64,000 bases of DNA, taken from the NCBI GenBank assembly GCA_035438985.1, contig DAORJK010000005.1, forward strand, positions 47,757-111,756. Direction: 5' to 3'. The position numbers and the translations under genes were made by a program. Positions 1 to 64,000 of this stretch are shown piece after piece; within the stretch, counting starts at the first letter, position 1, and the number at the start of each line of letters is the position of its first letter. The notes under the pieces were generated by a model, which did no database searches, had not been told where the DNA came from, and saw only the letters and a program-made list of their open reading frames with translations. Source of the DNA: Bacteroidia bacterium. Lineage in GTDB: Bacteria > Bacteroidota > Bacteroidia > UBA4408.

Positions 1-2203
1 TTTTAGGTAGGGTAAAATTCCAATTCATTTTGGCAAACCAACTTAGTCGTTCAGTTTTTAAATTAGTAGCTAAATTGCTGCCATTAATTTGAGCATTATA
101 AAAATTAAGATTGCTGGTAATTTCCCACCATTTTACCGGTGAAGTGCGCAACGTTAATTCCAAGCCATAACTTTGGCTAAAACTTGAGTTTTGATAGCTG
201 TTATAGATTACACTATCTATCCCATTAGCGCCAATATCGCGGAATTGATAACGACTAATTAAATTGTCAATATGTTTGTAATATACTGAAGCTAAAAAAC
301 TACTACCCTTTACAGTTAGCTTTTGATAATCTAAATCAAGTGTATGGATAAACTCAGGTGTTAATCCGGCATTACCGATATTGATATTTTGTGGATCACT
401 AAAATCGGCAAATGGCATTAACTGAAAAAAGTTTGGGCGATTTATTTTACGAGAATAATTCAGTTGTAAATCCTGATTTTTCGGCAATTTATAAGTTAAA
501 TAAGCACTCGGAAAAAAACTAAAAGGGTATTGAATATGAAAAGTAGAATTTTGATTGATGATGGTTCCTAAGTAATCCGAACTCTCGAAACGCAATCCAA
601 CTTGATATAGCAACTTACTTAAATGATCGGAATATGTTCCATAAACAGCATAAACCCGATCGGTAAATTTATATTTACTGCTATTGTTGCTAAATAACAA
701 GTAATCAGCCAATGAATCGACGTAGAAATAATTGTTGGTTTCGTTTTTAAAATCACGTGAAGATACTCTAGCTCCTGTTTCAAATTTTGAATTTTCGGTT
801 AAGGGGTTCGCAAAGTCAAATTGTCCAACAAAATAATGATTGTAGCCTCCGCCTTCCGTTTTTTGTAAAACTGTAGGTCCATTTAATATGCCATCAGCAA
901 AGTAGCTTTGTGTTGCGTAGTTCGCATAATTGCTATTTGTAGGAGAATTGTAATTTAAATCAATAGTAAATTCTTCTCCGGCTTTTGGAAATAAGTGTTT
1001 AAAACTTAATTGAGTTCCATAGTTCAAAAATTGATTCATTGAGTTACTGTTTCGGGTATAGTAAGAAAATACCGATGAAGCGAGTAAAGAGTCATTTATT
1101 GTTTCATCGCGAGGTTTCATTTTTCCCTGCACTAAAGTTTGAGCGATGGTTAAGGTGTTTCGGTTGTTTAAAAAATAATCTACTCCAATTCTTCCATGAT
1201 TAAATTGATTTTGCTGTGTTGTTACACTGTTTTGTAATATTTGGAGTTCATTATTTTCGAGACTAGATCTTGAAGTAGTGGTATACGATTGAATACTGCG
1301 TTTCACAAGATTACCGCTCAAGAAAAAATTGAGCTTTCCTTCTTTCACATTAAAATCACCTCCTAACATGTACTTTAATAAATTTCCGGATGCGGCTCGA
1401 ATGCTTCCGTTATATCCGGGTTTGCGGTTTTTTTTCAACACTAAATTCAAAATTCCCGAATTACTATCGCCTGCATCAAACTTTGCCGAAGGATTTGAAA
1501 TTATTTCTACACTTTGAATTTCGTCGGCAGGAATTTGATCAAGTGTTAAAGTAGTTGGTTTTCCATCAATAAATAGCTGAGGAGTTGAATTTCGGAGTGT
1601 TACATTTCCATCAATATCAACTTGAACGGCAGGTATCGTTTTCATAACATCCTGTGCAGAGCCACCTTCACTAACCGTATTTTTATCGACGTTAAAAACC
1701 TTTCTATCAACTTTCATTACATACATCGATTTCTCAGCTTCTATGGTTACTTCCTTCAATAATTCAGTATTTTGTTTCAGCTTTATATTACCTAAATCTT
1801 TATCTGCCTTTTCGGCAATTTTACTTTTGTCGCCAGCCGATTTAAAATCGATGTCAAATTTTATTTTTTGTTCATAAGGAATATACCCCATCGAACTTAT
1901 TTTAAGGGTATATTGCTCGTTGAGTGACAAATTTTCGATGTAAAATTCGCCCATTCTATCGGTCAGCATTCCTCCTGCAAGTGCAGGTTTCATTTGTTTG
2001 CTGATGGAATCGAATTTCATGTGCCACAATTGAACCGAAACATACTCCATCGCCTCATTGCTTGCCTCATCCTTTACCTTTCCTGAAAATCTACCGATCA
2101 TAAGTCCTTTTGAACGCAGTTGGTTGCTTGTTGCAGGCTGCGAATACACCATCAATTGTAAACTAAGCAGCGCAAGAAGGAAAATAATTTTTTGAAATTT
2201 CAT
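1..2203 (-). CDS. TonB-dependent receptor with N-terminal carboxypeptidase-regulatory-like domain. The start codon is at 2203. The C-terminus runs past the window start, so the gene is partial.
   Basis: Translating the minus strand from the ATG at 2203 gives a signal peptide (MKFQKIIFLLALLSLQL) followed by a CarbopepD_reg-like stretch. The same frame stays open and TonB-receptor-like (YGTQLSFKHLFPKAGEEF around position 1000, NLNFYNAQINGSNLA around position 100) down to position 2 with no stop. The gene is absent from the ORF track, presumably because the window truncates it. Confidence 0.8.
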   Translation of the reverse strand, partial: MKFQKIIFLLALLSLQLMVYSQPATSNQLRSKGLMIGRFSGKVKDEASNEAMEYVSVQLWHMKFDSISKQMKPALAGGMLTDRMGEFYIENLSLNEQYTLKISSMGYIPYEQKIKFDIDFKSAGDKSKIAEKADKDLGNIKLKQNTELLKEVTIEAEKSMYVMKVDRKVFNVDKNTVSEGGSAQDVMKTIPAVQVDIDGNVTLRNSTPQLFIDGKPTTLTLDQIPADEIQSVEIISNPSAKFDAGDSNSGILNLVLKKNRKPGYNGSIRAASGNLLKYMLGGDFNVKEGKLNFFLSGNLVKRSIQSYTTTSRSSLENNELQILQNSVTTQQNQFNHGRIGVDYFLNNRNTLTIAQTLVQGKMKPRDETINDSLLASSVFSYYTRNSNSMNQFLNYGTQLSFKHLFPKAGEEFTIDLNYNSPTNSNYANYATQSYFADGILNGPTVLQKTEGGGYNHYFVGQFDFANPLTENSKFETGARVSSRDFKNETNNYFYVDSLADYLLFSNNSSKYKFTDRVYAVYGTYSDHLSKLLYQVGLRFESSDYLGTIINQNSTFHIQYPFSFFPSAYLTYKLPKNQDLQLNYSRKINRPNFFQLMPFADFSDPQNINIGNAGLTPEFIHTLDLDYQKLTVKGSSFLASVYYKHIDNLISRYQFRDIGANGIDSVIYNSYQNSSFSQSYGLELTLRTSPVKWWEITSNLNFYNAQINGSNLATNLKTERLSWFAKMNWNFTLPK

Positions 2204-2460
2204 GCTTTGTAACAGAAAGTTTTATGTTTATAAATGGAATCGTAAACTAGCGCATTTACTGAAAAATTGCTCCATTTAACCCCCTTGTCTTTTTCTGATT
2301 TCAAGGTATTCTTCTGAGTATTCATTTGCCGAATAGTTTAAAATGGACTGCAAGGTAATTGAAATAAATGTTCATACTTATGAGAGGGAGATGTTTATTT
2401 TTGATTTTTTGGCATTTGAACGCATGCAAATGCTTTTCTAATTCACTTGTTTGATTAATT

Positions 2461-3339
2461 TTGTCGACTTCAAAAATAGCGCAATCCCCTTTGAAAACTT
2501 CTCTTGTTAGTGTCTTACTTATTCTTTTAGGAGCCTGTTCTTATTTTAAGCCTAAACAACAGGAAAAGGCAATTGCAAGGGTTTTTGACAAATATTTGTA
2601 TGAATCTGATATCGAAAAAATTGTAGCGAAAAATATAAAAGGGAAGGACAGTATAGAATTGGTTAAAAATTACATTGACAATTGGATTCGTCAAAATTTG
2701 CTGCTACACAAAGCCGAACAAAATTTGAATGCCGAAATGTTAACTACTTCCATTGAAAAGCAATTGCAGGATTACCGTACTTCCTTAATTACTTTTGCTT
2801 ATGAAAAAGAGTTAATTCGACAAAAGCTGGATACCTTGGTTTCTGAAGCAGAAATTCAAGAATATTACGAAAAAAATCCTCAAAATTTTCAATTAAAAAA
2901 TAACATCATAAAAGTACTTTATGTGAAAGTGAATAAAAAAGCTCCAAAATTAAACAAGGTACGTGAATGGTGTAGAAGTGATAAACCTCAAGACAGAAAA
3001 TTACTGGAAGACTATTGCTATCAATTTGCCGAAAATTTTTACCTCGATGATAGTTCCTGGTTTTTATTTGATGACTTATTAAAGGAAATTCCTATTGAAG
3101 CCTATGATAAAGAACAATTTTTGGAAAATAACAGATGGGTAGAAGTAACCGATACCGGTAGTTTTTATTTTGTAAATATTAAAGGATTTAAAATAAAAGA
3201 CAGTACCTCACCCCTCAGTTTTGAAAAACAAAATATTCACAACATCATCTTAAATAAACGTAAACTTCAGTTGATAAATCAAATGAAGGAAGATGTTTAT
3301 AGTACTGAATTAAAAAATAAGAACTTTGAGCTCTATTAA
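2461..3339 (+). CDS. Hypothetical lipoprotein, possibly a SurA-N-like chaperone domain. The start is more likely the TTG at 2491, which gives MKTSLVSVLLILLGAC.
   Basis: Open 292-codon frame with a lipobox (LLGAC). It sits immediately upstream of and overlaps a SurA-like PPIase gene. No catalytic motif was recognised. Confidence 0.5.
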   Translation: MSTSKIAQSPLKTSLVSVLLILLGACSYFKPKQQEKAIARVFDKYLYESDIEKIVAKNIKGKDSIELVKNYIDNWIRQNLLLHKAEQNLNAEMLTTSIEKQLQDYRTSLITFAYEKELIRQKLDTLVSEAEIQEYYEKNPQNFQLKNNIIKVLYVKVNKKAPKLNKVREWCRSDKPQDRKLLEDYCYQFAENFYLDDSSWFLFDDLLKEIPIEAYDKEQFLENNRWVEVTDTGSFYFVNIKGFKIKDSTSPLSFEKQNIHNIILNKRKLQLINQMKEDVYSTELKNKNFELY

Positions 3340-3349
3340 TTTAAACATA

Positions 3350-4705
3350 ATGAAAAAGCAAACTAACGTATTTTGGGGATTGTTGTTGGTCGTAAACGGA
3401 GTATTTGCTCAAAATTCGAAGGTAGTCGATAAAATTGTTGCAGTTGTTGGCTCAAATTTGATTTTGAAATCGGATGTTGATAATGAATATCAGCAATTCA
3501 TTAGTCAAGGTTCTCCTGCTGGTGAAGAAACAAGATGTCAGGTAGTTGAAGAATTACTTTTCCAAAAATTACTCATCAATCAGGCCGGTTTAGACAGTAT
3601 TGAAATTACCGAAGCACAAATTGAAGGTGAATTAGACCAGCGCCTATCCTATTTTATTAAACAATTGGGATCAGAGCAAAAGCTTGAAGAATATTACGGT
3701 AAAAGCATTACTCGAATTAAGGAGGATTTCAGACCGGACATACGTAAGCTATTACTAGCACGCACCATGCAAGGAAAAATAACGGCTGATATTAAAGTTA
3801 CTCCTGCAGAAGTTAGGGCTTATTTTAATTCTATACCTCCGGATAGTCTACCTTTTTTGAATTCAGAAGTTGAAATAGGGCAAATTATGCGTAAACCTCC
3901 GATTGATGAGAAAGAAAAGACCCGGGTTAAAGAAAAATTAACGGAATTAAGAAACAGAATTGTAAACGGCGAAGACTTTTCAACCTTAGCTGTTTTGTAT
4001 TCTGAAGATCCTGGTTCAGCTAGATCAGGAGGTGAATTAGGATTGTTAAACAGAAACGAATTAGTACCGGAGTTTGCGGCTGAAGCTTTTTCGTTGAAAG
4101 GAAAGGAAGTTTCAAAAATTGTAGAATCGCCATTCGGATTTCATATAATTCAACTAATTGATCGAAGGGGTGAATTAATTAATGTGCGCCATATTTTACT
4201 AAGTCCTAAGACTTCGGGAAGCGATCTCTATAAAGCGCAGTTGTTGTGCGACAGTGTTCGTAAATTAATTTTAAAAGATTCGCTCACATTTGAATCAGCA
4301 GCTTTTTTGTATAGCGATGATGGTGAAAGTAAAAACAATGGAGGAATCATTCCTAACCCACAAACCGGTTCATCAAAGTTTGAAACCTCTGAACTCGATC
4401 AAAGTTTATTTTTTACTATTGATAAATTAAAAGTAGGAGAAATTTCTGAGCCGGTTATTATGCAAACCAACGATGGTAAAAAAGCCTATAGAATATTGTA
4501 TTTAAAAAGCCGCACCGAACCACATAGAGCAAATTTAAAAGACGATTACCAAAAAGTTCAAAATATTACACTTACGCTAAAACAAAGTGAAATTATCAAT
4601 ACTTGGATTGAAAATAAATTAAAAACCACCTTCGTTAAAATTGACCAGGAATACAAATCCTGTGGATTTAAACACAAATGGTTTTTAGTTGATAAAACGG
4701 AATAA
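3350..4705 (+). CDS. Peptidyl-prolyl cis-trans isomerase, SurA-like with a parvulin domain. The ORF-track start is 3326. The ATG at 3350 gives the signal peptide MKKQTNVFWGLLLVVNGVFAQ.
   Basis: Signal peptide plus a PpiC/parvulin rotamase domain (GGELGLLNRNELVPEFAAEAF...SPFGFHIIQLIDRRG). Confidence 0.8.
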   Translation: MKKQTNVFWGLLLVVNGVFAQNSKVVDKIVAVVGSNLILKSDVDNEYQQFISQGSPAGEETRCQVVEELLFQKLLINQAGLDSIEITEAQIEGELDQRLSYFIKQLGSEQKLEEYYGKSITRIKEDFRPDIRKLLLARTMQGKITADIKVTPAEVRAYFNSIPPDSLPFLNSEVEIGQIMRKPPIDEKEKTRVKEKLTELRNRIVNGEDFSTLAVLYSEDPGSARSGGELGLLNRNELVPEFAAEAFSLKGKEVSKIVESPFGFHIIQLIDRRGELINVRHILLSPKTSGSDLYKAQLLCDSVRKLILKDSLTFESAAFLYSDDGESKNNGGIIPNPQTGSSKFETSELDQSLFFTIDKLKVGEISEPVIMQTNDGKKAYRILYLKSRTEPHRANLKDDYQKVQNITLTLKQSEIINTWIENKLKTTFVKIDQEYKSCGFKHKWFLVDKTE

Positions 4706-4726
4706 TCTGTATAAGAACAAACATAT

Positions 4727-5692
4727 ATGCAATTTAAATCAGAATCAGAAGCCGTTGATTTTTTTGTTGGAAAATACAAAGAACTCAACAACGAAATTGG
4801 TAAGGTAATTATTGGTCAAAATGAGGTAATCAGAGATGTGCTTATTTCTATTTTTAGTCGCGGACATTGTTTATTGGTTGGAGTTCCAGGATTAGCAAAA
4901 ACCTTGTTGGTTAATACCATTGCCGAAACTTTAGGATTGCAGTTTAGTCGCATTCAATTTACTCCCGACTTAATGCCTTCAGATATTATTGGTTCAGAAA
5001 TTTTGGATGAGAGCCGAAATTTTCGTTTCATAAAAGGTCCTCTTTTTGCAAATATTGTGTTGGCAGATGAAATTAACCGAACTCCTCCCAAAACACAATC
5101 ATCCTTGCTTGAAGCAATGCAGGAACGTGCTGTTACTGCAGCAGGAAAACGATACGAATTGGGAAACCCATTTTTCGTGCTCGCTACCCAAAATCCAATT
5201 GAACAGGAAGGTACCTACCCTCTTCCTGAAGCACAACTCGATCGATTTATGTTTAATGTGTGGCTCGATTATCCAACTTACTCTGAAGAGTTGCAAGTAG
5301 TTAAAAATACCACATCCGATAAAAAGGTTACTCTATCGAAAGTGATGGACGATAAACAAATTGTCTTTTTTCAGGATTTAGTTCGAAGAATTCCGGTTGC
5401 AGAAAATGTGATGGAATATGCTGTTAAACTGGCTATAAAATCGCGACCTAATTCAGAATTAGCCCCTGATATTGTTAAAAAATATGTAACCTGGGGAGCC
5501 GGCCCACGTGCTTCACAGTTTTTAATAGTAGGTGCAAAATGCCATGCAATGTTGCAAGGAAAATACTCTCCCGATATTGAAGATGTAAAAGCGGTTAGCA
5601 CAGCTATTTTGCGTCATCGCATTGTTAGAAATTACAAAGCTGAAGCAGATGGAGTAAGCGTTGATAGTATTATACTGGAACTTACTCGCTAA
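4727..5692 (+). CDS. MoxR-family AAA+ ATPase
   Basis: Walker A GVPGLAKT and the conserved MoxR core (LADEINRTPPKTQSSLLEAMQE...ATQNPIEQEGTYPLPEAQLDRF). Confidence 0.85.
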   Translation: MQFKSESEAVDFFVGKYKELNNEIGKVIIGQNEVIRDVLISIFSRGHCLLVGVPGLAKTLLVNTIAETLGLQFSRIQFTPDLMPSDIIGSEILDESRNFRFIKGPLFANIVLADEINRTPPKTQSSLLEAMQERAVTAAGKRYELGNPFFVLATQNPIEQEGTYPLPEAQLDRFMFNVWLDYPTYSEELQVVKNTTSDKKVTLSKVMDDKQIVFFQDLVRRIPVAENVMEYAVKLAIKSRPNSELAPDIVKKYVTWGAGPRASQFLIVGAKCHAMLQGKYSPDIEDVKAVSTAILRHRIVRNYKAEADGVSVDSIILELTR

Positions 5693-5715
5693 TTTTTTTT
5701 AAATTGTACGAATAA

Positions 5716-6336
5716 ATGGAATTAAATAACATTGCCGAATTTCAATCGAGTCCTGGAATTCGTGAAAAATTGCGTTCGTTTGGTACTGTAAAAAAATTTA
5801 AGGAAGAAGAAATTGTTTTACAAGAAAATGCCTTTATTAAAGCTATTCCTATTGTACTTACCGGCTCCATTCGAGTGATGCGCACGGATGAGGATGGACG
5901 AGAACTATTGTTGTATTACATCAAACCCGGTGAAAGTTGTATCATGTCCTTTTTAGGAGGAATACACAGCGATACCAGTAAAGTAAAAGCGATTGCAGAA
6001 GAGTCTACCGAATTATTGTTTATTCCTATTGAAATGGTAGCATCACTTAGTAAAGAGTTTCCTGAATGGCTCGATTATATTTTTAGATTGTATCACAAAC
6101 GCTTTGAAGAATTACTGGAAGTGGTAAACGACATTGCGTTTAAAAAAATGGACGAGCGATTAATAAATTTCATTCGAAAAAAATGTGAGCTGGCTAAAAG
6201 CCATACACTTCATGTAACACACGAACAAATTGCGGCCGAACTTGGAACTGCACGTGTGGTAATTTCACGTTTGCTAAAACACATGGAAGATGAAAAACTC
6301 GTTCAATTAGGACGAAATAAAATTACCCTTCTTTAA
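5716..6336 (+). CDS. Crp/Fnr-family transcriptional regulator
   Basis: N-terminal cNMP-binding-like beta-roll and a C-terminal HTH (EQIAAELGTARVVISRLLKHMEDEKLV). The recognition helix is FNR-like (ISR). There is no N-terminal Cys cluster, so it is not an Fe-S FNR. Confidence 0.8.
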   Translation: MELNNIAEFQSSPGIREKLRSFGTVKKFKEEEIVLQENAFIKAIPIVLTGSIRVMRTDEDGRELLLYYIKPGESCIMSFLGGIHSDTSKVKAIAEESTELLFIPIEMVASLSKEFPEWLDYIFRLYHKRFEELLEVVNDIAFKKMDERLINFIRKKCELAKSHTLHVTHEQIAAELGTARVVISRLLKHMEDEKLVQLGRNKITLL

Positions 6337-6372
6337 TAGTTTGTTTTATCAACCTTAATCAAATTTATTTGC

Positions 6373-6395
6373 TATGTAACAAAAGTTACTGTAGC
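6373..6395 (+). promoter_or_regulatory. Candidate Crp/Fnr-type operator site 1 (TATGTAACAAAAGTTACTGTAGC), containing the near-perfect palindrome GTAAC-N4-GTTAC. It lies 39 nt upstream of the -7 box CACTTTTG at 6412-6419.
   Basis: The same left half-site recurs at 6721 and 8967, each at identical spacing from a TAnnTTTG -7 box. Confidence 0.45.
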
Positions 6396-6454
6396 TCTCA
6401 GTTTGTATTTCCACTTTTGGTGCACATTAATATTCACCTTAAAAAAGAAAACTT

Positions 6455-6661
6455 ATGAAACCAAACATGGGAACCCTCGACAAAGCAATTAGAATAATAG
6501 TAGCTATTGGTATTGCTGCATTGTATTATTTCGATAAAATTTCAGGAATAACTGCAACAATAGGTTTAGTGCTTGCAGGCATTTTTATAGTTACCAGCTT
6601 TATGAGTTTTTGTCCACTTTATTTGCCTTTTGGATTTTCAACTCGAAAAAAGACAGAGTAA
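6455..6661 (+). CDS. DUF2892 (YgaP-like) small membrane protein
   Basis: 68 aa with two TM helices and a C-terminal CPLY motif typical of the DUF2892 domain. This domain is otherwise found fused to the rhodanese YgaP. Confidence 0.65.
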   Translation: MKPNMGTLDKAIRIIVAIGIAALYYFDKISGITATIGLVLAGIFIVTSFMSFCPLYLPFGFSTRKKTE

Positions 6662-6720
6662 AATTTCATTCAACTGCCTTTAATATTTCTGTAGCTTTTT
6701 AAAGAACTCAAAAAAGGAGC

Positions 6721-6743
6721 TATGTAACAAAAGTTGCTGTGCA
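6721..6743 (+). promoter_or_regulatory. Candidate operator site 2 (TATGTAACAAAAGTTGCTGTGCA), 39 nt upstream of the -7 box TACTTTTG at 6760-6767.
   Basis: The left half-site is identical to sites 1 and 3. The right half is degenerate. Confidence 0.4.
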
Positions 6744-6785
6744 ATACTTTTTCGCATTCTACTTTTGTACTTCAATTTTTTACTC

Positions 6786-8141
6786 ATGGAAATAAAACAA
6801 TTCGAAGACAAAAACCTTGCACATTATTCCTATGCAATAATCAGTAATGGAGAAATTGCATTGGTTGACCCGGCTCGTGATCCACAGCCTTATTATGATT
6901 TTGCGACAAGTCGTAAAGCAAAAATTACTGCTGTAATTGAAACGCATCCTCATGCCGATTTTGTAAGTAGCCATCTTGAAATTTCAAAACATACAGGAGC
7001 AAACATCTATGTAAGTAAATTGGTTTCTGCCGAATACGAACATGTTTCTTTCGATGAAGGGGATGCGCTTATGATTGGTTCGGTTACTTTAAAAGCACTC
7101 AACACACCAGGTCATTCTCCCGATAGTATAAGTGTGCTCTTGTTGGATGAAAATGGAAAGGAAATAGCTGTATTTAGTGGTGATACCTTATTTATTGGCG
7201 ATTGCGGACGTCCTGATTTACGTGAACAAGCTGGAGCAATCACGGCTGCCAGAAGTGAATTGGCCAAACAGATGTATCATACACTGCGAAATAAATTTAT
7301 TCCATTATCCGATTCGGTTATTGTATATCCTGCGCATGGTGCAGGAAGTTTGTGTGGAAAAGGATTGAGCGATGCTGCCTCAAGTACAATGGGTGCCGAA
7401 AAATTAAGCAATTGGAGTTTAGGTAACATGTCTGAAACAGATTTTGTTAACTCCTTATTGCAAGACCAACCTTATGTTCCTAAGTATTTTCTGCACGATG
7501 TAACTTTGAATAAAAAGGGCGCAGCAGATTTTACAAAAAGTATACAATCATTAGAGATTCGTGATACTATAACTTGTGCAGGTTGTGCCAACTCATTAAA
7601 TCCAAATTATATAATTATCGATACTAGACCAGAAGCGATTTTTAAAGCTTCACATCTTAAAAATGCAATCAATTTAATGAACGATTTAAAGTTTGAAACT
7701 TGGCTTGGAAGTATAATTGATCCTAACGAAAAATTCTACTTACAAGCACAGAATGAAACAGAATTAAACACACTTATTAAACGCATTGCTAAAATTGGTT
7801 ATGAAAATCAAATTGAGCTTGCTTTTATTTCTGAATTTGGAAATGAAGCATCGCCAATGTTTCCTGCTGAGGAATTTGAATTATCTACCGAGAATTTCAC
7901 CATTGTTGATTTGCGGACAGCTGCAGAAAGGGTGGCTAAAAAAATATTTTCTAGATCCTATCATATTCCATTAGCTGAATTACGTGAACGTTATCCCGAA
8001 ATCCCAACTGATAAACCTATTGTTGTCCATTGTGCCGGAGGTTACAGAAGTGCAGCCGGAGCAAGTATCTTAAGTTCTAAAGTTAAGGCAAAAATTCCGG
8101 TTTATGATTTCAGTGAACGCATTAAACAAGTTGCACAATAG
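6786..8141 (+). CDS. MBL-fold metallo-hydrolase (persulfide dioxygenase-like) fused to two rhodanese domains, CstB-like in architecture. The ORF-track TTG start at 6765 overlaps the -7 box, so the ATG at 6786 is preferred.
   Basis: An HxHxDH motif (ETHPHADFVSSH) with downstream His residues (NTPGHSPD, YPAHGAGS), and a C-terminal rhodanese with an active-site Cys loop (VVHCAGGYRSAAGA). Confidence 0.8.
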   Translation: MEIKQFEDKNLAHYSYAIISNGEIALVDPARDPQPYYDFATSRKAKITAVIETHPHADFVSSHLEISKHTGANIYVSKLVSAEYEHVSFDEGDALMIGSVTLKALNTPGHSPDSISVLLLDENGKEIAVFSGDTLFIGDCGRPDLREQAGAITAARSELAKQMYHTLRNKFIPLSDSVIVYPAHGAGSLCGKGLSDAASSTMGAEKLSNWSLGNMSETDFVNSLLQDQPYVPKYFLHDVTLNKKGAADFTKSIQSLEIRDTITCAGCANSLNPNYIIIDTRPEAIFKASHLKNAINLMNDLKFETWLGSIIDPNEKFYLQAQNETELNTLIKRIAKIGYENQIELAFISEFGNEASPMFPAEEFELSTENFTIVDLRTAAERVAKKIFSRSYHIPLAELRERYPEIPTDKPIVVHCAGGYRSAAGASILSSKVKAKIPVYDFSERIKQVAQ

Positions 8142-8181
8142 ATTGGACTATTTAATATATCCAGATAATTTAAACCAAGCT

Positions 8182-8370
8182 ATGAATTACCTTATTAAAC
8201 ACAAACTAACAATAATAGGTATCGTTTTAGGAAGCATTTCAGGATTTGCCTATTCTTATTTTATTGGCTGCGAAAGCGGGTCTTGCGCAATAACTTCTTC
8301 CCCATTTAATAGCTCACTCTATGGTGCAGTAATGGGTGGATTACTTTTCTCCATGTTTGAAAAATCTTAA
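8182..8370 (+). CDS. Small membrane protein with a CxSGSC motif (DUF6132-like). The ORF-track start at 8104 overlaps the upstream gene, so the ATG at 8182 is preferred.
   Basis: The sequence MNYLIKHKLTIIGIVLGSISGFAYSYFIGCESGSCAITSS...GAVMGGLLF has two hydrophobic helices and a Cys pair. It sits between rhodanese genes. Confidence 0.5.
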   Translation: MNYLIKHKLTIIGIVLGSISGFAYSYFIGCESGSCAITSSPFNSSLYGAVMGGLLFSMFEKS

Positions 8371-8394
8371 TTGACTTATGAAAAATTATAAAAA

Positions 8395-8685
8395 ATGAAT
8401 ATAGCACAAGTACTTAAACAAAAAAACGGAACAATTGTAGATGTAAGAACTCCTGTTGAATTTAGCGGTGGACATGTTGCAGGATCCATTAATATACCCT
8501 TACAGGAAATAAATCATCGAATAGAAGAACTTTCTCAGTTAAAAATGCCACTTATTTTATGTTGTGCTTCTGGCGGTCGAAGCGGTGTTGCACAGCAAGT
8601 ACTAAGTGCTAGTAATATTGAATGTTACAACGCAGGTTCATGGTTGGATGTAAATTATTTAGTATCAAAAACTACCGTAGAATGA
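8395..8685 (+). CDS. Single-domain rhodanese (sulfurtransferase) with a CX4R loop
   Basis: Active-site loop LILCCASGGRSGVA. It is a paralog of the gene at 61846-62136. Confidence 0.8.
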   Translation: MNIAQVLKQKNGTIVDVRTPVEFSGGHVAGSINIPLQEINHRIEELSQLKMPLILCCASGGRSGVAQQVLSASNIECYNAGSWLDVNYLVSKTTVE

Positions 8686-8748
8686 ATTCGAAAATAGTTT
8701 TACTTTTGATTCACAATCCTACGAACTAATACAACTTACTTTCTATCT

Positions 8749-8949
8749 ATGAAAAATAATTTTATACTCGCTTCCTTAGTTGCTTTGTTAGTATTTGGAT
8801 GCAATTCGCAACCGGCCAATGAAAAAAATGCAGGAGCCGGCGACAGCACTCAAACAGCTGCATTATATGTATGCCCAATGCATCCGGAAGTTACCAGTGT
8901 TAAAGCCGATACATGCAGCAAGTGCGGTATGGATTTAGAAAAAAAATAA
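8749..8949 (+). CDS. Small lipoprotein consisting only of a heavy-metal-binding domain (HMBD, the CusB-N-terminal type)
   Basis: Signal peptide with lipobox (LLVFGC) followed by YVCPMHPEV...CSKCGMDL. This matches the YxCPMHP...CPxCGM HMBD signature. Confidence 0.6.
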   Translation: MKNNFILASLVALLVFGCNSQPANEKNAGAGDSTQTAALYVCPMHPEVTSVKADTCSKCGMDLEKK

Positions 8950-8966
8950 ATTGGAATTATTTTTCT

Positions 8967-8989
8967 TATGTAACAAAAGTAGCTGTGTA
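8967..8989 (+). promoter_or_regulatory. Candidate operator site 3 (TATGTAACAAAAGTAGCTGTGTA), 39 nt upstream of the -7 box TACCTTTG at 9006-9013.
   Basis: Same half-site and same spacing as sites 1 and 2. Confidence 0.4.
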
Positions 8990-9038
8990 TAGCTTATTTC
9001 AGGTGTACCTTTGCATCTGAAATTAAACTAAAATTAGC

Positions 9039-9356
9039 ATGATACAGTTACTAAAAAAAATGTTGGGACTTGGACCAACTGTTGATTACAAAACACTTGT
9101 TGCCAATGGAGCAATTGTACTTGATGTTCGCACCAAAGGGGAGTTTCAAACTGGGCACATTAAAGGTTCTGTTAATATTCCTTTACAAAATTTAGCGGGC
9201 GGTAGTTCAAAGCTGGCTAAAAATAAAGTTATAATTACTTGCTGTGCATCAGGAATGAGAAGCGCTTCAGCTAAGAGTATGTTACGATCGGCAGGGTTTT
9301 CGGAAGTACATAATGGAGGTGGATGGATGAGTTTACAAAACAAACTCAATCGATAA
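9039..9356 (+). CDS. Single-domain rhodanese
   Basis: Active-site loop ITCCASGMRSASA. Confidence 0.8.
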   Translation: MIQLLKKMLGLGPTVDYKTLVANGAIVLDVRTKGEFQTGHIKGSVNIPLQNLAGGSSKLAKNKVIITCCASGMRSASAKSMLRSAGFSEVHNGGGWMSLQNKLNR

Positions 9357-9415
9357 ATTTCCTAATCTCTCTACTTAGAAACTTTCAGTTTCATTTATTA
9401 ATAACGAATAGAACT

Positions 9416-9844
9416 ATGGATGCACATTATTATAATGTTGATTTAGTTTGGAAAAAAAATCGATTAGGTGAATTAAGTTCAATTGAACTTACTGATAAAA
9501 TTGAAGTTGCAACTCCACCCCCATTTGCAAAAGGAATTGAAAAAATATGGTCACCCGAACATCTTTTTACTGCCAGTGTTAACAGTTGCTATATGACCAC
9601 ATTTTTAGCAATTGCCGAAAACTCAAAACTCGAATTCATAACCTTTGAATGTTCCGCTAGCGGCAAACTTGAACAGATCGAAGGAAAGTATGCTATTACA
9701 GAAATAGCTTTAAAACCCATACTTAAACTGGTGTCAGATAAAGACAAGGAACGCGCTGAACGAATTTTGCAAAAATCGGAAGCAGCATGTTTAATTTCCA
9801 ATTCAATTAAATCAAAAGTATCTTTGCAAACAACTATAGTTTAA
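9416..9844 (+). CDS. OsmC/Ohr-family protein. The start is trimmed to the ATG at 9416, because the ORF-track start at 9323 overlaps the preceding rhodanese.
   Basis: OsmC core PEHLFTASVNSCYMTTFLAIAE with a conserved Cys. Confidence 0.7.
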   Translation: MDAHYYNVDLVWKKNRLGELSSIELTDKIEVATPPPFAKGIEKIWSPEHLFTASVNSCYMTTFLAIAENSKLEFITFECSASGKLEQIEGKYAITEIALKPILKLVSDKDKERAERILQKSEAACLISNSIKSKVSLQTTIV

Positions 9845-9847
9845 AAA

Positions 9848-10156
9848 ATGGCAACAAAATTTTCAGATTTAATAAATAGTGATGTTCCTACATTAGTTGA
9901 TTTTTATGCTGAATGGTGCGGACCTTGCAAACAAATGAAACCCATATTAGAATCAGTAAAAAACACAGTAAAAGACCAAGCAAGAATCCTAAAAATTGAC
10001 GTTGATAAAAATCCTCAATTGGCTGCTTCTTTTAATATTCAAGGGGTACCTACCTTATTGCTTTTTAAGTCTGGAGAAGTAAAATGGCGACAATCGGGAG
10101 TAGTTTCTTCTCAGCAACTTAATTCAACATTGGCAAAATTTATCGCAAATGCTTAA
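9848..10156 (+). CDS. trxA: Thioredoxin
   Basis: WCGPCK active site and a 102-aa Trx fold. Confidence 0.85.
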   Translation: MATKFSDLINSDVPTLVDFYAEWCGPCKQMKPILESVKNTVKDQARILKIDVDKNPQLAASFNIQGVPTLLLFKSGEVKWRQSGVVSSQQLNSTLAKFIANA

Positions 10157-10547
10157 AAATATTCTTTATTCAACCCTCTGGAATAAATGCCCTAGGTGTC
10201 ATCAAACATCCGTATTTATTGAAAAAAACCCGTATAATCTGAAAAGATTGTCGCACATGAATACCGCTTGTTCGAACTGTGGCGAAAAATTTGAAAAAGA
10301 ACCCGGTGCTTATTATGGAGCCATGTATGTAAGCTATGCCTTAATGGTTGGATGGTTTGTGGTGTGCTGGGGAGTGGATTCATTTTATATACATTCCGAA
10401 ACGATTCATTTTCTTGCTTTTGTCATAGTTTCTATTGTGCTTTTTATGCCACTCACTTTTCGTATTTCAAGATTACTATGGCTTAATTTTTTTATCAAGT
10501 TTGATAAAACTAAAATTATACCCGGCAATTCATTTAATAATCAGTAA
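10149..10547 (+). CDS. DUF983 family protein with a zinc-ribbon and TM helices. Its ATG overlaps the trx stop in an ATGCTTAA arrangement.
   Basis: CPRC...CSNC zinc-ribbon pairs followed by hydrophobic helices. Confidence 0.6.
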   Translation: MLKNILYSTLWNKCPRCHQTSVFIEKNPYNLKRLSHMNTACSNCGEKFEKEPGAYYGAMYVSYALMVGWFVVCWGVDSFYIHSETIHFLAFVIVSIVLFMPLTFRISRLLWLNFFIKFDKTKIIPGNSFNNQ

Positions 10548-10559
10548 CCCTATTTTTTA

Positions 10560-11282
10560 ATGAAATTAATTAAATCGCTTACTATTTTGCTAATAGTAAT
10601 AACTTACAGTTGTACAGGATTACCTTCTCAAAATAATGCTACAACACTTTCGGTAGTTGACTTTTCAAAAAAAATAAAAGAAATACCCGATGCACCCATA
10701 CTTGATGTTCGAACTCAGGAAGAGTTTGAGAGTGGACACTTAAAAGGTGCAAAAAATATTGATTGGAATGCCGATGACTTTGATTCTAAAATTTCCGTTT
10801 TTGATAAAAATCAAGCGGTATTTGTATATTGTTTGAGTGGTGGAAGAAGTTCTTCAGCTGCCGAAAAAATGCGTTCCATTGGCTTTAAACAAGTGTACGA
10901 AATGGAAGGTGGTATTATGAAATGGCGTAACCAGAATCTGGAATTAGAAGTTGCTGCAGGGAATTCTGAAAAAACTGGAATGACCAGCGAACAATTTACA
11001 ACCTTGGTAACTTCTTCCATACCTGTATTGGTTGATTTTTATGCCGATTGGTGTGTTCCATGTAAAAAAATGAAGCCTTATCTGGATGAATTAACTCGGG
11101 AATATGCAGGTAAGGTTAAGGTGCTTCGAATTAATGCAGATGAAAATCCGACGCTTTGTAAATCACTACAAATAGATGCCCTTCCGGTATTATTATTATA
11201 CAAAAACAATACTCAGGTATGGAAGAATATCGGTTTTATCGACAAAACCTCAGTTGTTTCACAATTGAAGGCAGTTGAATAA
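10560..11282 (+). CDS. Lipoprotein that fuses a rhodanese domain to a thioredoxin domain
   Basis: Lipobox (ITYSC), a rhodanese loop (VYCLSGGRSSSAAE) and a Trx motif (DFYADWCVPCKKM). Confidence 0.75.
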   Translation: MKLIKSLTILLIVITYSCTGLPSQNNATTLSVVDFSKKIKEIPDAPILDVRTQEEFESGHLKGAKNIDWNADDFDSKISVFDKNQAVFVYCLSGGRSSSAAEKMRSIGFKQVYEMEGGIMKWRNQNLELEVAAGNSEKTGMTSEQFTTLVTSSIPVLVDFYADWCVPCKKMKPYLDELTREYAGKVKVLRINADENPTLCKSLQIDALPVLLLYKNNTQVWKNIGFIDKTSVVSQLKAVE

Positions 11283-11320
11283 TTGCATGTTTAGTATCTT
11301 GTGGCAATCATTTTTGTTTC

Positions 11321-11989
11321 ATGTTTAAAAATGCACTTTTTTATATTTCCAGTTTTATAATCGAACGTGAAGTAATTCGCACTTCATCGAAGCACAACAG
11401 AGAGCTAAAAGTTGTTTTAAACAATGGAAAATTAGTGTTGAATTCAGGAAAAGCAAATTACTCTTTTGGAAATTTGCACAAGGTTTTTCAAAAAGTATTT
11501 TCACGTACCCAACTCGCTAAGAAAAATATTAAATCGGCATTGCTACTTGGGTTTGGAACCGGTAGTGTTGCGCATATTTTACGCAATGAATTAAAAATGA
11601 ATTGCCCTATTACCGGGGTCGAACTTGATTCAGAAGTTATAAAATTGGCACATCAATATTTTAAGCTGGCGAGTATACCTGATTGCAAAATTTATGAACA
11701 AGATGCTCAAGAATACATTCAATCAACAAAAGAAAAGTACGATTTAATTGTGGTGGATGTTTTTCATGAAATAGAAGTACCTGATGAGTTACTTCAAGCT
11801 TCTTTTATTGAGCATTTAAAAAATAGACTCACTGCAGCCGGACTAGTGTATTTTAACTTTGTAGTAGATAATTCCAATCAGCGAAATCAACTTACCCAAT
11901 TAAAACAAGTATTTAGCCAACAATTCAGCAACAACAAGACCTATCAGCTGCTCGAGTGTAATTATGTGTTGGTTGGTTTTAAGGAATAA
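11321..11989 (+). CDS. Spermidine-synthase-like class I SAM-methyltransferase-fold protein
   Basis: LLLGFGTGSVAHIL...ITGVELDSEVI...YDLIVVDVF resembles the spermine/spermidine synthase family. Confidence 0.5.
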   Translation: MFKNALFYISSFIIEREVIRTSSKHNRELKVVLNNGKLVLNSGKANYSFGNLHKVFQKVFSRTQLAKKNIKSALLLGFGTGSVAHILRNELKMNCPITGVELDSEVIKLAHQYFKLASIPDCKIYEQDAQEYIQSTKEKYDLIVVDVFHEIEVPDELLQASFIEHLKNRLTAAGLVYFNFVVDNSNQRNQLTQLKQVFSQQFSNNKTYQLLECNYVLVGFKE

Positions 11990-12084
11990 AAATACCTTAA
12001 AATTCGCCTCACTGCAATTGATTTACATTTGCACATTCACACATTTAGCTTACATTTGCACTCCAAAAAATTAAAATTATAATT

Positions 12085-12645
12085 ATGGCAACAACTTCAG
12101 ATATTGGCGTAGGGTCATTTATTCGTTTCAACAATGAATTGTGTTTAATTACTGAATATCAACACCGCACTCCTGGTAACTTAAGAGCATTTTATCAGGC
12201 TAAAATGAAAAACTTTAAATCCGGAAAATCGGTTGAATATCGTTTTCGTTCGGGTGAAGAAGTTGAATTAGCACGTGTTGAATACCGCATGTTGCAATAC
12301 ATTTATGCTGAGGGCGATAATATAGTGTGCATGGACAATGCAACTTTTGAGCAATTGGAAATTCCTTCAAATTTATTTGGTGAAGGTTTAAATTTCATGA
12401 AAGAAGGCATGGAAGTTAAAGTGGCATTTGAAAACGAATTACCCATTGCTGCTGAACCTCCGACATTCGTTGAATTGGTAATTACCTACACCGAACCCGG
12501 CTTAAAAGGCGATACTGCTACCAACACATTGAAACAAGCCACTGTTGAAACCGGTGCTATTATTAATGTTCCTTTGTTTTGTAATGAAGGCGATAAAATT
12601 AAAATTGATACACGCACCTTTAGCTACAGCGAGCGTGTTAAATAA
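12085..12645 (+). CDS. efp: Elongation factor P
   Basis: Characteristic EF-P N-terminus and length (186 aa). Confidence 0.9.
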   Translation: MATTSDIGVGSFIRFNNELCLITEYQHRTPGNLRAFYQAKMKNFKSGKSVEYRFRSGEEVELARVEYRMLQYIYAEGDNIVCMDNATFEQLEIPSNLFGEGLNFMKEGMEVKVAFENELPIAAEPPTFVELVITYTEPGLKGDTATNTLKQATVETGAIINVPLFCNEGDKIKIDTRTFSYSERVK

Positions 12646-12663
12646 AAGTAACAAAATGAAAGA

Positions 12664-12698
12664 TAAGGCTAATTCCAAGTTGGGGTTAGCCTTTTTTA
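12664..12698 (+). terminator. Rho-independent terminator after efp
   Basis: Hairpin AAGGCTAA...TTAGCCTT followed by a T-run. Confidence 0.6.
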
Positions 12699-12742
12699 AT
12701 ATATAAATAGTAACTTTAGAGTTCCAAAATTTACGACTACTC

Positions 12743-13675
12743 ATGCAATTAGCTCCATCACAAACCTTACAGAAAATAGCACAATTAATTAATGCAAAAT
12801 ATGTTGGTTCTGCCGATTTTGAGATTACCGGAATCAATGAAATTCATATGGTTGAAAAAGGTGATTTAACCTTTGTCGACCATCCTAAATATTACGACAA
12901 AGCCCTGCAATCAAAGGCAACAACTATACTTATTAACAAAGAAGTTGTATGCCCTGAAGGTAAATCTCTTATTATATCCGATGATCCTTTTCGCGACTAT
13001 GTTTACTTGTGTAAACATTTCCGAACTTTTACTGCCGCCACTCAGTTCATTAGTAATACAGCTAGAATAGGAGCCGGTACAATACTGCAACCGGGAGTTT
13101 TTGTTGGAGAAGAAGTTCAAATTGGAAAAAACTGTTTAATTCATTCCAATGTGAGTATTTACGATCATACAGTAATAGGCGACAACGTGGTGATTCATGC
13201 CGGCACAGTGCTTGGCGCTGATGCCTTCTACTTTAAAAAGCGACCTACCGGTTTCGATAAAATGTATTCATGCGGACGTGTTGTAATCGAAGACGATGTT
13301 GAAATTGGCGCCCTTTGCACCATCGATAAAGGAGTTTCGGGAGATACTCGAATCGGAAAAGGAAGCAAACTCGACAATCAAATTCACATTGGCCATGATA
13401 CAATTGTTGGAAAAAATTGCCTGATGGCTGCTCAAGTTGGTGTTGCCGGAGTGGTTGTAATTGAAGATGAAGTAACCTTATGGGGACAAGTAGGTGTTCA
13501 AAAGGATTTAACGATAGGCAAAGGTGCTGTAGTACTTGGTCAATCAGGTGTAGGAAAAAGCATTGAGGGAAATAAAACCTATTTTGGTTCACCGGTGCAG
13601 GATGCGAGAAACAAGATGAAAGAAATAGCTTATTTAAAGCGCATAAATGAATTGTTTGAAAACGAAAACCAATAA
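12743..13675 (+). CDS. lpxD: UDP-3-O-(3-hydroxyacyl)glucosamine N-acyltransferase
   Basis: LpxD N-terminal domain plus left-handed beta-helix hexapeptide repeats. Confidence 0.85.
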   Translation: MQLAPSQTLQKIAQLINAKYVGSADFEITGINEIHMVEKGDLTFVDHPKYYDKALQSKATTILINKEVVCPEGKSLIISDDPFRDYVYLCKHFRTFTAATQFISNTARIGAGTILQPGVFVGEEVQIGKNCLIHSNVSIYDHTVIGDNVVIHAGTVLGADAFYFKKRPTGFDKMYSCGRVVIEDDVEIGALCTIDKGVSGDTRIGKGSKLDNQIHIGHDTIVGKNCLMAAQVGVAGVVVIEDEVTLWGQVGVQKDLTIGKGAVVLGQSGVGKSIEGNKTYFGSPVQDARNKMKEIAYLKRINELFENENQ

Positions 13676-13702
13676 GTATAACTTACCTTTTGTAGTAATT
13701 GT

Positions 13703-14941
13703 ATGAAGAAAGACGAAGCTAAAGAACGTGGCGAAGGTGTACTTTCTCGCAGAAAAATGAATAACCTTAAGCTTAAATCGCTACTCGAAATTACCAAAGC
13801 GATTAACAGCAACGTAGGTACACAGGAATTATTTACCATCTATGAACATATCTTAGTTAACGACCTTAAAATTGGTAAGTTGGCTCTTTTTATCCATGCC
13901 TCCGACTGGATTTGTGTGTTGAAAAAGGGCATGGAACAAGTTGTTGAAGACGATATACAATTTGATGAAAACATACTAAAGTTTAAAGAAATTACCGAAA
14001 TTAATGTCTATGGAAATTCAGATAGTTTTGATGTGGTAATTCCGGTTTTTCACAATTCTAAAGCCATCGCTTATTTATTAATTGGCGATTTGGATGAAGA
14101 TAAATTGGAGATGAGTCCAACGATTAAGCACTTACCCTTTATACAAACGCTCACCAACATTATTTTAGTTGCCATCGAAAATCAAAAGCTAACACTTGAA
14201 AATATTCGTCAAGAGGGAGAAAAAAAGGAAATGAAAATGGCTTCCGAAATGCAGTCCATGCTATTTCCAAGCTCTTTACCTAACGACGATAAATTAGAAA
14301 TTGCAGCTTATTATCAACCACATCAGCAAGTGGGTGGCGATTATTACGATTTTATTCGACTCAACAAAAATGAGGTTGTTTTTTGCATGGCTGATGTTTC
14401 GGGAAAAGGAGTATCGGCAGCTCTTTTAATGGCTAATTTTCAGGCTAATTTAAGGGCTTTATTTAGGCACAATTCATCCTTACCTGAAGTAATTCTTGAA
14501 CTAAATGAATTGGTATTTAAAAATGCGATGGGTGAAAAATTCATCACACTTTTCGTTGCAAAATACAATACAGTAACCAAGGTTCTTACCTATATAAATG
14601 CAGGTCACAACCCTCCTCTCTTGCTTTCAAAAAGTAATCCAATGATGCTCACTACCGGTTGTATTGGCTTAGGTATGCTTGAAGAAATTCCGCGAATTAA
14701 AGAAGGTATTATTACTGTTGCAGAAGGCAGTATTTTACTTTGCTATACAGATGGCTTAGTTGAGCAAAACAATAATATGGATGAAGAATTTGGTTTTGAG
14801 AATATGGCCAATGTGCTCATGCGAAAATCAAATTTACCCATGTTTGAAGTCAACAATCACTTAATTAATTCGCTCAATAAATTCAAACAAAATAGGCCGT
14901 ATATTGATGATATAGCCTTATTAAGTTGTCGCTTTATTTAA
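13703..14941 (+). CDS. PP2C/SpoIIE-family serine phosphatase with an N-terminal GAF-like sensor domain
   Basis: Metal-binding motifs (GGDYYDF, CMADVSGKGVSAALLM, YTDGLVE). Confidence 0.75.
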   Translation: MKKDEAKERGEGVLSRRKMNNLKLKSLLEITKAINSNVGTQELFTIYEHILVNDLKIGKLALFIHASDWICVLKKGMEQVVEDDIQFDENILKFKEITEINVYGNSDSFDVVIPVFHNSKAIAYLLIGDLDEDKLEMSPTIKHLPFIQTLTNIILVAIENQKLTLENIRQEGEKKEMKMASEMQSMLFPSSLPNDDKLEIAAYYQPHQQVGGDYYDFIRLNKNEVVFCMADVSGKGVSAALLMANFQANLRALFRHNSSLPEVILELNELVFKNAMGEKFITLFVAKYNTVTKVLTYINAGHNPPLLLSKSNPMMLTTGCIGLGMLEEIPRIKEGIITVAEGSILLCYTDGLVEQNNNMDEEFGFENMANVLMRKSNLPMFEVNNHLINSLNKFKQNRPYIDDIALLSCRFI

Positions 14942-16357
14942 TTTTTTTGATTGGTATAAATCAATGGCAACAATGGCAGCAACAAAAGCCCAAAAAGGTA
15001 CCGATGCTTTGTCCTGATCCAAAAAATTATTGAGTATTCCGTGCACAAAATAGGTAATCAATCCTAATAAAAACACAAGCGCATATACTCTTGCTTCGCG
15101 ACTTTCAACACGGTTGTAAACACGCAATCCGGTTACAATAATTGTTGTAAATAATACCAACACCAATATTAATCCTAGAATTCCCTGCTCAGCTAAAGGA
15201 CCAATATACTCGCTATGAGCATTCCCATTATCGCCATTGTTGGTACTAATAATGGTTTTTTCATACGAAAATTGATAAGGGGCATATTTAAACATATAGG
15301 TTCCCGGACCAAAGCCAAAAACCGGACGCTCTTTAAACATCCTTATAGCACAACTCCATCGATTTACCCTTTCGAGGTTCGACGCATCCGACGAAATGTT
15401 GGAAATTGATTGCACATGTTCGGTTAAATTGTTGGAAGAGTCTTGACGGTTTTTTTCGAGCTTCATAAAAATTTGCTCTTGAAAGGTTAAAAACAAAACT
15501 ATCAATGTTACTGCAGAAAGTAGGAAAGTTAGGAATTTAATGCGTAATAATATTAATACATAAACTCCGGTTGCAGCTGCTAAACTAACCCAGGCAGCGC
15601 GTGTGTATGAAAAAACCAGTCCAACTAAAAATACAAAAAGGATAATCCAGGCTATAACTTTAGCGAAAGGATTAGTTTTAATGGTGGTACTTAACCCTAT
15701 CACAACCGGAATAAATAGCGCCAACAATGCTCCATACACCGTATGATCAGCATAAAATGGCCACATCACCCAATGCGCAGAATCTTCGTCAAATCCATGC
15801 TGACTATGCAATACAACCGTGTAAATAATAACAGCTGTCATTGGAATAACCGAAAGCCAGATTAATTTTTTAATGTTGTCAAGATTTTTAAATAGTTGTA
15901 TTCCTAAAAAGTAAAACGTACAAACAAACCATAATCTGGCAAGTAAAAACTTAAATGAAACAAGTGGCATTGATGACGATAAACAAGTAATTGAAGTCCA
16001 TGCTAATGAAATAAGCAAGGCAATACTTACCGGGTGTCGAATTATACTTTTTTCAATTTTACCTTCATACAATAAGCGAATAATAAATAACAACAAAATA
16101 CCAAACATTAAGGGTTCGGTTGGCATACTAAAAGCTATTTGGAAATCTGGATTTTTATACTCAACTGCCAGCGGTGTTGCAAACAGTATAAACAACATTA
16201 GTTTGTCTAATGCATAAATATAAAGCAATACGAGGCTAGCTGCAATGGGTAAGGCCAAAAACCAATATTGCTCTTTTACAATACATACCGCCGAAGCAAT
16301 AATAAATAGGATACTAAATAAGTATAAACTGCGTATATGTAATTTATCAATCACCAA
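14921..16357 (-). CDS. O-antigen ligase-like (Wzy_C) polytopic membrane protein
   Basis: About 10-12 TM helices with a large periplasmic loop, typical of the WaaL/Wzy_C family. Its end overlaps the convergent phosphatase gene by 21 nt. Confidence 0.65.
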   Translation of the reverse strand: MVIDKLHIRSLYLFSILFIIASAVCIVKEQYWFLALPIAASLVLLYIYALDKLMLFILFATPLAVEYKNPDFQIAFSMPTEPLMFGILLLFIIRLLYEGKIEKSIIRHPVSIALLISLAWTSITCLSSSMPLVSFKFLLARLWFVCTFYFLGIQLFKNLDNIKKLIWLSVIPMTAVIIYTVVLHSQHGFDEDSAHWVMWPFYADHTVYGALLALFIPVVIGLSTTIKTNPFAKVIAWIILFVFLVGLVFSYTRAAWVSLAAATGVYVLILLRIKFLTFLLSAVTLIVLFLTFQEQIFMKLEKNRQDSSNNLTEHVQSISNISSDASNLERVNRWSCAIRMFKERPVFGFGPGTYMFKYAPYQFSYEKTIISTNNGDNGNAHSEYIGPLAEQGILGLILVLVLFTTIIVTGLRVYNRVESREARVYALVFLLGLITYFVHGILNNFLDQDKASVPFWAFVAAIVAIDLYQSKKLNKATT

Positions 16358-16364
16358 AAGGAAT

Positions 16365-17336
16365 TTATTTTTCTATAATTTCAGTAAAAGCAGTCTTTCT
16401 GTCGATGTATCCGATAACAATGAGTGCAAAGAAAATTGAGGAAATTGCACTGATCAATACAATCATCCAACGCACCGGATACGATTTTTTATTAGCAGGT
16501 GATGGTTTCGATACCAAATTTGAATAGGTAAGTTTCTTATCCATATCGGTTCTAACCAAATTGTATTCTTCCAATTTTCTAAAATAAAATGACTTTTGTG
16601 AATTAATTAAATTTTTAAGCGTCAAGTATTCTCCACCTTTTTCTTGAAAATTTCGCATCAATTTAACCGCTTCTACATCTTTTAGTTTTTCAACATTGGA
16701 AGAACTTCCGGCAGTTTTTAAATAACCGCGGGTAACTTCTTTTACTTGTGCATCAAATTCAGTAATTCCATAATCGGTGCGTAAAATTTTAATAGCACTA
16801 TCCATCGAGTCGATGTTATTTTTAATATCGGTTAATTGTTTTTTGTACATCACAATTAATTCGGCCGAACTTTTACGTTGTAAGCTACGTGCTAACAAAT
16901 TTGCTTGATTTATAATTTCATTTACAATTACACAAGCCGTATCAGGATCCGTATCCAATACCTTAATCTCAGCCGATTCCAGATCGGTTTTACCAATGGT
17001 TACATTTTCTGACCACTCGGCCAAAACATAAGATTTGCCTAAGGGATAGCTATCGTCAATTTTGTAATGTTGTGCGAGGTGAAACTTAGTTAAAACACAA
17101 TCGCGTACAGCTACCGACTGCAATAATTGTAATAACTGTTCAGTGGTTGATTCCTCACCATAAGGCAATAAATTTATTGGATACGCTACTGCAGTTGATT
17201 TGTACTTTGGTTTGATAAAGAGGCTGCTCGAAAAAAATGCAGAGCTGCCAACCGAAATAATCAACACAATAATCAATTGCTTCTTCCATTTCAAAATTAG
17301 CTGAAGCATGTTGGAGCTATTAAATTCCTGAGCCAT
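16365..17336 (-). CDS. Wzz-like polysaccharide co-polymerase (chain-length determinant), paralog B
   Basis: N-terminal Wzz motif (LILKWKKQLIIVLIISVGS...KPKYKSTAVAYP), a periplasmic coiled-coil region and a C-terminal TM helix. Confidence 0.65.
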   Translation of the reverse strand: MAQEFNSSNMLQLILKWKKQLIIVLIISVGSSAFFSSSLFIKPKYKSTAVAYPINLLPYGEESTTEQLLQLLQSVAVRDCVLTKFHLAQHYKIDDSYPLGKSYVLAEWSENVTIGKTDLESAEIKVLDTDPDTACVIVNEIINQANLLARSLQRKSSAELIVMYKKQLTDIKNNIDSMDSAIKILRTDYGITEFDAQVKEVTRGYLKTAGSSSNVEKLKDVEAVKLMRNFQEKGGEYLTLKNLINSQKSFYFRKLEEYNLVRTDMDKKLTYSNLVSKPSPANKKSYPVRWMIVLISAISSIFFALIVIGYIDRKTAFTEIIEK

Positions 17337-18356
17337 TTATTTTTTGTTTATAGTGTAATAGTTTTCGTATCCAATAATAAAAAGTAATGCAAATAAAAGC
17401 GAGGATATCATACTAGCAGCTATAACCAGCCATCGAATTGGGTACGACTTTTTCTCAGCTATGTAACCGCGATTAATGATAAATTTTGCCGCTATATTTT
17501 TTTCAGCATCAACCTTTGCTTCTTGATATTTGGCTTTAACCAAACTCAATTGTTCACGTAATAACTCAACATAATTTCCCATCGAAAGATAGGCACCGCC
17601 ATATTCTGACAAGATTTTAATTTTATCTTCCAGTTGTTTCACTCCTGCATTGTTTCCTTTTGCTAAGGCAGTTGCATATTGTTCGTTAAAAGCAGCCGAT
17701 TGACTTTCGTAATCGTTTATTCCCATTCGACGCAAGGTTTTCAATGAATCTTCAATATCCTTTATTTCTTGCTTTAGCCCGTAATATTCACCTTCAACAA
17801 TTTTTAATCCCATCATCGCACGTTCATGCTGCACTTTGTTTTTAATGGTATCGAGTAAACTCGAAATATCATTTGCAATATCGCAGGCTATTTTAGGGTC
17901 TTTATCCAATACTTCAATTTTAACCGACATTAATTCGGTTCTCCTAAAGCTGATGTTGTCTTCGTATTTATCGTATAATTTAGTGAGTTTGTATTTTTCG
18001 TTATCGCCAATTTCGTAATGATGCAGCAAATCATACTTTTGACAGATACGTTCGCGAATTTCATCTGAATTTAAAATTTGTAGCAACTGTTCAGCTTCGG
18101 CTTCTTCTCCGAATTTTAAAATATCATCTTTTTCCTGTGGATTTAAAATTAAGAGTGATTTAGAAATGGATGCAGTACTTGCAGGAAATAGCACCACTGT
18201 GGATTTAAATTTAGGCTCAAGCACAAAAAATGCCACAATAGTAGAAATCAAAAAAGCAATGCCTGCAACTGTTGCTAATTGCTTTTTCCATTTCAATACC
18301 AATGCAATCAAATTAGAAGAGTTAAATTCTCTTTGCCCGTTCGAATTTTCCAACAT
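17337..18356 (-). CDS. Wzz-like polysaccharide co-polymerase, paralog A. It directly abuts paralog B in tandem.
   Basis: Same architecture as paralog B (LVLKWKKQLATVAGIAFLISTIVAFF...PKFKSTVVLFP plus a C-terminal TM). Confidence 0.65.
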   Translation of the reverse strand: MLENSNGQREFNSSNLIALVLKWKKQLATVAGIAFLISTIVAFFVLEPKFKSTVVLFPASTASISKSLLILNPQEKDDILKFGEEAEAEQLLQILNSDEIRERICQKYDLLHHYEIGDNEKYKLTKLYDKYEDNISFRRTELMSVKIEVLDKDPKIACDIANDISSLLDTIKNKVQHERAMMGLKIVEGEYYGLKQEIKDIEDSLKTLRRMGINDYESQSAAFNEQYATALAKGNNAGVKQLEDKIKILSEYGGAYLSMGNYVELLREQLSLVKAKYQEAKVDAEKNIAAKFIINRGYIAEKKSYPIRWLVIAASMISSLLFALLFIIGYENYYTINKK

Positions 18357-18751
18357 AGCGGTTAAAAATGATAAGGCGGCAAAAATAGAAAAAATATCGG
18401 ACTAAGCGCTACCTTATTCTTGCATCGAAAAATATACGATTTTTTTGAATAATTGATTTTTCATTCCACATACAATTCTGATTGATTGGTTACTAAATCA
18501 AGTGATTTTACTAAACTAAACTGTTTACAAAATGCCTCCTTGCAGGTAGCTATTCAAGCATAATTCACTGCAATAAATATGTGTGTATAGAGTAATTTTT
18601 AGATTTATTTCATAAGGTCCATTCAAAGTTCTATCAATGGGATAAAATGGAAATCTGAAATAGTTCTTCCAAAATAGTAAATCAATTAATTTCAGTTTGA
18701 TACTGAGGTAGAATCGTAAAAATTTTGATAAAGAAATTGCAGGTTGCTAAT

Positions 18752-19657
18752 TTAATTACCCATTATTTTGCTGTACTTACTTGAATTACCCGGATCAATC
18801 ACATTTAAAACGTTTAGCAATTTTGCTTTTTGTTCAGGAAATGCAGGGGTAAAAATATTTACAATTTCATCCGCTTTGGCGTTAAAAAACACTTGCATTA
18901 AATATGAATTTGGGGTTACATCGTAAGTAGTTTTCAAGCTAATTAAACACTCTGATATAGCATTTCGCCCATCTTCCATTTTGGTACTCATTAAATCCAA
19001 TCCGGTTCGGTGATACTTATACATTGCTTGCCGGATGAGTTTATAATTCGAATTGAGCATATTTTCACAAAACCAATATTTGTTTTTATCACCATCAAAC
19101 GATTTCCAGCCTTTATCGGTTGCCGACTGTGCATTGTTTACCACTGTTTGTGCTTTTACAAAAAATGGTTGCCCACCGTTCAGTGAAAAACTATCATAAT
19201 CAATTCCAATGATCATATATGCATAAAAGGATAGCATCGAACTCAAATTGTCGGTGTATGTATTTTCAGCAAAAACTATGGGTTGAAATTCAACGTACTT
19301 AAAAGTAAAATCATTGTCCATGTAATTCAATAAATTTGAACTATACGAACTTTTATAAATCGGTCGACGAATTTGGAGTTGCATGGTGGCTTTAAATTCG
19401 TCAACACCTATGCGCTCGGTAATATTAATGAGCATGCTGCATTCAATACGTTCTTCGGTTTTAAATATATCATTGGTCCATTTTGTACTGTTTATAAACT
19501 CGAAGATTGACTTTTGCATACTTGAATAGATCTTCTTATCGGTACCGGAAATTTGAGTTGAATTCACAGTTACAGAACAATTCAGCTCTTGAGCCAACAG
19601 TGTTCCAACATTAAATACACTAAAAAAAATGATTGCAATTAATTTGTGTTTCATCAT
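18752..19657 (-). CDS. DUF4835-family secreted protein
   Basis: Signal peptide plus a conserved position next to coaBC, as in other Flavobacteriia. The family assignment is from memory of this synteny. Confidence 0.55.
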   Translation of the reverse strand: MMKHKLIAIIFFSVFNVGTLLAQELNCSVTVNSTQISGTDKKIYSSMQKSIFEFINSTKWTNDIFKTEERIECSMLINITERIGVDEFKATMQLQIRRPIYKSSYSSNLLNYMDNDFTFKYVEFQPIVFAENTYTDNLSSMLSFYAYMIIGIDYDSFSLNGGQPFFVKAQTVVNNAQSATDKGWKSFDGDKNKYWFCENMLNSNYKLIRQAMYKYHRTGLDLMSTKMEDGRNAISECLISLKTTYDVTPNSYLMQVFFNAKADEIVNIFTPAFPEQKAKLLNVLNVIDPGNSSKYSKIMGN

Positions 19658-19699
19658 TATTACCGCCTTGAATTGAATCTATATTGGATGCTAATTGAG

Positions 19700-20917
19700 T
19701 TATTTTTTAGGACTATTAGAGCTTACCAGGTCGATCACTTTTTGAACAATATCCACCGCTACTTCCTGCTTACTTTTTAACTCAAATTTTGTAATTTTAG
19801 TATGCTTGTCAATAAGTGTAATTTTATTGGTATCGCTTTTAAAGCCGGCACCTTTGTCGTTTAATGAATTTAATACAATAAAATCGAGGTTCTTATTTTT
19901 AATCTTGGCTTTAGCATGCTCTATTTCATTATCGGTTTCAAGTGCAAAACCAACTAAAAGTTGGTGTTTTTTCTTTAGTTTTCCTAGTGATGCTAGTATA
20001 TCGGTAGTATGCTCTAACTCAATGCTAGAGAATCCACTGGACTTCTTAATTTTATTTTTTGACGGTTTAGCTGGTTTAAAATCTGCAACAGCTGCCGACA
20101 ACACTGCGATATCGCTGGATTTAAACAAATTTCGGCAAGCTTCCCACATATCATCGGCCGATAGTACGTCAATTCTATTTATTCCTGGGTTATTCAATTT
20201 GAGGCTGCTTGGACCAATAACCAAATCAACCTTTGCTCCTTGTTTCGCCATTTGTTCGGCCAATGCTATTCCCATTTTTCCACTGCTATGATTCCCAATA
20301 AAGCGAACCGCATCAATTGCTTCATAGGTTGGACCTGCTGTAATTAAGACATTTTTGCCGGTCAATGGTAAATTCGTTTTCCAAAAGCTTTTTATTTCAG
20401 AAACAATCTCCTCAGGTTCCGCCATTCGACCTTCTCCTATTAACCCACTTGCTAATTCACCAAATCCTGTAGCTAAAACAATGTTCCCGTAACTTTTTAA
20501 TGCCTCTAAATTCTTTTTGGTGGTCGGGTGTTGATACATATCAAGGTCCATTGCCGGTGCAATCATTACTTTACATTTTGCTGATAAGTATGTAGCCATG
20601 ACTAAGTTATCGCAAATTCCCATGGCCATTTTAGCAACGGTATTAGCTGATGCAGGAGCTATCACAAATAAATCGGCCCAAAGAGCTAAGTCAACATGAT
20701 TGTTCCATTCGCCCTCTTTATTGGTTGTAAATTCTGATACTACCGGATGCTTTGATAAAGTAGATAAGGTGAGTGGACTTATAAACTCTTTTGCATTGGC
20801 AGTCATCAATACTTTTACTTGTGCTCCTTCTTTTACAAGCAAACGAATTAAAACGGCCGATTTATAGGCCGCAATGCTACCGGTAACAGCAAGTAATATT
20901 TTTTTGTTTTTCAGCAT
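19700..20917 (-). CDS. coaBC: Bifunctional phosphopantothenoylcysteine decarboxylase/phosphopantothenate-cysteine ligase
   Basis: Flavoprotein N-terminal domain followed by a CoaB domain. 405 aa. Confidence 0.9.
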   Translation of the reverse strand: MLKNKKILLAVTGSIAAYKSAVLIRLLVKEGAQVKVLMTANAKEFISPLTLSTLSKHPVVSEFTTNKEGEWNNHVDLALWADLFVIAPASANTVAKMAMGICDNLVMATYLSAKCKVMIAPAMDLDMYQHPTTKKNLEALKSYGNIVLATGFGELASGLIGEGRMAEPEEIVSEIKSFWKTNLPLTGKNVLITAGPTYEAIDAVRFIGNHSSGKMGIALAEQMAKQGAKVDLVIGPSSLKLNNPGINRIDVLSADDMWEACRNLFKSSDIAVLSAAVADFKPAKPSKNKIKKSSGFSSIELEHTTDILASLGKLKKKHQLLVGFALETDNEIEHAKAKIKNKNLDFIVLNSLNDKGAGFKSDTNKITLIDKHTKITKFELKSKQEVAVDIVQKVIDLVSSNSPKK

Positions 20918-20996
20918 TTCACCAAATAAAATCCGGCTGTTAGTTTACTGTTATTTACAGTAGCACAACAGCCGGATAACATTTAAAGTTAAGAAA

Positions 20997-21323
20997 TTAG
21001 TTAGTTTCTTTAGCAGGGTTTCGCGAATAAATTTTGCCTTCAGCAAACTCCTGAATTGCAATCAAAACAGGTTTCGGAAGTTTTTCATAATGCTTTGAAA
21101 CTTCAATTTGTTCGCGGTTTTCGAAAACTTCCTCTAAGTTATCGCTAGAAGTTGCAAACTCGCTTAATTTATTATTTAACTCTTCTTTCATTTCAGTGCT
21201 AATTTGATTGGCACGTTTAGAAATGATCGCCAGTGTTTCATAAATATTACCTGTTTTTGCGTCTAAATCTCTTAAATCTCTGGTGATAGTAGATGATTCG
21301 GCAGCTGTTTTTTTGTAACTCAT
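20997..21323 (-). CDS. rpoZ: DNA-directed RNA polymerase subunit omega
   Basis: NIYETLAIISKRANQI matches the RpoZ core. It also sits in the bamD-rpoZ-coaBC synteny. Confidence 0.7.
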   Translation of the reverse strand: MSYKKTAAESSTITRDLRDLDAKTGNIYETLAIISKRANQISTEMKEELNNKLSEFATSSDNLEEVFENREQIEVSKHYEKLPKPVLIAIQEFAEGKIYSRNPAKETN

Positions 21324-21340
21324 GCTATGTTGTATTTAAA

Positions 21341-22153
21341 TTATGATTTCTCTTGTTTATCCTTGTTTAATTGCTTTTGTGATGATTCAAAAATCGATTC
21401 GGCTTCGGTCAAATATTTACTATTGCTATATTTATCGATGAATTTATAATAGTTTTCAATAGTAGACTTGTATCGTTCACTTTTTTTTTCGGCAACACTA
21501 TTTTTAGCCAACAAATAATTTGACTTTAATATCATAAAATTAGCTTCTTCCCTGTAAGGATTATCAGGAAAATCTTTTAATAAATTTTTGAAAGCCTGCA
21601 TAGATGCTTTATAATCTTCTATGTTATAATACAACATGGCAATTTCGTAATATTTTCGTTCGAGTTTGCTTCTCAATTTGTCAATGTAATCGTTGCAATC
21701 TTTTATTCGTGTACTCGATGGATATAAATTAATAAACAATTGAAATTCATTAATCGCTTTTACTGTATTTTCTTGATCTAAGCTGTAAGAAGGTGAATCT
21801 AAAAAATAGCAATAAGCACTCGTAAACATGGCTTCTTCAGCGAATTCACTTTTAGGAAATGTTCTTACAAAGTTTTTTAAATGATAACTGGCCAACAAGT
21901 AATCGCCCAATCCAAAATTACTGTATGCATAATAATATGAAACCTGTTCAGCTTTCGCTGTTCCTCGGTAAACAGTCATTAGCTCCTCCAGTAAAGGTAA
22001 GGCTTTTACATAATTTTTCTTTGAGTAATATTCAACTGCCTTATTGTACTTTAGCTCAAAATCAGAGCTTTTAAGTAAGCGGTTGTAAGTATTACAAGAA
22101 GTAAAAATGAGTGTGCAGACAATTATTAAATAGCTGCTAACTTTTTTAAACAT
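21341..22153 (-). CDS. bamD: Outer membrane protein assembly factor BamD (TPR lipoprotein). The start is trimmed to the Met of MFKKVSSYLIIVCTLIFTSC.
   Basis: Lipobox plus TPR repeats. Confidence 0.8.
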   Translation of the reverse strand: MFKKVSSYLIIVCTLIFTSCNTYNRLLKSSDFELKYNKAVEYYSKKNYVKALPLLEELMTVYRGTAKAEQVSYYYAYSNFGLGDYLLASYHLKNFVRTFPKSEFAEEAMFTSAYCYFLDSPSYSLDQENTVKAINEFQLFINLYPSSTRIKDCNDYIDKLRSKLERKYYEIAMLYYNIEDYKASMQAFKNLLKDFPDNPYREEANFMILKSNYLLAKNSVAEKKSERYKSTIENYYKFIDKYSNSKYLTEAESIFESSQKQLNKDKQEKS

Positions 22154-22282
22154 CGGGCAAAGATACAAATAGCAATGCATATATAAAAACTGTAACCGGT
22201 ATATATTAACAACGAAGTTAACAGTTTATTGCATGCCTTGATTAGGTGCTTTAATCGTGTTCATTTTTTATCGTATTTGCAC

Positions 22283-22320
22283 AAAAAAAGCTCAGGATTT
22301 CCTGAGCTTTTTTTGTTTTT
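22283..22320. terminator. Bidirectional hairpin terminator (AGCTCAGGA-TTT-CCTGAGCT) flanked by A and T runs. It follows rplT.
   Basis: Perfect 9-bp stem with poly-T on both strands. Confidence 0.6.
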
Positions 22321-22335
22321 GAAAACAAGTAAAAT

Positions 22336-22680
22336 TTACTTTATTGCATCTACTACCGCTTTAAATGCAGCAGGATGATTCATTGCTAAATCGGCAAGCA
22401 CCTTGCGGTTTAACTGCACATTTTTAGCATGTATTTTACCCATAAATTCGGAATACGACATTCCATGGGGGCGAATACCAGCATTGATACGTTGAATCCA
22501 CAAACCACGGAAATTCCTTTTTTTGGTTTTTCTATCGCGGTAAGCGTAAGTTAATCCTTTTTCTAACGTATTTTTTGCAACCGTATACACGTTTTTACGG
22601 GCACCCCAATAACCTTTGGTTTGATTGAGGATTTTTTTTCTTCTAGCTTTACTCGCTACCGAGTTGACTGATCTTGGCAT
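22336..22680 (-). CDS. rplT: 50S ribosomal protein L20
   Basis: The L20 sequence is unmistakable. Confidence 0.95.
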
Positions 22681-22784
22681 TTTGTTTTGTTTTTTTGAAT
22701 TGAGCGTTTCGACTTAGCGAAAACTTGTTAGCTACAATTCAGGTTAATACTGATTTTACTCTGCGCTTAAAAGAAGCGGATAAA

Positions 22785-22985
22785 TTATTTACCAATGTTC
22801 AACATGCGTTTAACTCCACCTAAATCGGCATCGTTAACCAACGTTGGATTTGATAAATTTCTTTTTCTCTTGGTGCTTTTTTTGGTCAAAATATGACTTT
22901 TAAAAGCGTGCTTTCTTTTAATTTTTCCTGATCCGGTGATAGAGAATCTCTTCTTTGCACTGGAATTGGTTTTCATTTTAGGCAT
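22785..22985 (-). CDS. rpmI: 50S ribosomal protein L35
   Basis: [14 protein letters not shown]... is the L35 signature. Confidence 0.9.
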
Positions 22986-23068
22986 CTCTGTTTTTATTAT
23001 TTATTTAATTGTTGATTTATACTCTCTTTTAATATTATATAATCTATTTCGATTTAACTGCACTTTAT

Positions 23069-23680
23069 TTATTTCGACTTCTTTGGTGCAATCATCATTT
23101 GCATTTTTTTTCCTTCCAACAAAGGCAACTGTTCAACTTTGCCAATCTCTTCTAACTCTTGTGCAAACTTCAACAACAAAATTTCACCTTGTTCTTTAAA
23201 TAATATCGATCTTCCTTTAAAGAACACAAAGGCTTTTACTTTTGAACCTTCTTCTAAAAATTTAATAGCATGGTTTTTTTTAAAATTAAAATCATGCTCA
23301 TCAGTATTCGGTCCAAAACGAATTTCTTTTACAACTACTTTAGAAGCTTTGGCTTTTATTTCCTTTTGCTTCTTTTTTTGCTCGTATAAAAACTTCTTAT
23401 AGTCAATTACTTTACAAACCGGTGGTTCTGCTGTTGGTGATATTTCAACAAGATCCAAACCTGCTTCTTGTGCAATTTGAAGTGCCTTTTCAATCGGAAA
23501 AATACCGGTTTCAATTCCCTCACCTACTACCCGAACCGTGCGGGCTCGAATGCGTTCATTGATATTATGGGTATCTTCTGCCTTGCGTGGATTTTTACTG
23601 AATCGTCTGTCAAAATCCGGTCGTGGAGCTGCAGGTGCTGCAGGCTTCTTGAAATTCGGGTTGTAATATTTTGTTGCTAT
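23069..23680 (-). CDS. infC: Translation initiation factor IF-3. It is longer than the ORF-track Met start at 23458. The probable non-AUG start is an ATA at 23680-23678, preceded by AGGAGGA.
   Basis: The frame stays open upstream of the Met and encodes a conserved IF-3 N-domain ([51 protein letters not shown]). infC classically uses AUU or AUA starts. Confidence 0.8.
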
Positions 23681-23737
23681 ACCTTTGTCCTCCTGATTAG
23701 TTAATACTTTATTTTATTAATTATAAGATCCTAATTT

Positions 23738-25663
23738 TTAATTTACCATTTCCTTTTTCATCAACTCGGCGAAGTTTTCAATGGTAAAACTACCCAAATC
23801 TCCTTCTCCTTGTTTCCTTACAGAAACGGTGTTCTCAGCAATTTCTTTTTCTCCAATCAACAACATGAATGGAATTTTTTTCAATTCCGTATCACGAATT
23901 TTTTTGCCAATTTTTTCGTTTCTTTCGTCAACGAAGCCGCGAATATCGTAATTATTTAACAATTTTAAAACATTTTGTGCCTCTTCGTTATATTTTTCAC
24001 TAATTGGCAATACGGCAATTTGTTCCGGGCTCAGCCACAATGGGAATTTCCCTGCACAATGCTCTATTAAAACTGCCACAAAACGTTCGAGTGATCCAAA
24101 GGGAGCACGGTGAATCATTACCGGTCGATGCTTTAAGTTATCGCTGCCGGTATATTCCAGTTCGAATCGAATAGGTAAATTATAATCTACTTGAATAGTT
24201 CCTAATTGCCATTTACGCCCTATCGCATCACGCACCATAAAGTCAAGTTTAGGTCCGTAAAATGCAGCTTCACCATACTCAACTTTTGTTTTTAAACCCT
24301 TTTCTTGAGCCGATTCAATAATTGCCTGTTCAGCAAGTGCCCAATTTTCATCACTGCCTATGTATTTTGTTTTATTGTTGGGATCACGCAACGAAATTTG
24401 TGCGGTATACTCTGTAAAATCAAGTGCTTTAAATACATAAAGCACTAAATCTATTACCTTACAAAATTCTTCTTTTACCTGATCGGGTCGGCAAAATAAA
24501 TGAGCATCGTCTTGTGTAAAACCTCGCACACGTGTTAGTCCATGCAACTCTCCTGCTTGTTCGTAACGGTAAACAGTTCCAAATTCGGCCAAGCGTACAG
24601 GTAAATCCTTATATGATTTGGGAGATGATTTATAGATTTCGCAATGATGCGGACAATTCATTGGTTTTAAAAAAAACTCTTCATCTTCCCTTGGAGTGTG
24701 AATAGGTTGAAAAGAATCGGCACCATACTTTTCATAATGACCTGAAGTTATGTATAGATTTTTATTCCCAATATGTGGGGTGATAACTTGCTGATAACCT
24801 GCTTGAACTTGTGCTTTCCTCAAAAAATTTTCAAGACGTTCACGCAGTGCAGTTCCTTTCGGAAGCCAAAGTGGTAAACCCATTCCCACTTTTTCGGAAA
24901 AGGTAAATAACTCTAATTCCTTTCCCAGTTTTCGATGATCGCGTTTTTTTGCTTCTTCAAGCAATGCTAAATATTCGGTAAGTTCTTTTTGCTTGGGAAA
25001 GGTAATAGCGTAAACACGGGTGAGCATTTTGTTTTTTTCATCTCCTCTCCAGTAAGCACCGGCAATATTCATAATTTTTACAGCCTTAATAAAGCCGGTA
25101 TCAGGAATATGCGGACCGCGGCACAAATCGGTAAAGTTTCCTTGTTGATAAAAAGTTATACTTCCATCTTCAAGATCCTTTAATAAATCCAACTTGTATT
25201 CATCTTGTTTCTCAGTAAAATACTTAATCGCATCGTTTTTTGAAACCTCACTGCGTTGGTATTTGTTTTTTTGTTGAGCCAACTCGAGCATTTTGTCTTC
25301 AATATTTTTAAAGTCATCCGACGTTAACACTTTTCCTCCCAAATCAATATCGTAATAAAAACCATTTTCAATAGCAGGACCAATTCCAAACTTGGTTCCG
25401 GGATAAATTGCTTCTAAGGCTTCTGCCATAAGATGTGCCGACGAATGCCAGTAAGTGGCTTTTCCATCTGCATCGTTCCAGGTTAACAAAGAAAGTGTAG
25501 CATCCTCATTTATTGATCTTGAAGCATCCCATACTGTTCCATTAACTTTTGCCGCCAGAACATTGCGCGCTAATCCCTCACTAATACTTAAAGCTACTTG
25601 TAAAGCTGTAGTTCCCTTTTCATATTCACGCACAGCCCCATCCGGTAGAGTAATTTTAATCAT
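23738..25663 (-). CDS. thrS: Threonine--tRNA ligase
   Basis: TGS domain, editing domain and class II core. 641 aa. Confidence 0.95.
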
Positions 25664-25854
25664 ACTGTATTTTTTTAGTTAAAAAAGTTTGCGAAGTTAA
25701 GCAATTGGCTTGCGATTACAAATCAAATTATAGACATTACTATGTGCAAAACAAATTATTTACTTGTGTAAAAAATCTACTTAGCGGAATTTGATTTTGC
25801 CTACTTTATACTAACTTCGCAAACTTATTTTATACAAAACATTAAATTAAAACA

Positions 25855-28800
25855 TTGAACATGCTAAAAAAATTACTTTTTACAACCATTCTTCTAGGAA
25901 TTCAAATTAGTGCCTTTGCTCAATACTGCAACACTTCCTTACATACAGTTTCATGTACGGCCAGTGGTAATGGATACATTGATGCCGTAAGCATAGCAGC
26001 TACTTCCCTATTTAACAGCGGCACCGGATGTAGTAATACAACTTCTGCCTATACATATTTTACAGGAACTTCTCAAGTTACAGCTACTTTGGCTCGAGGT
26101 ACAACCTATACTTTTTTTGTTACCGAAGGTTTGCAAAGTAGTGATATTTCAATTTGGATTGATTATGATCAAAATTTAGTATTTGATGCAAGTGAATGGA
26201 CATCAGTAGCTGTTGGATCATCGGTTGGAGTTGCAAGCAGTGTTAGCATTACCATTCCTGCTAATGCTGTTCTTGGGCAAACAGGTATGCGTGTTAGAAG
26301 CCGTAATACAGGTTTTTCAAATGGATCAGGAGATGCTTGTACTAGCTTTGGATCCGGTGAAACAGAAGACTATGATATAACCATTGTAAGTGGCGGCAGC
26401 GGTGCAGGATGTATTGCAACTTCTCAATATCCATCCGGAACTATCGCAGGACCAACTACTAGTGGACAAGTAGTAGTTATTTCGCCTTCAACCGGTACAA
26501 CCTGTAATTATTCAGGAGAATATAGTGCGATTTCACTTTCTGTTGGAAACTATACGCTTACATCAAGTAATCCGTCTGACTTTTTTACGGTAACTAATAC
26601 ATCCAACGCTGTTTTGTTTTATGGTACTCAACCGCTGAACTTTAATATAGCTACTCCCGGAATTTACTATTCACATATTTTTTCAAATAATGGCTGCATC
26701 GCAGATAACGTATGTAGAGGAGTTTCGATTACAAGAAACGGAGTTGTTACTACCCCTCCTACTGTAACTACTACTGCTATTTCAGCTATTACAACTACAA
26801 CAGCCAGTACAGGTGGAAATGTTACAAGTGCCGGATCAGCAACTGTTACATCTCGAGGAGTTTGTTATTCAACTAACGTCAATCCTACTACCTTGGATGC
26901 TACCGTAGCCAATGGTTCGGGTACAGGTGCCTTTGTAGCTAATTTATCTTCATTAACTCCCGGTACAACCTATCATGTGCGTGCTTATGCTACAAGTAGT
27001 GCAGGTACGAGTTATGGTGCCGATGTAAGTTTTACCACAACAGCTTCAACAACCGGTTGTATTGCAACAACGATGTATCCACAAACGGTGGCTACAGGAC
27101 CAACAACCAACGGTCAAACTGTGACCATTGTAACAGATCAATATGCAGGTGAATATTATGAAATTACCTTAGTTGCTGGTTCTTTTTCAGCGGGTTCTTC
27201 TGTAACTACAGATTACTTAACTGTTACTACCACCACTAATACCATAATTGCAAGTGGAGTTCAACCTGTTGTCTTTTCAATTGCTGCAGCCGGAACTTAT
27301 AGAGTTCATGTTTTTAAAAATGCTGCATGTTTAACGGAGGCAGTTCCACGCACTACTACCATGACTAAACTTGGTATACCAACTGTTACAAGTACCGCTG
27401 CAAGCGCAATTACAGCAAGTTCAGCAACAACCGGAGGAAATGTTACAAGTGCGGGAACCGGAACAGTTACTGCACGTGGTGTTTGCTATGCAACCACAGC
27501 CAATCCTACCACTGCTAACTCAATAGTTGCAAGTGGTACCGGAACCGGTGTTTTTACTGCGAATCTAACCGGGCTAGCGATGGGAACTACTTATCATTTC
27601 AGAGCCTATGCAACCAACGCATCTGGTACCGCTTACGGTGCCGATTTAACCTTTACAACTACTACGCAAGCCCTTGCTTCGGTTACAACAACAGCAGCAA
27701 GCGCCATCACTACTACTACTGCTAACAGTGGAGGAAACGTAACCAGCATTGGAGGTTCTGCCGTTACATCGCGCGGTATTTGTTATGCCACAACTGCGAA
27801 TCCAACTTTAGCTAACACAGTAATATCAGGTGGAAGTGGTGCAGGAAGTTTCGTTTCCAATTTAACCGGTTTAAATCCCAATACTACCTATTATGTTCGA
27901 GCTTATGCTACCAACACGGCCGGAACTGCTTATGGTAGCCAAATATCTTTTGTTACTGCAAATCCTACCCCACCAACCGTAACTACCACTGCTGCGTCAT
28001 CTATTAGTTATTTTAGTGCCAATGCCGGAGGAAGTGTAACTTCAGGAGGTTCTTCTCCTGTTACTGATCGTGGAGTGTGTTATAGCACCAATCCAAGTCC
28101 AACTATTGCTAATTCAAAAGTTTCAGGAGGTAGTGGTAACGGAGTATTTAGTGTTGGATTAACAGGTCTTTCCGGAAGTACTACTTATCATTTCCGTGCC
28201 TATGCAACCAATAGTGTGGGTACCTCTTACGGAAGTGATTTAACTTTTACAACTTTAAACCCATGTATCAACAGCACTGAAGCTTATTTAACAAATTTAG
28301 CATTTGTTGATGCAGCCGTGGCAAATCAATATTCTACCTACTTCAGTTCCTATTTAACTCCTAATGCACAAGGGTTGCCTGGCTTACCAGCCACCGTTAA
28401 TACGAACGGGCTCAATCCTTATAACTTAGTGAATGTGGGACTACCCATTCGTTTTAAAGTGAAATGTTACAATAATAAAACAAATGGTACTTCAATAGTA
28501 AGCGGATTGTGTAAACTTAGAACAACAGATCCACAAATTTCTATCTCAGATAGTACTGCCGGATTAAACAATGTTGGCTGGCACAATGAAGCTTGGTCGA
28601 CCGATGAATTCGAAATTTGGGTTTCAAATTCTGTAACCACCAGTTATACTGCCTATGTGGAAGTTTTACTTACAGAAGGACCTAATAATTATTACACGAA
28701 ATGTATTCCAATTCCTATTAAACCATTTAGTGTTGCTGTATTGGATGTTGATGATGACAACAATCCGGATAGCAATGGTAACAACAACGATCAAGCAGAA

Positions 28801-29436
28801 TATAATGAGACCGTAGAATTTTTACCGTATATTAATAATAGTTCAACTTTCTCAGCATCCAAGGTTGCCGGATTTGTTCAAAATTTTGACTACTTATCAA
28901 ATGTTTCAATCTGGGACAATCATCCTGGTTCTTCCGGAACAGTTTACTCACAAGGTTGGTGGAATTATAGTTTTGGTCAACCGCAGCCAATTCCAGCAGG
29001 AACCCTAAATACTTTGCCTGAGTACGATTTTGTATTTGATTATACCTATACCTCAACTTACCGTTTCGACTTACATTTAATGATGGGAGCTGGATTTGAT
29101 TTACTAAATTCTCCCAATAACTTAACACTCATGCGTTCATCTATTCCATTAACATTTAATCCAAACTCACCTACCATTCCACCGAATGGAATAGTTTCAC
29201 AAGCAAAAAATAACGACGTAGCTGTTTATCCTAATCCTTTTAATAACGAACTTGTGGTGGTTGTAAAAGGTGCAACAACACAAACAAAATATCAAGTTAT
29301 CAATGCACTTGGAATGTTGGTACACGAAGGCTATTTGTCTGGTGAGAAATCGGCAATTAATTTATCGCATCTAGCAAGCGGTTTATATACGCTGCAAGTA
29401 AACGGACAAGCTGGAATTAAGCTATCTAAAAAATAA
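25855..29436 (+). CDS. Large secreted adhesin-like protein with a GEVED-like motif domain, internal tandem Ig/FN3-like repeats and a T9SS C-terminal sorting domain
   Basis: Signal peptide, a GSGETEDYDITIV motif, four approximately 97-aa repeats (GGNVTS...RGVCY...TTYHFRAYATN..GT.YG), two copies of a second repeat type, and a T9SS CTD (VYPNPFNNELVVVV...YTLQVNGQAG). Confidence 0.7.
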   Translation: MNMLKKLLFTTILLGIQISAFAQYCNTSLHTVSCTASGNGYIDAVSIAATSLFNSGTGCSNTTSAYTYFTGTSQVTATLARGTTYTFFVTEGLQSSDISIWIDYDQNLVFDASEWTSVAVGSSVGVASSVSITIPANAVLGQTGMRVRSRNTGFSNGSGDACTSFGSGETEDYDITIVSGGSGAGCIATSQYPSGTIAGPTTSGQVVVISPSTGTTCNYSGEYSAISLSVGNYTLTSSNPSDFFTVTNTSNAVLFYGTQPLNFNIATPGIYYSHIFSNNGCIADNVCRGVSITRNGVVTTPPTVTTTAISAITTTTASTGGNVTSAGSATVTSRGVCYSTNVNPTTLDATVANGSGTGAFVANLSSLTPGTTYHVRAYATSSAGTSYGADVSFTTTASTTGCIATTMYPQTVATGPTTNGQTVTIVTDQYAGEYYEITLVAGSFSAGSSVTTDYLTVTTTTNTIIASGVQPVVFSIAAAGTYRVHVFKNAACLTEAVPRTTTMTKLGIPTVTSTAASAITASSATTGGNVTSAGTGTVTARGVCYATTANPTTANSIVASGTGTGVFTANLTGLAMGTTYHFRAYATNASGTAYGADLTFTTTTQALASVTTTAASAITTTTANSGGNVTSIGGSAVTSRGICYATTANPTLANTVISGGSGAGSFVSNLTGLNPNTTYYVRAYATNTAGTAYGSQISFVTANPTPPTVTTTAASSISYFSANAGGSVTSGGSSPVTDRGVCYSTNPSPTIANSKVSGGSGNGVFSVGLTGLSGSTTYHFRAYATNSVGTSYGSDLTFTTLNPCINSTEAYLTNLAFVDAAVANQYSTYFSSYLTPNAQGLPGLPATVNTNGLNPYNLVNVGLPIRFKVKCYNNKTNGTSIVSGLCKLRTTDPQISISDSTAGLNNVGWHNEAWSTDEFEIWVSNSVTTSYTAYVEVLLTEGPNNYYTKCIPIPIKPFSVAVLDVDDDNNPDSNGNNNDQAEYNETVEFLPYINNSSTFSASKVAGFVQNFDYLSNVSIWDNHPGSSGTVYSQGWWNYSFGQPQPIPAGTLNTLPEYDFVFDYTYTSTYRFDLHLMMGAGFDLLNSPNNLTLMRSSIPLTFNPNSPTIPPNGIVSQAKNNDVAVYPNPFNNELVVVVKGATTQTKYQVINALGMLVHEGYLSGEKSAINLSHLASGLYTLQVNGQAGIKLSKK
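26750..28255 (+). repeat. Intragenic tandem coding repeats (about 290 nt units, four to five copies)
   Basis: The repeated protein motifs are visible in the translation. Confidence 0.6.
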
Positions 29437-29455
29437 AAATTAGATCGAATTTAGC

Positions 29456-29490
29456 ATCCCCGGAAATTGAAAAATTTTCGGGGATTTTTT
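29456..29490. terminator. Hairpin terminator (ATCCCCGGAAA...TTTCGGGGAT plus a T-run) shared by convergent genes
   Basis: A perfect stem followed by TTTTTT. Confidence 0.6.
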
Positions 29491-30196
29491 ATTTATACAG
29501 CAAGAAAATTGCAGGTCGTTTGTGTAAATTAGGGATTTTCATTTTCCAATCGTTGATTGATTGTGATTGAATAAATTCATCAGGCAAGGTTAAATCCATG
29601 GCAACACAAAGCATAGTTGTAGAAGAACAATTTTTCAGCAAATCTTCTAACAGGTGGTTATTGCGGAAAGGAGTTTCAATAAAAATTTGTGTTTGATGCT
29701 GGCTTTGAACGAGTTTTTCCAACTCCTTAATCCTTTTGTTTCTTTCGTTTCTGTCAATAGGTAAATATCCTTGAAAAGCGAAACTTTGTCCATTAAATCC
29801 GGATGCCATCAAAGCTAATAAAATTGAGGACGGTCCAACCAAAGGAACAACTTGAATGTTTTTTTGATGTGCCAGCTTCACAGCTTCGGCGCCCGGGTCA
29901 GCTATACCTGGACAACCTGCTTCTGAAATAATTCCCATGTTTTTACCCTCTAACAAACATTTCATAGCTGTCGAAAGTTCAGTGATATCGGTATGTTTAT
30001 TCAAAACGAACAAAGATATTTCTTGCAAGGGCTTTTTAATTCCTAATTTTTTCAGATACTGTCGTGCCCATTTTTCATTTTCAACTAGGTAAGTATCAAT
30101 TTCATTAATAATTTGATATACCGACGATGGAATGGTTGAAATTGGATCAATTTCGCCAAGTGTTGTAGGTATTAAATAAAGTTTTCCTTTGTCCAT
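29489..30196 (-). CDS. Tetrapyrrole-methylase-family SAM-dependent methyltransferase (RsmI/YraL-like)
   Basis: YLIPTTLGEI and GCPGIADPG motifs of the TP_methylase fold. Confidence 0.7.
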   Translation of the reverse strand: MDKGKLYLIPTTLGEIDPISTIPSSVYQIINEIDTYLVENEKWARQYLKKLGIKKPLQEISLFVLNKHTDITELSTAMKCLLEGKNMGIISEAGCPGIADPGAEAVKLAHQKNIQVVPLVGPSSILLALMASGFNGQSFAFQGYLPIDRNERNKRIKELEKLVQSQHQTQIFIETPFRNNHLLEDLLKNCSSTTMLCVAMDLTLPDEFIQSQSINDWKMKIPNLHKRPAIFLLYK

Positions 30197-30267
30197 TTAA
30201 TAATGTATTTATTGTAAAGTAGAGACTTTAGTTTCAATAAAAATCAAATATTCTTAATATTTACATG

Positions 30268-30323
30268 AAATATCATTCATTAGTAGATTTTTAAAATATT
30301 AATGAATGATATATCATTCAAAT
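30268..30323. promoter_or_regulatory. Nested palindromes (ATATCATTCATTA ... TAATGAATGATAT, and TGAATGATATATCATTCA) in the promoter region of the methyltransferase gene
   Basis: Three copies of the half-site ATCATTCA in inverted and direct orientation. Confidence 0.3.
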
Positions 30324-30335
30324 AATAATACTAAA

Positions 30336-31721
30336 TTACTTTCCGATACAGAACCTGGAAAAAATTGAATCCAATACCTGCTCGTTAGATATTTCTCCAC
30401 TTAACTCACCCATGTAAGCAAGCGCTCTTCGCAGATCTAAAGCTATTAGTTCAGTCGTAAGTCCTTGTTGAACCCCTTTTAAAACATCGTCCAAGGCAGC
30501 AAACGATTTTTTCAGCCCATCATAATGCCGCATATTTGTTACTATTTCAGAATGCCTTGCTATATCATCATCAAAAAGTAATTTACCCAAAGCATTCTTA
30601 ATGTCTACTATTCCGTCTTTTTGCTTAGCTGATATACTAAGTACATTTTTGGTAAGGGTAAATTGATTAATCATGCCGGGAGTGCATAAATCACTTTTAT
30701 TAGCCAATACCAAATAAGGTAATTGAAAGGCTGATGCTTGGGCTATAACTTCAGTCAAATCTTGACTTGTATGAATCTCTGTAGCATCCACTACATACAA
30801 CAAAATTCCTGCATTTTTTATTTTCTCATAACTCTTCTCCACTCCCATTTTTTCAATACTGTCCTCAGTTTCTCGCAGTCCTGCCGTATCAATAAACCGG
30901 TAAGCAACGCCATTTACATTTAACACTTCTTCTATGCTGTCACGCGTAGTACCTGCTATTTCGCTCACCAATGCTCGTTCTTCATTCAACAAGGTATTGA
31001 GTAAGGTAGATTTTCCGGCATTGGGCTTTCCGGCAATTGCAACAGGTACACCATTTTTTATAACATTTCCCAATTTAAATGAATCGATCAAGGGCAATAA
31101 TTTTAATTGTATGCTTTTTACTAATTGCACAAATTGCTCACGGTTAGCAAACTCAACATCTTCTTCCGAAAAATCAAGCTCTAATTCCATGAGTGCTGCA
31201 AAATCAATAAGCTGTTGCCGCATCGACCGAATATCGCTACTAAATCCTCCCCGCATCTGTTGTAATGCGAGCTTATGTGCTCCTTCCGTATCTGCGGCAA
31301 TCACATCCGCTACCGCCTCTGCCTGACTTAAATCTAATTTTCCATTTAAAAATGCACGCATGGTGAATTCACCGGCGCGAGCCATACGTGCTCCTTTTTT
31401 CAATAACAAGGAAATAATTTGCTGTTGAATATATGGCGACCCATGACAACTTAATTCAACCGTGGTTTCTCCTGTAAAGGAACGAGGACCTAAAAACAAG
31501 GTTGCAACTACTTCATCGATCAACAAACTACCGTCGCGAATACTTCCAAAATGTGCAGTGTGTGATTTTTTAGTCGCTAAATTTTGTTTCCCTGAAGGCG
31601 AATAAAATATGGCAGAACAAATTGAAAGCGCTTCCTTTCCTGAAATACGAATTAAGGCGATTGCTCCAATTCCGGGAGCAGATGCTGGTGCAACAATGGT
31701 ATCGTTTAATTCGTGAAGCAT
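30336..31721 (-). CDS. mnmE: tRNA modification GTPase MnmE
   Basis: G-domain motifs and a C-terminal CIGK. Confidence 0.9.
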   Translation of the reverse strand: MLHELNDTIVAPASAPGIGAIALIRISGKEALSICSAIFYSPSGKQNLATKKSHTAHFGSIRDGSLLIDEVVATLFLGPRSFTGETTVELSCHGSPYIQQQIISLLLKKGARMARAGEFTMRAFLNGKLDLSQAEAVADVIAADTEGAHKLALQQMRGGFSSDIRSMRQQLIDFAALMELELDFSEEDVEFANREQFVQLVKSIQLKLLPLIDSFKLGNVIKNGVPVAIAGKPNAGKSTLLNTLLNEERALVSEIAGTTRDSIEEVLNVNGVAYRFIDTAGLRETEDSIEKMGVEKSYEKIKNAGILLYVVDATEIHTSQDLTEVIAQASAFQLPYLVLANKSDLCTPGMINQFTLTKNVLSISAKQKDGIVDIKNALGKLLFDDDIARHSEIVTNMRHYDGLKKSFAALDDVLKGVQQGLTTELIALDLRRALAYMGELSGEISNEQVLDSIFSRFCIGK

Positions 31722-31735
31722 AAATAATTAACTAC

Positions 31736-33118
31736 TTAGTTTTTTGTTTTAAGCTCCTTCTCACTAATATGAAATTTCCATTTTAGTTCACCTGTTGCAG
31801 AATAAGTTTCGAATTGTACTATACGTTCTCCTTTATTCCCAAGTAAAGAAATTTTACCAAAATTATTTTCGAGTAGTAAGGAACCATCCACCCGGTTAGG
31901 GTTGGTAAATTCGGGCTTGTTGCTGATGTTATGAATTCCGGATGTAATACTTGAACAGGTAAAATCATAAAGCGGATAAAAATTAGCAGGAGTGTACTTG
32001 ATCATTTCCGAAAAATGCCTGTCGCCACTTAAAAACAATACACCGTTAATTTTATTCTCCACAATAAAATTCATCAACTCATTAAACTCAGCAGGGTAAA
32101 ATCGAAAACACTCCTTATCGGCCATTGGATTAAGCATTTGCCCACCCGTTACAATAAATTTGAAAAGACTTCTTGACGAAATTAAACTTGTTTTCAGCCA
32201 TTCCAACTGCTTTTGCCCATAAAATTGCTTTGCATAATTTGGTTTGCCATTAATACTATCTTGCAACTCATTTGGTGATCGATGATAACGATCGTCCATT
32301 AAAAAAAACTCTGCATCGCTCCATTTAAATTTAGTATAGATACCTTCATTATCGGGCTCTCCAAAAGTTTTATTTCCCCAATACGAAGAAAAAAGTTGCA
32401 AGGCTTCCTTTTTATATTCCCAAGATTTATTTGCATCGTCGGGGCCATAATCGTGATCATCCCAAATAGCATAATTAGCTCGAGTTGCACGTAATTTTTG
32501 TAATTGTGGAATACTAAAATCGTGTGAATAACGATACTTCATGCCCCATTCTGAGCTATAATCGGCTTCTCGATAATACAAATTATCACCACTCCAAATC
32601 ATAAATTCACTCGACATATTTCCCATGGTAGTAAGAATTTCCGGGGATGCACCATATGGCTTTCCAGGTCTATCGTATGCACTGTCATTTATATAAGTGC
32701 AACTACCAATGAGGAATGAAAAATCGGGTGCAGGTTTACGCCACTCCCATAAATCCTTAGTTTTAAATTCGGTTGCGAAAGGAAAAGTTACTTTTTTATC
32801 ATCTAAAATTAGTTCATACCCATAAACAGTATTCATTGAAAGATCATTCAATTTTATTTTAATTGGATTAAAACGTTTACCTAATTCGCCTTTATAATCC
32901 ACCTTTATTTTTAGCTCTGGATGGGCTTTTTCAAAGTACAAAATTTGAACTTTTTTAACTGTTGTAGCAACTTCCATACAAAGCATTACTTCGCGGTGTT
33001 CGATGTAGCCTATCATGGGACCTGATAGCAGAGAGGAAGCAAAGGTGATTTTTACAAAGCAAATTATAAAATACAAAAACAAAAATTTAATTTTCATAGG
33101 AATTAAAGTATAAAACAT
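31736..33118 (-). CDS. PhoD-like alkaline phosphatase (metallophosphoesterase)
   Basis: GDNLYY...AIWDDHDYGPDD motifs and a signal peptide. Confidence 0.75.
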   Translation of the reverse strand: MFYTLIPMKIKFLFLYFIICFVKITFASSLLSGPMIGYIEHREVMLCMEVATTVKKVQILYFEKAHPELKIKVDYKGELGKRFNPIKIKLNDLSMNTVYGYELILDDKKVTFPFATEFKTKDLWEWRKPAPDFSFLIGSCTYINDSAYDRPGKPYGASPEILTTMGNMSSEFMIWSGDNLYYREADYSSEWGMKYRYSHDFSIPQLQKLRATRANYAIWDDHDYGPDDANKSWEYKKEALQLFSSYWGNKTFGEPDNEGIYTKFKWSDAEFFLMDDRYHRSPNELQDSINGKPNYAKQFYGQKQLEWLKTSLISSRSLFKFIVTGGQMLNPMADKECFRFYPAEFNELMNFIVENKINGVLFLSGDRHFSEMIKYTPANFYPLYDFTCSSITSGIHNISNKPEFTNPNRVDGSLLLENNFGKISLLGNKGERIVQFETYSATGELKWKFHISEKELKTKN

Positions 33119-33142
33119 GTTGTATACTGCAAATATAGGAAA

Positions 33143-33181
33143 GCAAACAAAAACAGCCTTCCGGAATATCCGAAAGGCTGC
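33143..33181 (-). terminator. Terminator hairpin (CAGCCTTCCGGA...TCCGAAAGGCTG) after the PPIase gene
   Basis: Stem-loop followed by a T-run on the minus strand. Confidence 0.5.
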
Positions 33182-33203
33182 TTCTCATAAATTAATTTAG
33201 CTA

Positions 33204-35168
33204 TTATTTAACCGTACTTAAAACTGAACGATCAATGTTTACTGAGTATTTTTTACGCAAACTTTCAATCCATTCTTTTTCAAGATAGTTTTGATAATCT
33301 GATGTAACAAGGCCTCTGGCTTCACTTAATTTTTTTACATCCGGAGGCAATACTTTATTAATTTTCACAAAAATCACTTGATTGTTTTTGGTCATATTTT
33401 CTGAAATTCCAACTTGCCATTTTACTTTATCTACCATGTCGTTTTCGTTCTTCAAAAATTTGCCATTTTCAATTTTTAAATTCAATTGAGAATCTTTGTT
33501 TACGATGTTCATTAATGAATCGTTGGAGATGTTTGATTTCTCTTGCTTCTTAATTAACTTGCGGGTTTGGTCAGCTATTGCAGTATTTGCACATGTATAA
33601 ATGGTAGCTTCAACTCTTTCTTCCCACATGTAATTGTTTTTATTTTTTTGATAAAAATCCTCAATGCCTGCAGTATCTTTAACTGCCTTACCCCAAACCT
33701 TTTTATCGGTTAAATCAAACAATAAAATTCCATCTCTGTATTCTTGCATTAAAGCTTTAAAATCAGGAAATTTTTTATCTAAAATTGTTTCTTGATAGGC
33801 AATGCAATTATCGTTTACAAATTGCTCATAGGTTGTTTTAACAAGCACACTTGCATCAATTTTAGGACGCTTAGTTTGGTGATTTTCGAGGTAATTTGCG
33901 AAATCGAGTTGAGTATATTTTTTATCAGCAATTGAAAACAATTCTTTGTTTAATTTACTTGCTTTGTCTTTGCTCCAGGTTCCTTCAAAATAACTTGTAT
34001 CTATTAGTGTATTAAATTCGTCACGTGCTTTTAAATTTTCTTTAAAATTATTCTCCTTCTTAATTTTAGCGATTAAACTTTCTTTACTTTTTTGTGCACG
34101 TGAGTCTTTGGTAACTTTACCTTTTAATTCGTTCTTACTTTCATCAAACGTAGGAATCGGCTTTTTATCTAATCGTTTAATTATGTGCCAGCCATACTGC
34201 GTTTTAACAGGTGCTGTGTAGTCACCGTTATTTTGTAAACCAAAAGCAGCTTTTTCAAATTCCATAACCATTCTGCCAGTACCAAACAAAGGAAGTTTTC
34301 CTCCATCTTTTGCAGAGCCTTTATCGTCAGATTGCTGACGAGCTAGTTCTTCAAAATTTTCACCGGCTTTAATTTTACTATAAATTTCATCAATCTTTTG
34401 TTTTGCCGCAACTGAATCAGCAGCTGATTGTCCTTTTTGAGACTTTACCATAATGTGTTCGCACAAAATTTGCCCCTGTGCTTCTCGCTTATCTACTACC
34501 TTTATTAAATGGTAACCAAACCGGGTACGCACAGGCATTGATACCTCGCCAATTTTGGTGGTATAGGCTGCTGTTTCAAATGGATACACCATTTGCATGG
34601 AAGTAAAATAACCTAAATCACCTGCATTTTCTTTTGCTGACGGATCTTGTGAATTATCGCGTGCCACCTTGGCAAAATCTTCTCCTTTTAATATCCGAGT
34701 TCTAAGCGCAAGTGCAGTATTATAAGCTTTTAAAGTGTCTTTAGGTAAAGCACTAGCATCCAATTTTATTAAAATATGACTGGCTCGTATATCCGTTTTA
34801 GAACGCTCATATGCTTCTCGCAACAATTGATCGTTTACTTCATTATCAGTTAAATAAGGTTGAGCCAATTGCTTGCGATATCCTTCCAATTCATTTCTGA
34901 ATTCGGCAGTTGTATCTAGACCCATTTCTTCTGCCTCTTTAACCTTTAGCTTAAAATTCACAAACAATTGAACATAATCGTCAATTGATTTCGAATCGGC
35001 CTCCGTATTTTTTGGATTGTTTTTGTTGTAAATTGATTGAAACTCTGATCGCGTGATATTTTTACCAGCAATGGTCATCAATACAGGGTCTTTATCTTGA
35101 GCGAATGCTATTCCCGCAGCAGAAATTACTGCAAGCGTCAAAAAACCTTTTATACTATTCATTTTCAT
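33204..35168 (-). CDS. Periplasmic peptidyl-prolyl isomerase/chaperone (PpiD/SurA-like, two parvulin domains)
   Basis: Signal peptide, SurA-N-like region and two rotamase domains. Confidence 0.8.
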   Translation of the reverse strand: MKMNSIKGFLTLAVISAAGIAFAQDKDPVLMTIAGKNITRSEFQSIYNKNNPKNTEADSKSIDDYVQLFVNFKLKVKEAEEMGLDTTAEFRNELEGYRKQLAQPYLTDNEVNDQLLREAYERSKTDIRASHILIKLDASALPKDTLKAYNTALALRTRILKGEDFAKVARDNSQDPSAKENAGDLGYFTSMQMVYPFETAAYTTKIGEVSMPVRTRFGYHLIKVVDKREAQGQILCEHIMVKSQKGQSAADSVAAKQKIDEIYSKIKAGENFEELARQQSDDKGSAKDGGKLPLFGTGRMVMEFEKAAFGLQNNGDYTAPVKTQYGWHIIKRLDKKPIPTFDESKNELKGKVTKDSRAQKSKESLIAKIKKENNFKENLKARDEFNTLIDTSYFEGTWSKDKASKLNKELFSIADKKYTQLDFANYLENHQTKRPKIDASVLVKTTYEQFVNDNCIAYQETILDKKFPDFKALMQEYRDGILLFDLTDKKVWGKAVKDTAGIEDFYQKNKNNYMWEERVEATIYTCANTAIADQTRKLIKKQEKSNISNDSLMNIVNKDSQLNLKIENGKFLKNENDMVDKVKWQVGISENMTKNNQVIFVKINKVLPPDVKKLSEARGLVTSDYQNYLEKEWIESLRKKYSVNIDRSVLSTVK

Positions 35169-35211
35169 ACTTCTATTATTTATATACTATTAGATTGATC
35201 AAATTAACTTA

Positions 35212-36678
35212 TTATCTACTGTAATTAGGTGCTTCACGGGTAATAATTACATCGTGAGGATGACTTTCACGCACACCGGCACTCGTAATTTTTATGAATT
35301 TTGCTTTTTGTAATGCTGTAATATTCGCAGCACCACAATAGCCCATTCCAGCCTTTAATCCTCCAATAAATTGATGCATTACTTCTTTTAATTGTCCTTT
35401 GTACGGGACTCTTCCGCTGATTCCTTCCGGTACGAGTTTTTTAAAATCGTGTTCGTCTTCTTGAAAATACCTGTCTTTGCTTCCTTGTTGCATCGCTTCA
35501 ATAGAACCCATTCCTCGGTATGCTTTAAATTTTCTTCCTTCAAAAATAATGGTTTCACCCGGTGATTCTTCAACTCCGGCAAAAAACGAACCTGCCATAA
35601 TTGAACTGGCACCTGCCGCTAATGCTTTAACAATGTCGCCTGTATACCTGATTCCTCCATCGGCTATAACCGGAATATTTCTTCCTTTTAATGCTTCGGC
35701 AGTATCCATAATGGCCGTAAGTTGTGGAACACCCACCCCGGCAATTACACGTGTAGTACAAATTGAACCTGGACCAATCCCAACTTTCACAGCATCTGCT
35801 CCTGCATCAGCAAGTGCAAGTGCAGCATCGGCAGTAGCGATATTTCCAACAACTACTTGAAGATTGGTAAATTTTTGCTTAACAGCTTTTAAGGTATCTA
35901 TAACTCCTTTTGAGTGTCCGTGCGCAGTATCAATAACAATTGCATCAACACCAGCTTTAACCAAGGCTTCAACGCGCTGCATGGTATCGTGTGTTACTCC
36001 TACTGCAGCAGCAACTCGCAAGCGACCTAATTCATCTTTGCATGCATTGGGTCGAATTCGAGTTTTAATAATATCCTTATAGGTAATGAGCCCCATCAAT
36101 TTATTTGAAGCATCAACTACCGGTAATTTTTCAATTTTGTGTTCGCGTAAGGTGTTTTCTGCTTTAACCAGGTCTTTGCCATCTCTCGTGGTAATAATGT
36201 TTTTAGAAGTCATTACCTCACTTACCGGCAAATTCATGTTTTTTTCGAAACGCAAATCGCGGTTCGTGATGATACCCAATAATTCATGAGCATCGTTCAC
36301 CACAGGTATACCACCAATTTTATTTTCTTTTATTATTGCAAATGCATCTCCAACCTTTGCATTTATATGTAAAGTAATTGGTTCGAGTATCATTCCACTT
36401 TCGGAGCGCTTAACTTTTTTTACCTGCTCGGCTTGTTCAGCAATACTCATATTTTTATGCAGTACACCAAGTCCTCCTTCTTGCGCGATCGCAATTGCCA
36501 TTTCGCTTTCGGTAACCGTATCCATAGCTGCACTAACTATGGGAGTATTTAATACAATACTTTTGGTGAAATATGAACTTATGGTAACATCTTTAGGATG
36601 AACTTCTGAATAAGCAGGTACCAAAAGTACATCATCATAAGTTAATCCCTCAGCCATATTTTGGTTGTACTTATCCAT
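35212..36678 (-). CDS. guaB: IMP dehydrogenase
   Basis: IMPDH barrel with CBS pair and a catalytic Cys loop ([11 protein letters not shown]). Confidence 0.95.
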
Positions 36679-36803
36679 TTACTAGGATTTTCATTTTTTT
36701 TAAAAGTGAACAAAAATAGAAAATTTAGAATACTATGAAGGATGCTAAAGTAATTTTCATTTGAATTAACACTTCTTAAGAAGTACTATTGTCGGTGAAA
36801 AAT

Positions 36804-37676
36804 TTAGTTTTTTTTCGCCGCCCAAAGCGTGTTTTGTAACAAAGCGGCAATCGTCATCGGTCCAACACCACCAGGAACAGGAGTAATATAACTACATTTT
36901 GGTGCTACTTCAGAAAAGTTTACATCACCCAGTAATTTATATCCGCTTTTACTTTCAGGAGCTTCTACCCTCGTGATCCCAACATCAATTACCACTGCCC
37001 CTTGCTTTATATAATCGGCAGTAATAAATTCGGCCTTTCCAAGCGCAACTATCAGTATATCGGCTTGCAAACATATTTCTTTCAGATTTTTTGTTTTGCT
37101 GTGCGTCAAGGTTACTGTGCAATTGCCCGGATTGGTATTTCGAGCCATTAGTATACTCATTGGTGAACCAACAATATGGCTTCTTCCAAGTACTACACAG
37201 TTTTTTCCTTCAGTATGGATGGAATAGCGTTTTAAAAGTTCCATTATTCCGTAAGGAGTTGCCGGTAAAAAGGTCGGTAAATTTAACACCATCTTCCCTA
37301 TATTAGTTGGATGAAAACCATCCACATCTTTTTCGGGAGCTATTGATTCAATAATAGTTTGTTCGTCGATGTGTTTAGGAAGAGGTAATTGTACAATAAA
37401 ACCGTCCACATTTTTATCTTCATTCAAACGGGAAATTGTTGCCAATAATTCAATTTGTGTTACTTCGGCAGGTAAACGAATAAGACTTGATTCAAATCCA
37501 ATTTTCTCGCAGGTTTTTACCTTACTTACAACATAGGTTTCACTAGCACCGTCATTGCCTACAATTACGGCTGCTAAATGTGGAACTTTTTCACCTCTGA
37601 GCCGAATAGCCTCTACTTCTGCTCGTATTTCTTCTTGTATTTGAAGTGAAGTGGCTTTGCCATCGAGTAATTGCAT
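36804..37676 (-). CDS. folD: Bifunctional methylene-THF dehydrogenase/methenyl-THF cyclohydrolase
   Basis: Typical FolD sequence, 290 aa. Confidence 0.95.
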
Positions 37677-37798
37677 TTGTGTATGGGGTTTATATAAGGT
37701 ATTACTCAGTGCTTTTTATTTATGAATCGCAGTAATCTTAATTATACCGACTATCTCAAACTATTATTTAAATGGATATTTCCGTGAAAAAACCAATC

Positions 37799-39142
37799 TT
37801 ACCTTCTAGCTTGGGGCATATTTTGCATTTGCTTCATCATTCTAGCCATTTGCTCTTTATTTCCCATCATCTTCATCATTTTACTGGTATCTTCAAATTG
37901 CTTTATCAGTTTATTTACTTCCTGAATGTTGGTACCGCTTCCTGAAGCAATGCGTTTACGTCGATTTCCATTTAATACGGTTGGATTTTCCCTTTCGTAA
38001 GGTGTCATTGAGTGTATAATTGCTTCAATACCTTTAAAAGCATTGTCGTCAATGTCCATCCCTTTCAAAGCTTTACCAACTCCGGGAATCATTCCTACTA
38101 AATCTTTCAGATTTCCCATTTTTTTAATTTGCTGCAACTGACTTAAAAAATCGTTAAAGTTGAATTGATTTTGCGCGATTTTCTTACTTAACTTTCTTGC
38201 TTCTTCTTCATTGTATTGTTCCTGAGCACGTTCAACAAGACTAACCACATCACCCATTCCTAAAATACGGTCGGCCATACGTTCCGGATAAAACACATCC
38301 AAGGCTTCCATTTTTTCGCCTGTACCAACAAATTTTATGGGTTTGTCAACGGTGTAGCGAATTGAAAGAGCAGCACCACCACGTGTATCTCCATCGAGTT
38401 TTGTTAAAACAACTCCATCAAAGTTTAATTTATCATTAAATGCTTTGGCTGTATTTACTGCGTCTTGACCTGTCATGGCATCTACCACAAACAAAATTTC
38501 TGAAGGGTTTACTGCATTTTTTACAGCTTCTATTTCCTTCATCATCGCCTCATCGATACCTAAACGACCGGCAGTATCAATTATTACTACGTTGTGATTA
38601 TTGTCTTTTGCAAACTGAATTGCTGCTTTTGCAATAGCTACAGGATTTTTAGAATCGACATCTGCAAATACAGGAATTCCCAATTGCTCGCCAAGCACTT
38701 GCAATTGATTTATTGCTGCCGGACGATACACGTCGCAAGCAACCAATAGTGGACTTTTAGCTTTTTTACTTTTTAAATAATTCGCTAATTTACCCGAAAA
38801 TGTGGTTTTACCTGACCCTTGCAAACCCGACATTAAAATAACTGCGGGTTGTCCTTTAATATTGATATCTACCTTTTGGCTTCCCATTAAAGTAGTCAGC
38901 TCCTCATGCACTAATTTCACCATTAATTGGCCTGGCGAAATTGAGGTAAGAACATTTTGCCCAAGGGCTTTTTCCTTTACAGTATCGGTAAATTGCTTTG
39001 CAATTTTAAAATTAACATCCGCATCCAAGAGTGCTTTACGCACTTCTTTGAGTGTTTCAGCTACATTTATTTCGCTAATGCTTCCATGCCCCTTCAGAAC
39101 TTTGAAGGCCCTATCAAACTTTTCGCTTAAATTTTCGAACAT
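37799..39142 (-). CDS. ffh: Signal recognition particle protein
   Basis: NG domain plus a methionine-rich M domain. Confidence 0.95.
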   Translation of the reverse strand: MFENLSEKFDRAFKVLKGHGSISEINVAETLKEVRKALLDADVNFKIAKQFTDTVKEKALGQNVLTSISPGQLMVKLVHEELTTLMGSQKVDINIKGQPAVILMSGLQGSGKTTFSGKLANYLKSKKAKSPLLVACDVYRPAAINQLQVLGEQLGIPVFADVDSKNPVAIAKAAIQFAKDNNHNVVIIDTAGRLGIDEAMMKEIEAVKNAVNPSEILFVVDAMTGQDAVNTAKAFNDKLNFDGVVLTKLDGDTRGGAALSIRYTVDKPIKFVGTGEKMEALDVFYPERMADRILGMGDVVSLVERAQEQYNEEEARKLSKKIAQNQFNFNDFLSQLQQIKKMGNLKDLVGMIPGVGKALKGMDIDDNAFKGIEAIIHSMTPYERENPTVLNGNRRKRIASGSGTNIQEVNKLIKQFEDTSKMMKMMGNKEQMARMMKQMQNMPQARR

Positions 39143-39267
39143 CGTATGGACTTATTTTTTTTGGATTGCGAATTTACAAAAATTAGAGTTTCACCCTAAA
39201 ATATTCAATTTATAATGAGGAACTTTTACCAGAATCATCGAAATATTAAATTAGTTTTGCCCATTGT

Positions 39268-40221
39268 ATGAATAGCACTTATTGGGGCGAAATTGTCGCA
39301 CTACTTACAGCACTCTCCTGGAGCATTGGTGTTTTCCCTTTTACAGAAGCCTCACGCCGCATGAATCCCAATGCAGTGAATCATTTTCGTATGCTTTTAG
39401 CAATGGTTTCTTTGGGTATTTTGCTCATGTTGCTCTACCGGTTAAACCCTAAAGAATTATTCACTTCCGCTTTGCCTCAACATTGGTTTTGGTTCGGATT
39501 ATCAGGGGTAGTTGGATTAGCATTAGGCGATTATTTTGGATTTACCTCTTATGCTATTTTAGGTACACGTTTGGCAAGTGTTTTTAGCACGCTTGCTCCC
39601 GGTGCAGCCCTAATTCTCAGTTATTTCATGCTAAATGAAACTATAAATTTTTTAGGAATACTGGGAATGGCAATCACTATTTCGGGGATTGTATGGATAA
39701 ACATGAGCAAAAAGGAACAATCAAAAATTGCAAAAAGCGAATTTGGATCCACCAGTACCGGAATTATTATGGGTATACTAGCAGCAGTCTGTCAGGGTTT
39801 CGGTCTGGTATTCGCTAAGATAGGAATGAGCTTTACAATACAAGAACAAAGCATTTCATCAGTACAAGCAACCTTCATTAGGATGTTTGTTGCTGTAATA
39901 ATAACTTATGGAATTACAATCGTTCGTGGTAAATTAAAAGAAATAAACGAACCGATTATTCACAATCAAAACAATGGATTAAAATTTCTGGTTGCCGGTA
40001 CATTTTTTGGCCCCACCTTAGGTGTAGTGCTTTCGATGTATGCCGTATCCTTAATTAATGTATCGGTTGCTCAAACACTTTTTTCGTTAGTTCCTGTTAT
40101 GGTGCTACCTTTGGCTATGATATTTTACCATGAAAAAATTACATTCAAATCTGCTTTAGGAGCGATGGTTGCAATTATTGGTGTACTAATTTTAATTTGG
40201 AGAAATGAATTGATAAATTAG
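39268..40221 (+). CDS. DMT-superfamily (EamA-like) transporter
   Basis: Ten TM helices and duplicated EamA halves. Confidence 0.7.
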   Translation: MNSTYWGEIVALLTALSWSIGVFPFTEASRRMNPNAVNHFRMLLAMVSLGILLMLLYRLNPKELFTSALPQHWFWFGLSGVVGLALGDYFGFTSYAILGTRLASVFSTLAPGAALILSYFMLNETINFLGILGMAITISGIVWINMSKKEQSKIAKSEFGSTSTGIIMGILAAVCQGFGLVFAKIGMSFTIQEQSISSVQATFIRMFVAVIITYGITIVRGKLKEINEPIIHNQNNGLKFLVAGTFFGPTLGVVLSMYAVSLINVSVAQTLFSLVPVMVLPLAMIFYHEKITFKSALGAMVAIIGVLILIWRNELIN

Positions 40222-40255
40222 TAATTTTAACAACCTAAAATCAAAGAAAAAGACT

Positions 40256-41668
40256 ATGATAAAATATGCTAAATACTTTAAAAATTTTAGCTTAATAATT
40301 TTTTCAATTATAGTACAACTTATTTCTTTTTCAAATCTTCTCTTTTCTCAAGTGAGTTTTGAGAATTTATATACCAACTCATTCATTCTTGATAATTCGT
40401 TTGACGATCAACTAATCATCAGGGATAGCATTTATGTTGTCGCACATAATCATAACGATGGTGCTTGTGACTCAAATGGAGATATATTATATTTTGGTTC
40501 AAACGGAACACCGGTTGGTGCTTTGAATATTGGAATGCCAAGTACCAACTTTATTCATAAACTAGAAAAGAGCTTTGGCGATACTTACTTTGTTACAGGT
40601 AGTGCTCAGTTATGCAGTGATAGTGATTTAGTTTACATTAAAAAAATTGATTATACCAATGGAGCTATCTGGCAAAAAAAGTATACTTATTTTAATTTGC
40701 CTCTTAATAATCTGAATTGTCTATCTTCTTTAGACGATAGTGGTTGTATTTTTTCATTTGAATCTTATCCTAATGATATCAATCTGATAAGATTTGATAA
40801 GTGGGGTAATTTACTTTTTCATAAAAAATACCATGGTTTTAAAACACCTAAATCGCTTATCTATAATAAAAATGGAAAATTATATTATTTAGTTTCTATA
40901 ATCGATTCACTTAACCAAACAAATTTATCAGTAATAACCTTTAATAATCAAGGTGATTCGTTAAATACTTTCATTATTAATAAATCTTACCTTTTCGCAA
41001 TTAATAAAATGATTGGAACAGCGGATTCAAACCTTGTTTTTCTTGGTTGGTACAAGGATTCAAATAATGTTGCTTTAAGGACTATTGTTAAATTAGATAC
41101 AATTGGTAACATAATATGGAAAAAAACTTTAAAAGGTTATCCATTTCGTTATGATGTTAACATTACTGAATCAAATACCGGAGATTTAATTACTTGTTCG
41201 ATGTATAAACCATCATCAACCTTAATTCCAATGTTAACCAGGTACTCTAGTTTAGGTGATTCAATAATTGGTATAAATTTTCCTAATTTTTTTTCAGCCA
41301 CCATTCTATCTGCAAATGTTACTGCTGATAATAGCTTTTGGGGAGTAGGTAAAACTACCTTTGGTGGAAACGTGGCATATTACGTTAAAACATTTCCAAT
41401 GGGAAATTCAACTTCTAGTCATTCAATCGAATCGTTACCTTTGAATATTAATGTTTCACCCAATCCGGCTAAAAATTTTATACAAATAAACAGTAGCAAA
41501 CCTGTTCATGATATTACCTTGTTTAATTACTGTGCTTCTATTCTATTAATTAAGCCATCAAGTGATAATCTTTTATTACCACAATTAGCTGATGGTATGT
41601 ATTTTCTTAATATAAAATTTATAGATGGTAGTTTCGTAATTAAAAAACTAATTATTCAAAATCATTAA
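40256..41668 (+). CDS. Hypothetical secreted protein with a T9SS C-terminal sorting domain. The gene is very AT-rich.
   Basis: Signal-anchor-like N-terminus and a CTD (NINVSPNPAKNFIQIN...GMYFLNIKFIDGSFVIKKLII). Confidence 0.6.
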   Translation: MIKYAKYFKNFSLIIFSIIVQLISFSNLLFSQVSFENLYTNSFILDNSFDDQLIIRDSIYVVAHNHNDGACDSNGDILYFGSNGTPVGALNIGMPSTNFIHKLEKSFGDTYFVTGSAQLCSDSDLVYIKKIDYTNGAIWQKKYTYFNLPLNNLNCLSSLDDSGCIFSFESYPNDINLIRFDKWGNLLFHKKYHGFKTPKSLIYNKNGKLYYLVSIIDSLNQTNLSVITFNNQGDSLNTFIINKSYLFAINKMIGTADSNLVFLGWYKDSNNVALRTIVKLDTIGNIIWKKTLKGYPFRYDVNITESNTGDLITCSMYKPSSTLIPMLTRYSSLGDSIIGINFPNFFSATILSANVTADNSFWGVGKTTFGGNVAYYVKTFPMGNSTSSHSIESLPLNINVSPNPAKNFIQINSSKPVHDITLFNYCASILLIKPSSDNLLLPQLADGMYFLNIKFIDGSFVIKKLIIQNH

Positions 41669-41696
41669 CTTTTCAATTTATTAAAGTTCTAGAAGA

Positions 41697-41736
41697 AAAA
41701 ATCCTGTTTCTAATTAGAAACAGGATTTTTACATTT
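41697..41736. terminator. Bidirectional hairpin (AATCCTGTTTC-TAAT-TAGAAACAGGATT). It terminates the + strand cargo gene and, on the other strand, tRNA-His.
   Basis: Perfect stem with T-runs on both strands. Confidence 0.6.
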
Positions 41737-41813
41737 TGGGTGGATGATGGGGCTCGAACCCACGACCCTCGGTACCACAAACCGATGCTCTAACCAACTG
41801 AGCTACAACCACC
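41737..41813 (-). tRNA. tRNA-His (anticodon GTG) with an encoded G(-1) and 3' CCA
   Basis: A cloverleaf can be folded by hand. The anticodon stem is TCGGT/ACCGA with loop TTGTGGT, and the T-arm is GTGGGTTCGAGCCCCAT. The extra 5' G is characteristic of tRNA-His. Confidence 0.85.
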
Positions 41814-41976
41814 GTTTATTTTTAAGCGCGGCAAAGATATAATTAATTTTTTTTCTGCAACGAAAATCGTGCATTACGCAAAATTTTTATTCCTTCATTA
41901 CCAACGCTATGAAATCAAATTACTTACTAAACCTGTTGTATTACACATAAATTAAACAATTAACTAACTTTGCCAT

Positions 41977-44109
41977 GTGAGCGAAATCAAAAAAATAACA
42001 CTTGAAGTAGAAGGAATGACCTGTAGCAATTGTGCTGCAACTGTTACCAAAGCGCTTCAAAAAAAAGGGCTACACGATGTCAAGGTTAGTTTTATTGAAA
42101 AGGAAGTTAGCTTTGAGTTAACACCCAGCAACACACTTGATGATATCACATCTAGTATTGGAAAGCTAGGCTATACAGTTGTTCAAACAAAAAAAGATTC
42201 AAACGAACTTCCTCATTTTTCATCATTAGAATTGAAGTTTTATTTTTCGTTGCTTTTTACATTACCCTTGTTTTTATCGATGTGGCTACCTTTTCACTGG
42301 CTGCACAATCCCCTGGTTCAATTAATCTTATGTACACCGGTATTTATTTTAGGTATGCGCCATTTTGGAAAGAGTGCATGGGGATCTGTTAGAATGAAAA
42401 ATCCCAACATGGATGTATTGATTTGTATCGGATCTATTGCATCTTTTGTATATTCTTTGGCTGGAATGTATTTGTATTCGGGAAGTGCACAAATTCATAA
42501 TTTTTTATTTTTTGAAACAACCGCCACTATTATAACCTTGGTTTTGCTTGGTAATTTGATAGAAGATAAATCTGTAAAACAAACAGGATCTGCTATTCGT
42601 GAGTTGGTTGCCATGCGTCCACAAAAGGCAACTATCGTAATTCAAGAAAACGGCATAGAACAATTAAAGGAAGTTAATGTAGCTGATTTATTAAAGTTCG
42701 ATATACTTCAAGTAAATACAGGTGATAAAATAGCTGCAGATGGTAACGTCATTTCAGGTGCAGGGAGTGCTGATGAATCTTTTATTACCGGTGAAAGTAT
42801 CCCGGTTGAAAAAAAGGTCTCTGATAAAGTAATTGGTGGATCTATCTTGGTAAGTGGTCAACTTAGAATAAGAACCACTAAAGTTGGAAAAGAAAGCATC
42901 TTATCTCAACTTATTGATCTGGTTAAAAACGCACAAAACGAAAAACCCCGAATTCAAAAATTTGGTGACAAGGTGAGTGCTATTTTTGTACCCGTGGTAA
43001 TCGCATTATCACTTCTAACCTTTTTATTAGCATATTTTATATTTGAAACAAGTTTGCAGCAGGCATTTTTACAAAGTATAGCAGTACTTGTTGTATCGTG
43101 TCCTTGTGCAATGGGATTAGCTACCCCAACCGCTGTAATGTCCGGAATTGGAAGAGCCGCAAAAAATCAAGTGTTAATTAAAGGAGGAAATACGCTTGAA
43201 GAATTTGCATCAATTAAGACCATTGTTTTTGATAAAACTGGCACATTAACAACCGGAAATTTTACTTTAAAGTTAATACAAATTACCGCAGATGTTTCAG
43301 AACAAAAAGTGAAAGATATTATTTTTTCAATGGAAAGTTTTTCTTCGCATCCTATTGCTAAATCTTTAGTTAGGGAGTTAAAGTCGGAAGCAAAAGTGAT
43401 TCAATTTTCAGAAGTGCAAGAAGAAAAGGGACTTGGAATAAAAGCTATTGACATGAATGGGGATGCTTATTTTATTGGGCATTCGCGTAATATATCGAAT
43501 TCGCAAAGCATTGCACATAATGAATTAGTTGTATTAAAAAACAAGGTTGCCATTGCGAAAGTTACTATTTCAGATGATGTTAAATCAAGTGCTTTAACTT
43601 GTATCACTAAACTAAAACAACTTGGTATTACACCTGTTTTGCTGAGTGGCGATAGTAAAAATAATTGTGAAGAAGTCGCACATAAACTTGGAATTAAAGA
43701 AGTTTATTTTGAACAGAGTCCGGAACAAAAATTAAACTGCATTAAGAAATTAAAGCTGGCAGGACCTATTGCTATGGTAGGTGATGGCATTAATGATGCT
43801 CCTGCATTAAATCTTGCAAACGTTGGTATATCATTGGGTAATGCAACCCAGGTCGCTATTGAATCGGCTCAAATTGTGCTACTTAGAGCAAATCATCTGG
43901 AAGATATTGAATTTGCTTTTCGACTCAGCAAGACCTCATTGTCAACAATTAAACAAAATTTATTTTGGGCCTTTTTTTATAATGTTATAGCTATTCCAAT
44001 TGCAGCGATGGGATTTTTAAACCCAATGCTTGCGGCACTTTCGATGGCATTTTCAGATGTGATGGTAGTGGGTAATTCAATTTGGTTAAAAACAAAAAAA
44101 CTACTCTAA
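41977..44109 (+). CDS. Copper-translocating P1B-type ATPase (GTG start)
   Basis: N-terminal HMA domain with MTCSNC, a CPC motif in the TM helix (VSCPCAMGLATP), DKTGTLT and GDGINDAP. Confidence 0.9.
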   Translation: MSEIKKITLEVEGMTCSNCAATVTKALQKKGLHDVKVSFIEKEVSFELTPSNTLDDITSSIGKLGYTVVQTKKDSNELPHFSSLELKFYFSLLFTLPLFLSMWLPFHWLHNPLVQLILCTPVFILGMRHFGKSAWGSVRMKNPNMDVLICIGSIASFVYSLAGMYLYSGSAQIHNFLFFETTATIITLVLLGNLIEDKSVKQTGSAIRELVAMRPQKATIVIQENGIEQLKEVNVADLLKFDILQVNTGDKIAADGNVISGAGSADESFITGESIPVEKKVSDKVIGGSILVSGQLRIRTTKVGKESILSQLIDLVKNAQNEKPRIQKFGDKVSAIFVPVVIALSLLTFLLAYFIFETSLQQAFLQSIAVLVVSCPCAMGLATPTAVMSGIGRAAKNQVLIKGGNTLEEFASIKTIVFDKTGTLTTGNFTLKLIQITADVSEQKVKDIIFSMESFSSHPIAKSLVRELKSEAKVIQFSEVQEEKGLGIKAIDMNGDAYFIGHSRNISNSQSIAHNELVVLKNKVAIAKVTISDDVKSSALTCITKLKQLGITPVLLSGDSKNNCEEVAHKLGIKEVYFEQSPEQKLNCIKKLKLAGPIAMVGDGINDAPALNLANVGISLGNATQVAIESAQIVLLRANHLEDIEFAFRLSKTSLSTIKQNLFWAFFYNVIAIPIAAMGFLNPMLAALSMAFSDVMVVGNSIWLKTKKLL

Positions 44110-44111
44110 AG

Positions 44112-45902
44112 GTGCCTGTACACTCCTATTATAAAATTCTATTTATTCCAAAATGGTATCCTAACCGAACTAATAAGTTTAGTGGAATATTTATTGAAAA
44201 GCACGCAAAAGCACTTGCAAAGGAATGTCGTGTAGCAGTGTTATATGTTGGCGCCGATGAAAATTTAAAAACAAAATATGAATCGGATGTTCAAAACGAA
44301 AACAACATAACTACTGTTAGAGTATACTATCAAAACAACGACGTTTCTACTTCATTATTTGGAAAAGCGATTAAATTTTACCGCTATTTATTTGCAGCAT
44401 ACTTGGGATTGAAGTGCATTAAGGCTGAATTTGGTAAACCCAATTTGGTGCATGTAAATGTACTAACCCGTCCAGGAATTATTGCATGGTTACTTTATAA
44501 GCTCAATGGTATTCCTTATATAATCAGTGAACATTGGAGCGGATACTTACCGGCCGATGGTTCTTATAAAGGCAGTATTAAAAAAATGCTGACAAGATTA
44601 ATCGTAAAAAATGCGAAAGCTATTACTGCTGTTTCACAAAAGCTTGCAGTATCAATGCAATCACACAAGCTCACAGGTTCCTATACCATTATTCCAAATT
44701 GTATTGAGCTTGAAAAAATACCTAATCGAACTATTTCCGAATTCACAACTGCTGTAATGGTTGGTAATTTATTCGATAAGGAAAAGAATATTTCAGCCGT
44801 AATACATGCTGTTGCCTCATTAAAAACAGCGTTTCCTGATTTTAAACTAACCATTATTGGTGGTGGTGAAGATGAACTTAAATTAAAGCAACTCATTGTT
44901 GACCTTGGAATAACCAATCAAATAATCTTTAAAGGTATTTTGCCACAAATCGAAGTTTATAAAGAATTGTGTGCGGCTTCATTTTTAATTTGCAATAGCA
45001 ATTATGAAACATTTTCAGTTGTAATTGCCGAGGCTCTGGCTTGTGGCACACCTGTTTTAGCAACCCGTTGCGGTGGCCCTGAAGAATTTGTAACGGAGCA
45101 ATTCGGGAAATTAATTCCTTTGCATCAACCGGATGAACTTAAAAATGGAATTGCTTACATGCTGCAACATCATGCTTCTTTTTCGTCACAAAAAATGATG
45201 GAGTATGCACGAACTTCTTTTAATCCGGATACTATAGCACAGCAATTTATTTCAATTTACAATCCATTCATTTCAAAATGGGAAGCTGGCAATACGCGTG
45301 AATTATTATCTATTCCTTACAATTGGAGAGTTCTGGACGTAGGCAGCGGTGATCATCCCAATGAGCGAGCTGATGTTTTACTCGAAAGAGAAATTGAAGC
45401 AACCGAGCATAGATCAGGAGCAAAAGCAGTAATTCCCTTAGGTAAGAAACTTATTTTAGGCGATGCTACAGAAATGCCATTTAGGGATAAAGAATTTGAT
45501 TTTGTAATAGCATCTCACATTGCCGAGCATATTGATGAACCTGAAAAATTTTGCAGTGAATTACAGCGTGTTGCAAAAGCAGGATATATTGAAACTCCGG
45601 GAGCATTTTCAGAATTCATTTTCAATGAGGCATTTCATAAATGGGTAGTAAGCAATAAAAATGGCGTATTAGTGTTTACTGAGAAAACAAAACATACGGT
45701 TTTTTCAGAATGGTTTTACCGTTTGTATTATTTAAATGAAAAACGCAGCGGTCACAAAGCACTCTATTCAAAAGCTAAAGTGCTAATTGCCTTTGTTAAT
45801 TTAATACGTAAAACATGGAAGTATCTTCCAAAGACGTATACTTGTTTTCATTGGCAAACTAGTTTTAAGTATACTGTGATACGAAAATCAACCAATGATT
45901 AA
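44112..45902 (+). CDS. Fusion protein: GT4-family glycosyltransferase (N-terminal) plus class I SAM-dependent methyltransferase (C-terminal). The ORF track starts it at 44082, overlapping the ATPase. The in-frame GTG at 44112 avoids that overlap.
   Basis: GT4 motifs (KILFIP...EALACGTPVLATRCGGPEEF) followed by a methyltransferase motif I (VLDVGSGDHP) and a post-I acidic motif. Confidence 0.7.
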   Translation: MPVHSYYKILFIPKWYPNRTNKFSGIFIEKHAKALAKECRVAVLYVGADENLKTKYESDVQNENNITTVRVYYQNNDVSTSLFGKAIKFYRYLFAAYLGLKCIKAEFGKPNLVHVNVLTRPGIIAWLLYKLNGIPYIISEHWSGYLPADGSYKGSIKKMLTRLIVKNAKAITAVSQKLAVSMQSHKLTGSYTIIPNCIELEKIPNRTISEFTTAVMVGNLFDKEKNISAVIHAVASLKTAFPDFKLTIIGGGEDELKLKQLIVDLGITNQIIFKGILPQIEVYKELCAASFLICNSNYETFSVVIAEALACGTPVLATRCGGPEEFVTEQFGKLIPLHQPDELKNGIAYMLQHHASFSSQKMMEYARTSFNPDTIAQQFISIYNPFISKWEAGNTRELLSIPYNWRVLDVGSGDHPNERADVLLEREIEATEHRSGAKAVIPLGKKLILGDATEMPFRDKEFDFVIASHIAEHIDEPEKFCSELQRVAKAGYIETPGAFSEFIFNEAFHKWVVSNKNGVLVFTEKTKHTVFSEWFYRLYYLNEKRSGHKALYSKAKVLIAFVNLIRKTWKYLPKTYTCFHWQTSFKYTVIRKSTND

Positions 45903-47169
45903 AAGTATTGTAAACACCATAAGTACGCGTTTTTTTACAGCCGTTTTCAATTTTTTGATTCTGCTGCTTACAGCTAATTACCTTGGTGCTGAAGGAAGAG
46001 GACAAATTAGTTTGCTGCTTTCTACTTTAACCATTGTTTTGCTTTTCTCAAGTTTTGTTGGAGGAAACAGTTTAATTTTTTTAACTCCGCGTAAACCTAC
46101 TACCGAGCTCCTTATCATATCCTATTTGTGGGCGGTATTCATCTCAGTGGTTTGTTATTTCACGCTTTACATTACGCATTCTTTTCCCGAATTGCTTAGT
46201 AAACATATAAGTGTACTTGCGTTTATGCTTTCTGTAAATACCATTCATACTTCCTTGTTAATTGGAAAGGAAAAAATTAAAGCTGCTAATTTTATTAATT
46301 TGTTTCAGGTAATAGGTCATTTCTTTTTATTGGCTTTTTGCTTTTTGTTTTTAAGGAGTTTGCATTTCTCAACTTTCATTTATTCCTTGTACCTAACTTA
46401 TGGAATTAGTAGTATGCTTGGAATCTATTTTTTATACCCACTACTAACTAAAAAATTTTCTTTTGGATTTAGAGGAACCTTAAGAATGGCTCTAACAATA
46501 GGTACCATTGCCCAACTTGCAAATATTTTTCAATTTTTAAATTACCGATTAGATGTTTATTTGCTCGATCGATTTGACACGCTTTCTAATCTCGGAATTT
46601 ATAGTTCTTCTGTCTCTATTGCAGAGGCTGCATTGTTGTTTGGAAGCAGTTTCGCTTTAGTTCAATTTTCGAAAATAGCCAATAGTACCAACACTGATCA
46701 ATCGCGTATACTTACAATTAAACTTACCCGATACAGCACCATCCTAACTTTACTGGCTTATTTGCCTTTGTTTGTATTTCCAGATGAGTTTTATACTTTT
46801 TTATTAGGTAAAGATTTCCTTGAGGTAAAGCAGGTGTTGTTTGCATTGTTTCCGGGAATTTTTTTTCTCGGTTCGAGTGTTACCATCAGTCACTTTTTTG
46901 CAGGTATTGGTAATTACAAAATAAATGCTTTAGCTTCCTTTGTTGGATTACTGTTAACCTTTTGTTTAGGTATTATTTTCATTCCCGATTACGGATTTAT
47001 TGCTGCAGCGTGGATTTCAAGTATTTCATATACTGCTAGTACCGGTGTTTTATTGGGCGCATTTATTAAGAACAGCAAGACAAAAATTACAGAGTTGTTT
47101 CCTAGGTTTGAAGATTTAAGTTTTCTACAAAAATCAATACTAAATGTGCGGCATCAGCGGAATCGTTAA
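45895..47169 (+). CDS. Wzx-like polysaccharide flippase (MOP superfamily)
   Basis: About 12 TM helices. Its start overlaps the upstream stop (ATGATTAA). Confidence 0.6.
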   Translation: MIKSIVNTISTRFFTAVFNFLILLLTANYLGAEGRGQISLLLSTLTIVLLFSSFVGGNSLIFLTPRKPTTELLIISYLWAVFISVVCYFTLYITHSFPELLSKHISVLAFMLSVNTIHTSLLIGKEKIKAANFINLFQVIGHFFLLAFCFLFLRSLHFSTFIYSLYLTYGISSMLGIYFLYPLLTKKFSFGFRGTLRMALTIGTIAQLANIFQFLNYRLDVYLLDRFDTLSNLGIYSSSVSIAEAALLFGSSFALVQFSKIANSTNTDQSRILTIKLTRYSTILTLLAYLPLFVFPDEFYTFLLGKDFLEVKQVLFALFPGIFFLGSSVTISHFFAGIGNYKINALASFVGLLLTFCLGIIFIPDYGFIAAAWISSISYTASTGVLLGAFIKNSKTKITELFPRFEDLSFLQKSILNVRHQRNR

Positions 47170-49132
47170 ACTCGACAATTCAGATTTAAATTTGCCTGCG
47201 CTTTTGCAACAGGTTACTAACCGTATAAAGCATCGAGGTCCGGATGGGGAAGGATTTTTTTTTGCAAATGGCAATCATCAAATCGCTGCTTTTGGTGAAG
47301 CAAGCCCCGACCATGTAAAACAAGCCGCTTTCGCTTATTCTCCCAATCAAGCTATTGAAACTGTTTCTAATAATTTTAAACTGGGTTTCGGACATCGACG
47401 ACTTTCAATTTTAGATTTAACTCCTACCGGGCATCAGCCAATGTGCCTTCCCGATAAAAAAAATTGGATCACGTATAACGGTGAAATTTACAATTACATT
47501 GAAATTAGAGAGGAATTAATTGCAAAAGGACACAATTTTCTTACAAGCTCAGATACCGAGGTAATTTTAAAATCCTATGAAGAATGGGGGGTTGATTGCG
47601 TTAAAAAATTTAACGGTATGTGGGCATTCGTAATTTATGATGAAGTCAAACAAAGTTTATTCGGAAGTCGGGATCGATTTGGTGTGAAGCCGCTTTATTA
47701 CATCCACACCAATGCAATTTTTGCTTTTGCTTCCGAACATAAAGCATTACTGCATGATTCACTTATAAAACCTGAAAAAAACTATGCCGCTGTTTTTGAC
47801 TACTTCGTTTTTAGCAAACTGGAAAATGAGGCAGAAGGTATGTTTAAAAATATATTCGAACTGAAACCTGCCTGTAATTTTGAATTTAATTTAACTTCTC
47901 ACCGATTCAAAATCTGGAACTATTATCAGTTGCCTATTTCAACTGGCTACGAAAAATTTTCTCCGAAACGGTTTGAAGAATTAAAAGAACAAACTAAAAA
48001 TTTAGTAAAAGATTCGGTTCGATTGCGTTTACGTTCGGATGTACCGGTTGGGTCTTGCCTGAGTGGGGGTTTGGATAGTTCGAGTATTGTGATGATGATG
48101 CATGAATTATTAAAAGAAGATGCTCAAAAAATTCATCTTTTTACTGCCCGCTTTCATGAGCTTCAACTCGATGAAGGTAAGTGGGCGCAACAAATTGTTG
48201 AAGCTACCAATTCGAATTGGAGTGTTACCTACCCCACAGCAACTGAATTAAAATTAGATTTAGAAAACTTAATGTATGCGCAAGATATACCGATATGGAG
48301 TACCAGTACCTATGCTCAATACAGGGTAATGCAATTGGCCAAATCCGAAGGCGTAAAAGTGCTTTTGGATGGACAAGGAGGAGATGAATTATGGGCAGGT
48401 TATCCGCATCATCAATCAATATATATGCGCGAACTGCTCATGCAAGCTAATTTTACGGAGTCGAAAGCACTTTTGAACAATGCAGGTAAATTTCCTTCCA
48501 CTATTTTTTGGTTCTTAAAACAATATTTTAAACACAGCGGGTTATCGGCATTTCCTAATTTTTTAATTCCTTCAATTTACTCCAACTATTTTTCTCACAT
48601 TCAATTTTTGAACAAAGACTTCTTTAATGATAACAAACATCGATTTGAACTTCATTATAGCAATGTTCCAAAAACCTTAGATGATCTATTGAGGCAAGAG
48701 CTAAACAATACACTTTTAAAAGGGTATCTAAAATGCGAAGATCGTTGTTCAATGTGGCATTCGGTTGAATCGCGAACCCCTTTCGCCGATGATACACGTT
48801 TAATTGAATTAGCATTTGCAACTCCTTCGGTTTATAAAATACATAACGGGGAAAGCAAATATATTTTTCGAAAAGCAATGCAAGGAATAGTTCCTGATGC
48901 TATTTTGCAACGTAAGGATAAGATGGGATACACTACTCCTACGCTATCATGGATAAATGAAATAAAGGAAAGCTTACGCGATGATTTTTCTGAAAATCTT
49001 TCGGATGTTTTGGATTGTAAGCAAATTCATAAACAATATGAAAAATTGTTTTCTGTAAAAAATGGAATCGATAATGGGCAAATATTTAAATTTATAAGTT
49101 ATGCTACCTGGCACAAAATTTTTAAATTGTAA
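47144..49132 (+). CDS. asnB: Asparagine synthase (glutamine-hydrolysing)-like amidotransferase of polysaccharide loci
   Basis: N-terminal MCGISGIV (Ntn Cys2) and the PP-loop SGGLDSS. Confidence 0.85.
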   Translation: MCGISGIVKLDNSDLNLPALLQQVTNRIKHRGPDGEGFFFANGNHQIAAFGEASPDHVKQAAFAYSPNQAIETVSNNFKLGFGHRRLSILDLTPTGHQPMCLPDKKNWITYNGEIYNYIEIREELIAKGHNFLTSSDTEVILKSYEEWGVDCVKKFNGMWAFVIYDEVKQSLFGSRDRFGVKPLYYIHTNAIFAFASEHKALLHDSLIKPEKNYAAVFDYFVFSKLENEAEGMFKNIFELKPACNFEFNLTSHRFKIWNYYQLPISTGYEKFSPKRFEELKEQTKNLVKDSVRLRLRSDVPVGSCLSGGLDSSSIVMMMHELLKEDAQKIHLFTARFHELQLDEGKWAQQIVEATNSNWSVTYPTATELKLDLENLMYAQDIPIWSTSTYAQYRVMQLAKSEGVKVLLDGQGGDELWAGYPHHQSIYMRELLMQANFTESKALLNNAGKFPSTIFWFLKQYFKHSGLSAFPNFLIPSIYSNYFSHIQFLNKDFFNDNKHRFELHYSNVPKTLDDLLRQELNNTLLKGYLKCEDRCSMWHSVESRTPFADDTRLIELAFATPSVYKIHNGESKYIFRKAMQGIVPDAILQRKDKMGYTTPTLSWINEIKESLRDDFSENLSDVLDCKQIHKQYEKLFSVKNGIDNGQIFKFISYATWHKIFKL

Positions 49133-49273
49133 ATCAATCCATTCATCGAATCATTGCACCTTTCGGTACATTATTTTTGTTAAAAATTTGTATGCGGTAA
49201 AATTTATTCCTAGTTTTACGAATGTTAAGTAAAAGTAATTAATTAACCTTTAAATAATCTAAAAACAAAAAAC

Positions 49274-51190
49274 ATGAAAAAACAATTACTCATGGTTCTT
49301 GCCATATCTGCTTCTTTAAGCACTTATGCAAAAACACAACCTGCACGAGCTCGTGTAACTGTGGCGCCAAACGCTAAAGCTGTTCCTTTGCGTCAGGCAC
49401 AGGGCGGTATAAATGAAACACCCTTTAATACCAATCCTAGTTTAGGTTTGGTTGCGCCTACAAAAGCTTATCGTGCAAGTAGCACCATCACTGAGCAATC
49501 AATTGGTTTAACTACTTACGATTTGCAAACAAATAGTGCAATTCTGAACCGTTTATTGAAACACAATGACGGAACTATTTCTGCAACTTGGACCATTATT
49601 CCTCCGGGAGGAGCTTCTGCTGCTCGTGGTACTGGTTACAACTATTTTGATGGAACTAGTTGGGGACCTGCACCTGCAGCACGTGTTGAACCTACTCAAC
49701 GTACCGGTTTTACAAACGTAGTGGTTACGCCAAGTGGTCGCGAAATGGTTATTGCTCACTCAAGTACCGCTCCGGGTATGTTAATTACCTATCGTCCTCA
49801 AAAAGGAACTGGTGCATGGACAGAAGATCCTACAGTTTTAGGTGCAGTTGGTACTGATACTTGGGCTAAGGCTATCAATGGTGGTGCAAACGGTGAAACT
49901 GTTCACGCATTATGGAATGCAAACTCAGCTGGAGCAAATGGACAAGATTTTTCAGTGTATTACTCTCGTTCGTTGGATGGTGGTGTTACCTGGCCAATTC
50001 TTCGTACGGTATTAGCTGACTTAGATTCTTCAAAATATCGTGGTTTCGGTGGGGATGCTTATTCAATCGATACTAAAGGCGATACTGTAGTATTTGTAGT
50101 TGGAGACTTCGACACTGATTTAATCTTGATGCGTTCAACTGACAATGGTGTTACTTGGACTTCAACTGTAATTCAACCATTCTTCCAAGCATTGTATGAT
50201 GATGCAACTGATTCTTTTCCTGATTTAGATGGAAATGGAACTTCTGATCGTATGGAAGGATGCTCTGGTGATGCTCATGTAATGATTGATAATTTAGGAA
50301 AAGTTCACGTATGGTGGAGCAATGTATTAATGACTGATACTTCTGCTGCTGACTTATTAGGATACTTCCCTAATTCAATTGATGGTTTATTATACTGGAA
50401 CGATGGTTTCGCTGTTGGTCAAGCTCCTGATACTATTGCTTTTGCTTTAGACGGAATTAACGGTAACGGAACTTTGGATATTCCACAAGCCGGTTTAGGT
50501 GGTGGAAACGGAATGGGTGGATACCGTGGTAGTGTGACACAAATGCCAACTTCCGGTGTAGATGCTAACAACAATATTTACGTTGCTTACCAAACATATT
50601 GCGAAGATTGCGATACAACAGCCTTCAACACAGGTCACAAACATATTTATATGATTGCTTCTTCTAACCAAGGTGCTACTTGGAGTAACCCAACTGATAT
50701 CGATCAAACTCCGGATTTATTAAATCAGGAAGATGTATTTGCTTGTGTTGCTAAAAATGTTGATGCTAACTGTATTCACGTAATTTATCAACGTGATGCT
50801 GCTCCAGGACATTCATTATCTAATAACGCTACTGAAGCAGGATGGAACTCAGCTCCAAGTGAAATTATTTATGCTTGTGTAACCCCTTCAGATATCTTGG
50901 GTGTTAAAGCAGTTAATTCTTCGAAAATTAATTCAGGTTTAAGCCAAAATACTCCGAATCCTGCTGAAGGTAAAACTACCATTAACTACAACGTTGCAGC
51001 AAATGCATCAGTAGTTAGCTTTACTGTTACCGACGTATTAGGAAATGTGGTTTATACTGAAAACAAAGGAACTGTAAATGCCGGTGCATATTCAGTTGTA
51101 TTAGATACTGAAGCTATGAATAGCGGTGTTTATTTCTATACTTTAACAGTTAACAACCAAAAAGAAACCAAAAAGATGATGGTGAAGTAA
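49274..51190 (+). CDS. BNR/Asp-box repeat (sialidase-like beta-propeller) protein with a T9SS C-terminal sorting domain, paralog 1
   Basis: Signal peptide, Asp-boxes (SRSLDGGVTWP, RSTDNGVTWT, SSNQGATWSNP) and a T9SS CTD (GVYFYTLTVNNQKETKKMMVK). Confidence 0.7.
   Translation: MKKQLLMVLAISASLSTYAKTQPARARVTVAPNAKAVPLRQAQGGINETPFNTNPSLGLVAPTKAYRASSTITEQSIGLTTYDLQTNSAILNRLLKHNDGTISATWTIIPPGGASAARGTGYNYFDGTSWGPAPAARVEPTQRTGFTNVVVTPSGREMVIAHSSTAPGMLITYRPQKGTGAWTEDPTVLGAVGTDTWAKAINGGANGETVHALWNANSAGANGQDFSVYYSRSLDGGVTWPILRTVLADLDSSKYRGFGGDAYSIDTKGDTVVFVVGDFDTDLILMRSTDNGVTWTSTVIQPFFQALYDDATDSFPDLDGNGTSDRMEGCSGDAHVMIDNLGKVHVWWSNVLMTDTSAADLLGYFPNSIDGLLYWNDGFAVGQAPDTIAFALDGINGNGTLDIPQAGLGGGNGMGGYRGSVTQMPTSGVDANNNIYVAYQTYCEDCDTTAFNTGHKHIYMIASSNQGATWSNPTDIDQTPDLLNQEDVFACVAKNVDANCIHVIYQRDAAPGHSLSNNATEAGWNSAPSEIIYACVTPSDILGVKAVNSSKINSGLSQNTPNPAEGKTTINYNVAANASVVSFTVTDVLGNVVYTENKGTVNAGAYSVVLDTEAMNSGVYFYTLTVNNQKETKKMMVK
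50420..50805 (+). repeat. 386-nt tract 100 percent identical to 54659-55044 in paralog 3 (recent gene-conversion tract)
   Basis: Confirmed by direct nucleotide comparison. An identical antisense 70-aa ORF appears in the ORF track at both loci. Confidence 0.85.
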
Positions 51191-51211
51191 TTTCATCTCA
51201 GTTTTAAGAAA

Positions 51212-51248
51212 AAATCGGCTGGCTCTTTGAGTCAGCCGATTTTTTTTA
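51212..51248 (+). terminator. Rho-independent terminator (ATCGGCTGGCTCTTTGAGTCAGCCGAT plus T8). It is duplicated after paralog 3.
   Basis: Hairpin plus T-run. Confidence 0.7.
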
Positions 51249-51472
51249 TTCCTAAAAGCTAAATTTTCCCTTCTTATTTTAGGTGGCATAGTGCATCTAA
51301 AACCTTGTGAATTAATTTTCAAACCGATTCAAATAATCTTATCTTTAAACTAGATTTTAAGAAGTAAACGATTTTAATAAAAACAAAACTGCTTTAAGTT
51401 AAGCGGTTTTGATTTGAATTTAGATTAACTTTTAAAGAAGCTGTTTCTACAATTTCATATTCACTTAATTTA

Positions 51473-53383
51473 ATGCCTATGAAAAGAATCTTACTACTTT
51501 TAACGCTAATTAATTTTTGTGTAGTAGCTAGTGCTATGGGTCAAGCGAAGAGTATTCAGATTAACTCAAGCGCTAAATCACAGTCAATTTCGATTTATGA
51601 AACAGATGTATCCATTAGAAACAGAAGTATAAAAAGAAATTTAGCGATAAATTACCCGCATCAATTAAAAACTCCTCAAATCGCAAGTGGGGTTATTGAA
51701 AATTCAATAGGGCTAACTGAATACGATTTGCAAACAAATGGTTCTATTTCGAATCGATTAATAAAGCATAACGACGGCACTATCTCAGCAACATGGACAA
51801 TGCTGCCACCGGGTGGAGCATCATCAAGTCGTGGAACCGGTTACAACTATTTTAATGGTACTACTTGGGCGCCTGCTCCTACTGTGCGTATTGAACCTAC
51901 GAATCGTACAGGATTTACAAATATAGTAGTTACATCAAGCGGTCGAGAAATGGCCATTGCTAGTTCAAGCACAGCCCCTGGTATGTTAATTACTTCTCGT
52001 GCGCAAAAAGGAATCGGATCATGGACTGAAGATGCTACTGTATTAGGTGCTGCAGGAAATGATTCTTGGTCAAAAGCAATTTCAGGTGGTGCAAATGGCG
52101 AAACAGTGCATGCCTTATGGAATGATAACCTTAGTGGCGCGAATGGACAATATTCATCTGTTTACTATTCTCGCTCATTAGATGGTGGCGTAACCTGGCC
52201 AATATTGAGACAAGTACTACCGGAGCTCGATTCAACGCATTATAGAGGATTCGGAGGCGATTCATATTCCATAGATACCCAAGGTGATACAGTGGTATTT
52301 GTTATTGGCAGCTTTACTACTGACCTTGTATTAATGCGCTCAACTGACAATGGAAATACCTGGAATGCAAAAGTTATTCAGCCTTTTTTTAAGTCCTTGT
52401 ATAATGATGCCATAGATTCTTTTCCAGATTTAAATGGTGATTCAAAATCTGATTATATACAAGGTACATCAGGAGATGCTCACGTAATGATTGATAATTT
52501 GGGTATGACTCATGTATGGTGGAGCAATGTATTGTTGAGCGATACTTCTGCTTCAGCGCCAATTAGTTTTTTCCCAAATTCAATCGATGGACTATTATAT
52601 TGGAATGATGGTTTTGCAATAGGACAAGCACCTGACACCATTGCTTATGCGTTAGATGGAGTTAATGGAAATGGGATACTAGACATTCCGGCTATAATTA
52701 CTAGCAATGGTTATGCAAATGGAATGGGTTTTTATCGTGGAAGTATTACACAAATGCCAAGTTCTGGAGTCGACCTTAACAACATTATTTATGTATCATA
52801 TCAGTCATTTTGTGAGGATTGTGATACTTCTGTATGGAATGTTGGACACAAACATGTATACCTAATAAAGTCAACTGATCAAGGAGCAAATTGGTCTACA
52901 CCTGTTGATATAGACGAAACTCAAGACGCAATCTATCAGGAAAATGTATTTGCCTGCTTAGCAAAAAAAGTTGATCCTACCTGTATCCATGTAATTTTTC
53001 AAAGAGATGCGCAACCAGGTACTTTAAATCAAAGTGGTTGGGGAACTACACCAAGTGAAATTGTTTATGCTTGTGTTGATCCCATGTTTGTTGGAATCAA
53101 CAAAGTAAAAGAATCTATTTCATACAATTATTTAAGCCAAAACACTCCAAATCCTGTTGAAGGTAAAACTACCATTAACTACACCATTGCTGCAAATGCA
53201 TCAGTAGTTAGCTTTACTGTTACAGATGTTTTAGGAAAGGTTGTTTATACTGAAAACAAAGGAACTGTAAATGCCGGAACTTATTCATTAGTTTTAGATA
53301 CAGAAGCTATGAATAGCGGTGTTTACTTCTATTCTTTAACAGTTAACAACCAAAAAGAAACCAAAAAAATGATGGTGAAGTAA
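51473..53383 (+). CDS. BNR/Asp-box T9SS cargo protein, paralog 2
   Basis: Same architecture as paralog 1, and the more divergent sequence. Confidence 0.7.
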   Translation: MPMKRILLLLTLINFCVVASAMGQAKSIQINSSAKSQSISIYETDVSIRNRSIKRNLAINYPHQLKTPQIASGVIENSIGLTEYDLQTNGSISNRLIKHNDGTISATWTMLPPGGASSSRGTGYNYFNGTTWAPAPTVRIEPTNRTGFTNIVVTSSGREMAIASSSTAPGMLITSRAQKGIGSWTEDATVLGAAGNDSWSKAISGGANGETVHALWNDNLSGANGQYSSVYYSRSLDGGVTWPILRQVLPELDSTHYRGFGGDSYSIDTQGDTVVFVIGSFTTDLVLMRSTDNGNTWNAKVIQPFFKSLYNDAIDSFPDLNGDSKSDYIQGTSGDAHVMIDNLGMTHVWWSNVLLSDTSASAPISFFPNSIDGLLYWNDGFAIGQAPDTIAYALDGVNGNGILDIPAIITSNGYANGMGFYRGSITQMPSSGVDLNNIIYVSYQSFCEDCDTSVWNVGHKHVYLIKSTDQGANWSTPVDIDETQDAIYQENVFACLAKKVDPTCIHVIFQRDAQPGTLNQSGWGTTPSEIVYACVDPMFVGINKVKESISYNYLSQNTPNPVEGKTTINYTIAANASVVSFTVTDVLGKVVYTENKGTVNAGTYSLVLDTEAMNSGVYFYSLTVNNQKETKKMMVK

Positions 53384-53518
53384 ATTTATCTAAGCTATAA
53401 AAACCGAATCTCTATTTTAATTATAGCTGATTTAAAAGTAAATTACAGGAAGAATCCAATTAAACAACTTTGTTGAAGCTACGAATGAATTTATTTAAAT
53501 AATTATTCAATAAAATTA

Positions 53519-55426
53519 ATGCCTATGAAACAACTTTTACTTATTTCTCTTATTATTTCAGTATTGTTTGTGACTAATGCAAAAGCACAACGTTCACATG
53601 CGCGTGTAAAACTCTCGCCAAATGCTAAAGCAATACCTATACATCAAAAAATGGGGGATTTTAATCAAGCTCCATTAACTGCCAATCCGAGTTTAGGCTT
53701 TGTAAAAAAATCAAATCCATATCGTACAAGCAATGCCGTTATAGAGCAAGCTATTGGATTAACGACTTATGATTTGCAAACAAGTGCCGCTATTTCAAAT
53801 CGCCTTCTAAAACATTCTGATGGAACGATATCCGCATCTTGGATATTGATTCCTCCAGGAAGTAGCTCTTTATTGCGTGGTACAGGCTATAATTATTTTG
53901 ACGGAATCAATTGGGGCCCGATTCCAACCGCTGCTATTGATCCTCTATATCGTACAGGATACCCAAGTTTAGTAGTAACAGCAAGTGGAAAAGAAATGGC
54001 TTTTGCTCATTCCAATACTGCTCCTGGAATAATTAATACTTTTCGTACCCAAAAAGGAACCGGAACTTGGACTTCAACAATAGCTAATACAGGAACTTCG
54101 GGTTGGACAAAGGCTATTAAAGGTGGTAGTAATGGTGAAACAATACATACTTTAAATGCTGCAAATTTTCAAACTTCAGGGCAACAATTTCCACTGTATT
54201 ATTCACGTTCCTTAGATGAAGGAGCTACATGGTTGGTTCAAAATAGTATTTTACCAGATCTTGATTCCTCACATTATCGTGGTTTTGGTGGTGATACTTA
54301 TTCTATAGATACCAAAGGCGATACAGTAGTATTTGTTGTTGGAGACTTCGTTACGGATTTAGTATTGATGCGTTCTAATGACAATGGTGTTACTTGGACT
54401 GCTAAAGTTATACAACCATTCTTTAAAGCTATGTATAACGCTGCAGTAGATTCATTTCCTGATTTAGATGGGAATGGAACTTCTGATAGTATTGTAGGTT
54501 ATTCAGGAGATGCACATGTAATGATAGATAATTTAGGCATGACACATATTTGGTGGAGCAATGTATTACTAATAGATACTTCTGCCAACGATTTATTGAG
54601 ATATTTTCCAAATGCGATGGATGGGCTCTTATACTGGAACGAAGGATTCGCTAATGGTCAAGCTCCTGATACTATTGCTTTTGCTTTAGACGGAATTAAC
54701 GGTAACGGAACTTTGGATATTCCACAAGCCGGTTTAGGTGGTGGAAACGGAATGGGTGGATACCGTGGTAGTGTGACACAAATGCCAACTTCCGGTGTAG
54801 ATGCTAACAACAATATTTACGTTGCTTACCAAACATATTGCGAAGATTGCGATACAACAGCCTTCAACACAGGTCACAAACATATTTATATGATTGCTTC
54901 TTCTAACCAAGGTGCTACTTGGAGTAACCCAACTGATATCGATCAAACTCCGGATTTATTAAATCAGGAAGATGTATTTGCTTGTGTTGCTAAAAATGTT
55001 GATGCTAACTGTATTCACGTAATTTATCAACGTGATGCTGCTCCTGGACATTCATTATCAGCAAATGCAACTGAAGCTGGATGGAACTCTGCTCCTAGTG
55101 AAATTGTTTATGCTTGTGTCGATCCAACAATTATTGGTATCAAAAAAGTAAAAGAATTTAAATCAAGCCATTTTATAAGCCAAAACACTCCAAATCCTGC
55201 TGAAGGTAAAACTACCATTAACTACACCATTGCTGCAAATGCATCAGTAGTTAGCTTTACTGTTACCGATGTATTAGGAAATGTGGTTTATACTGAAAAC
55301 AAAGGAACTGTAAATGCCGGTGCATATTCAGTTGTATTAGATACTGAAGCTATGAATAGCGGTGTTTATTTCTATACTTTGACAGTTAACAACCAAAAAG
55401 AAACCAAAAAAATGATGGTGAAGTAA
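53519..55426 (+). CDS. BNR/Asp-box T9SS cargo protein, paralog 3. The C-terminal half is mosaic and identical to paralog 1.
   Basis: Same architecture as paralogs 1 and 2. Confidence 0.7.
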   Translation: MPMKQLLLISLIISVLFVTNAKAQRSHARVKLSPNAKAIPIHQKMGDFNQAPLTANPSLGFVKKSNPYRTSNAVIEQAIGLTTYDLQTSAAISNRLLKHSDGTISASWILIPPGSSSLLRGTGYNYFDGINWGPIPTAAIDPLYRTGYPSLVVTASGKEMAFAHSNTAPGIINTFRTQKGTGTWTSTIANTGTSGWTKAIKGGSNGETIHTLNAANFQTSGQQFPLYYSRSLDEGATWLVQNSILPDLDSSHYRGFGGDTYSIDTKGDTVVFVVGDFVTDLVLMRSNDNGVTWTAKVIQPFFKAMYNAAVDSFPDLDGNGTSDSIVGYSGDAHVMIDNLGMTHIWWSNVLLIDTSANDLLRYFPNAMDGLLYWNEGFANGQAPDTIAFALDGINGNGTLDIPQAGLGGGNGMGGYRGSVTQMPTSGVDANNNIYVAYQTYCEDCDTTAFNTGHKHIYMIASSNQGATWSNPTDIDQTPDLLNQEDVFACVAKNVDANCIHVIYQRDAAPGHSLSANATEAGWNSAPSEIVYACVDPTIIGIKKVKEFKSSHFISQNTPNPAEGKTTINYTIAANASVVSFTVTDVLGNVVYTENKGTVNAGAYSVVLDTEAMNSGVYFYTLTVNNQKETKKMMVK

Positions 55427-55447
55427 TTTCATCGCAGTTTTAAGAAA

Positions 55448-55483
55448 AAATCGGCTGGCTCTGTGAGTCAGCCGATTTTTTTA
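55448..55483 (+). terminator. Rho-independent terminator, a near-identical copy of 51212-51248
   Basis: Hairpin ATCGGCTGGCTCTGTGAGTCAGCCGAT plus a T-run. Confidence 0.7.
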
Positions 55484-55744
55484 TACGATTAATTCTAACA
55501 ATTTGCCTTTCATTAAACTTCTTTTACTTACATTTTACTACCTTTAAAAATGTAGAACAAAAAAAATTATTCTCAGTATAACTAGTTTTAAATTTGTTTC
55601 AGTTATCAATTCAAATTAATTGCAACAATAAATGATTAACTCTGTATTTAATACAGTTGTTTGAAGGCAGGTAGGAATATATTGTCAATCTCAAAATTTG
55701 ACGTAAGTTTGTAACTAAGTGAAACCCGATTAAAGCAAGAAATT

Positions 55745-58165
55745 ATGGAACAAGAGAAAGTATCGGAAAAACAAGATTTTTCGTTCGAAAAATTCAAAGA
55801 ATCGGTATTGTCTGATTTTAGAATTGCCAACGAAAGTCGTGAAGCAAGTTTAATGGGCCGCCGTGAAGTACTTACCGGTAAAGCAAAATTTGGAATTTTT
55901 GGAGATGGTAAAGAAGTAGCACAACTTGCTATGGCAAGAGCCTTTAAGCCCGGAGATTTTAGAGCCGGATACTACCGCGATCAAACCTTTATGATGGCTA
56001 GCGGACTACTAAGCATTCAGGAATTTTTTGCTCAGTTGTATGCGCATCCGGATGCAGAAGCTGAGCCATCCTCAGCAGGTAGAAGCATGAACGGTCATTA
56101 TGCTACTCGTTTCTTGGACGCTTCCGGTAATTGGAAAGACTTAACCAAAACAAAAAATTCATCTTCCGACATATCTCCTACCGCCGGTCAAATGCCACGA
56201 CTATTAGGTATGGCTCAAGCTTCGGCTTTTTACCGAAATAATCCTGAATTAAAACATCCGGATTTTTCTAAGTTTTCAGTTAATGGCAACGAAGTAGCTT
56301 TCGGAACAATCGGAGATGCTAGTACTTCAGAAGGTTTATTTTGGGAAACAATTAATGCAGCAGGAGTTTTGCAAGTACCCATGCTTATTTCGGTATGGGA
56401 TGATGGACATGGAATATCGGTTCCTAAAAAATACCAAACCACCAAAGAAAGCATTTCTGAAATATTGAAAGGTTTTCAACGTGATGAAACCGGTGCCGGC
56501 TACGAAATATTTAAAGTTAAAGGCTGGGATTATGTTGCTTTGGTTGAAACATATCAGCGTGCAGCTGATTTGTGCCGCGAAAAACATGTTCCGGTATTGG
56601 TACATGTGGAAGAAATGACTCAGCCTCAAGGCCACAGTACAAGCGGTTCGCACGAACGTTATAAATCGAAAGAACGATTGCAATGGGAAGCTGATTTTGA
56701 TTGCATAAAAAAAATGCGTGAATGGATTTTAGCTTCTGCCGTAGCTACCGAGGAGGAAGTTGTAGCAATTGAAGAACAAGCTAAAAAAACTACACGCGAT
56801 CAAAAAAATAAAGCCTGGTTGGCGTTTAACTCGCCTATTAAAGAAGAACTGCAACAAGCCATGCAAATGATTGATGCAATTGCAGCAGAAAGTACGAATG
56901 CACCTTTTGTTGCTAAAATCAAGGATGAATTGGTAAGTGTTGTTGATCCGGTTAGACGTGATATACTTGAAAGTTGCAAACGAATTTTACGCATGGTGCG
57001 AAACGAATCCATTCATTCGAAAAAAGCACTTATTAATTTTCTGCATCAATCAAAAATTAGTAATGCCGAACGCTATAATTCTTATCTCTACAGCGAAAGT
57101 AAATTTGCGGTAAAACACCTTACTTCAATTCCGGTGCGTTATGATGAAGATAAGGTTGTTGATGGACGTGAAGTGTTGCGTGATAATTTTGACGCCTTGT
57201 TAGGTAAATATAAATCATTGGTAATTTTTGGTGAGGATGCAGGAAAAATTGGAGGTGTTAATCAGGGATTAGAAGGTTTGCAAAAGAAATACGGAGAAAT
57301 CCGTGTGTTCGATACCGGTATTCGTGAAGCAACTATTTTAGGACAAGCCATTGGTTTAGCACTACGTGGATTGCGTCCCATTGCTGAAATTCAATACTTA
57401 GATTATTTATTGTACGCCGTTCAAATTATGAGCGACGATTTAGCAACTCTCCAATACCGCACCAAAGGTGGACAAAAAGCTCCGGTAATAATTCGTACAC
57501 GTGGTCATCGTTTTGAAGGAATTTGGCACAGTGGCTCCCCCATGGGAATGATACTAAATGCATTGAGAGGTATACACATTTGTGTTCCACGAAATATGAC
57601 ACAGGCTGCTGCATTCTACAATTTACTGATGCAGGGAGATGAGCCGGCTCTAGTAATTGAACCGCTTATGTGCTACCGCATGAAGGAAAAAATGCCATCC
57701 AATCATGGTGAGTTCATGTTGAAATTAGGTGCCCCTGAAATTTTGAAATCCGGAAATGATGTTACAATTGTAACCTATGGATATAATTGTCACCTTGCTT
57801 TAGAAGCCTCAAAAATGCTAGGCGAATGTGGTATTGATTGTGAAATTATAGATATACAAACATTGCTGCCTTTCGATTTAAATCACAGCATTGTTGATTC
57901 CATCAAGAAAACAAACCGTGTAATTTTCTTTGATGAAGATGTAAGTGGTGGAGCCACCGGTTTTATGATGCAAAAAGTGTTGGAAGAACAAGGAGCATAC
58001 AAGTATTTAGATGCCTCTCCTCGAACATTGTCAGCTAAAGATCATCGTCCACCTTATGGTTCAGATGGCAACTATTTTTCGAAACCTAGTGCCGATGATT
58101 TGTTTGATGCAGTTTATGAATTGATGCAGGAATCAAATCCAATACAGTTTCCCGGAATTTACTAA
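55745..58165 (+). CDS. Fused E1 alpha/beta subunit of a 2-oxoacid dehydrogenase (transketolase-like)
   Basis: 806 aa, with an E1-alpha TPP-binding region followed by an E1-beta region. Confidence 0.85.
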   Translation: MEQEKVSEKQDFSFEKFKESVLSDFRIANESREASLMGRREVLTGKAKFGIFGDGKEVAQLAMARAFKPGDFRAGYYRDQTFMMASGLLSIQEFFAQLYAHPDAEAEPSSAGRSMNGHYATRFLDASGNWKDLTKTKNSSSDISPTAGQMPRLLGMAQASAFYRNNPELKHPDFSKFSVNGNEVAFGTIGDASTSEGLFWETINAAGVLQVPMLISVWDDGHGISVPKKYQTTKESISEILKGFQRDETGAGYEIFKVKGWDYVALVETYQRAADLCREKHVPVLVHVEEMTQPQGHSTSGSHERYKSKERLQWEADFDCIKKMREWILASAVATEEEVVAIEEQAKKTTRDQKNKAWLAFNSPIKEELQQAMQMIDAIAAESTNAPFVAKIKDELVSVVDPVRRDILESCKRILRMVRNESIHSKKALINFLHQSKISNAERYNSYLYSESKFAVKHLTSIPVRYDEDKVVDGREVLRDNFDALLGKYKSLVIFGEDAGKIGGVNQGLEGLQKKYGEIRVFDTGIREATILGQAIGLALRGLRPIAEIQYLDYLLYAVQIMSDDLATLQYRTKGGQKAPVIIRTRGHRFEGIWHSGSPMGMILNALRGIHICVPRNMTQAAAFYNLLMQGDEPALVIEPLMCYRMKEKMPSNHGEFMLKLGAPEILKSGNDVTIVTYGYNCHLALEASKMLGECGIDCEIIDIQTLLPFDLNHSIVDSIKKTNRVIFFDEDVSGGATGFMMQKVLEEQGAYKYLDASPRTLSAKDHRPPYGSDGNYFSKPSADDLFDAVYELMQESNPIQFPGIY

Positions 58166-58187
58166 AAACTATTTTCATGCAATAACG

Positions 58188-58778
58188 ATGAAAATAGGCT
58201 TGTTTTTCGGATCCTTTAATCCAGTTCACATTGGACATTTGGTAATCGCCAATTACATGGCACAATATACCGATTTACAAAAGGTATGGTTGGTAATTTC
58301 ACCGCACAATCCACTGAAGGAGAAAAGTAGTTTACTCGATGATAAACAACGTTTGGCTTTGGTTAAGATAGCCATCGAAAACAACAGTAAATTAAAAGCC
58401 AGCGATATAGAATTTAAATTGCCTCAACCCTCCTACACCATTACAACCTTGGTACATTTGAAGGAAAAATATCCTGAACATGAATTTGCTTTAATTATGG
58501 GAAGTGATAATTTAAGCACCTTTCATAAATGGAAAAATTATGAGGAGATTTTGAAGTATCATACGCTTTATATTTATCCTCGTCCGAAACACAGTGGTGA
58601 AGCTTATAAGCAACATTCTCAGGTAAAATTCGTTGATGCACCCGTTATGGAAATCTCATCAACCTTTATTCGACAAGCAATAGCCGACAAGAAAGATGTT
58701 CGTTACTTACTCCCCGATAACGTTTACGAATACGTGAAAGAAATGCACTTTTATAAAAAGAGAAAACAGCTTATTTAA
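58188..58778 (+). CDS. nadD: Nicotinate-nucleotide adenylyltransferase
   Basis: GLFFGSFNPVHIGH nucleotidyltransferase motif. Confidence 0.85.
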   Translation: MKIGLFFGSFNPVHIGHLVIANYMAQYTDLQKVWLVISPHNPLKEKSSLLDDKQRLALVKIAIENNSKLKASDIEFKLPQPSYTITTLVHLKEKYPEHEFALIMGSDNLSTFHKWKNYEEILKYHTLYIYPRPKHSGEAYKQHSQVKFVDAPVMEISSTFIRQAIADKKDVRYLLPDNVYEYVKEMHFYKKRKQLI

Positions 58779-59391
58779 AATCTTCCATTAAAAGTTGCTC
58801 CTTGCAAAATTCATATTCATGAACTAAGTGATTAGAGCACACGATCAATAATCGATTTTTTGCATAGTTATGAATCAAATGAGAGTACCATTCAATTCCC
58901 TTTTTATCGAGGTTGGAGGTTGGTTCATCAAGCAAGACCATACGTGTATTGCTCAGCAAAGCTAGCGCTAATCGTACACGCTGCTTCATGCCACTCGAAT
59001 AATATTTTAATTCTTTGTCTTTCGATCGTTCCAGCCCAATAATTTGAATCATTTCAGAAGTGCTTAAGCCATTCAAAAAAGGCTTAAAATGTGCCTGGAA
59101 TTGAATTATTTCTGTGAGTGTATACTCTTCGATTAATTCAAGATAAGGTGCAGCAAAACTGATTTGATGAAATATTTGTTCAGCTGCAATACTCGTTTGA
59201 TTCAAGAAATAGTTAATCTTACCTTCAGAAGGAAGTTGATTTCCTGCAATAACTTGTAATAATGTTGATTTACCGGAGCCATTTGCGCCAAGTATCGCAT
59301 AACTAGTATCTGAATTTAATTCGCAGTTTAAATTTCTGAAAATCCAATCACGGTTATATCGTTTACCTAGTTTTTCGAGAGTAATTTGCAT
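58771..59391 (-). CDS. ABC transporter ATP-binding protein (small, 206 aa)
   Basis: Walker A GANGSGKST, signature YSSGMKQR and Walker B LLDEP. Confidence 0.75.
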   Translation of the reverse strand: MQITLEKLGKRYNRDWIFRNLNCELNSDTSYAILGANGSGKSTLLQVIAGNQLPSEGKINYFLNQTSIAAEQIFHQISFAAPYLELIEEYTLTEIIQFQAHFKPFLNGLSTSEMIQIIGLERSKDKELKYYSSGMKQRVRLALALLSNTRMVLLDEPTSNLDKKGIEWYSHLIHNYAKNRLLIVCSNHLVHEYEFCKEQLLMEDFK

Positions 59392-59416
59392 TCTTTTCCT
59401 TGGCTCTTCTTGGGAT

Positions 59417-60190
59417 TTAAGAAATGCCTCTAATAATTCCTTCTTTTGAATTTCGGATAAAGGCTAGTATTTGTTCCTTTTCTTTGGAGGAAGGAGCTTC
59501 TTGTTCAATTACAGCTAGTGCGTTTGAAACATTTAATCCTTTTACATAGAGTGTGCGATAAATATCTTCAATCTGCAAAATAATTTCATTACTGAATCCT
59601 CTTCTTCGCAAGCCCACCGAATTAACACCTACATATTGCAATGGCTCGCGAGCAGCTTTGGTAAATGGTGGAACGTTTTTTCGAACGCCTGTTAATCCCG
59701 AAATAAATGCATGAGCACCAATTCGTACAAACTGTCCAACACCTGTGCCTCCTTCAATTATTACCCAATCTTCAATATCCACGTGTCCTGCAAGATTAAC
59801 ACTGTTGGCAATAATAATATTATCTCCTAAAATACAGTCATGAGCAATGTGAACGTAAGCCATTAAAAGGCAATTTTTACCAATCGATGTTTTCATTTTG
59901 TCGATGGTTCCTTTATTAACTGTAACACACTCACGTATTACCGAATTGTCGCCAATTTCAGCGGTAGTCATCTCGCCGGCATATTTTAAATCTTGGGGTA
60001 TAGCCGCGATAACAGCACCCGGAAAAATTTTACAATTTGCACCAATTCTCGCACCTGAAAAAATGGTCACATTCGGACCTATCCAAGTATTATCGCCTAT
60101 TATCACATCTTCATCAATAAATGAAAAAGGTGAAATGGTAACATTTTTCCCAATTTTTGCTTTAGGATTTACAAAATTCAATTCATTCAT
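59417..60190 (-). CDS. lpxA: Acyl-ACP--UDP-GlcNAc O-acyltransferase
   Basis: Hexapeptide-repeat beta-helix and the LpxA C-terminal domain. Confidence 0.9.
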   Translation of the reverse strand: MNELNFVNPKAKIGKNVTISPFSFIDEDVIIGDNTWIGPNVTIFSGARIGANCKIFPGAVIAAIPQDLKYAGEMTTAEIGDNSVIRECVTVNKGTIDKMKTSIGKNCLLMAYVHIAHDCILGDNIIIANSVNLAGHVDIEDWVIIEGGTGVGQFVRIGAHAFISGLTGVRKNVPPFTKAAREPLQYVGVNSVGLRRRGFSNEIILQIEDIYRTLYVKGLNVSNALAVIEQEAPSSKEKEQILAFIRNSKEGIIRGIS

Positions 60191-61620
60191 ACGCTTGCAG
60201 TAGCAGATTCTGATTTTGGCTGTTTATCTTTAATGATTTGAGCAAGCATCACTGCTTCACATACCTCACGACCATTCACATAGGCCACTCCGCGCATATT
60301 CACTAAACCACGTCGAATAGGACTTTCGAGCGTTAATTTAAAAACAACGGTATCGCCAGGCAGCACTTTTTGTTTGAATTTAACACCGTCAATTTTCATA
60401 AAATAGGTACTGTAAAATTCAGGATCGGGAACTTGTGAAAGCGCAAAAATACCTCCAACTTGAGCCATTGCTTCTAATTGCAAAACGCCCGGAAATACAG
60501 GATTATCTGGAAAATGTCCTTGAAAAAAGGGCTCATTAAAACTAACGTTCTTGATACCCACAATTGAGTTATGGTCCATTTCAATTACCTTATCCACCAT
60601 TAAAAATGGATAGCGGTGCGGAAGCATTTTGGTTATATCGTTAATGGTGTAGAGTGGATCCTTATTTAAATCAAATTGAACAATGCGTGCTTTACGCTTG
60701 GCTTTTTCAGCTTGAATCAATTCTTTCACCTTTTTTGCAAAGGCAACGTTTCCGGCATGTCCTGGTCGAGCAGATAAGATATGGGCTTTTAGAGGCATGC
60801 CTACCAAAGCCATATCGCCAACTATATCGAGTAATTTATGTCGTGCAGGTTCATTTTGATATTGCAATTTTAAATTATTTAAAACTCCCTTACCCACTAC
60901 TTTCATGCTTGGTTTGTTAAACAAGCGAGCAAGTTCATCCAGTTTTTCCTGACTAACTTCCTGAGCAACGATAACAATTGCATTGTTCAAATCACCACCT
61001 TTCGCTAAGCCATGTTTGAGCAGCATTTCTAATTCATGCAAAAAAACAAAGGTGCGGCATTTACTGATTTCATCTTTAAACTCACCAATGTGATACATAC
61101 TGGCATGTTGTGTACCCAAAACATCCGAATTATAATCTACCATTACAGTAAGTCTATATTCTTCTGAAGGCACCATGAGCATTTCCACGTGCTTTTCGGG
61201 ATCTTCGTATGTTAGAGTACTATCTACTATAAAGTATTCCCGAATTGCATCCTGTTCAACAAAACCTGCCTTTTCAATAGCTTCAACAAAAGGTTTGGAA
61301 CTACCATCCATGATTGGAACTTCGGGGCCGTCTATTTCGATGTGGGCATTATCTATTTGCATGCCCACCAATGCAGCAAGTACATGTTCAACAGTACTAA
61401 CTTTAACGCCATTTTTTCCTAAGGTTGTACCGCGTGAGGTATCTACCACCAAATCGCAGTCGGCTTCAATGATTGGTTTTCCGTCAACGTCGATGCGCTG
61501 AAATTTATATCCGTAATTTTCATCAGCCGGATGAATGGTTAGTGTAGCTGAAGCACCTGTATGCAGCCCAACTCCCGAAACACTGACAGGGCTTTTTAAC
61601 GTTCGTTTTTTTTCAGACAT
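60187..61620 (-). CDS. lpxC-fabZ: Bifunctional UDP-3-O-acyl-GlcNAc deacetylase / 3-hydroxyacyl-ACP dehydratase
   Basis: LpxC N-terminal domain plus a FabZ hot-dog C-terminal domain, the fusion typical of Bacteroidota. Confidence 0.9.
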   Translation of the reverse strand: MSEKKRTLKSPVSVSGVGLHTGASATLTIHPADENYGYKFQRIDVDGKPIIEADCDLVVDTSRGTTLGKNGVKVSTVEHVLAALVGMQIDNAHIEIDGPEVPIMDGSSKPFVEAIEKAGFVEQDAIREYFIVDSTLTYEDPEKHVEMLMVPSEEYRLTVMVDYNSDVLGTQHASMYHIGEFKDEISKCRTFVFLHELEMLLKHGLAKGGDLNNAIVIVAQEVSQEKLDELARLFNKPSMKVVGKGVLNNLKLQYQNEPARHKLLDIVGDMALVGMPLKAHILSARPGHAGNVAFAKKVKELIQAEKAKRKARIVQFDLNKDPLYTINDITKMLPHRYPFLMVDKVIEMDHNSIVGIKNVSFNEPFFQGHFPDNPVFPGVLQLEAMAQVGGIFALSQVPDPEFYSTYFMKIDGVKFKQKVLPGDTVVFKLTLESPIRRGLVNMRGVAYVNGREVCEAVMLAQIIKDKQPKSESATASV

Positions 61621-61845
61621 AGGAAGAAAAATTCATTTCAGTTAACTATGCATTAACTAAAATAATGAAAGGCAAATATAAGGAAGTATCTGAATGTTTT
61701 TTTTGAAAAGCCTTTAATAAATACTTATTCAAGTATTAAAGAACCATGCTTGTTGAAGGCTTGATTATGAAGGATTTTAGTAGTTTAAACTTTAGTTAAA
61801 ATTCAAACTACCGCTACTTGACAAGCGATATAGTTAATAAAACTT

Positions 61846-62136
61846 TTACTTGGTTGGCTTAGGTTTTAAAGCATTCAATTCTAACCAAGAGCCTCCGGCA
61901 AATGTATTGCCAACACCTTGTTGAGAAAGGAAGATATGTGCATGACGGCAATCATTTCCAGATCCGCAACATAATACAAGAGGTTTGCTCATTTTTTTTA
62001 ATTCTTCCAACTTGGCGGGAATATCTTTTAATGGAATATTTAACGAGTCGGGAATGTGTCCTTTTTGAAATTCAGCTGTTGGCCGCACATCCACTATCGT
62101 GTGTCCTGGAGATTTTAAAATTTCTTTAAGTTCCAT
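61846..62136 (-). CDS. Rhodanese-fold protein with an extended CX5R (Cdc25/arsenate-reductase-like) active-site loop. It is a paralog of the gene at 8395-8685.
   Basis: VLCCGSGNDCRHAH loop. The overall sequence aligns with the CX4R paralog. Confidence 0.65.
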   Translation of the reverse strand: MELKEILKSPGHTIVDVRPTAEFQKGHIPDSLNIPLKDIPAKLEELKKMSKPLVLCCGSGNDCRHAHIFLSQQGVGNTFAGGSWLELNALKPKPTK

Positions 62137-62247
62137 AAACTAGGTTTTGAATCTTTAAATTAAGTACTGCAAAGTACACTAGTTGTATTTTGAAAAAGTA
62201 TGATATTTATCAGTAATAAAACTAACAAAAATCAGCAAAACAGCCAC

Positions 62248-62670
62248 TTATTTTAATCCAACCATCATTAAGGTTCCATCGGACTTTACTATGATTTCCT
62301 GTAGTTGCATCTCTTTTTGAATTGCTGCTTTATATAAAGGATCTCCGGTTCCACTTTCAATTTTTGTTGCAAGAACAATTTTCCAGTCAGGATAAAAGCT
62401 ATTGATTGTAGCATATACTTGTTCGGGTATTTCGGGTTGTGGAATTTGCGTTTGGGAGCTTACCCAAATTCCATTTAAGGTATAATTCACTTTCATATTT
62501 TGTGAATTCCATACAAATTCGGCAATCCAACCTCGAGGTATTTCCTTTTCCCAATTCACATCTGAAGCACCCGGGTAGCGCTCATCAAAGGCTTTTTGTA
62601 CAATATCGGGTGCATTTTGAGCGGATCCATAACTCAAGGTAAATAGTAACGCAATTACTAGACGTATTTT
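62248..62670 (-). CDS. Secreted PepSY-like/DUF-type small protein. The start was chosen at MKIRLVIALLF, while the ORF track starts at 62706.
   Basis: Signal peptide followed by a roughly 120-aa beta-rich domain resembling the PepSY-like family. Confidence 0.45.
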   Translation of the reverse strand, partial: KIRLVIALLFTLSYGSAQNAPDIVQKAFDERYPGASDVNWEKEIPRGWIAEFVWNSQNMKVNYTLNGIWVSSQTQIPQPEIPEQVYATINSFYPDWKIVLATKIESGTGDPLYKAAIQKEMQLQEIIVKSDGTLMMVGLK

Positions 62671-63346
62671 CATTTTATTTAATAGCATAAATCGGTAAGT
62701 AAACATTTACTTCAACAAAATTAAAGATGTGAAGAAAATTCACCAACAGTAGTTATACTTAATTTGCATGTACATGGTTTCACTTGATTTGCTTTTTTTT
62801 ATTATTATGTGATGCTATTTGTAAAATGCGAAGTTTTTAAATTCAAAATTGGAAAATACAGTTAGTTTAAATATGGTAATAAATTATATGTTTATCCGCA
62901 ATTGTACCTAAACTTAAAATGATTAAAAAAAACATTTATCTCTGTTAGAGATTTATTAATTAGTATTACCTCTGCTAAAATATTCCATATGAATTGTTCA
63001 AAACAACCTATCAAGCTATCACAAATCCATTGTCCCTATTGTGTTCCCTTTCTTTTTGCTTGATCAAAAAGAAACAAAAAATCAAGGCTTATGATAAATT
63101 GACTAAAATTTAAATTAATTTTTTCCACGCAACCCAAGCGCTCGATTATATGCTGTTGGCTATTGAAATTCTTTCACTCGCTCGAGGATTGCTTTCACTG
63201 GCCGGCGCATAAAAATTAATTCCAATTTCTTAACGTCAATTTCTCATAGGCCGGTCCTTTTAGTATGAATTATAAAATAGTAAGTTAGATAAAAAATTGC
63301 TTCATGGGTAATAAAGCGGATAAGCATATAAATTAAATAAATTTCA

Positions 63347-63389
63347 TAAAAAGAAAGGGCTGCTGTGGCAACACAGCAACCCTTTTTGA
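63347..63389 (-). terminator. Terminator hairpin (GGGCTGCTGTG-GCAA-CACAGCAACCC) after lpdA
   Basis: Stem-loop with a T-run on the minus strand. Confidence 0.6.
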
Positions 63390-63411
63390 TTCACTATTAA
63401 TTAATAAACGA

Positions 63412-64000
63412 CTATATGTGAATCACCTCACCATATGCAGCGGCAGCAGCCTCCATAACTGCTTCGCTCATGGTAGGATGTGGATGAACGGTTTTAATTA
63501 ATTCGTGACCTGTAGTTTCAAGTTTACGAATCGCAACAATTTCGGCAATCATTTCGGTTACATTATATCCAATCATGTGCGCACCTAACAATTCGCCATA
63601 TTTAGCATCAAAAATCAACTTTACAAAGCCATCTTTCGCACCTGCAGCACTAGCTTTTCCTGACGCAGAAAAAGGAAATTTTCCAACTTTAAGCTCATAA
63701 CCTGCTTCTTTTGCTTTCGCTTCCGTATAGCCTACAGAGGCAATTTCGGGAGAACAGTAGGTACAACCCGGAATATTGTTATAATCCAAAGCTTCTGGGT
63801 GATGTCCTGCAATTTTTTCAACACAAATAATACCTTCAGCACTAGCAACATGCGCTAAAGCTTGTCCACCAACACAATCACCAATTGCATGAACACCGGG
63901 TATATTGGTTTGATAGTATTTATTGGTTAAAATTTTGCCCTTGTCAATAATTACTCCTACTTCTTCAAGGCCAACATTTTCAATATTTGCTTGTATTCCA
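63412..64000 (-). CDS. lpdA: Dihydrolipoyl dehydrogenase, C-terminal portion. The gene continues past the window end.
   Basis: Dimerisation domain with HPHPTMSEA. The frame stays open upstream of the listed Met (…AIGDCVGGQALAHVA…). Confidence 0.85.
   Translation of the reverse strand, partial: GIQANIENVGLEEVGVIIDKGKILTNKYYQTNIPGVHAIGDCVGGQALAHVASAEGIICVEKIAGHHPEALDYNNIPGCTYCSPEIASVGYTEAKAKEAGYELKVGKFPFSASGKASAAGAKDGFVKLIFDAKYGELLGAHMIGYNVTEMIAEIVAIRKLETTGHELIKTVHPHPTMSEAVMEAAAAAYGEVIHI

Follow-up and report, generated by a model that had tools for sequence, protein, structure and literature searches.

A Crp/Fnr-family regulator and its candidate class II operators at reactive-sulfur genes of Bacteroidota

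In Bacteroides, Clostridium, Thermotogales and Treponema, the hybrid-cluster-protein gene hcp is under the control of HcpR2 proteins, Crp/Fnr regulators with the operator consensus GTAACnnnnGTTAC (Rodionov et al., 2005, PMC1274295). NtcA, the 2-oxoglutarate-responsive activator of cyanobacteria, acts at promoters that carry GTA-N8-TAC at -41.5 (PMC3898017) and reads this box via Arg186, Val187, Thr190 and Arg191, of which Val187 discriminates against CRP (PMC11850224). The RSS sensors CstR (CsoR family), SqrR/BigR (ArsR family) and FisR (a sigma-54 activator) control a set of genes for persulfide dioxygenase-rhodanese (CstB/Blh), rhodaneses, SQR, CoA-persulfide reductase, TauE and YeeE/YedE, and no RSS sensor of the Crp/Fnr family is given in a 2026 review of RSS sensors (PMC13467558). 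The window analyzed here is a 64-kb stretch (64,000 nucleotides) of the genome of a Bacteroidia bacterium, in which three repeats adjacent to a Crp/Fnr gene would be operators through which the regulator activates reactive-sulfur genes in class II fashion, a reading to which we assign a probability of about 0.7.

The regulator gene (5716..6336, + strand) encodes a protein of 206 aa with the Pfam domains cNMP_binding and HTH_Crp_2, and is, as the earlier note had stated, the sole regulator of the cluster: the flanking stretches between positions 2.4 and 15 kb contain housekeeping genes (PPIase, MoxR, EF-P, LpxD, SpoIIE phosphatase) and no other gene for a DNA-binding regulator or sigma factor. 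The NCBIfam models of CRP, NtcA and FNR give the protein scores far under their cutoffs. The closest of its 33 PDB sequence matches are 3dv8, NtcA and CRP, and none of the 33 can be recognized by name as the HcpR structure of P. gingivalis. Its recognition helix (R180 V181 V182 I183 S184 R185) is invariant across the orthologue family. The only cysteines are Cys75 and Cys157; in the family conservation analysis, the effector pocket shows an invariant Cys75 and a His84 that is almost always kept, with one conserved Cys per subunit.

The 14-mer TATGTAACAAAAGT occurs in three exact copies on the + strand of the window (6373-6386, 6721-6734 and 8967-8980), as had been reported, against a mean of 0.01 exact matches in shuffled sequences, where 0 of 100 shuffles reached three copies. 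The composite pattern TGTAAC-N4-GTNRC-N23-A-NN-TTTG, allowing up to two mismatches, matches only these three sites in 64 kb (0.28 expected), and the window holds no further copy of the operator motif. Operator 1 (6375..6392, + strand, T-GTAAC-AAAA-GTTAC-TGT), whose position is kept in orthologous loci, was correctly recognized before as a palindrome, yet the 5-4-5 repeat of its core, GTAAC-AAAA-GTTAC (6376-6389), is perfect rather than near-perfect. The right arm of operator 2 (6723..6740, + strand, T-GTAAC-AAAA-GTTGC-TGT; core 6724-6737), GTTGC, shows one mismatch to the palindrome, and that of operator 3 (8969..8986, + strand, T-GTAAC-AAAA-GTAGC-TGT; core 8970-8983), GTAGC, shows two; the form of operator 3 is the commonest version of the site in other genomes.

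Each nAnnTTTG -7 box (CACTTTTG at 6412-6419, TACTTTTG at 6760-6767 and TACCTTTG at 9006-9013, all on the + strand) has its first base exactly 39 nt beyond that of the corresponding 14-mer, so that the distance claimed previously holds at all three sites. The sigma-A element TAnnTTTG of Flavobacterium psychrophilum has been mapped to -12 to -5 (PMC9723704), which would place the 5-4-5 core at -48 to -35 and its center at -41.5, in agreement with the dyad position of about -41.5 proposed in the earlier note. On this basis, transcription of promoter 1 would start at about 6424, with operator 1 centered at about -41.5, that of promoter 2 at about 6772, 14 nt ahead of the ATG at 6786, and that of promoter 3 at about 9018; the ATG at 6786 is consistent with the N-termini of homologues. 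The operator covers part of the region where a Bacteroidota sigma-A promoter would be expected to have its -33 element, and at the operator promoters this element is weak (cTG rather than TTG/TTTG).

Pfam searches bear out the earlier assignment of the downstream genes to DUF2892, a PDO-rhodanese fusion and a rhodanese-OsmC-Trx operon, all of which lie on the + strand. The first target gene encodes a DUF2892/YgaP-like transmembrane protein (6455..6661; PF11127, E 2e-18), which, in orthologous loci, is the type most often encoded directly after the regulator. It is followed by a gene for a CstB-like persulfide dioxygenase fused to two rhodanese domains (6786..8141; Lactamase_B and two Rhodanese domains), which matches the PDB entries 3tp9 (E 1e-66), 3r2u (E 5e-53) and ETHE1 4chl (E 3e-13) and whose orthologues are preceded by a conserved site, as for operator 2. 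Further downstream are genes for a DUF6132 small membrane protein (8182..8370; PF19628), placed after MBL-rhodanese in the majority of orthologous loci, and for a single-domain rhodanese of 96 aa (8395..8685; Pfam Rhodanese), a conserved operon member. A gene for a lipoprotein with a heavy-metal-binding domain (HMBD; 8749..8949; PF19335) lies just ahead of promoter 3; none of the 80 genome loci described below has a gene labelled as its homologue, and the gene is a lineage-specific insertion. Operon 3 (9039..11282), in which the intergenic gaps are short or the genes overlap, comprises, according to Pfam, genes for a rhodanese (9039-9356), an OsmC-like protein (9416-9844), a thioredoxin (9848-10156), a DUF983 protein (10149-10547) and a rhodanese-thioredoxin fusion (10560-11282), and may reach on to a SpeE-like methyltransferase gene (11321-11989). 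Operator 3 and its operon, in identical gene order, are also present in locus L128, the regulator of which is 91% identical.

A regulator-first comparison covered 80 genome loci with regulators 70-80% identical. At least one site was found in 74 of 79 orthologous loci. It takes the form TGTAAC-N4-GTnRC and follows closely on the regulator gene; counted from the G of GTAAC, TTTG comes exactly 40 nt later, and the spacer that separates them is unconserved. When loose matches with any TTTG at +34 to +46 were considered, it stood at exactly +40 in 107 of 112. Among 101 sites, conservation was found at positions that the search had not imposed, namely T-1 (97%), A+5 (92%), T+10 (100%), R+12 (100%), G+15 (82%) and A+37 (99%), and the offsets +22 to +35 between the operator and the -7 box carry about 0 bits. 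A PWM of the operator alone gave 146 matches. The coding strand of the first 5 kb after the regulator stop holds 128 of them; TTTG at +40 accompanies 110 of these 128 versus 1 of the 18 outside this zone.

In a motif-first scan of metagenomes using TGTAACAAAAGTAGCTGT, the same geometry was present in 111 of 137 matches. Of the matches with this geometry, 45 had an upstream flank of 3 kb or more; the regulator gene preceded the site, in the same orientation, in 40 of these (89%) and was not found nearby in the other five, whereas it preceded only 3 of 11 matches that lacked the geometry. The downstream genes included those for MBL-rhodanese (34), TauE (33) and DUF2892 (17), among others. In the two sets together, the -41.5 center is fixed to a single nucleotide in more than 200 promoters. 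In the window and in the loci of relatives, the motif is thus neither frequent without positional bias nor part of a generic cassette, two of the outcomes against which the earlier note had set its claim, and the assignment of the repeats to the adjacent Crp/Fnr gene, in class II position at three sulfur-related units, is strongly supported in silico. A regulon peculiar to this genome was rejected; it is widespread in Bacteroidota, with Fluviicola among its cultured carriers.

The operator had been called novel, a description that does not stand: the operator consensus is identical to that published for HcpR2, and site 1 (GTA-ACAAAAGT-TAC) is also a perfect NtcA box. The new element is instead the regulator subfamily, which appears to be dedicated to sulfur detoxification. 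Like the regulator here, HcpR2, of the same superfamily, is without the Cys cluster of FNR and governs a small local regulon adjoining its gene, but it has Pro at the position of CRP Glu181, where the regulator here has Val, and it targets hcp and nitrosative stress, whereas no hcp is linked here. NtcA, the second-best PDB match (E 1e-12), has a box with the same class II-type center, and its R186, V187, T190 and R191 correspond to R180, V181, S184 and R185. However, the NtcA equivalog model gives the regulator 45 bits, its cutoff being 245, the right arm of the family consensus reads GTAGC and not TAC, Cys75 replaces a pocket Gly in the alignment, and phylum, regulon and probable effector all differ. 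Thr87 of the regulator aligns with the 2-oxoglutarate Arg of NtcA, R88. The FNR and FixK class II activators share the dimeric Crp/Fnr fold and a 5-4-5 inverted repeat at -41.5 that overlaps the upstream promoter element; FNR differs in its N-terminal Cys cluster, absent here, in its helix (ETISR versus RVVISR, as noted earlier), in its half-site (TTGAT versus GTAAC) and in the NCBIfam Fnr score of the regulator (27 versus a cutoff of 228). CooA is a haem-based CO sensor and activator of the same family that acts at class II promoters and uses Cys and His as haem ligands, not a nucleotide. The Cys75/His84 pair recalls this use of Cys and His side chains in an effector domain, but the spacing (C75-x8-H84) differs and no significant specific similarity to CooA was seen, so that haem binding would be pure speculation. 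The regulators CstR, SqrR and BigR control the same kind of gene set but are Cys-pair repressors of unrelated folds, unlike the present protein with its Crp/Fnr fold, its probably positive control and one conserved Cys and one His per subunit.

In the proposed mechanism, a regulator dimer would read TGTAAC-N4-GTnRC through its NtcA-like recognition helix (R180, V181, S184, R185); that the Crp/Fnr protein binds these sites is highly probable. Switched on by its signal, it would act as a class II activator that brings RNA polymerase to promoters with a good nAnnTTTG -7 box and a weak -33 element (cTG), and thereby turn on a cst-like gene set that disposes of sulfide-derived reactive sulfur. The signal would most likely be sulfide or persulfide, sensed at the Cys75/His84 pair, which sits where CRP and NtcA bind effectors, although known persulfide sensors have Cys pairs in place of the single conserved Cys here. 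Regulator, site and sulfide/persulfide-detoxification genes recur together in Bacteroidota, and the regulator would belong to a branch of its well-known family that is so far undescribed and probably senses sulfur.

Activation rather than repression is the likelier mode, although the -7 box dominates Bacteroidota promoter strength and a protein at -41.5 could equally occlude the -33 element. The same regulator might then be a repressor that blocks -33 from -48 to -35 and is released by a signal such as persulfidation of Cys75, as the RSS sensors CstR and SqrR/BigR are repressors released by sulfane sulfur (PMC13467558); the -7 boxes are good (A+37 99%, TTTG) and the operator covers the expected -33 position. 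Occlusion would tolerate variable positions, whereas the single-nucleotide fixation at -41.5 in more than 200 promoters is a class II activation signature of the Crp/Fnr family, of which NtcA is a documented example (PMC3898017), and a weak -33 element fits the need for an activator, which makes repression unlikely. Reactive sulfur as the signal is somewhat favored, in that the target set (CstB-like persulfide dioxygenase-rhodanese, rhodaneses, TauE, YeeE/YedE, SQR, Trx, OsmC) is a cst-like reactive-sulfur set. The sets of relatives also hold, by Pfam and PDB matches, TauE sulfite exporter, YeeE/YedE, SQR (E 1e-111), a CoA-disulfide-reductase-rhodanese and a TPMT-type methyltransferase; no SQR, TauE or YeeE is present in the window. 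Further members in relatives, namely HMA, HMBD, Dps, 1-Cys peroxiredoxin, OsmC and thioredoxins, together with TPMT, make a different signal possible if doubtful, such as oxidative or general thiol stress, a metal or a metalloid (Cu, Hg, Se, Te), and a Cys/His pair can bind metal or haem too. Against this, the core and commonest targets are the CstB-like fusion, TauE, rhodaneses and YeeE/YedE, with SQR and the CoA-disulfide-reductase-rhodanese fusion at some loci, which matches the gene set given for RSS regulons (PMC13467558), and no metal efflux pump was seen among the regulon genes of the window and relatives.

It is very improbable that the repeats are an ECF-sigma -35 element, a generic duplicated promoter cassette or the site of an unlinked factor. 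TGTAAC resembles some ECF -35 elements, such as that of B. subtilis sigma-X, and the three copies share 14 identical bases; however, no conserved CGT/CGAC-type -10 lies 16-17 nt downstream (offsets +21 to +28, about 0 bits), and what is conserved along with TGTAAC is the sigma-A -7 box at a distance of 40 nt. Apart from the operator and -7 box, the sequences of the three promoters in the window differ, which argues against recent duplication. An unlinked factor is opposed by the lack of any other linked regulator or sigma factor gene, by the Crp/Fnr gene upstream of 89% of assessable motif-first matches and by a helix that matches that of a protein binding GTA-type sites. Across loci the two arms of the consensus site do not match: GTAGC predominates on the right, and only about 4% of sites have there the perfect counterpart GTTAC; such asymmetry is unusual for a symmetric dimer and may, tentatively, be explained by overlap with the -33 element.

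Pfam searches confirmed the gene calls of the earlier note for the cluster. The gene for the regulator, a Crp/Fnr-family protein of 206 residues (5716–6336, + strand), is followed by genes encoding a DUF2892/YgaP-like membrane protein (6455–6661), a metallo-β-lactamase (MBL) domain fused to two rhodanese domains (6786–8141), DUF6132 (8182–8370), a rhodanese (8395–8685), an HMBD lipoprotein (8749–8949), a further rhodanese (9039–9356), an OsmC-like protein (9416–9844), a thioredoxin (9848–10156), DUF983 (10149–10547) and a rhodanese-thioredoxin fusion (10560–11282). The start of the MBL-rhodanese gene was placed at ATG 6786 and not at TTG 6765, because the N-termini of its homologues agree on this position. 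Against the PDB, this protein matched 3tp9 (E 1e-66), 3r2u (5e-53), a Staphylococcus aureus entry annotated only as “metallo-beta-lactamase family protein”, and the human persulfide dioxygenase ETHE1 (3e-13); judged by sequence, it is CstB-like. The flanking genes encode a PPIase, MoxR, EF-P, LpxD and a SpoIIE-type phosphatase, and, in line with the earlier note, Pfam analysis from 2.4 to 15 kb revealed no DNA-binding regulator besides the Crp/Fnr protein. No SQR, TauE or YeeE/YedE gene was detected elsewhere in the 64-kb window. Far from the cluster, an additional single-domain rhodanese (61852–62136, − strand) shares 42% identity with that of 8395–8685; no operator match precedes its gene.

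Exactly three copies of the 14-mer TATGTAACAAAAGT are present in the 64-kb window, starting at 6373, 6721 and 8967 (sites 1, 2 and 3), all of them on the + strand. The recurrence is real, since a mean of 0.01 exact matches is expected and none of 100 dinucleotide-preserving shuffles contained three copies. The −7-type 8-mers CACTTTTG (6412), TACTTTTG (6760) and TACCTTTG (9006), also on the + strand, begin 39 nt after the start of 14-mer copies 1, 2 and 3, respectively, so that the fixed distance to a Bacteroidota −7 box reported previously is present at all three sites. Site 1 does contain the dyad described as near-perfect, which is in fact a perfect 5-4-5 palindrome (GTAAC-AAAA-GTTAC); the right arm is GTTGC in site 2 and GTAGC in site 3. 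When the bases conserved in relatives were combined into the composite pattern TGTAAC-N4-GTNRC-N23-A-NN-TTTG and up to two mismatches were allowed, the only matches in the window were the three sites (0.28 expected). The three promoters resemble one another only in the operator and the −7 box and therefore are not copies of a single duplicated cassette. Rfam families gave no match at E ≤ 1 across 5000–12500, and neither sigma-70 promoters nor intrinsic terminators were enriched over shuffles in 5500–12200 in a scan that does not model Bacteroidota promoters.

Homologues of the regulator number in the thousands, and orthologues at 70–80% identity occur throughout Bacteroidota. A regulator-first comparison covered 80 genome loci from Flavobacteriales (Crocinitomicaceae, Fluviicola and Owenweeksia), Chitinophagales, Sphingobacteriales and Cytophagales, which were searched with the loose pattern GTAAC-N4-G-N3-C and inspected for TTTG at offsets +34 to +46, counted from the G of GTAAC. 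Among the 192 matches, 112 had a TTTG anywhere in this range, and in 107 of these 112 it lay at exactly +40, the same register as in the window. At offsets not imposed by the search pattern, the conserved bases were T at −1 (97%), A at +5 and at +7 (92% each), T at +10 (100%), a purine at +12 (100%), G at +15 (82%), T at +16 (83%) and A at +37 (99%), while offsets +22 to +35 held almost no information; conserved ends with an uninformative spacer are the footprint of two functional elements at a fixed distance. The right arm is mostly GTAGC, and the perfect GTTAC is found in only about 4% of sites. An 18-nt position weight matrix (PWM) of the operator only, scored on both strands of 827 kb in total, gave 146 matches, of which 128 were coding-strand matches located no more than 5 kb past the regulator stop codon. 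TTTG stood at +40 in 110 of these 128 matches versus 1 of the 18 elsewhere, and this single exception lies directly after a regulator gene that had been missed by ORF calling. At least one operator site was present in 74 of 79 genome loci, the usual order being regulator, site, DUF2892, half-size TauE, site and MBL-rhodanese, followed by DUF6132, HMA, two rhodaneses, OsmC, a small Cys-rich membrane protein, thioredoxin and rhodanese-thioredoxin; a CoA-disulfide-reductase-rhodanese fusion, DUF302 and Dps are present in some loci.

A motif-first comparison, in which metagenome contigs were scanned for the 18-mer TGTAACAAAAGTAGCTGT alone, chosen to avoid circularity, yielded 137 occurrences in 120 metagenome loci, with TTTG at the same offset in 111 of the 137. 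The first downstream genes included MBL-rhodanese (34), full-length TauE (33) and DUF2892 (17), as well as DUF6132, DUF983 or rhodanese. A regulator orthologue was located upstream on the same strand for 40 of the 45 geometry-bearing matches with at least 3 kb of upstream sequence, versus 3 of 11 matches without the geometry; the five geometry-bearing matches lacking a nearby regulator may be distal regulon members. This comparison also brought out a second regulator clade, about 60% identical, with the layout regulator, site, TauE, site, MBL-rhodanese and a YeeE/YedE pair. Further members in some loci are a type II sulfide:quinone oxidoreductase that matches human SQOR at E 1e-111, a TPMT-type methyltransferase, a 1-Cys peroxiredoxin and DUF2202. 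The search in relatives proposed in the earlier note thus returned, in genome and metagenome loci alike, the same −7 distance and a positional bias to the zone downstream of the regulator. As a set of linked regulator, sites and sulfur genes, the proposed regulon is not a peculiarity of this genome but is widespread in Bacteroidota.

Genome-wide mapping of transcription start sites (TSSs) in Flavobacterium psychrophilum placed the sigma-A box TAnnTTTG at −12 to −5 (PMC9723704). At all three window sites and at more than 200 sites elsewhere, the −7 TTTG follows the start of the core by exactly 40 nt; on this scale the core operator therefore spans −48 to −35 and is centered at −41.5, the value claimed earlier, with TSSs predicted from the position of the −7 box near 6424, 6772 and 9018. 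A cTG conserved at offsets +13 to +15 (about −35 to −33) is separated from the −7 box by 20 nt, which fits the promoter frame quoted for Flavobacterium, TTG-N17–23-TAnnTTTG; it can be read as a −33 element of weak type that overlaps the promoter-proximal half-site. Such an overlap would explain why this half-site is degenerate (GTnRC), although it accounts for the asymmetry of the right arm only tentatively.

The regulator belongs to the Crp/Fnr superfamily, as indicated by an N-terminal β-roll domain of the cNMP-binding type (PF00027, E 1.2e-11, residues 26–111), a C-terminal Crp-type helix-turn-helix (PF13545, E 2.1e-10, residues 148–206) and PDB matches to Crp-family structures, of which the closest are an uncharacterized Crp/Fnr protein (3dv8, E 1e-22) and then NtcA (1e-12). 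Its scores lie far below the cutoffs for CRP (NCBIfam NF008732, 49 bits against 266), the NtcA equivalog (TIGR03697, 45 against 245) and FNR (NCBIfam NF008365, 27 against 228). The sequence contains only two cysteines, Cys75 and Cys157, and no FNR-type Cys cluster. Cys157 is not conserved, while Cys75 is present in 80/80 proteins of clade 1 and 41/42 of clade 2, and His84 in at least 90% of clade 1 and 41/42 of clade 2. When the regulator is aligned to NtcA with HMMER, Cys75 is paired with the Gly of the FGVL stretch, a segment that lines the 2-oxoglutarate pocket, and Thr87 with the effector-binding Arg; the same NtcA-guided alignment, which is uncertain in this loop, puts Ile76 and Thr87 at the positions of CRP Glu72 and Arg82. 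With these pocket residues replaced, the canonical nucleotide or 2-oxoglutarate ligands look unlikely, and the Cys/His pair would occupy the effector pocket in place of the canonical ligand residues.

FNR has a four-Cys [4Fe-4S] motif, an ETISR helix and the site TTGAT-N4-ATCAA, whereas the regulator has two cysteines and the half-site GTAAC, and its recognition helix, correctly described as differing from that of FNR, reads RVVISR (R180-V181-V182-I183-S184-R185) and is invariant in both clades. CRP binds cAMP through Glu72, Arg82 and Ser83 and recognizes TGTGA-N6-TCACA with an RETVGR helix, in which Glu181 corresponds to Val in the regulator. The NtcA box is read by Arg186, Val187, Thr190 and Arg191, with Val187 discriminating against the Glu of CRP (PMC11850224). 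The regulator has R180, V181, S184 and R185 at these four base-contacting positions (Ser for Thr), from which recognition of a GTA-type half-site is predicted. Site 1 fits the NtcA box GTA-N8-TAC exactly, while TAC is replaced by TGC in site 2 and by AGC in site 3, and the family consensus is GTA-N8-AGC; the regulator, which is below the equivalog cutoff and comes from a Bacteroidia MAG, is not an NtcA. Site 1 is also an exact match to GTAACnnnnGTTAC, the consensus operator of the HcpR2 proteins, which regulate hcp in Bacteroides, Clostridium, Thermotogales and Treponema (Rodionov et al., PMC1274295), from which sites 2 and 3 differ by 1 and 2 mismatches. With a published consensus and a perfect NtcA box in site 1, the earlier description of the operator as novel does not hold. 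HcpR2 carries Pro at the position of CRP Glu181 (PMC1274295), whereas Val181 is found in all orthologues examined. No Hcp was detected among the Pfam-scanned genes of the window or the scanned representative targets of the other loci, the remaining targets in the 200 loci being labeled by BLAST as rhodanese, MBL, TauE and similar, with some ORFs unlabeled. Because of Val at position 181 and the lack of a linked hcp, the regulator is not considered an HcpR2.

These observations argue, with a probability of roughly 0.85, that the regulator protein binds the operators: genomic linkage is tight in both search directions, an invariant helix matches an invariant half-site, and no other regulator is linked. 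The central interpretation of the earlier note, that of candidate operators for the adjacent regulator at the class II position, thus stands. In the mechanism proposed here, a signal would switch on the regulator dimer, which would bind the three operators and activate transcription in class II fashion, and the encoded proteins would turn persulfide and sulfide-derived sulfane sulfur into sulfite or thiosulfate and deal with what is formed. It is highly improbable that TGTAAC is instead the −35 element of an ECF sigma factor, part of a generic cassette or the site of an unlinked factor: no conserved −10-type element exists at the right spacing, for which reason the ECF assignment was rejected; the spacers are not conserved and the window promoters are dissimilar, against a generic cassette; and the linkage statistics tie the sites to the regulator. 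The bound protein probably activates rather than represses, because the −41.5 position is constant to the single nucleotide and the −33 element is weak; both features speak against the same protein acting as a repressor released by the signal, which we regard as unlikely.

The signal itself is suggested, at somewhat better than even odds, to be reactive sulfur, because the content of the regulon matches those of CstR, SqrR/BigR and FisR, a class of sensors controlling SQR, persulfide dioxygenase, sulfurtransferase and TauE genes, as summarized in a 2026 review (PMC13467558). Genes for HMA, HMBD, Dps, peroxiredoxin and TPMT in the regulon would also suit a metal, metalloid, thiol-stress or oxidative-stress signal; any of these would be compatible with a repressor as well, and we consider them rather doubtful. 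CstR, SqrR/BigR and FisR have a CsoR, ArsR or Fis/sigma-54-activator fold and a reactive Cys pair, whereas the regulator has an unrelated Crp/Fnr fold, probably positive control and a single conserved cysteine (Cys75). The review lists only CsoR-, ArsR- and Fis-type proteins as primary sensors of reactive sulfur species, with the MarR-family SscR, OxyR and PerR as secondary ones; these come mostly from Firmicutes and Proteobacteria, and it describes neither a Crp/Fnr-type sensor nor the control of sulfide detoxification in free-living Bacteroidota (PMC13467558). In a Chlorobaculum preprint, sulfide-regulated genes are reported to carry a different “CRP-like motif”, and no published description of the regulator or regulon was found in the full-text literature accessible without subscription. 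The system would be an ordinary class II Crp/Fnr architecture serving a function not previously assigned to the family, and the signal is probably likewise new to it. Taken jointly, and only tentatively, at a little under an even chance, the regulator may represent a new structural class of dedicated sulfide/persulfide sensor, the main one of non-Bacteroidales Bacteroidota, with class II positive control unlike CstR, SqrR and BigR and with sensing via the single invariant Cys75 together with His84 in the former nucleotide pocket. Instead of a Cys-Cys polysulfide bridge, sensing could involve either persulfidation or an exchange of ligands at heme or metal bound by the protein.

Bacterial sensing of sulfide and sulfane sulfur is an active field, and free-living members of the Bacteroidota abound in freshwater, soil and sediments with fluctuating sulfide. 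The candidate offered here consists of one regulator family, a defined operator of 18 bp, a fixed layout of the promoter and two residues that may take part in sensing; at least one carrier, Fluviicola chungangensis (locus L056), is cultured. The unusual −33/−7 promoters of Bacteroidota are here joined to a probable class II-type architecture in a clean natural example, which is useful for promoter engineering in this group. Should the signal prove different, the system would still be a well-defined new regulon of ordinary type.

Several minor features accompany the sites and genes. A non-palindromic extension, CTGTRCAG, is conserved 3′ of the operator (6389–6396, 6737–6744 and 8983–8990; offsets +13 to +20, about −35 to −28) and may represent the weak −33 element (cTG) or additional protein contacts. 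A second dyad or hairpin, GTAGCTG-TG-CAGCTAC, seen in many copies of site 1, was rejected: for its seven candidate pairs in 247 unique sites, Watson-Crick pairing equaled the prediction from column frequencies, and in the absence of covariation the extension is neither a hairpin nor a second dyad and is conserved as sequence only. In most of the genome loci (L001–L080), operator 1 begins within the last sense codon and stop of the regulator gene (...CTT RTG TAA C; e.g., L016:2823 and L010:6618), so that the protein ends in Val or Met, in contrast to the window (6334–6389), where the reading frame closes with ...LL* at 6336, 40 nt ahead of the operator. Upstream, a moxR-type AAA ATPase gene (4727–5692) is separated from the regulator ATG by a 23-nt gap (5693–5715). 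No operator precedes the regulator gene in the window, and weak PWM matches within the regulator coding sequence of four related loci lack the −7 geometry; the gene shows no obvious autoregulation, and it is probably transcribed either together with moxR or from a promoter within moxR.

In some relatives, the same operator precedes SQR, a DUF2202-SQR pair or a CoA-disulfide-reductase-rhodanese fusion (L133:5028–6302, L134, L145:2192–3652; L057:7734–9377). The regulon repeatedly includes a membrane protein of about 83 residues that carries the Cys-rich loop GCAAGNCFGGSC and matches no Pfam family (L001:4750–5001, L028:12224–12481 and many others); it is usually encoded between OsmC and thioredoxin and is absent from the window. 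Two outliers were noted: a Pseudopedobacter MAG has GTAAC-N6-GTTAC (5-6-5) upstream of DUF2892 without the +40 −7 box (L077:6750–6765), and in another locus the target genes are lost, while the regulator persists together with a degenerate orphan site, TGTAACAAAATTGCT (L051:6679–6696). The third promoter and operator of the window, with the HMBD lipoprotein gene ahead of them (8749–9013), are lineage-specific; among the 200 loci the same third site occurs only in L128 (at 5172), whose regulator is 91% identical and where the site precedes rhodanese, OsmC, Trx, DUF983, RhodTrx and SpeE-like genes, while in other genomes the genes from rhodanese-OsmC-Trx onward continue the MBL-rhodanese operon.

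Follow-up and report, generated by a model that had tools for sequence, protein, structure and literature searches.

The window, i.e., the whole 64-kb stretch of DNA analyzed here, belongs to a contig from the third-party metagenome-assembled genome (MAG) of an uncultured Bacteroidia. Three open reading frames follow one another on the plus strand, the strand of the array genes, their segments and hairpins and of the upstream cassette described below: gene 1 (g1, 49274–51190, 638 aa), gene 2 (g2, 51473–53383, 636 aa) and gene 3 (g3, 53519–55426, 635 aa), in agreement with an earlier note on this DNA that had described three consecutive paralogs of about 636 aa. The g1 protein is HRH02561.1 and the g2 protein matches P0010/HRH02562.1 except for the choice of start codon. 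The g2 and g3 proteins both start with MPMK, and a 43-nt stretch at the g2 start codon (51458–51500, repeat family D4) is 79% identical to 53504–53546 at g3. Overall nucleotide identity is 0.695 for g1/g2, 0.794 for g1/g3 and 0.687 for g2/g3, with amino acid identities of 0.67, 0.76 and 0.63, respectively, all inside the 60 to 85% range claimed; g2 is the most divergent paralog. Upstream, a glycan cassette of overlapping ORFs (44082–49132) encodes a GT4-methyltransferase fusion, a Wzx-type flippase and an AsnB-like amidotransferase, and the array is indeed located next to polysaccharide genes.

The g1 protein consists of a putative signal peptide, a propeller body of ~475 aa, a linker and a type A T9SS C-terminal domain (CTD). 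At the extreme C terminus of all three proteins, PF18962 (Por_Secre_tail) scores 41.2 to 42.6 bits (g1, 42.6; cut-off 27) and TIGR04183 scores 42.4 to 43.7 bits (g1, 43.5; cut-off 23), i.e., a type A sorting domain of ~70 to 80 aa above the curated cut-offs, and the profile also matches the solved CTD structures 8glj and 8glk. Two other ORFs in the window (25855–29436 and 40256–41668) bear such a CTD as well and suggest a T9SS organism. The N termini, by inspection only, combine an MKK/MPMK n-region with a hydrophobic core and with A-x-A-like sites (TYA/K, AMG/Q and AKA/Q), and the structural model places an N-terminal helix at residues 2 to 17. Two canonical SxDxGxTW Asp-boxes are found in g1, SLDGGVTW (233–240) and STDNGVTW (288–295), together with a degenerate one, SSNQGATW (463–470); residues S233, G237, S288 and G292 do not vary across 48 sequences. 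Both g1 models (pLDDT 82 and 89.5, the latter with a pTM of 0.92 and a beta-propeller) agree with Asp-box repeats sitting on a predicted beta-propeller, which carries long insertions with DxNxNGxLD-like loops. The earlier description of an Asp-box propeller with a T9SS CTD thus holds for the CTD, the two Asp-boxes and the modeled fold, but not at the level of the Pfam families, since BNR_2 (PF13088) reaches only 19.9 to 25.9 bits (cut-off 31.4) and the BNR repeat 17 to 20 bits (cut-off 27).

Membership in the GH33 sialidase/BNR_2 family is accordingly not supported by the PF13088 family model, whose scores are under the gathering cut-off. Against sialidases in the PDB, the profile covers the Asp-box stretches only (E 6e-5 to 1e-3). 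GH33 catalysis relies on an Arg triad, of which the FRIP motif is part, together with a Tyr/Glu nucleophile pair and an Asp acid/base; a RIP motif is not apparent in the present proteins, the consensus of which reads ..NRxxxxxDGT... The best Foldseek matches of the model are GH145 (BT3686, BACINT_00347), PL42 (FoRham1), PL25 and the PLL/PHL lectins, followed by GH33 sialidases; for GH145, PL42 and the lectins, E is 3e-11 to 1e-9, but the structural similarity is weak (TM 0.50–0.62, or 0.50–0.61 for GH145 and PL42; identity 10–13%). These best matches are seven-bladed rather than six-bladed, and the predicted fold is nearer to the GH145/PL42/PL25 propellers and the propeller lectins than to the GH33/GH74 folds suggested before for comparison. 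The window proteins thus share a predicted beta-propeller with all these families and Asp-box motifs with the sialidase/BNR superfamily; they differ from GH145, PL42, PL25, the lectins and GH33 in their low sequence identity, a moderate TM and the type A T9SS CTD attached to them.

An exact 390-nt match links g1 (50416–50805) and g3 (54655–55044); in g1, it covers codons ~381 to 511 and encodes the last propeller blades. The perfect tract of 386 nt reported earlier falls within this match and is identical at 386/386 positions; the exact identity is only slightly longer than stated. A run of this length compares with a maximum of 59 nt in 2000 column shuffles, and concordant polymorphic sites, 123 in a row here, never exceeded 20 in 5000 shuffles. 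Silent sites are included: 55/56 fourfold degenerate sites are identical in the tract versus ~40 to 55% elsewhere, and dS is 0.012 versus 0.8 to 1.65. The tract is therefore longer than the overall divergence predicts, as is characteristic of interlocus gene conversion. Past the tract, g1/g3 identity drops to 0.63 to 0.72 (alignment nt 1576–1665) and then recovers at the 3' end of the CDS, where the final 234 nt agree at 228 positions, the very pattern the earlier note had described.

A related species, L083 (~88% identical, 185-kb contig), holds the same triplet in synteny, and its orthologs of g1 and g3, termed here h1 and h3, give the direction and relative timing of the transfer; s1 denotes gene 1 of the nearest other strain. 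Over the tract, g1 differs from g3 at 0 sites, from s1 at 2, from h1 at 28 and from h3 at 71, and h1 differs from h3 at 82. The identity between g1 and h1 remains at 0.86 to 0.98 across the tract, whereas that between g3 and h3 falls from 0.93 to 0.99 at nt 1 to 780 to 0.66 to 0.83 at nt 781 to 1440, where the g3–h1 identity equals the g1–h1 identity. Phylogenetically, the g3 tract groups with g1 and not with h3, while the flank keeps its orthology. Because the g1 tract is orthologous to h1 and the g3 tract is 71 sites off h3, it follows that g1 overwrote g3 after the lineages split; judged from these alignments, at least 390 nt were copied non-reciprocally from g1 into g3 in the window lineage after its split from L083. 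The original tract was probably about 425 nt long: in a site-by-site table, g3 at 55045–55078 is still the same as h1 and s1, and it is the window g1 that has private changes at the opposite positions (50806–50839). Upstream of the tract, g3 contains a further g1-like segment, older or partial (54275–54654), that is 0.72 to 0.86 identical to g1 and 0.72 to 0.92 identical to h1, but only 0.66 to 0.83 identical to the g3 ortholog h3.

Purifying selection does act on the propeller, and one may ask whether selective constraint keeps the tract identical or whether g3 is simply a young duplicate of g1. We regard the probability of either as negligible. The identity of fourfold sites (55/56) is special to the tract, the corresponding segment of the sister species differs at 28 (h1) and 71 to 82 (h3) sites, and in other species conservation of the CTD does not exceed that of the body. 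As g3 is orthologous to h3 and not to g1 over its first 780 nt, gene 3 must be older than the species split. The same 780 nt bear on the source of the copied segment, i.e., whether it came from gene 1 of another strain that was taken up and recombined ectopically. Alleles have clearly been exchanged between lineages, since this part of g3 is 93 to 99% identical to h3 (dS 0.078) in genomes otherwise ~88% identical, and gene 2 occurs as two diverged allele types that are discordant with the gene 1 tree. However, the g3 tract matches the resident g1 at 390/390 positions, better than it matches s1 or h1, and the resident copy is thus the most parsimonious donor; an exogenous one seems to us improbable.

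Homogenization is also seen at the 3' ends. The CTD-coding segments (g1, 50954–51190, Pfam stretch 561–637; g2, 53147–53383; g3, 55190–55426) are 0.91 to 0.97 identical in all paralog pairs, versus 0.68 to 0.79 for the body, which confirms that the CTD is nearly identical at the DNA level in all three copies. Between g1 and g3, 37/39 fourfold sites of the CTD are identical, and the identity is 0.99 over the last 180 nt. The CTD is 0.89 to 0.93 identical between orthologs, compared with 0.91 to 0.97 among paralogs within the genome, and in five other species, arrays of this family lack any such excess of CTD identity. Being confined to the window lineage, the excess argues for concerted evolution and not for constraint. 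Furthermore, ~57 nt 3' of the CDS are common to g1 and g3 and absent after g2, and they include a terminator-like hairpin with an A-tract, a 19-bp stem and a T-tract (51207–51247 after g1, −26.8 kcal/mol, z −7.5; 55443–55483 after g3, with one loop mismatch, −26.7 kcal/mol, z −7.8), the latter being where the g1/g3 repeat unit ends; the g1/g3 near-identity does extend into the hairpin as had been observed. By these comparisons, the last ~240 nt of all three genes and the g1/g3 terminator are kept near-identical within the genome.

Please note that all sequences compared are metagenome assemblies judged at the contig level, and short-read assemblers are able to merge near-identical repeats; the tract, or even the triplet, could then come from a chimeric path or a consensus merge of similar paralogs, the very refutation that the earlier note had named. 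A small graph artefact does exist in L081, where 11 nt of g3 type at the contig start run directly into the g1 tract. Nevertheless, three other assemblies (L080, L081 and L082; 99.9–99.97% identical to the window) reproduce the order of the g1 3' end, g2 and g3, and their ends lie within or next to the tract copies, as expected of a real repeat longer than the k-mer; the 78-kb contig of a sister MAG ends in a 399-aa partial g1. L080 covers g2, all of g3 and then 7 kb of flank, and crosses the g3 tract with three private SNPs (54799, 54833 and 54869), which indicates that reads specific to the g3 copy exist. Neither would a chimera yield g3 segments beside the tract that are g1-like yet not identical, and the same triplet is found in another species, on the 185-kb contig of L083. 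With other assemblies breaking at the tract and L080 spanning the g3 copy, we consider an assembly artefact very unlikely. The exact 100% may be slightly inflated by assembler consensus, given the 387/390 of L080, and the JGI contigs may be from the same samples as the window MAG, i.e., independent assemblies but not independent samples.

Copy-number variation, which the earlier note suggested looking for in related strains, was found: close relatives have 3, 2 or 1 copies, and the junctions fall in the shared 3' ends. L001 has a single copy that is g1-like until the CTD and then continues into the downstream flank of g3, with flanks 98.3% identical. L086 and L084 have two copies, gene 2 being directly followed by an E1 dehydrogenase gene, and the frame of L084 is disrupted at the array junction; the 1-copy and 2-copy arrays could be partly collapsed assemblies.

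Taken together, the L083 orthologs, the silent sites, the lineage-specific CTD and the copy variation agree with the recombination or concerted evolution first proposed for this array, and we consider it highly likely that an old tandem triplet of genes for Asp-box propeller proteins, predicted to be exported by Sec and T9SS, is being reshuffled by ordinary homologous recombination between direct repeats. The long stretches of identity at the 3' ends (110, 66 and 45 nt without a mismatch) would serve as recombination substrates, seeding heteroduplexes that lead to conversion, and unequal crossovers at the same places would produce the 2-copy and 1-copy arrays of close relatives. The recombination would be of the RecA type, either between sister chromosomes or within the array; one g1 stretch, at least 390 nt and probably ~425 nt, was copied into g3 next to an older, partly decayed g1-like segment upstream.

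Could the copies instead be cassettes of a programmed antigenic or phase variation that varies an exposed surface protein? In favor of this, the paralogs form a tandem, partly mosaic array for surface or secreted proteins, strains differ in how many copies they have, and the segment of aa ~350 to 480 has been replaced in gene 2 as well as in gene 3. In systems of the pilE/pilS, vls or tprK type, silent or partial donor cassettes feed one expression site and diversifying selection acts on the variable regions. Here, all three genes are complete with a start codon, a putative signal peptide and a CTD, i.e., there are no silent cassettes, and dN/dS over the propeller segments is 0.05 to 0.27; cassette-based variation of this type was rejected on these two grounds. 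Variability is highest in the N-terminal and pre-CTD linkers, which are modeled with low confidence, conversion here brings the copies closer and not apart, and at the array we saw no invertase, repeat tracts or inverted repeats, nor any sign of a dedicated or programmed recombination system. Such programmed variation is, in our judgment, highly improbable, and the variable surface antigens suggested previously are not supported because the genes are complete and dN/dS between paralogs is 0.10 to 0.27; this purifying selection implies working proteins rather than decoys.

The recent overwriting of parts of one copy by another is real, but exchanges of this sort are common and well known in bacterial genomes. 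Interlocus (ectopic) conversion and concerted evolution are known for bacterial paralogs such as tufA/tufB, rRNA operons and tandem outer-membrane protein genes. Mycobacterium tuberculosis is reported to provide another example of interlocus gene conversion (PMC12046097). As in these cases, tracts are copied non-reciprocally between direct-repeat paralogs, silent sites are homogenized, tract edges are sharp in otherwise diverged genes, and deletions and duplications by unequal crossover accompany the process; the mechanism would be the same, whereas here it affects an uncharacterized T9SS cargo family in an uncultured Bacteroidia lineage, with the CTD-coding end as the shared homology block. 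Among Bacteroidota, the T9SS cargo genes rgpA, kgp and hagA of Porphyromonas gingivalis have identical repeated adhesin-coding sequences within and between genes, with mosaic alleles that are discordant with the strain tree and that confound short-read assembly (PMC5266723). The window triplet resembles them as T9SS cargo genes with identical DNA stretches. Those genes, however, are dispersed in the chromosome of a host-associated pathogen and swap modular adhesin domains, whereas the window genes are adjacent full-length propeller paralogs of an environmental organism, in which homogenization affects the CTD and a portion of the propeller.

As to the role of these proteins, the propeller family adjoins a glycosyltransferase/flippase cassette in dozens of species. 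In a survey of 78 species loci, a P1B ATPase (54/78) and a GT4 (47/78) lie upstream of the propeller gene on the same strand, with methyltransferase, flippase or acyltransferase genes between. This conserved neighboring cassette keeps the earlier guess of glycan-processing enzymes plausible, and judging by the modeled fold and the neighborhood, the propeller most likely binds or cleaves a glycan, which may be the product of the adjacent GT4/methyltransferase/flippase cassette; the synteny could also be inherited gene order and not functional coupling. We therefore put forward as a tentative and rather doubtful proposal that the ~640-aa propeller-CTD proteins form an uncharacterized family of seven-bladed proteins that are exported by T9SS, act on or bind carbohydrates, and are functionally coupled to the conserved cassette. 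If this is true, a GT4, a methyltransferase, a Wzx/MurJ-type flippase and a variable acyl- or amidotransferase would make up a small glycan cassette that dozens of uncultured Bacteroidota species have in the interval from the P1B ATPase to the propeller gene; the glycan of this cassette might be processed or bound by the propeller, or be needed for its surface attachment, and the expansion, contraction and segment swapping (aa ~350–480) of the array would tune propeller specificity.

The array is made up of three forward-strand ORFs, g1 (49274–51190, 638 aa), g2 (51473–53383, 636 aa), and g3 (53519–55426, 635 aa), whose proteins are HRH02561.1 to HRH02563.1 of a third-party MAG, the window being a piece of a 240-kb contig. 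Direct-repeat analysis resolved it as one unit present three times at a spacing of ~2.0–2.2 kb. In codon alignments, nucleotide identity is 0.695 between g1 and g2 (0.67 for amino acids), 0.794 between g1 and g3 (0.76), and 0.687 between g2 and g3 (0.63). An earlier note, written from the sequence alone, described these genes as a triplet of BNR/Asp-box T9SS cargo genes at 49274–55490 carrying a 386-nt gene-conversion tract, and every element observed there holds with small numerical corrections only. The 386-nt identity is 386/386, and the exact match between g1 and g3 is in fact longer, i.e., 390 nt (50416–50805 and 54655–55044; hereafter the tract). As also described, the two genes diverge 3′ of the tract (identity down to 0.63–0.72) and become near-identical again at the end of the CDS (228/234), with the likeness running ~57 nt further through a strong hairpin and the T-run behind it, and the 246 nt coding for the C-terminal type A T9SS sorting domain (CTD) are 0.91–0.97 identical in all three pairs. 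Folding gave −26.8 and −26.7 kcal/mol for the hairpins 3′ of g1 and g3, respectively (z about −7.5 to −7.8), and none 3′ of g2; please note that the terminator scan passed over these two main hairpins, both of which were confirmed by strand folding. The 282-nt g1–g2 spacer also holds a weaker hairpin at 51384–51411 (−14.5 kcal/mol, z −4.3) with a T-rich run after it; this second hairpin lies 60 nt upstream of g2, ~140 nt past the main terminator. A sigma-70 scan returned 23 sites against 25.7 expected, sigma-70 being the wrong promoter type for Bacteroidota, and Rfam found no RNA element at the array, its sole match being a tRNA-His.

The tract is far beyond chance. The longest identical run reached no more than 59 nt in 2000 shuffles of alignment columns, against the 390 nt observed, and among sites polymorphic in the trio, 123 consecutive ones have g1 equal to g3, whereas 5000 shuffles never gave more than 20. 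Silent positions behave in the same way: fourfold-degenerate third positions are identical between g1 and g3 at 55 of 56 sites in the tract segment versus 39–55% in the other body segments, and dS is 0.012 in the tract versus 0.8–1.65 elsewhere. Since silent sites are identical as well, constraint at the protein level cannot account for the tract and was ruled out as its cause.

Could the tract, or the array as a whole, be an assembly artefact, as the earlier note itself had considered? We regard this as unlikely. Three contigs 99.9–99.97% identical to the window, L080, L081, and L082, span 50740–63109, 50405–54742, and 50751–54709, respectively, and they end in or beside the tract copies, as is expected for a true repeat longer than the assembler k-mer; a sister MAG likewise has a 399-aa partial g1 at the end of a 78-kb contig. 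One caveat is that JGI contigs and third-party MAGs were possibly drawn from the same samples. L080 crosses all of g3 and has three SNPs of its own in the g3 tract (54799, 54833, and 54869), so that the g3 copy is independently supported; in that sample, the g3 tract copy matches at 387 of 390 positions rather than 390. Short-read MAGs break up or collapse at such tracts, exactly in T9SS cargo genes, and the copy numbers of these genes in MAG surveys are therefore unreliable.

The direction of the transfer can be read against a related species, L083 (GCA_016717585.1, 185-kb contig), which is 87.8% identical to the window over 19 kb, has the same neighbourhood, and carries a syntenic triplet, h1-h2-h3. 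Orthologous pairs are 0.88–0.90 identical overall, and g1–h1 identity stays at 0.86–0.98 across the tract. The g3–h3 identity is 0.93–0.99 over nt 1–780, falls to 0.66–0.83 over nt 781–1440, and recovers afterwards; over nt 781–1440, g3 is as close to h1 as g1 is. Within the tract there are no differences between g1 and g3, 28 between g1 and h1, 71 between g1 and h3, and 82 between h1 and h3. By these counts, the ancestral form of gene 3 survives in h3 and g1 has kept its own sequence, so that g1 must have overwritten g3 after the window and L083 lineages parted. The g1 ortholog of a near strain, s1, differs from g1 at two tract sites and g3 at none, from which we infer that the last conversion event is about as young as the s1/g1 strain split or younger. 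At 50806–50830, g3, h1, and s1 agree and the window’s g1 is the odd one out, with seven clustered private substitutions; given this agreement, the end of the original tract probably lay near 50838/55078, with g1 altered later. The private substitutions may be the trace of a micro-conversion with some other source, or of mutations clustered at a heteroduplex edge. Upstream of the tract, g3 at 54275–54654 is like g1 and h1 at only 0.72–0.92, which points to an older event or patchy heteroduplex.

The 5′ part of gene 3 may have a history of its own. Over the first ~780 nt (window 53519–54298, L083 10001–10780), g3 and h3 are 93–99% identical with a dS of 0.078, and 84 of 90 fourfold sites are identical (alignment nt 225–765), while the surrounding genomes are ~88% identical and g1–h1 dS in the same columns is 0.57. 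This suggests that the 5′ piece was recently exchanged between the window and L083 lineages.

The near-identical 3′ ends are a second mark of recombination. Over the last 180 nt, g1 and g3 are 0.99 identical, the orthologous pairs g1–h1 and g3–h3 are at 0.89–0.93, and h1–h2 in L083 reaches 0.96; CTD silent sites are 77–95% identical among paralogs versus ~40% in the body. Tandem arrays of the same propeller-CTD family in five other species (L005, L008, L010, L017, and L070) show no CTD excess over the body, e.g., 0.67 versus 0.67 and 0.51 versus 0.55. The CTD is thus not intrinsically conserved, and by these comparisons its near-identity here is a lineage-specific homogenisation. Within the window, the CTD DNA of the array is not shared with other T9SS cargo genes.

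Comparing the array with itself and with related strains, as the earlier note had proposed, brought out copy-number variation (1, 2, at least 2, and 3 copies). In L001 (GCA_044229095.1), whose flanks are 98.3% identical to the window, a single gene sits between the AsnB-like amidotransferase gene (upstream of g1 in the window) and the E1 dehydrogenase gene (downstream of the array). This gene is g1-type as far as the CTD and then has g3’s downstream flank; the junction therefore lies in the shared CTD/terminator region, which fits a deletion by crossover in that block. A g1/g3 crossover inside the tract was also suspected from eight g3-like sites just 3′ of the tract, and was ruled out as these are private g1 changes in the window, where g3 equals h1 and s1. 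Two copies are found in one lineage 94–96% identical to L083, represented by L086 (JGI contig) and L084 (GCA_053525835.1), in the order gene 1, gene 2-type gene, and directly the E1 dehydrogenase gene; in L085, 86% identical, there are two or more. Part of the one- and two-copy arrays could be assembly collapses. In L084 (1363–1413), the gene 2-type gene is split into ORFs of 297 and 350 aa by an offset of ~24 nt relative to L086; this could be a genuine frameshifted pseudogene or else an assembly error at a repeat.

Gene 2 is dimorphic at aa ~350–480 (g2 52520–52910, alignment nt ~1050–1440; L083 8990–9400), which is also where g1 sequence replaced that of g3. One allele type is shared by g2 and L086 gene 2 (0.93–0.97 identical) and the other by h2 and the related locus L088 (0.99–1.0); identity between types is 0.71–0.76, although gene 1 of L086 matches h1 at 99.8%. 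Among all proteins compared, none could be recognised as a donor for the divergent middle segment of L083 gene 2.

Taken from the sequence comparisons, then, the g1-to-g3 transfer was non-reciprocal, the 3′ ends have been homogenised, and the structural-variant junctions fall in the shared 3′ block, bearing out the concerted evolution or recombination within the array that had been claimed. We propose that RecA-dependent recombination between misaligned direct repeats would be seeded by the long exact CTD/terminator matches (110, 66, 45, and 35 nt) and would lead to either a conversion tract or an unequal crossover. There is no sign of a programmed system: neither invertase, inverted repeats, nor silent cassettes were seen among the array ORFs and in the repeat analysis of the window. 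Judged by its sequence traces, the process is textbook interlocus gene conversion with concerted evolution. The sole precedent for gene conversion in T9SS cargo that we found in the literature, and the nearest specific one for this array, is the work on rgpA/kgp/hagA of P. gingivalis, genes that have identical repeat DNA in common, occur as mosaic alleles, and resist automated assembly (PMC5266723).

The proteins themselves are Asp-box propellers with a T9SS CTD, as had been claimed. All three have the type A sorting domain over curated cut-offs and a signal-peptide-like N-terminus; no Pfam or NCBIfam model covers the body, where BNR_2 and BNR matches are sub-threshold. There are two canonical Asp-boxes and one degenerate, with the core residues S233, G237, S288, and G292 invariant in 48 family members. 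Other invariant positions of the family include E157, R174, D282, D339, D393, D430, E486, D508, H162, H345, and H457; the propeller domain itself takes up g1 residues ~71–545. AlphaFold gave a pLDDT of 82 for the full-length model and 89.5 for the propeller only (pTM 0.92), the latter with ~28 predicted strands, compatible with seven blades. By Foldseek, at an identity of 10–13% across all groups matched, the propeller resembles GH145 (5MUM, 5MVH, and 5MUK; TM 0.50–0.60), a “putative neuraminidase” (4IRT; 0.53–0.61), PL42 (7ESN; 0.55–0.59), the Photorhabdus propeller lectins PLL and PHL (mostly 0.43–0.62), and PL25 (5UAS; 0.50–0.53). Several GH33 sialidases, among the folds that the earlier note had named for structural comparison, matched at lower TM; GH145, PL42, PL25, and the lectins are nearer. 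Homologs are uniformly ~630–660 aa, come from uncultured Bacteroidota, and take their names solely from the CTD. Full-length members are auto-named only “T9SS type A sorting domain-containing protein”, and N-terminal fragments without the CTD “exo-alpha-sialidase” or “sialidase family protein” (P0001 cluster); the place at which a contig happens to end decides the name, and such ends are often due to the repeat itself. The suggestion of variable surface antigens is not supported: dN/dS lies at 0.05–0.27 (orthologs 0.10–0.24, paralogs 0.18–0.27, propeller segments 0.05–0.23), and variation is greatest in the N-terminal region, modelled at low confidence, and in the pre-CTD linker. This pattern is typical of functional proteins rather than of antigens under diversification.

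The site downstream of surface-polysaccharide genes was correctly recognised. Directly upstream of g1 (41977–49132) are a P1B heavy-metal ATPase, a GT4-methyltransferase fusion, a Wzx-type flippase, and the AsnB-like amidotransferase, four ORFs overlapping by 28, 8, and 26 nt and followed by a 141-nt spacer with one TAnnTTTG motif. Across 78 species loci (L002–L079), where the family protein is only 34–56% identical to g1, the ATPase (54/78) and GT4 (47/78) recur upstream on the same strand, with a methyltransferase (fused or separate), a Wzx/MurJ-type flippase, and sometimes a hexapeptide acyltransferase or AsnB-like amidotransferase between GT4 and the propeller gene; no downstream neighbour is conserved in these loci. 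The association is suggestive, not proof, of a link between the propeller family and a glycan pathway. Further upstream, a 1.5-kb segment (40215–41737) with a 470-aa ORF (40256–41668; weak T9SS CTD, no other domain) adjoins tRNA-His (41738–41812, minus strand); L001 (98% identical) and L085 (86% identical) lack it, though both are colinear with the window elsewhere.

A biological payoff would follow only if the propellers turned out to form a new family acting on glycans, with ties to the adjoining glycosylation cassette. The array is a clean, well-controlled natural case of interlocus conversion, in which donor, acceptor, relative timing, and copy-number changes are legible from public assemblies. 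It shows that the coding region of a T9SS sorting domain can provide the common homology through which tandem cargo genes go on recombining, here in a propeller family found widely among Bacteroidota of freshwater and wastewater.
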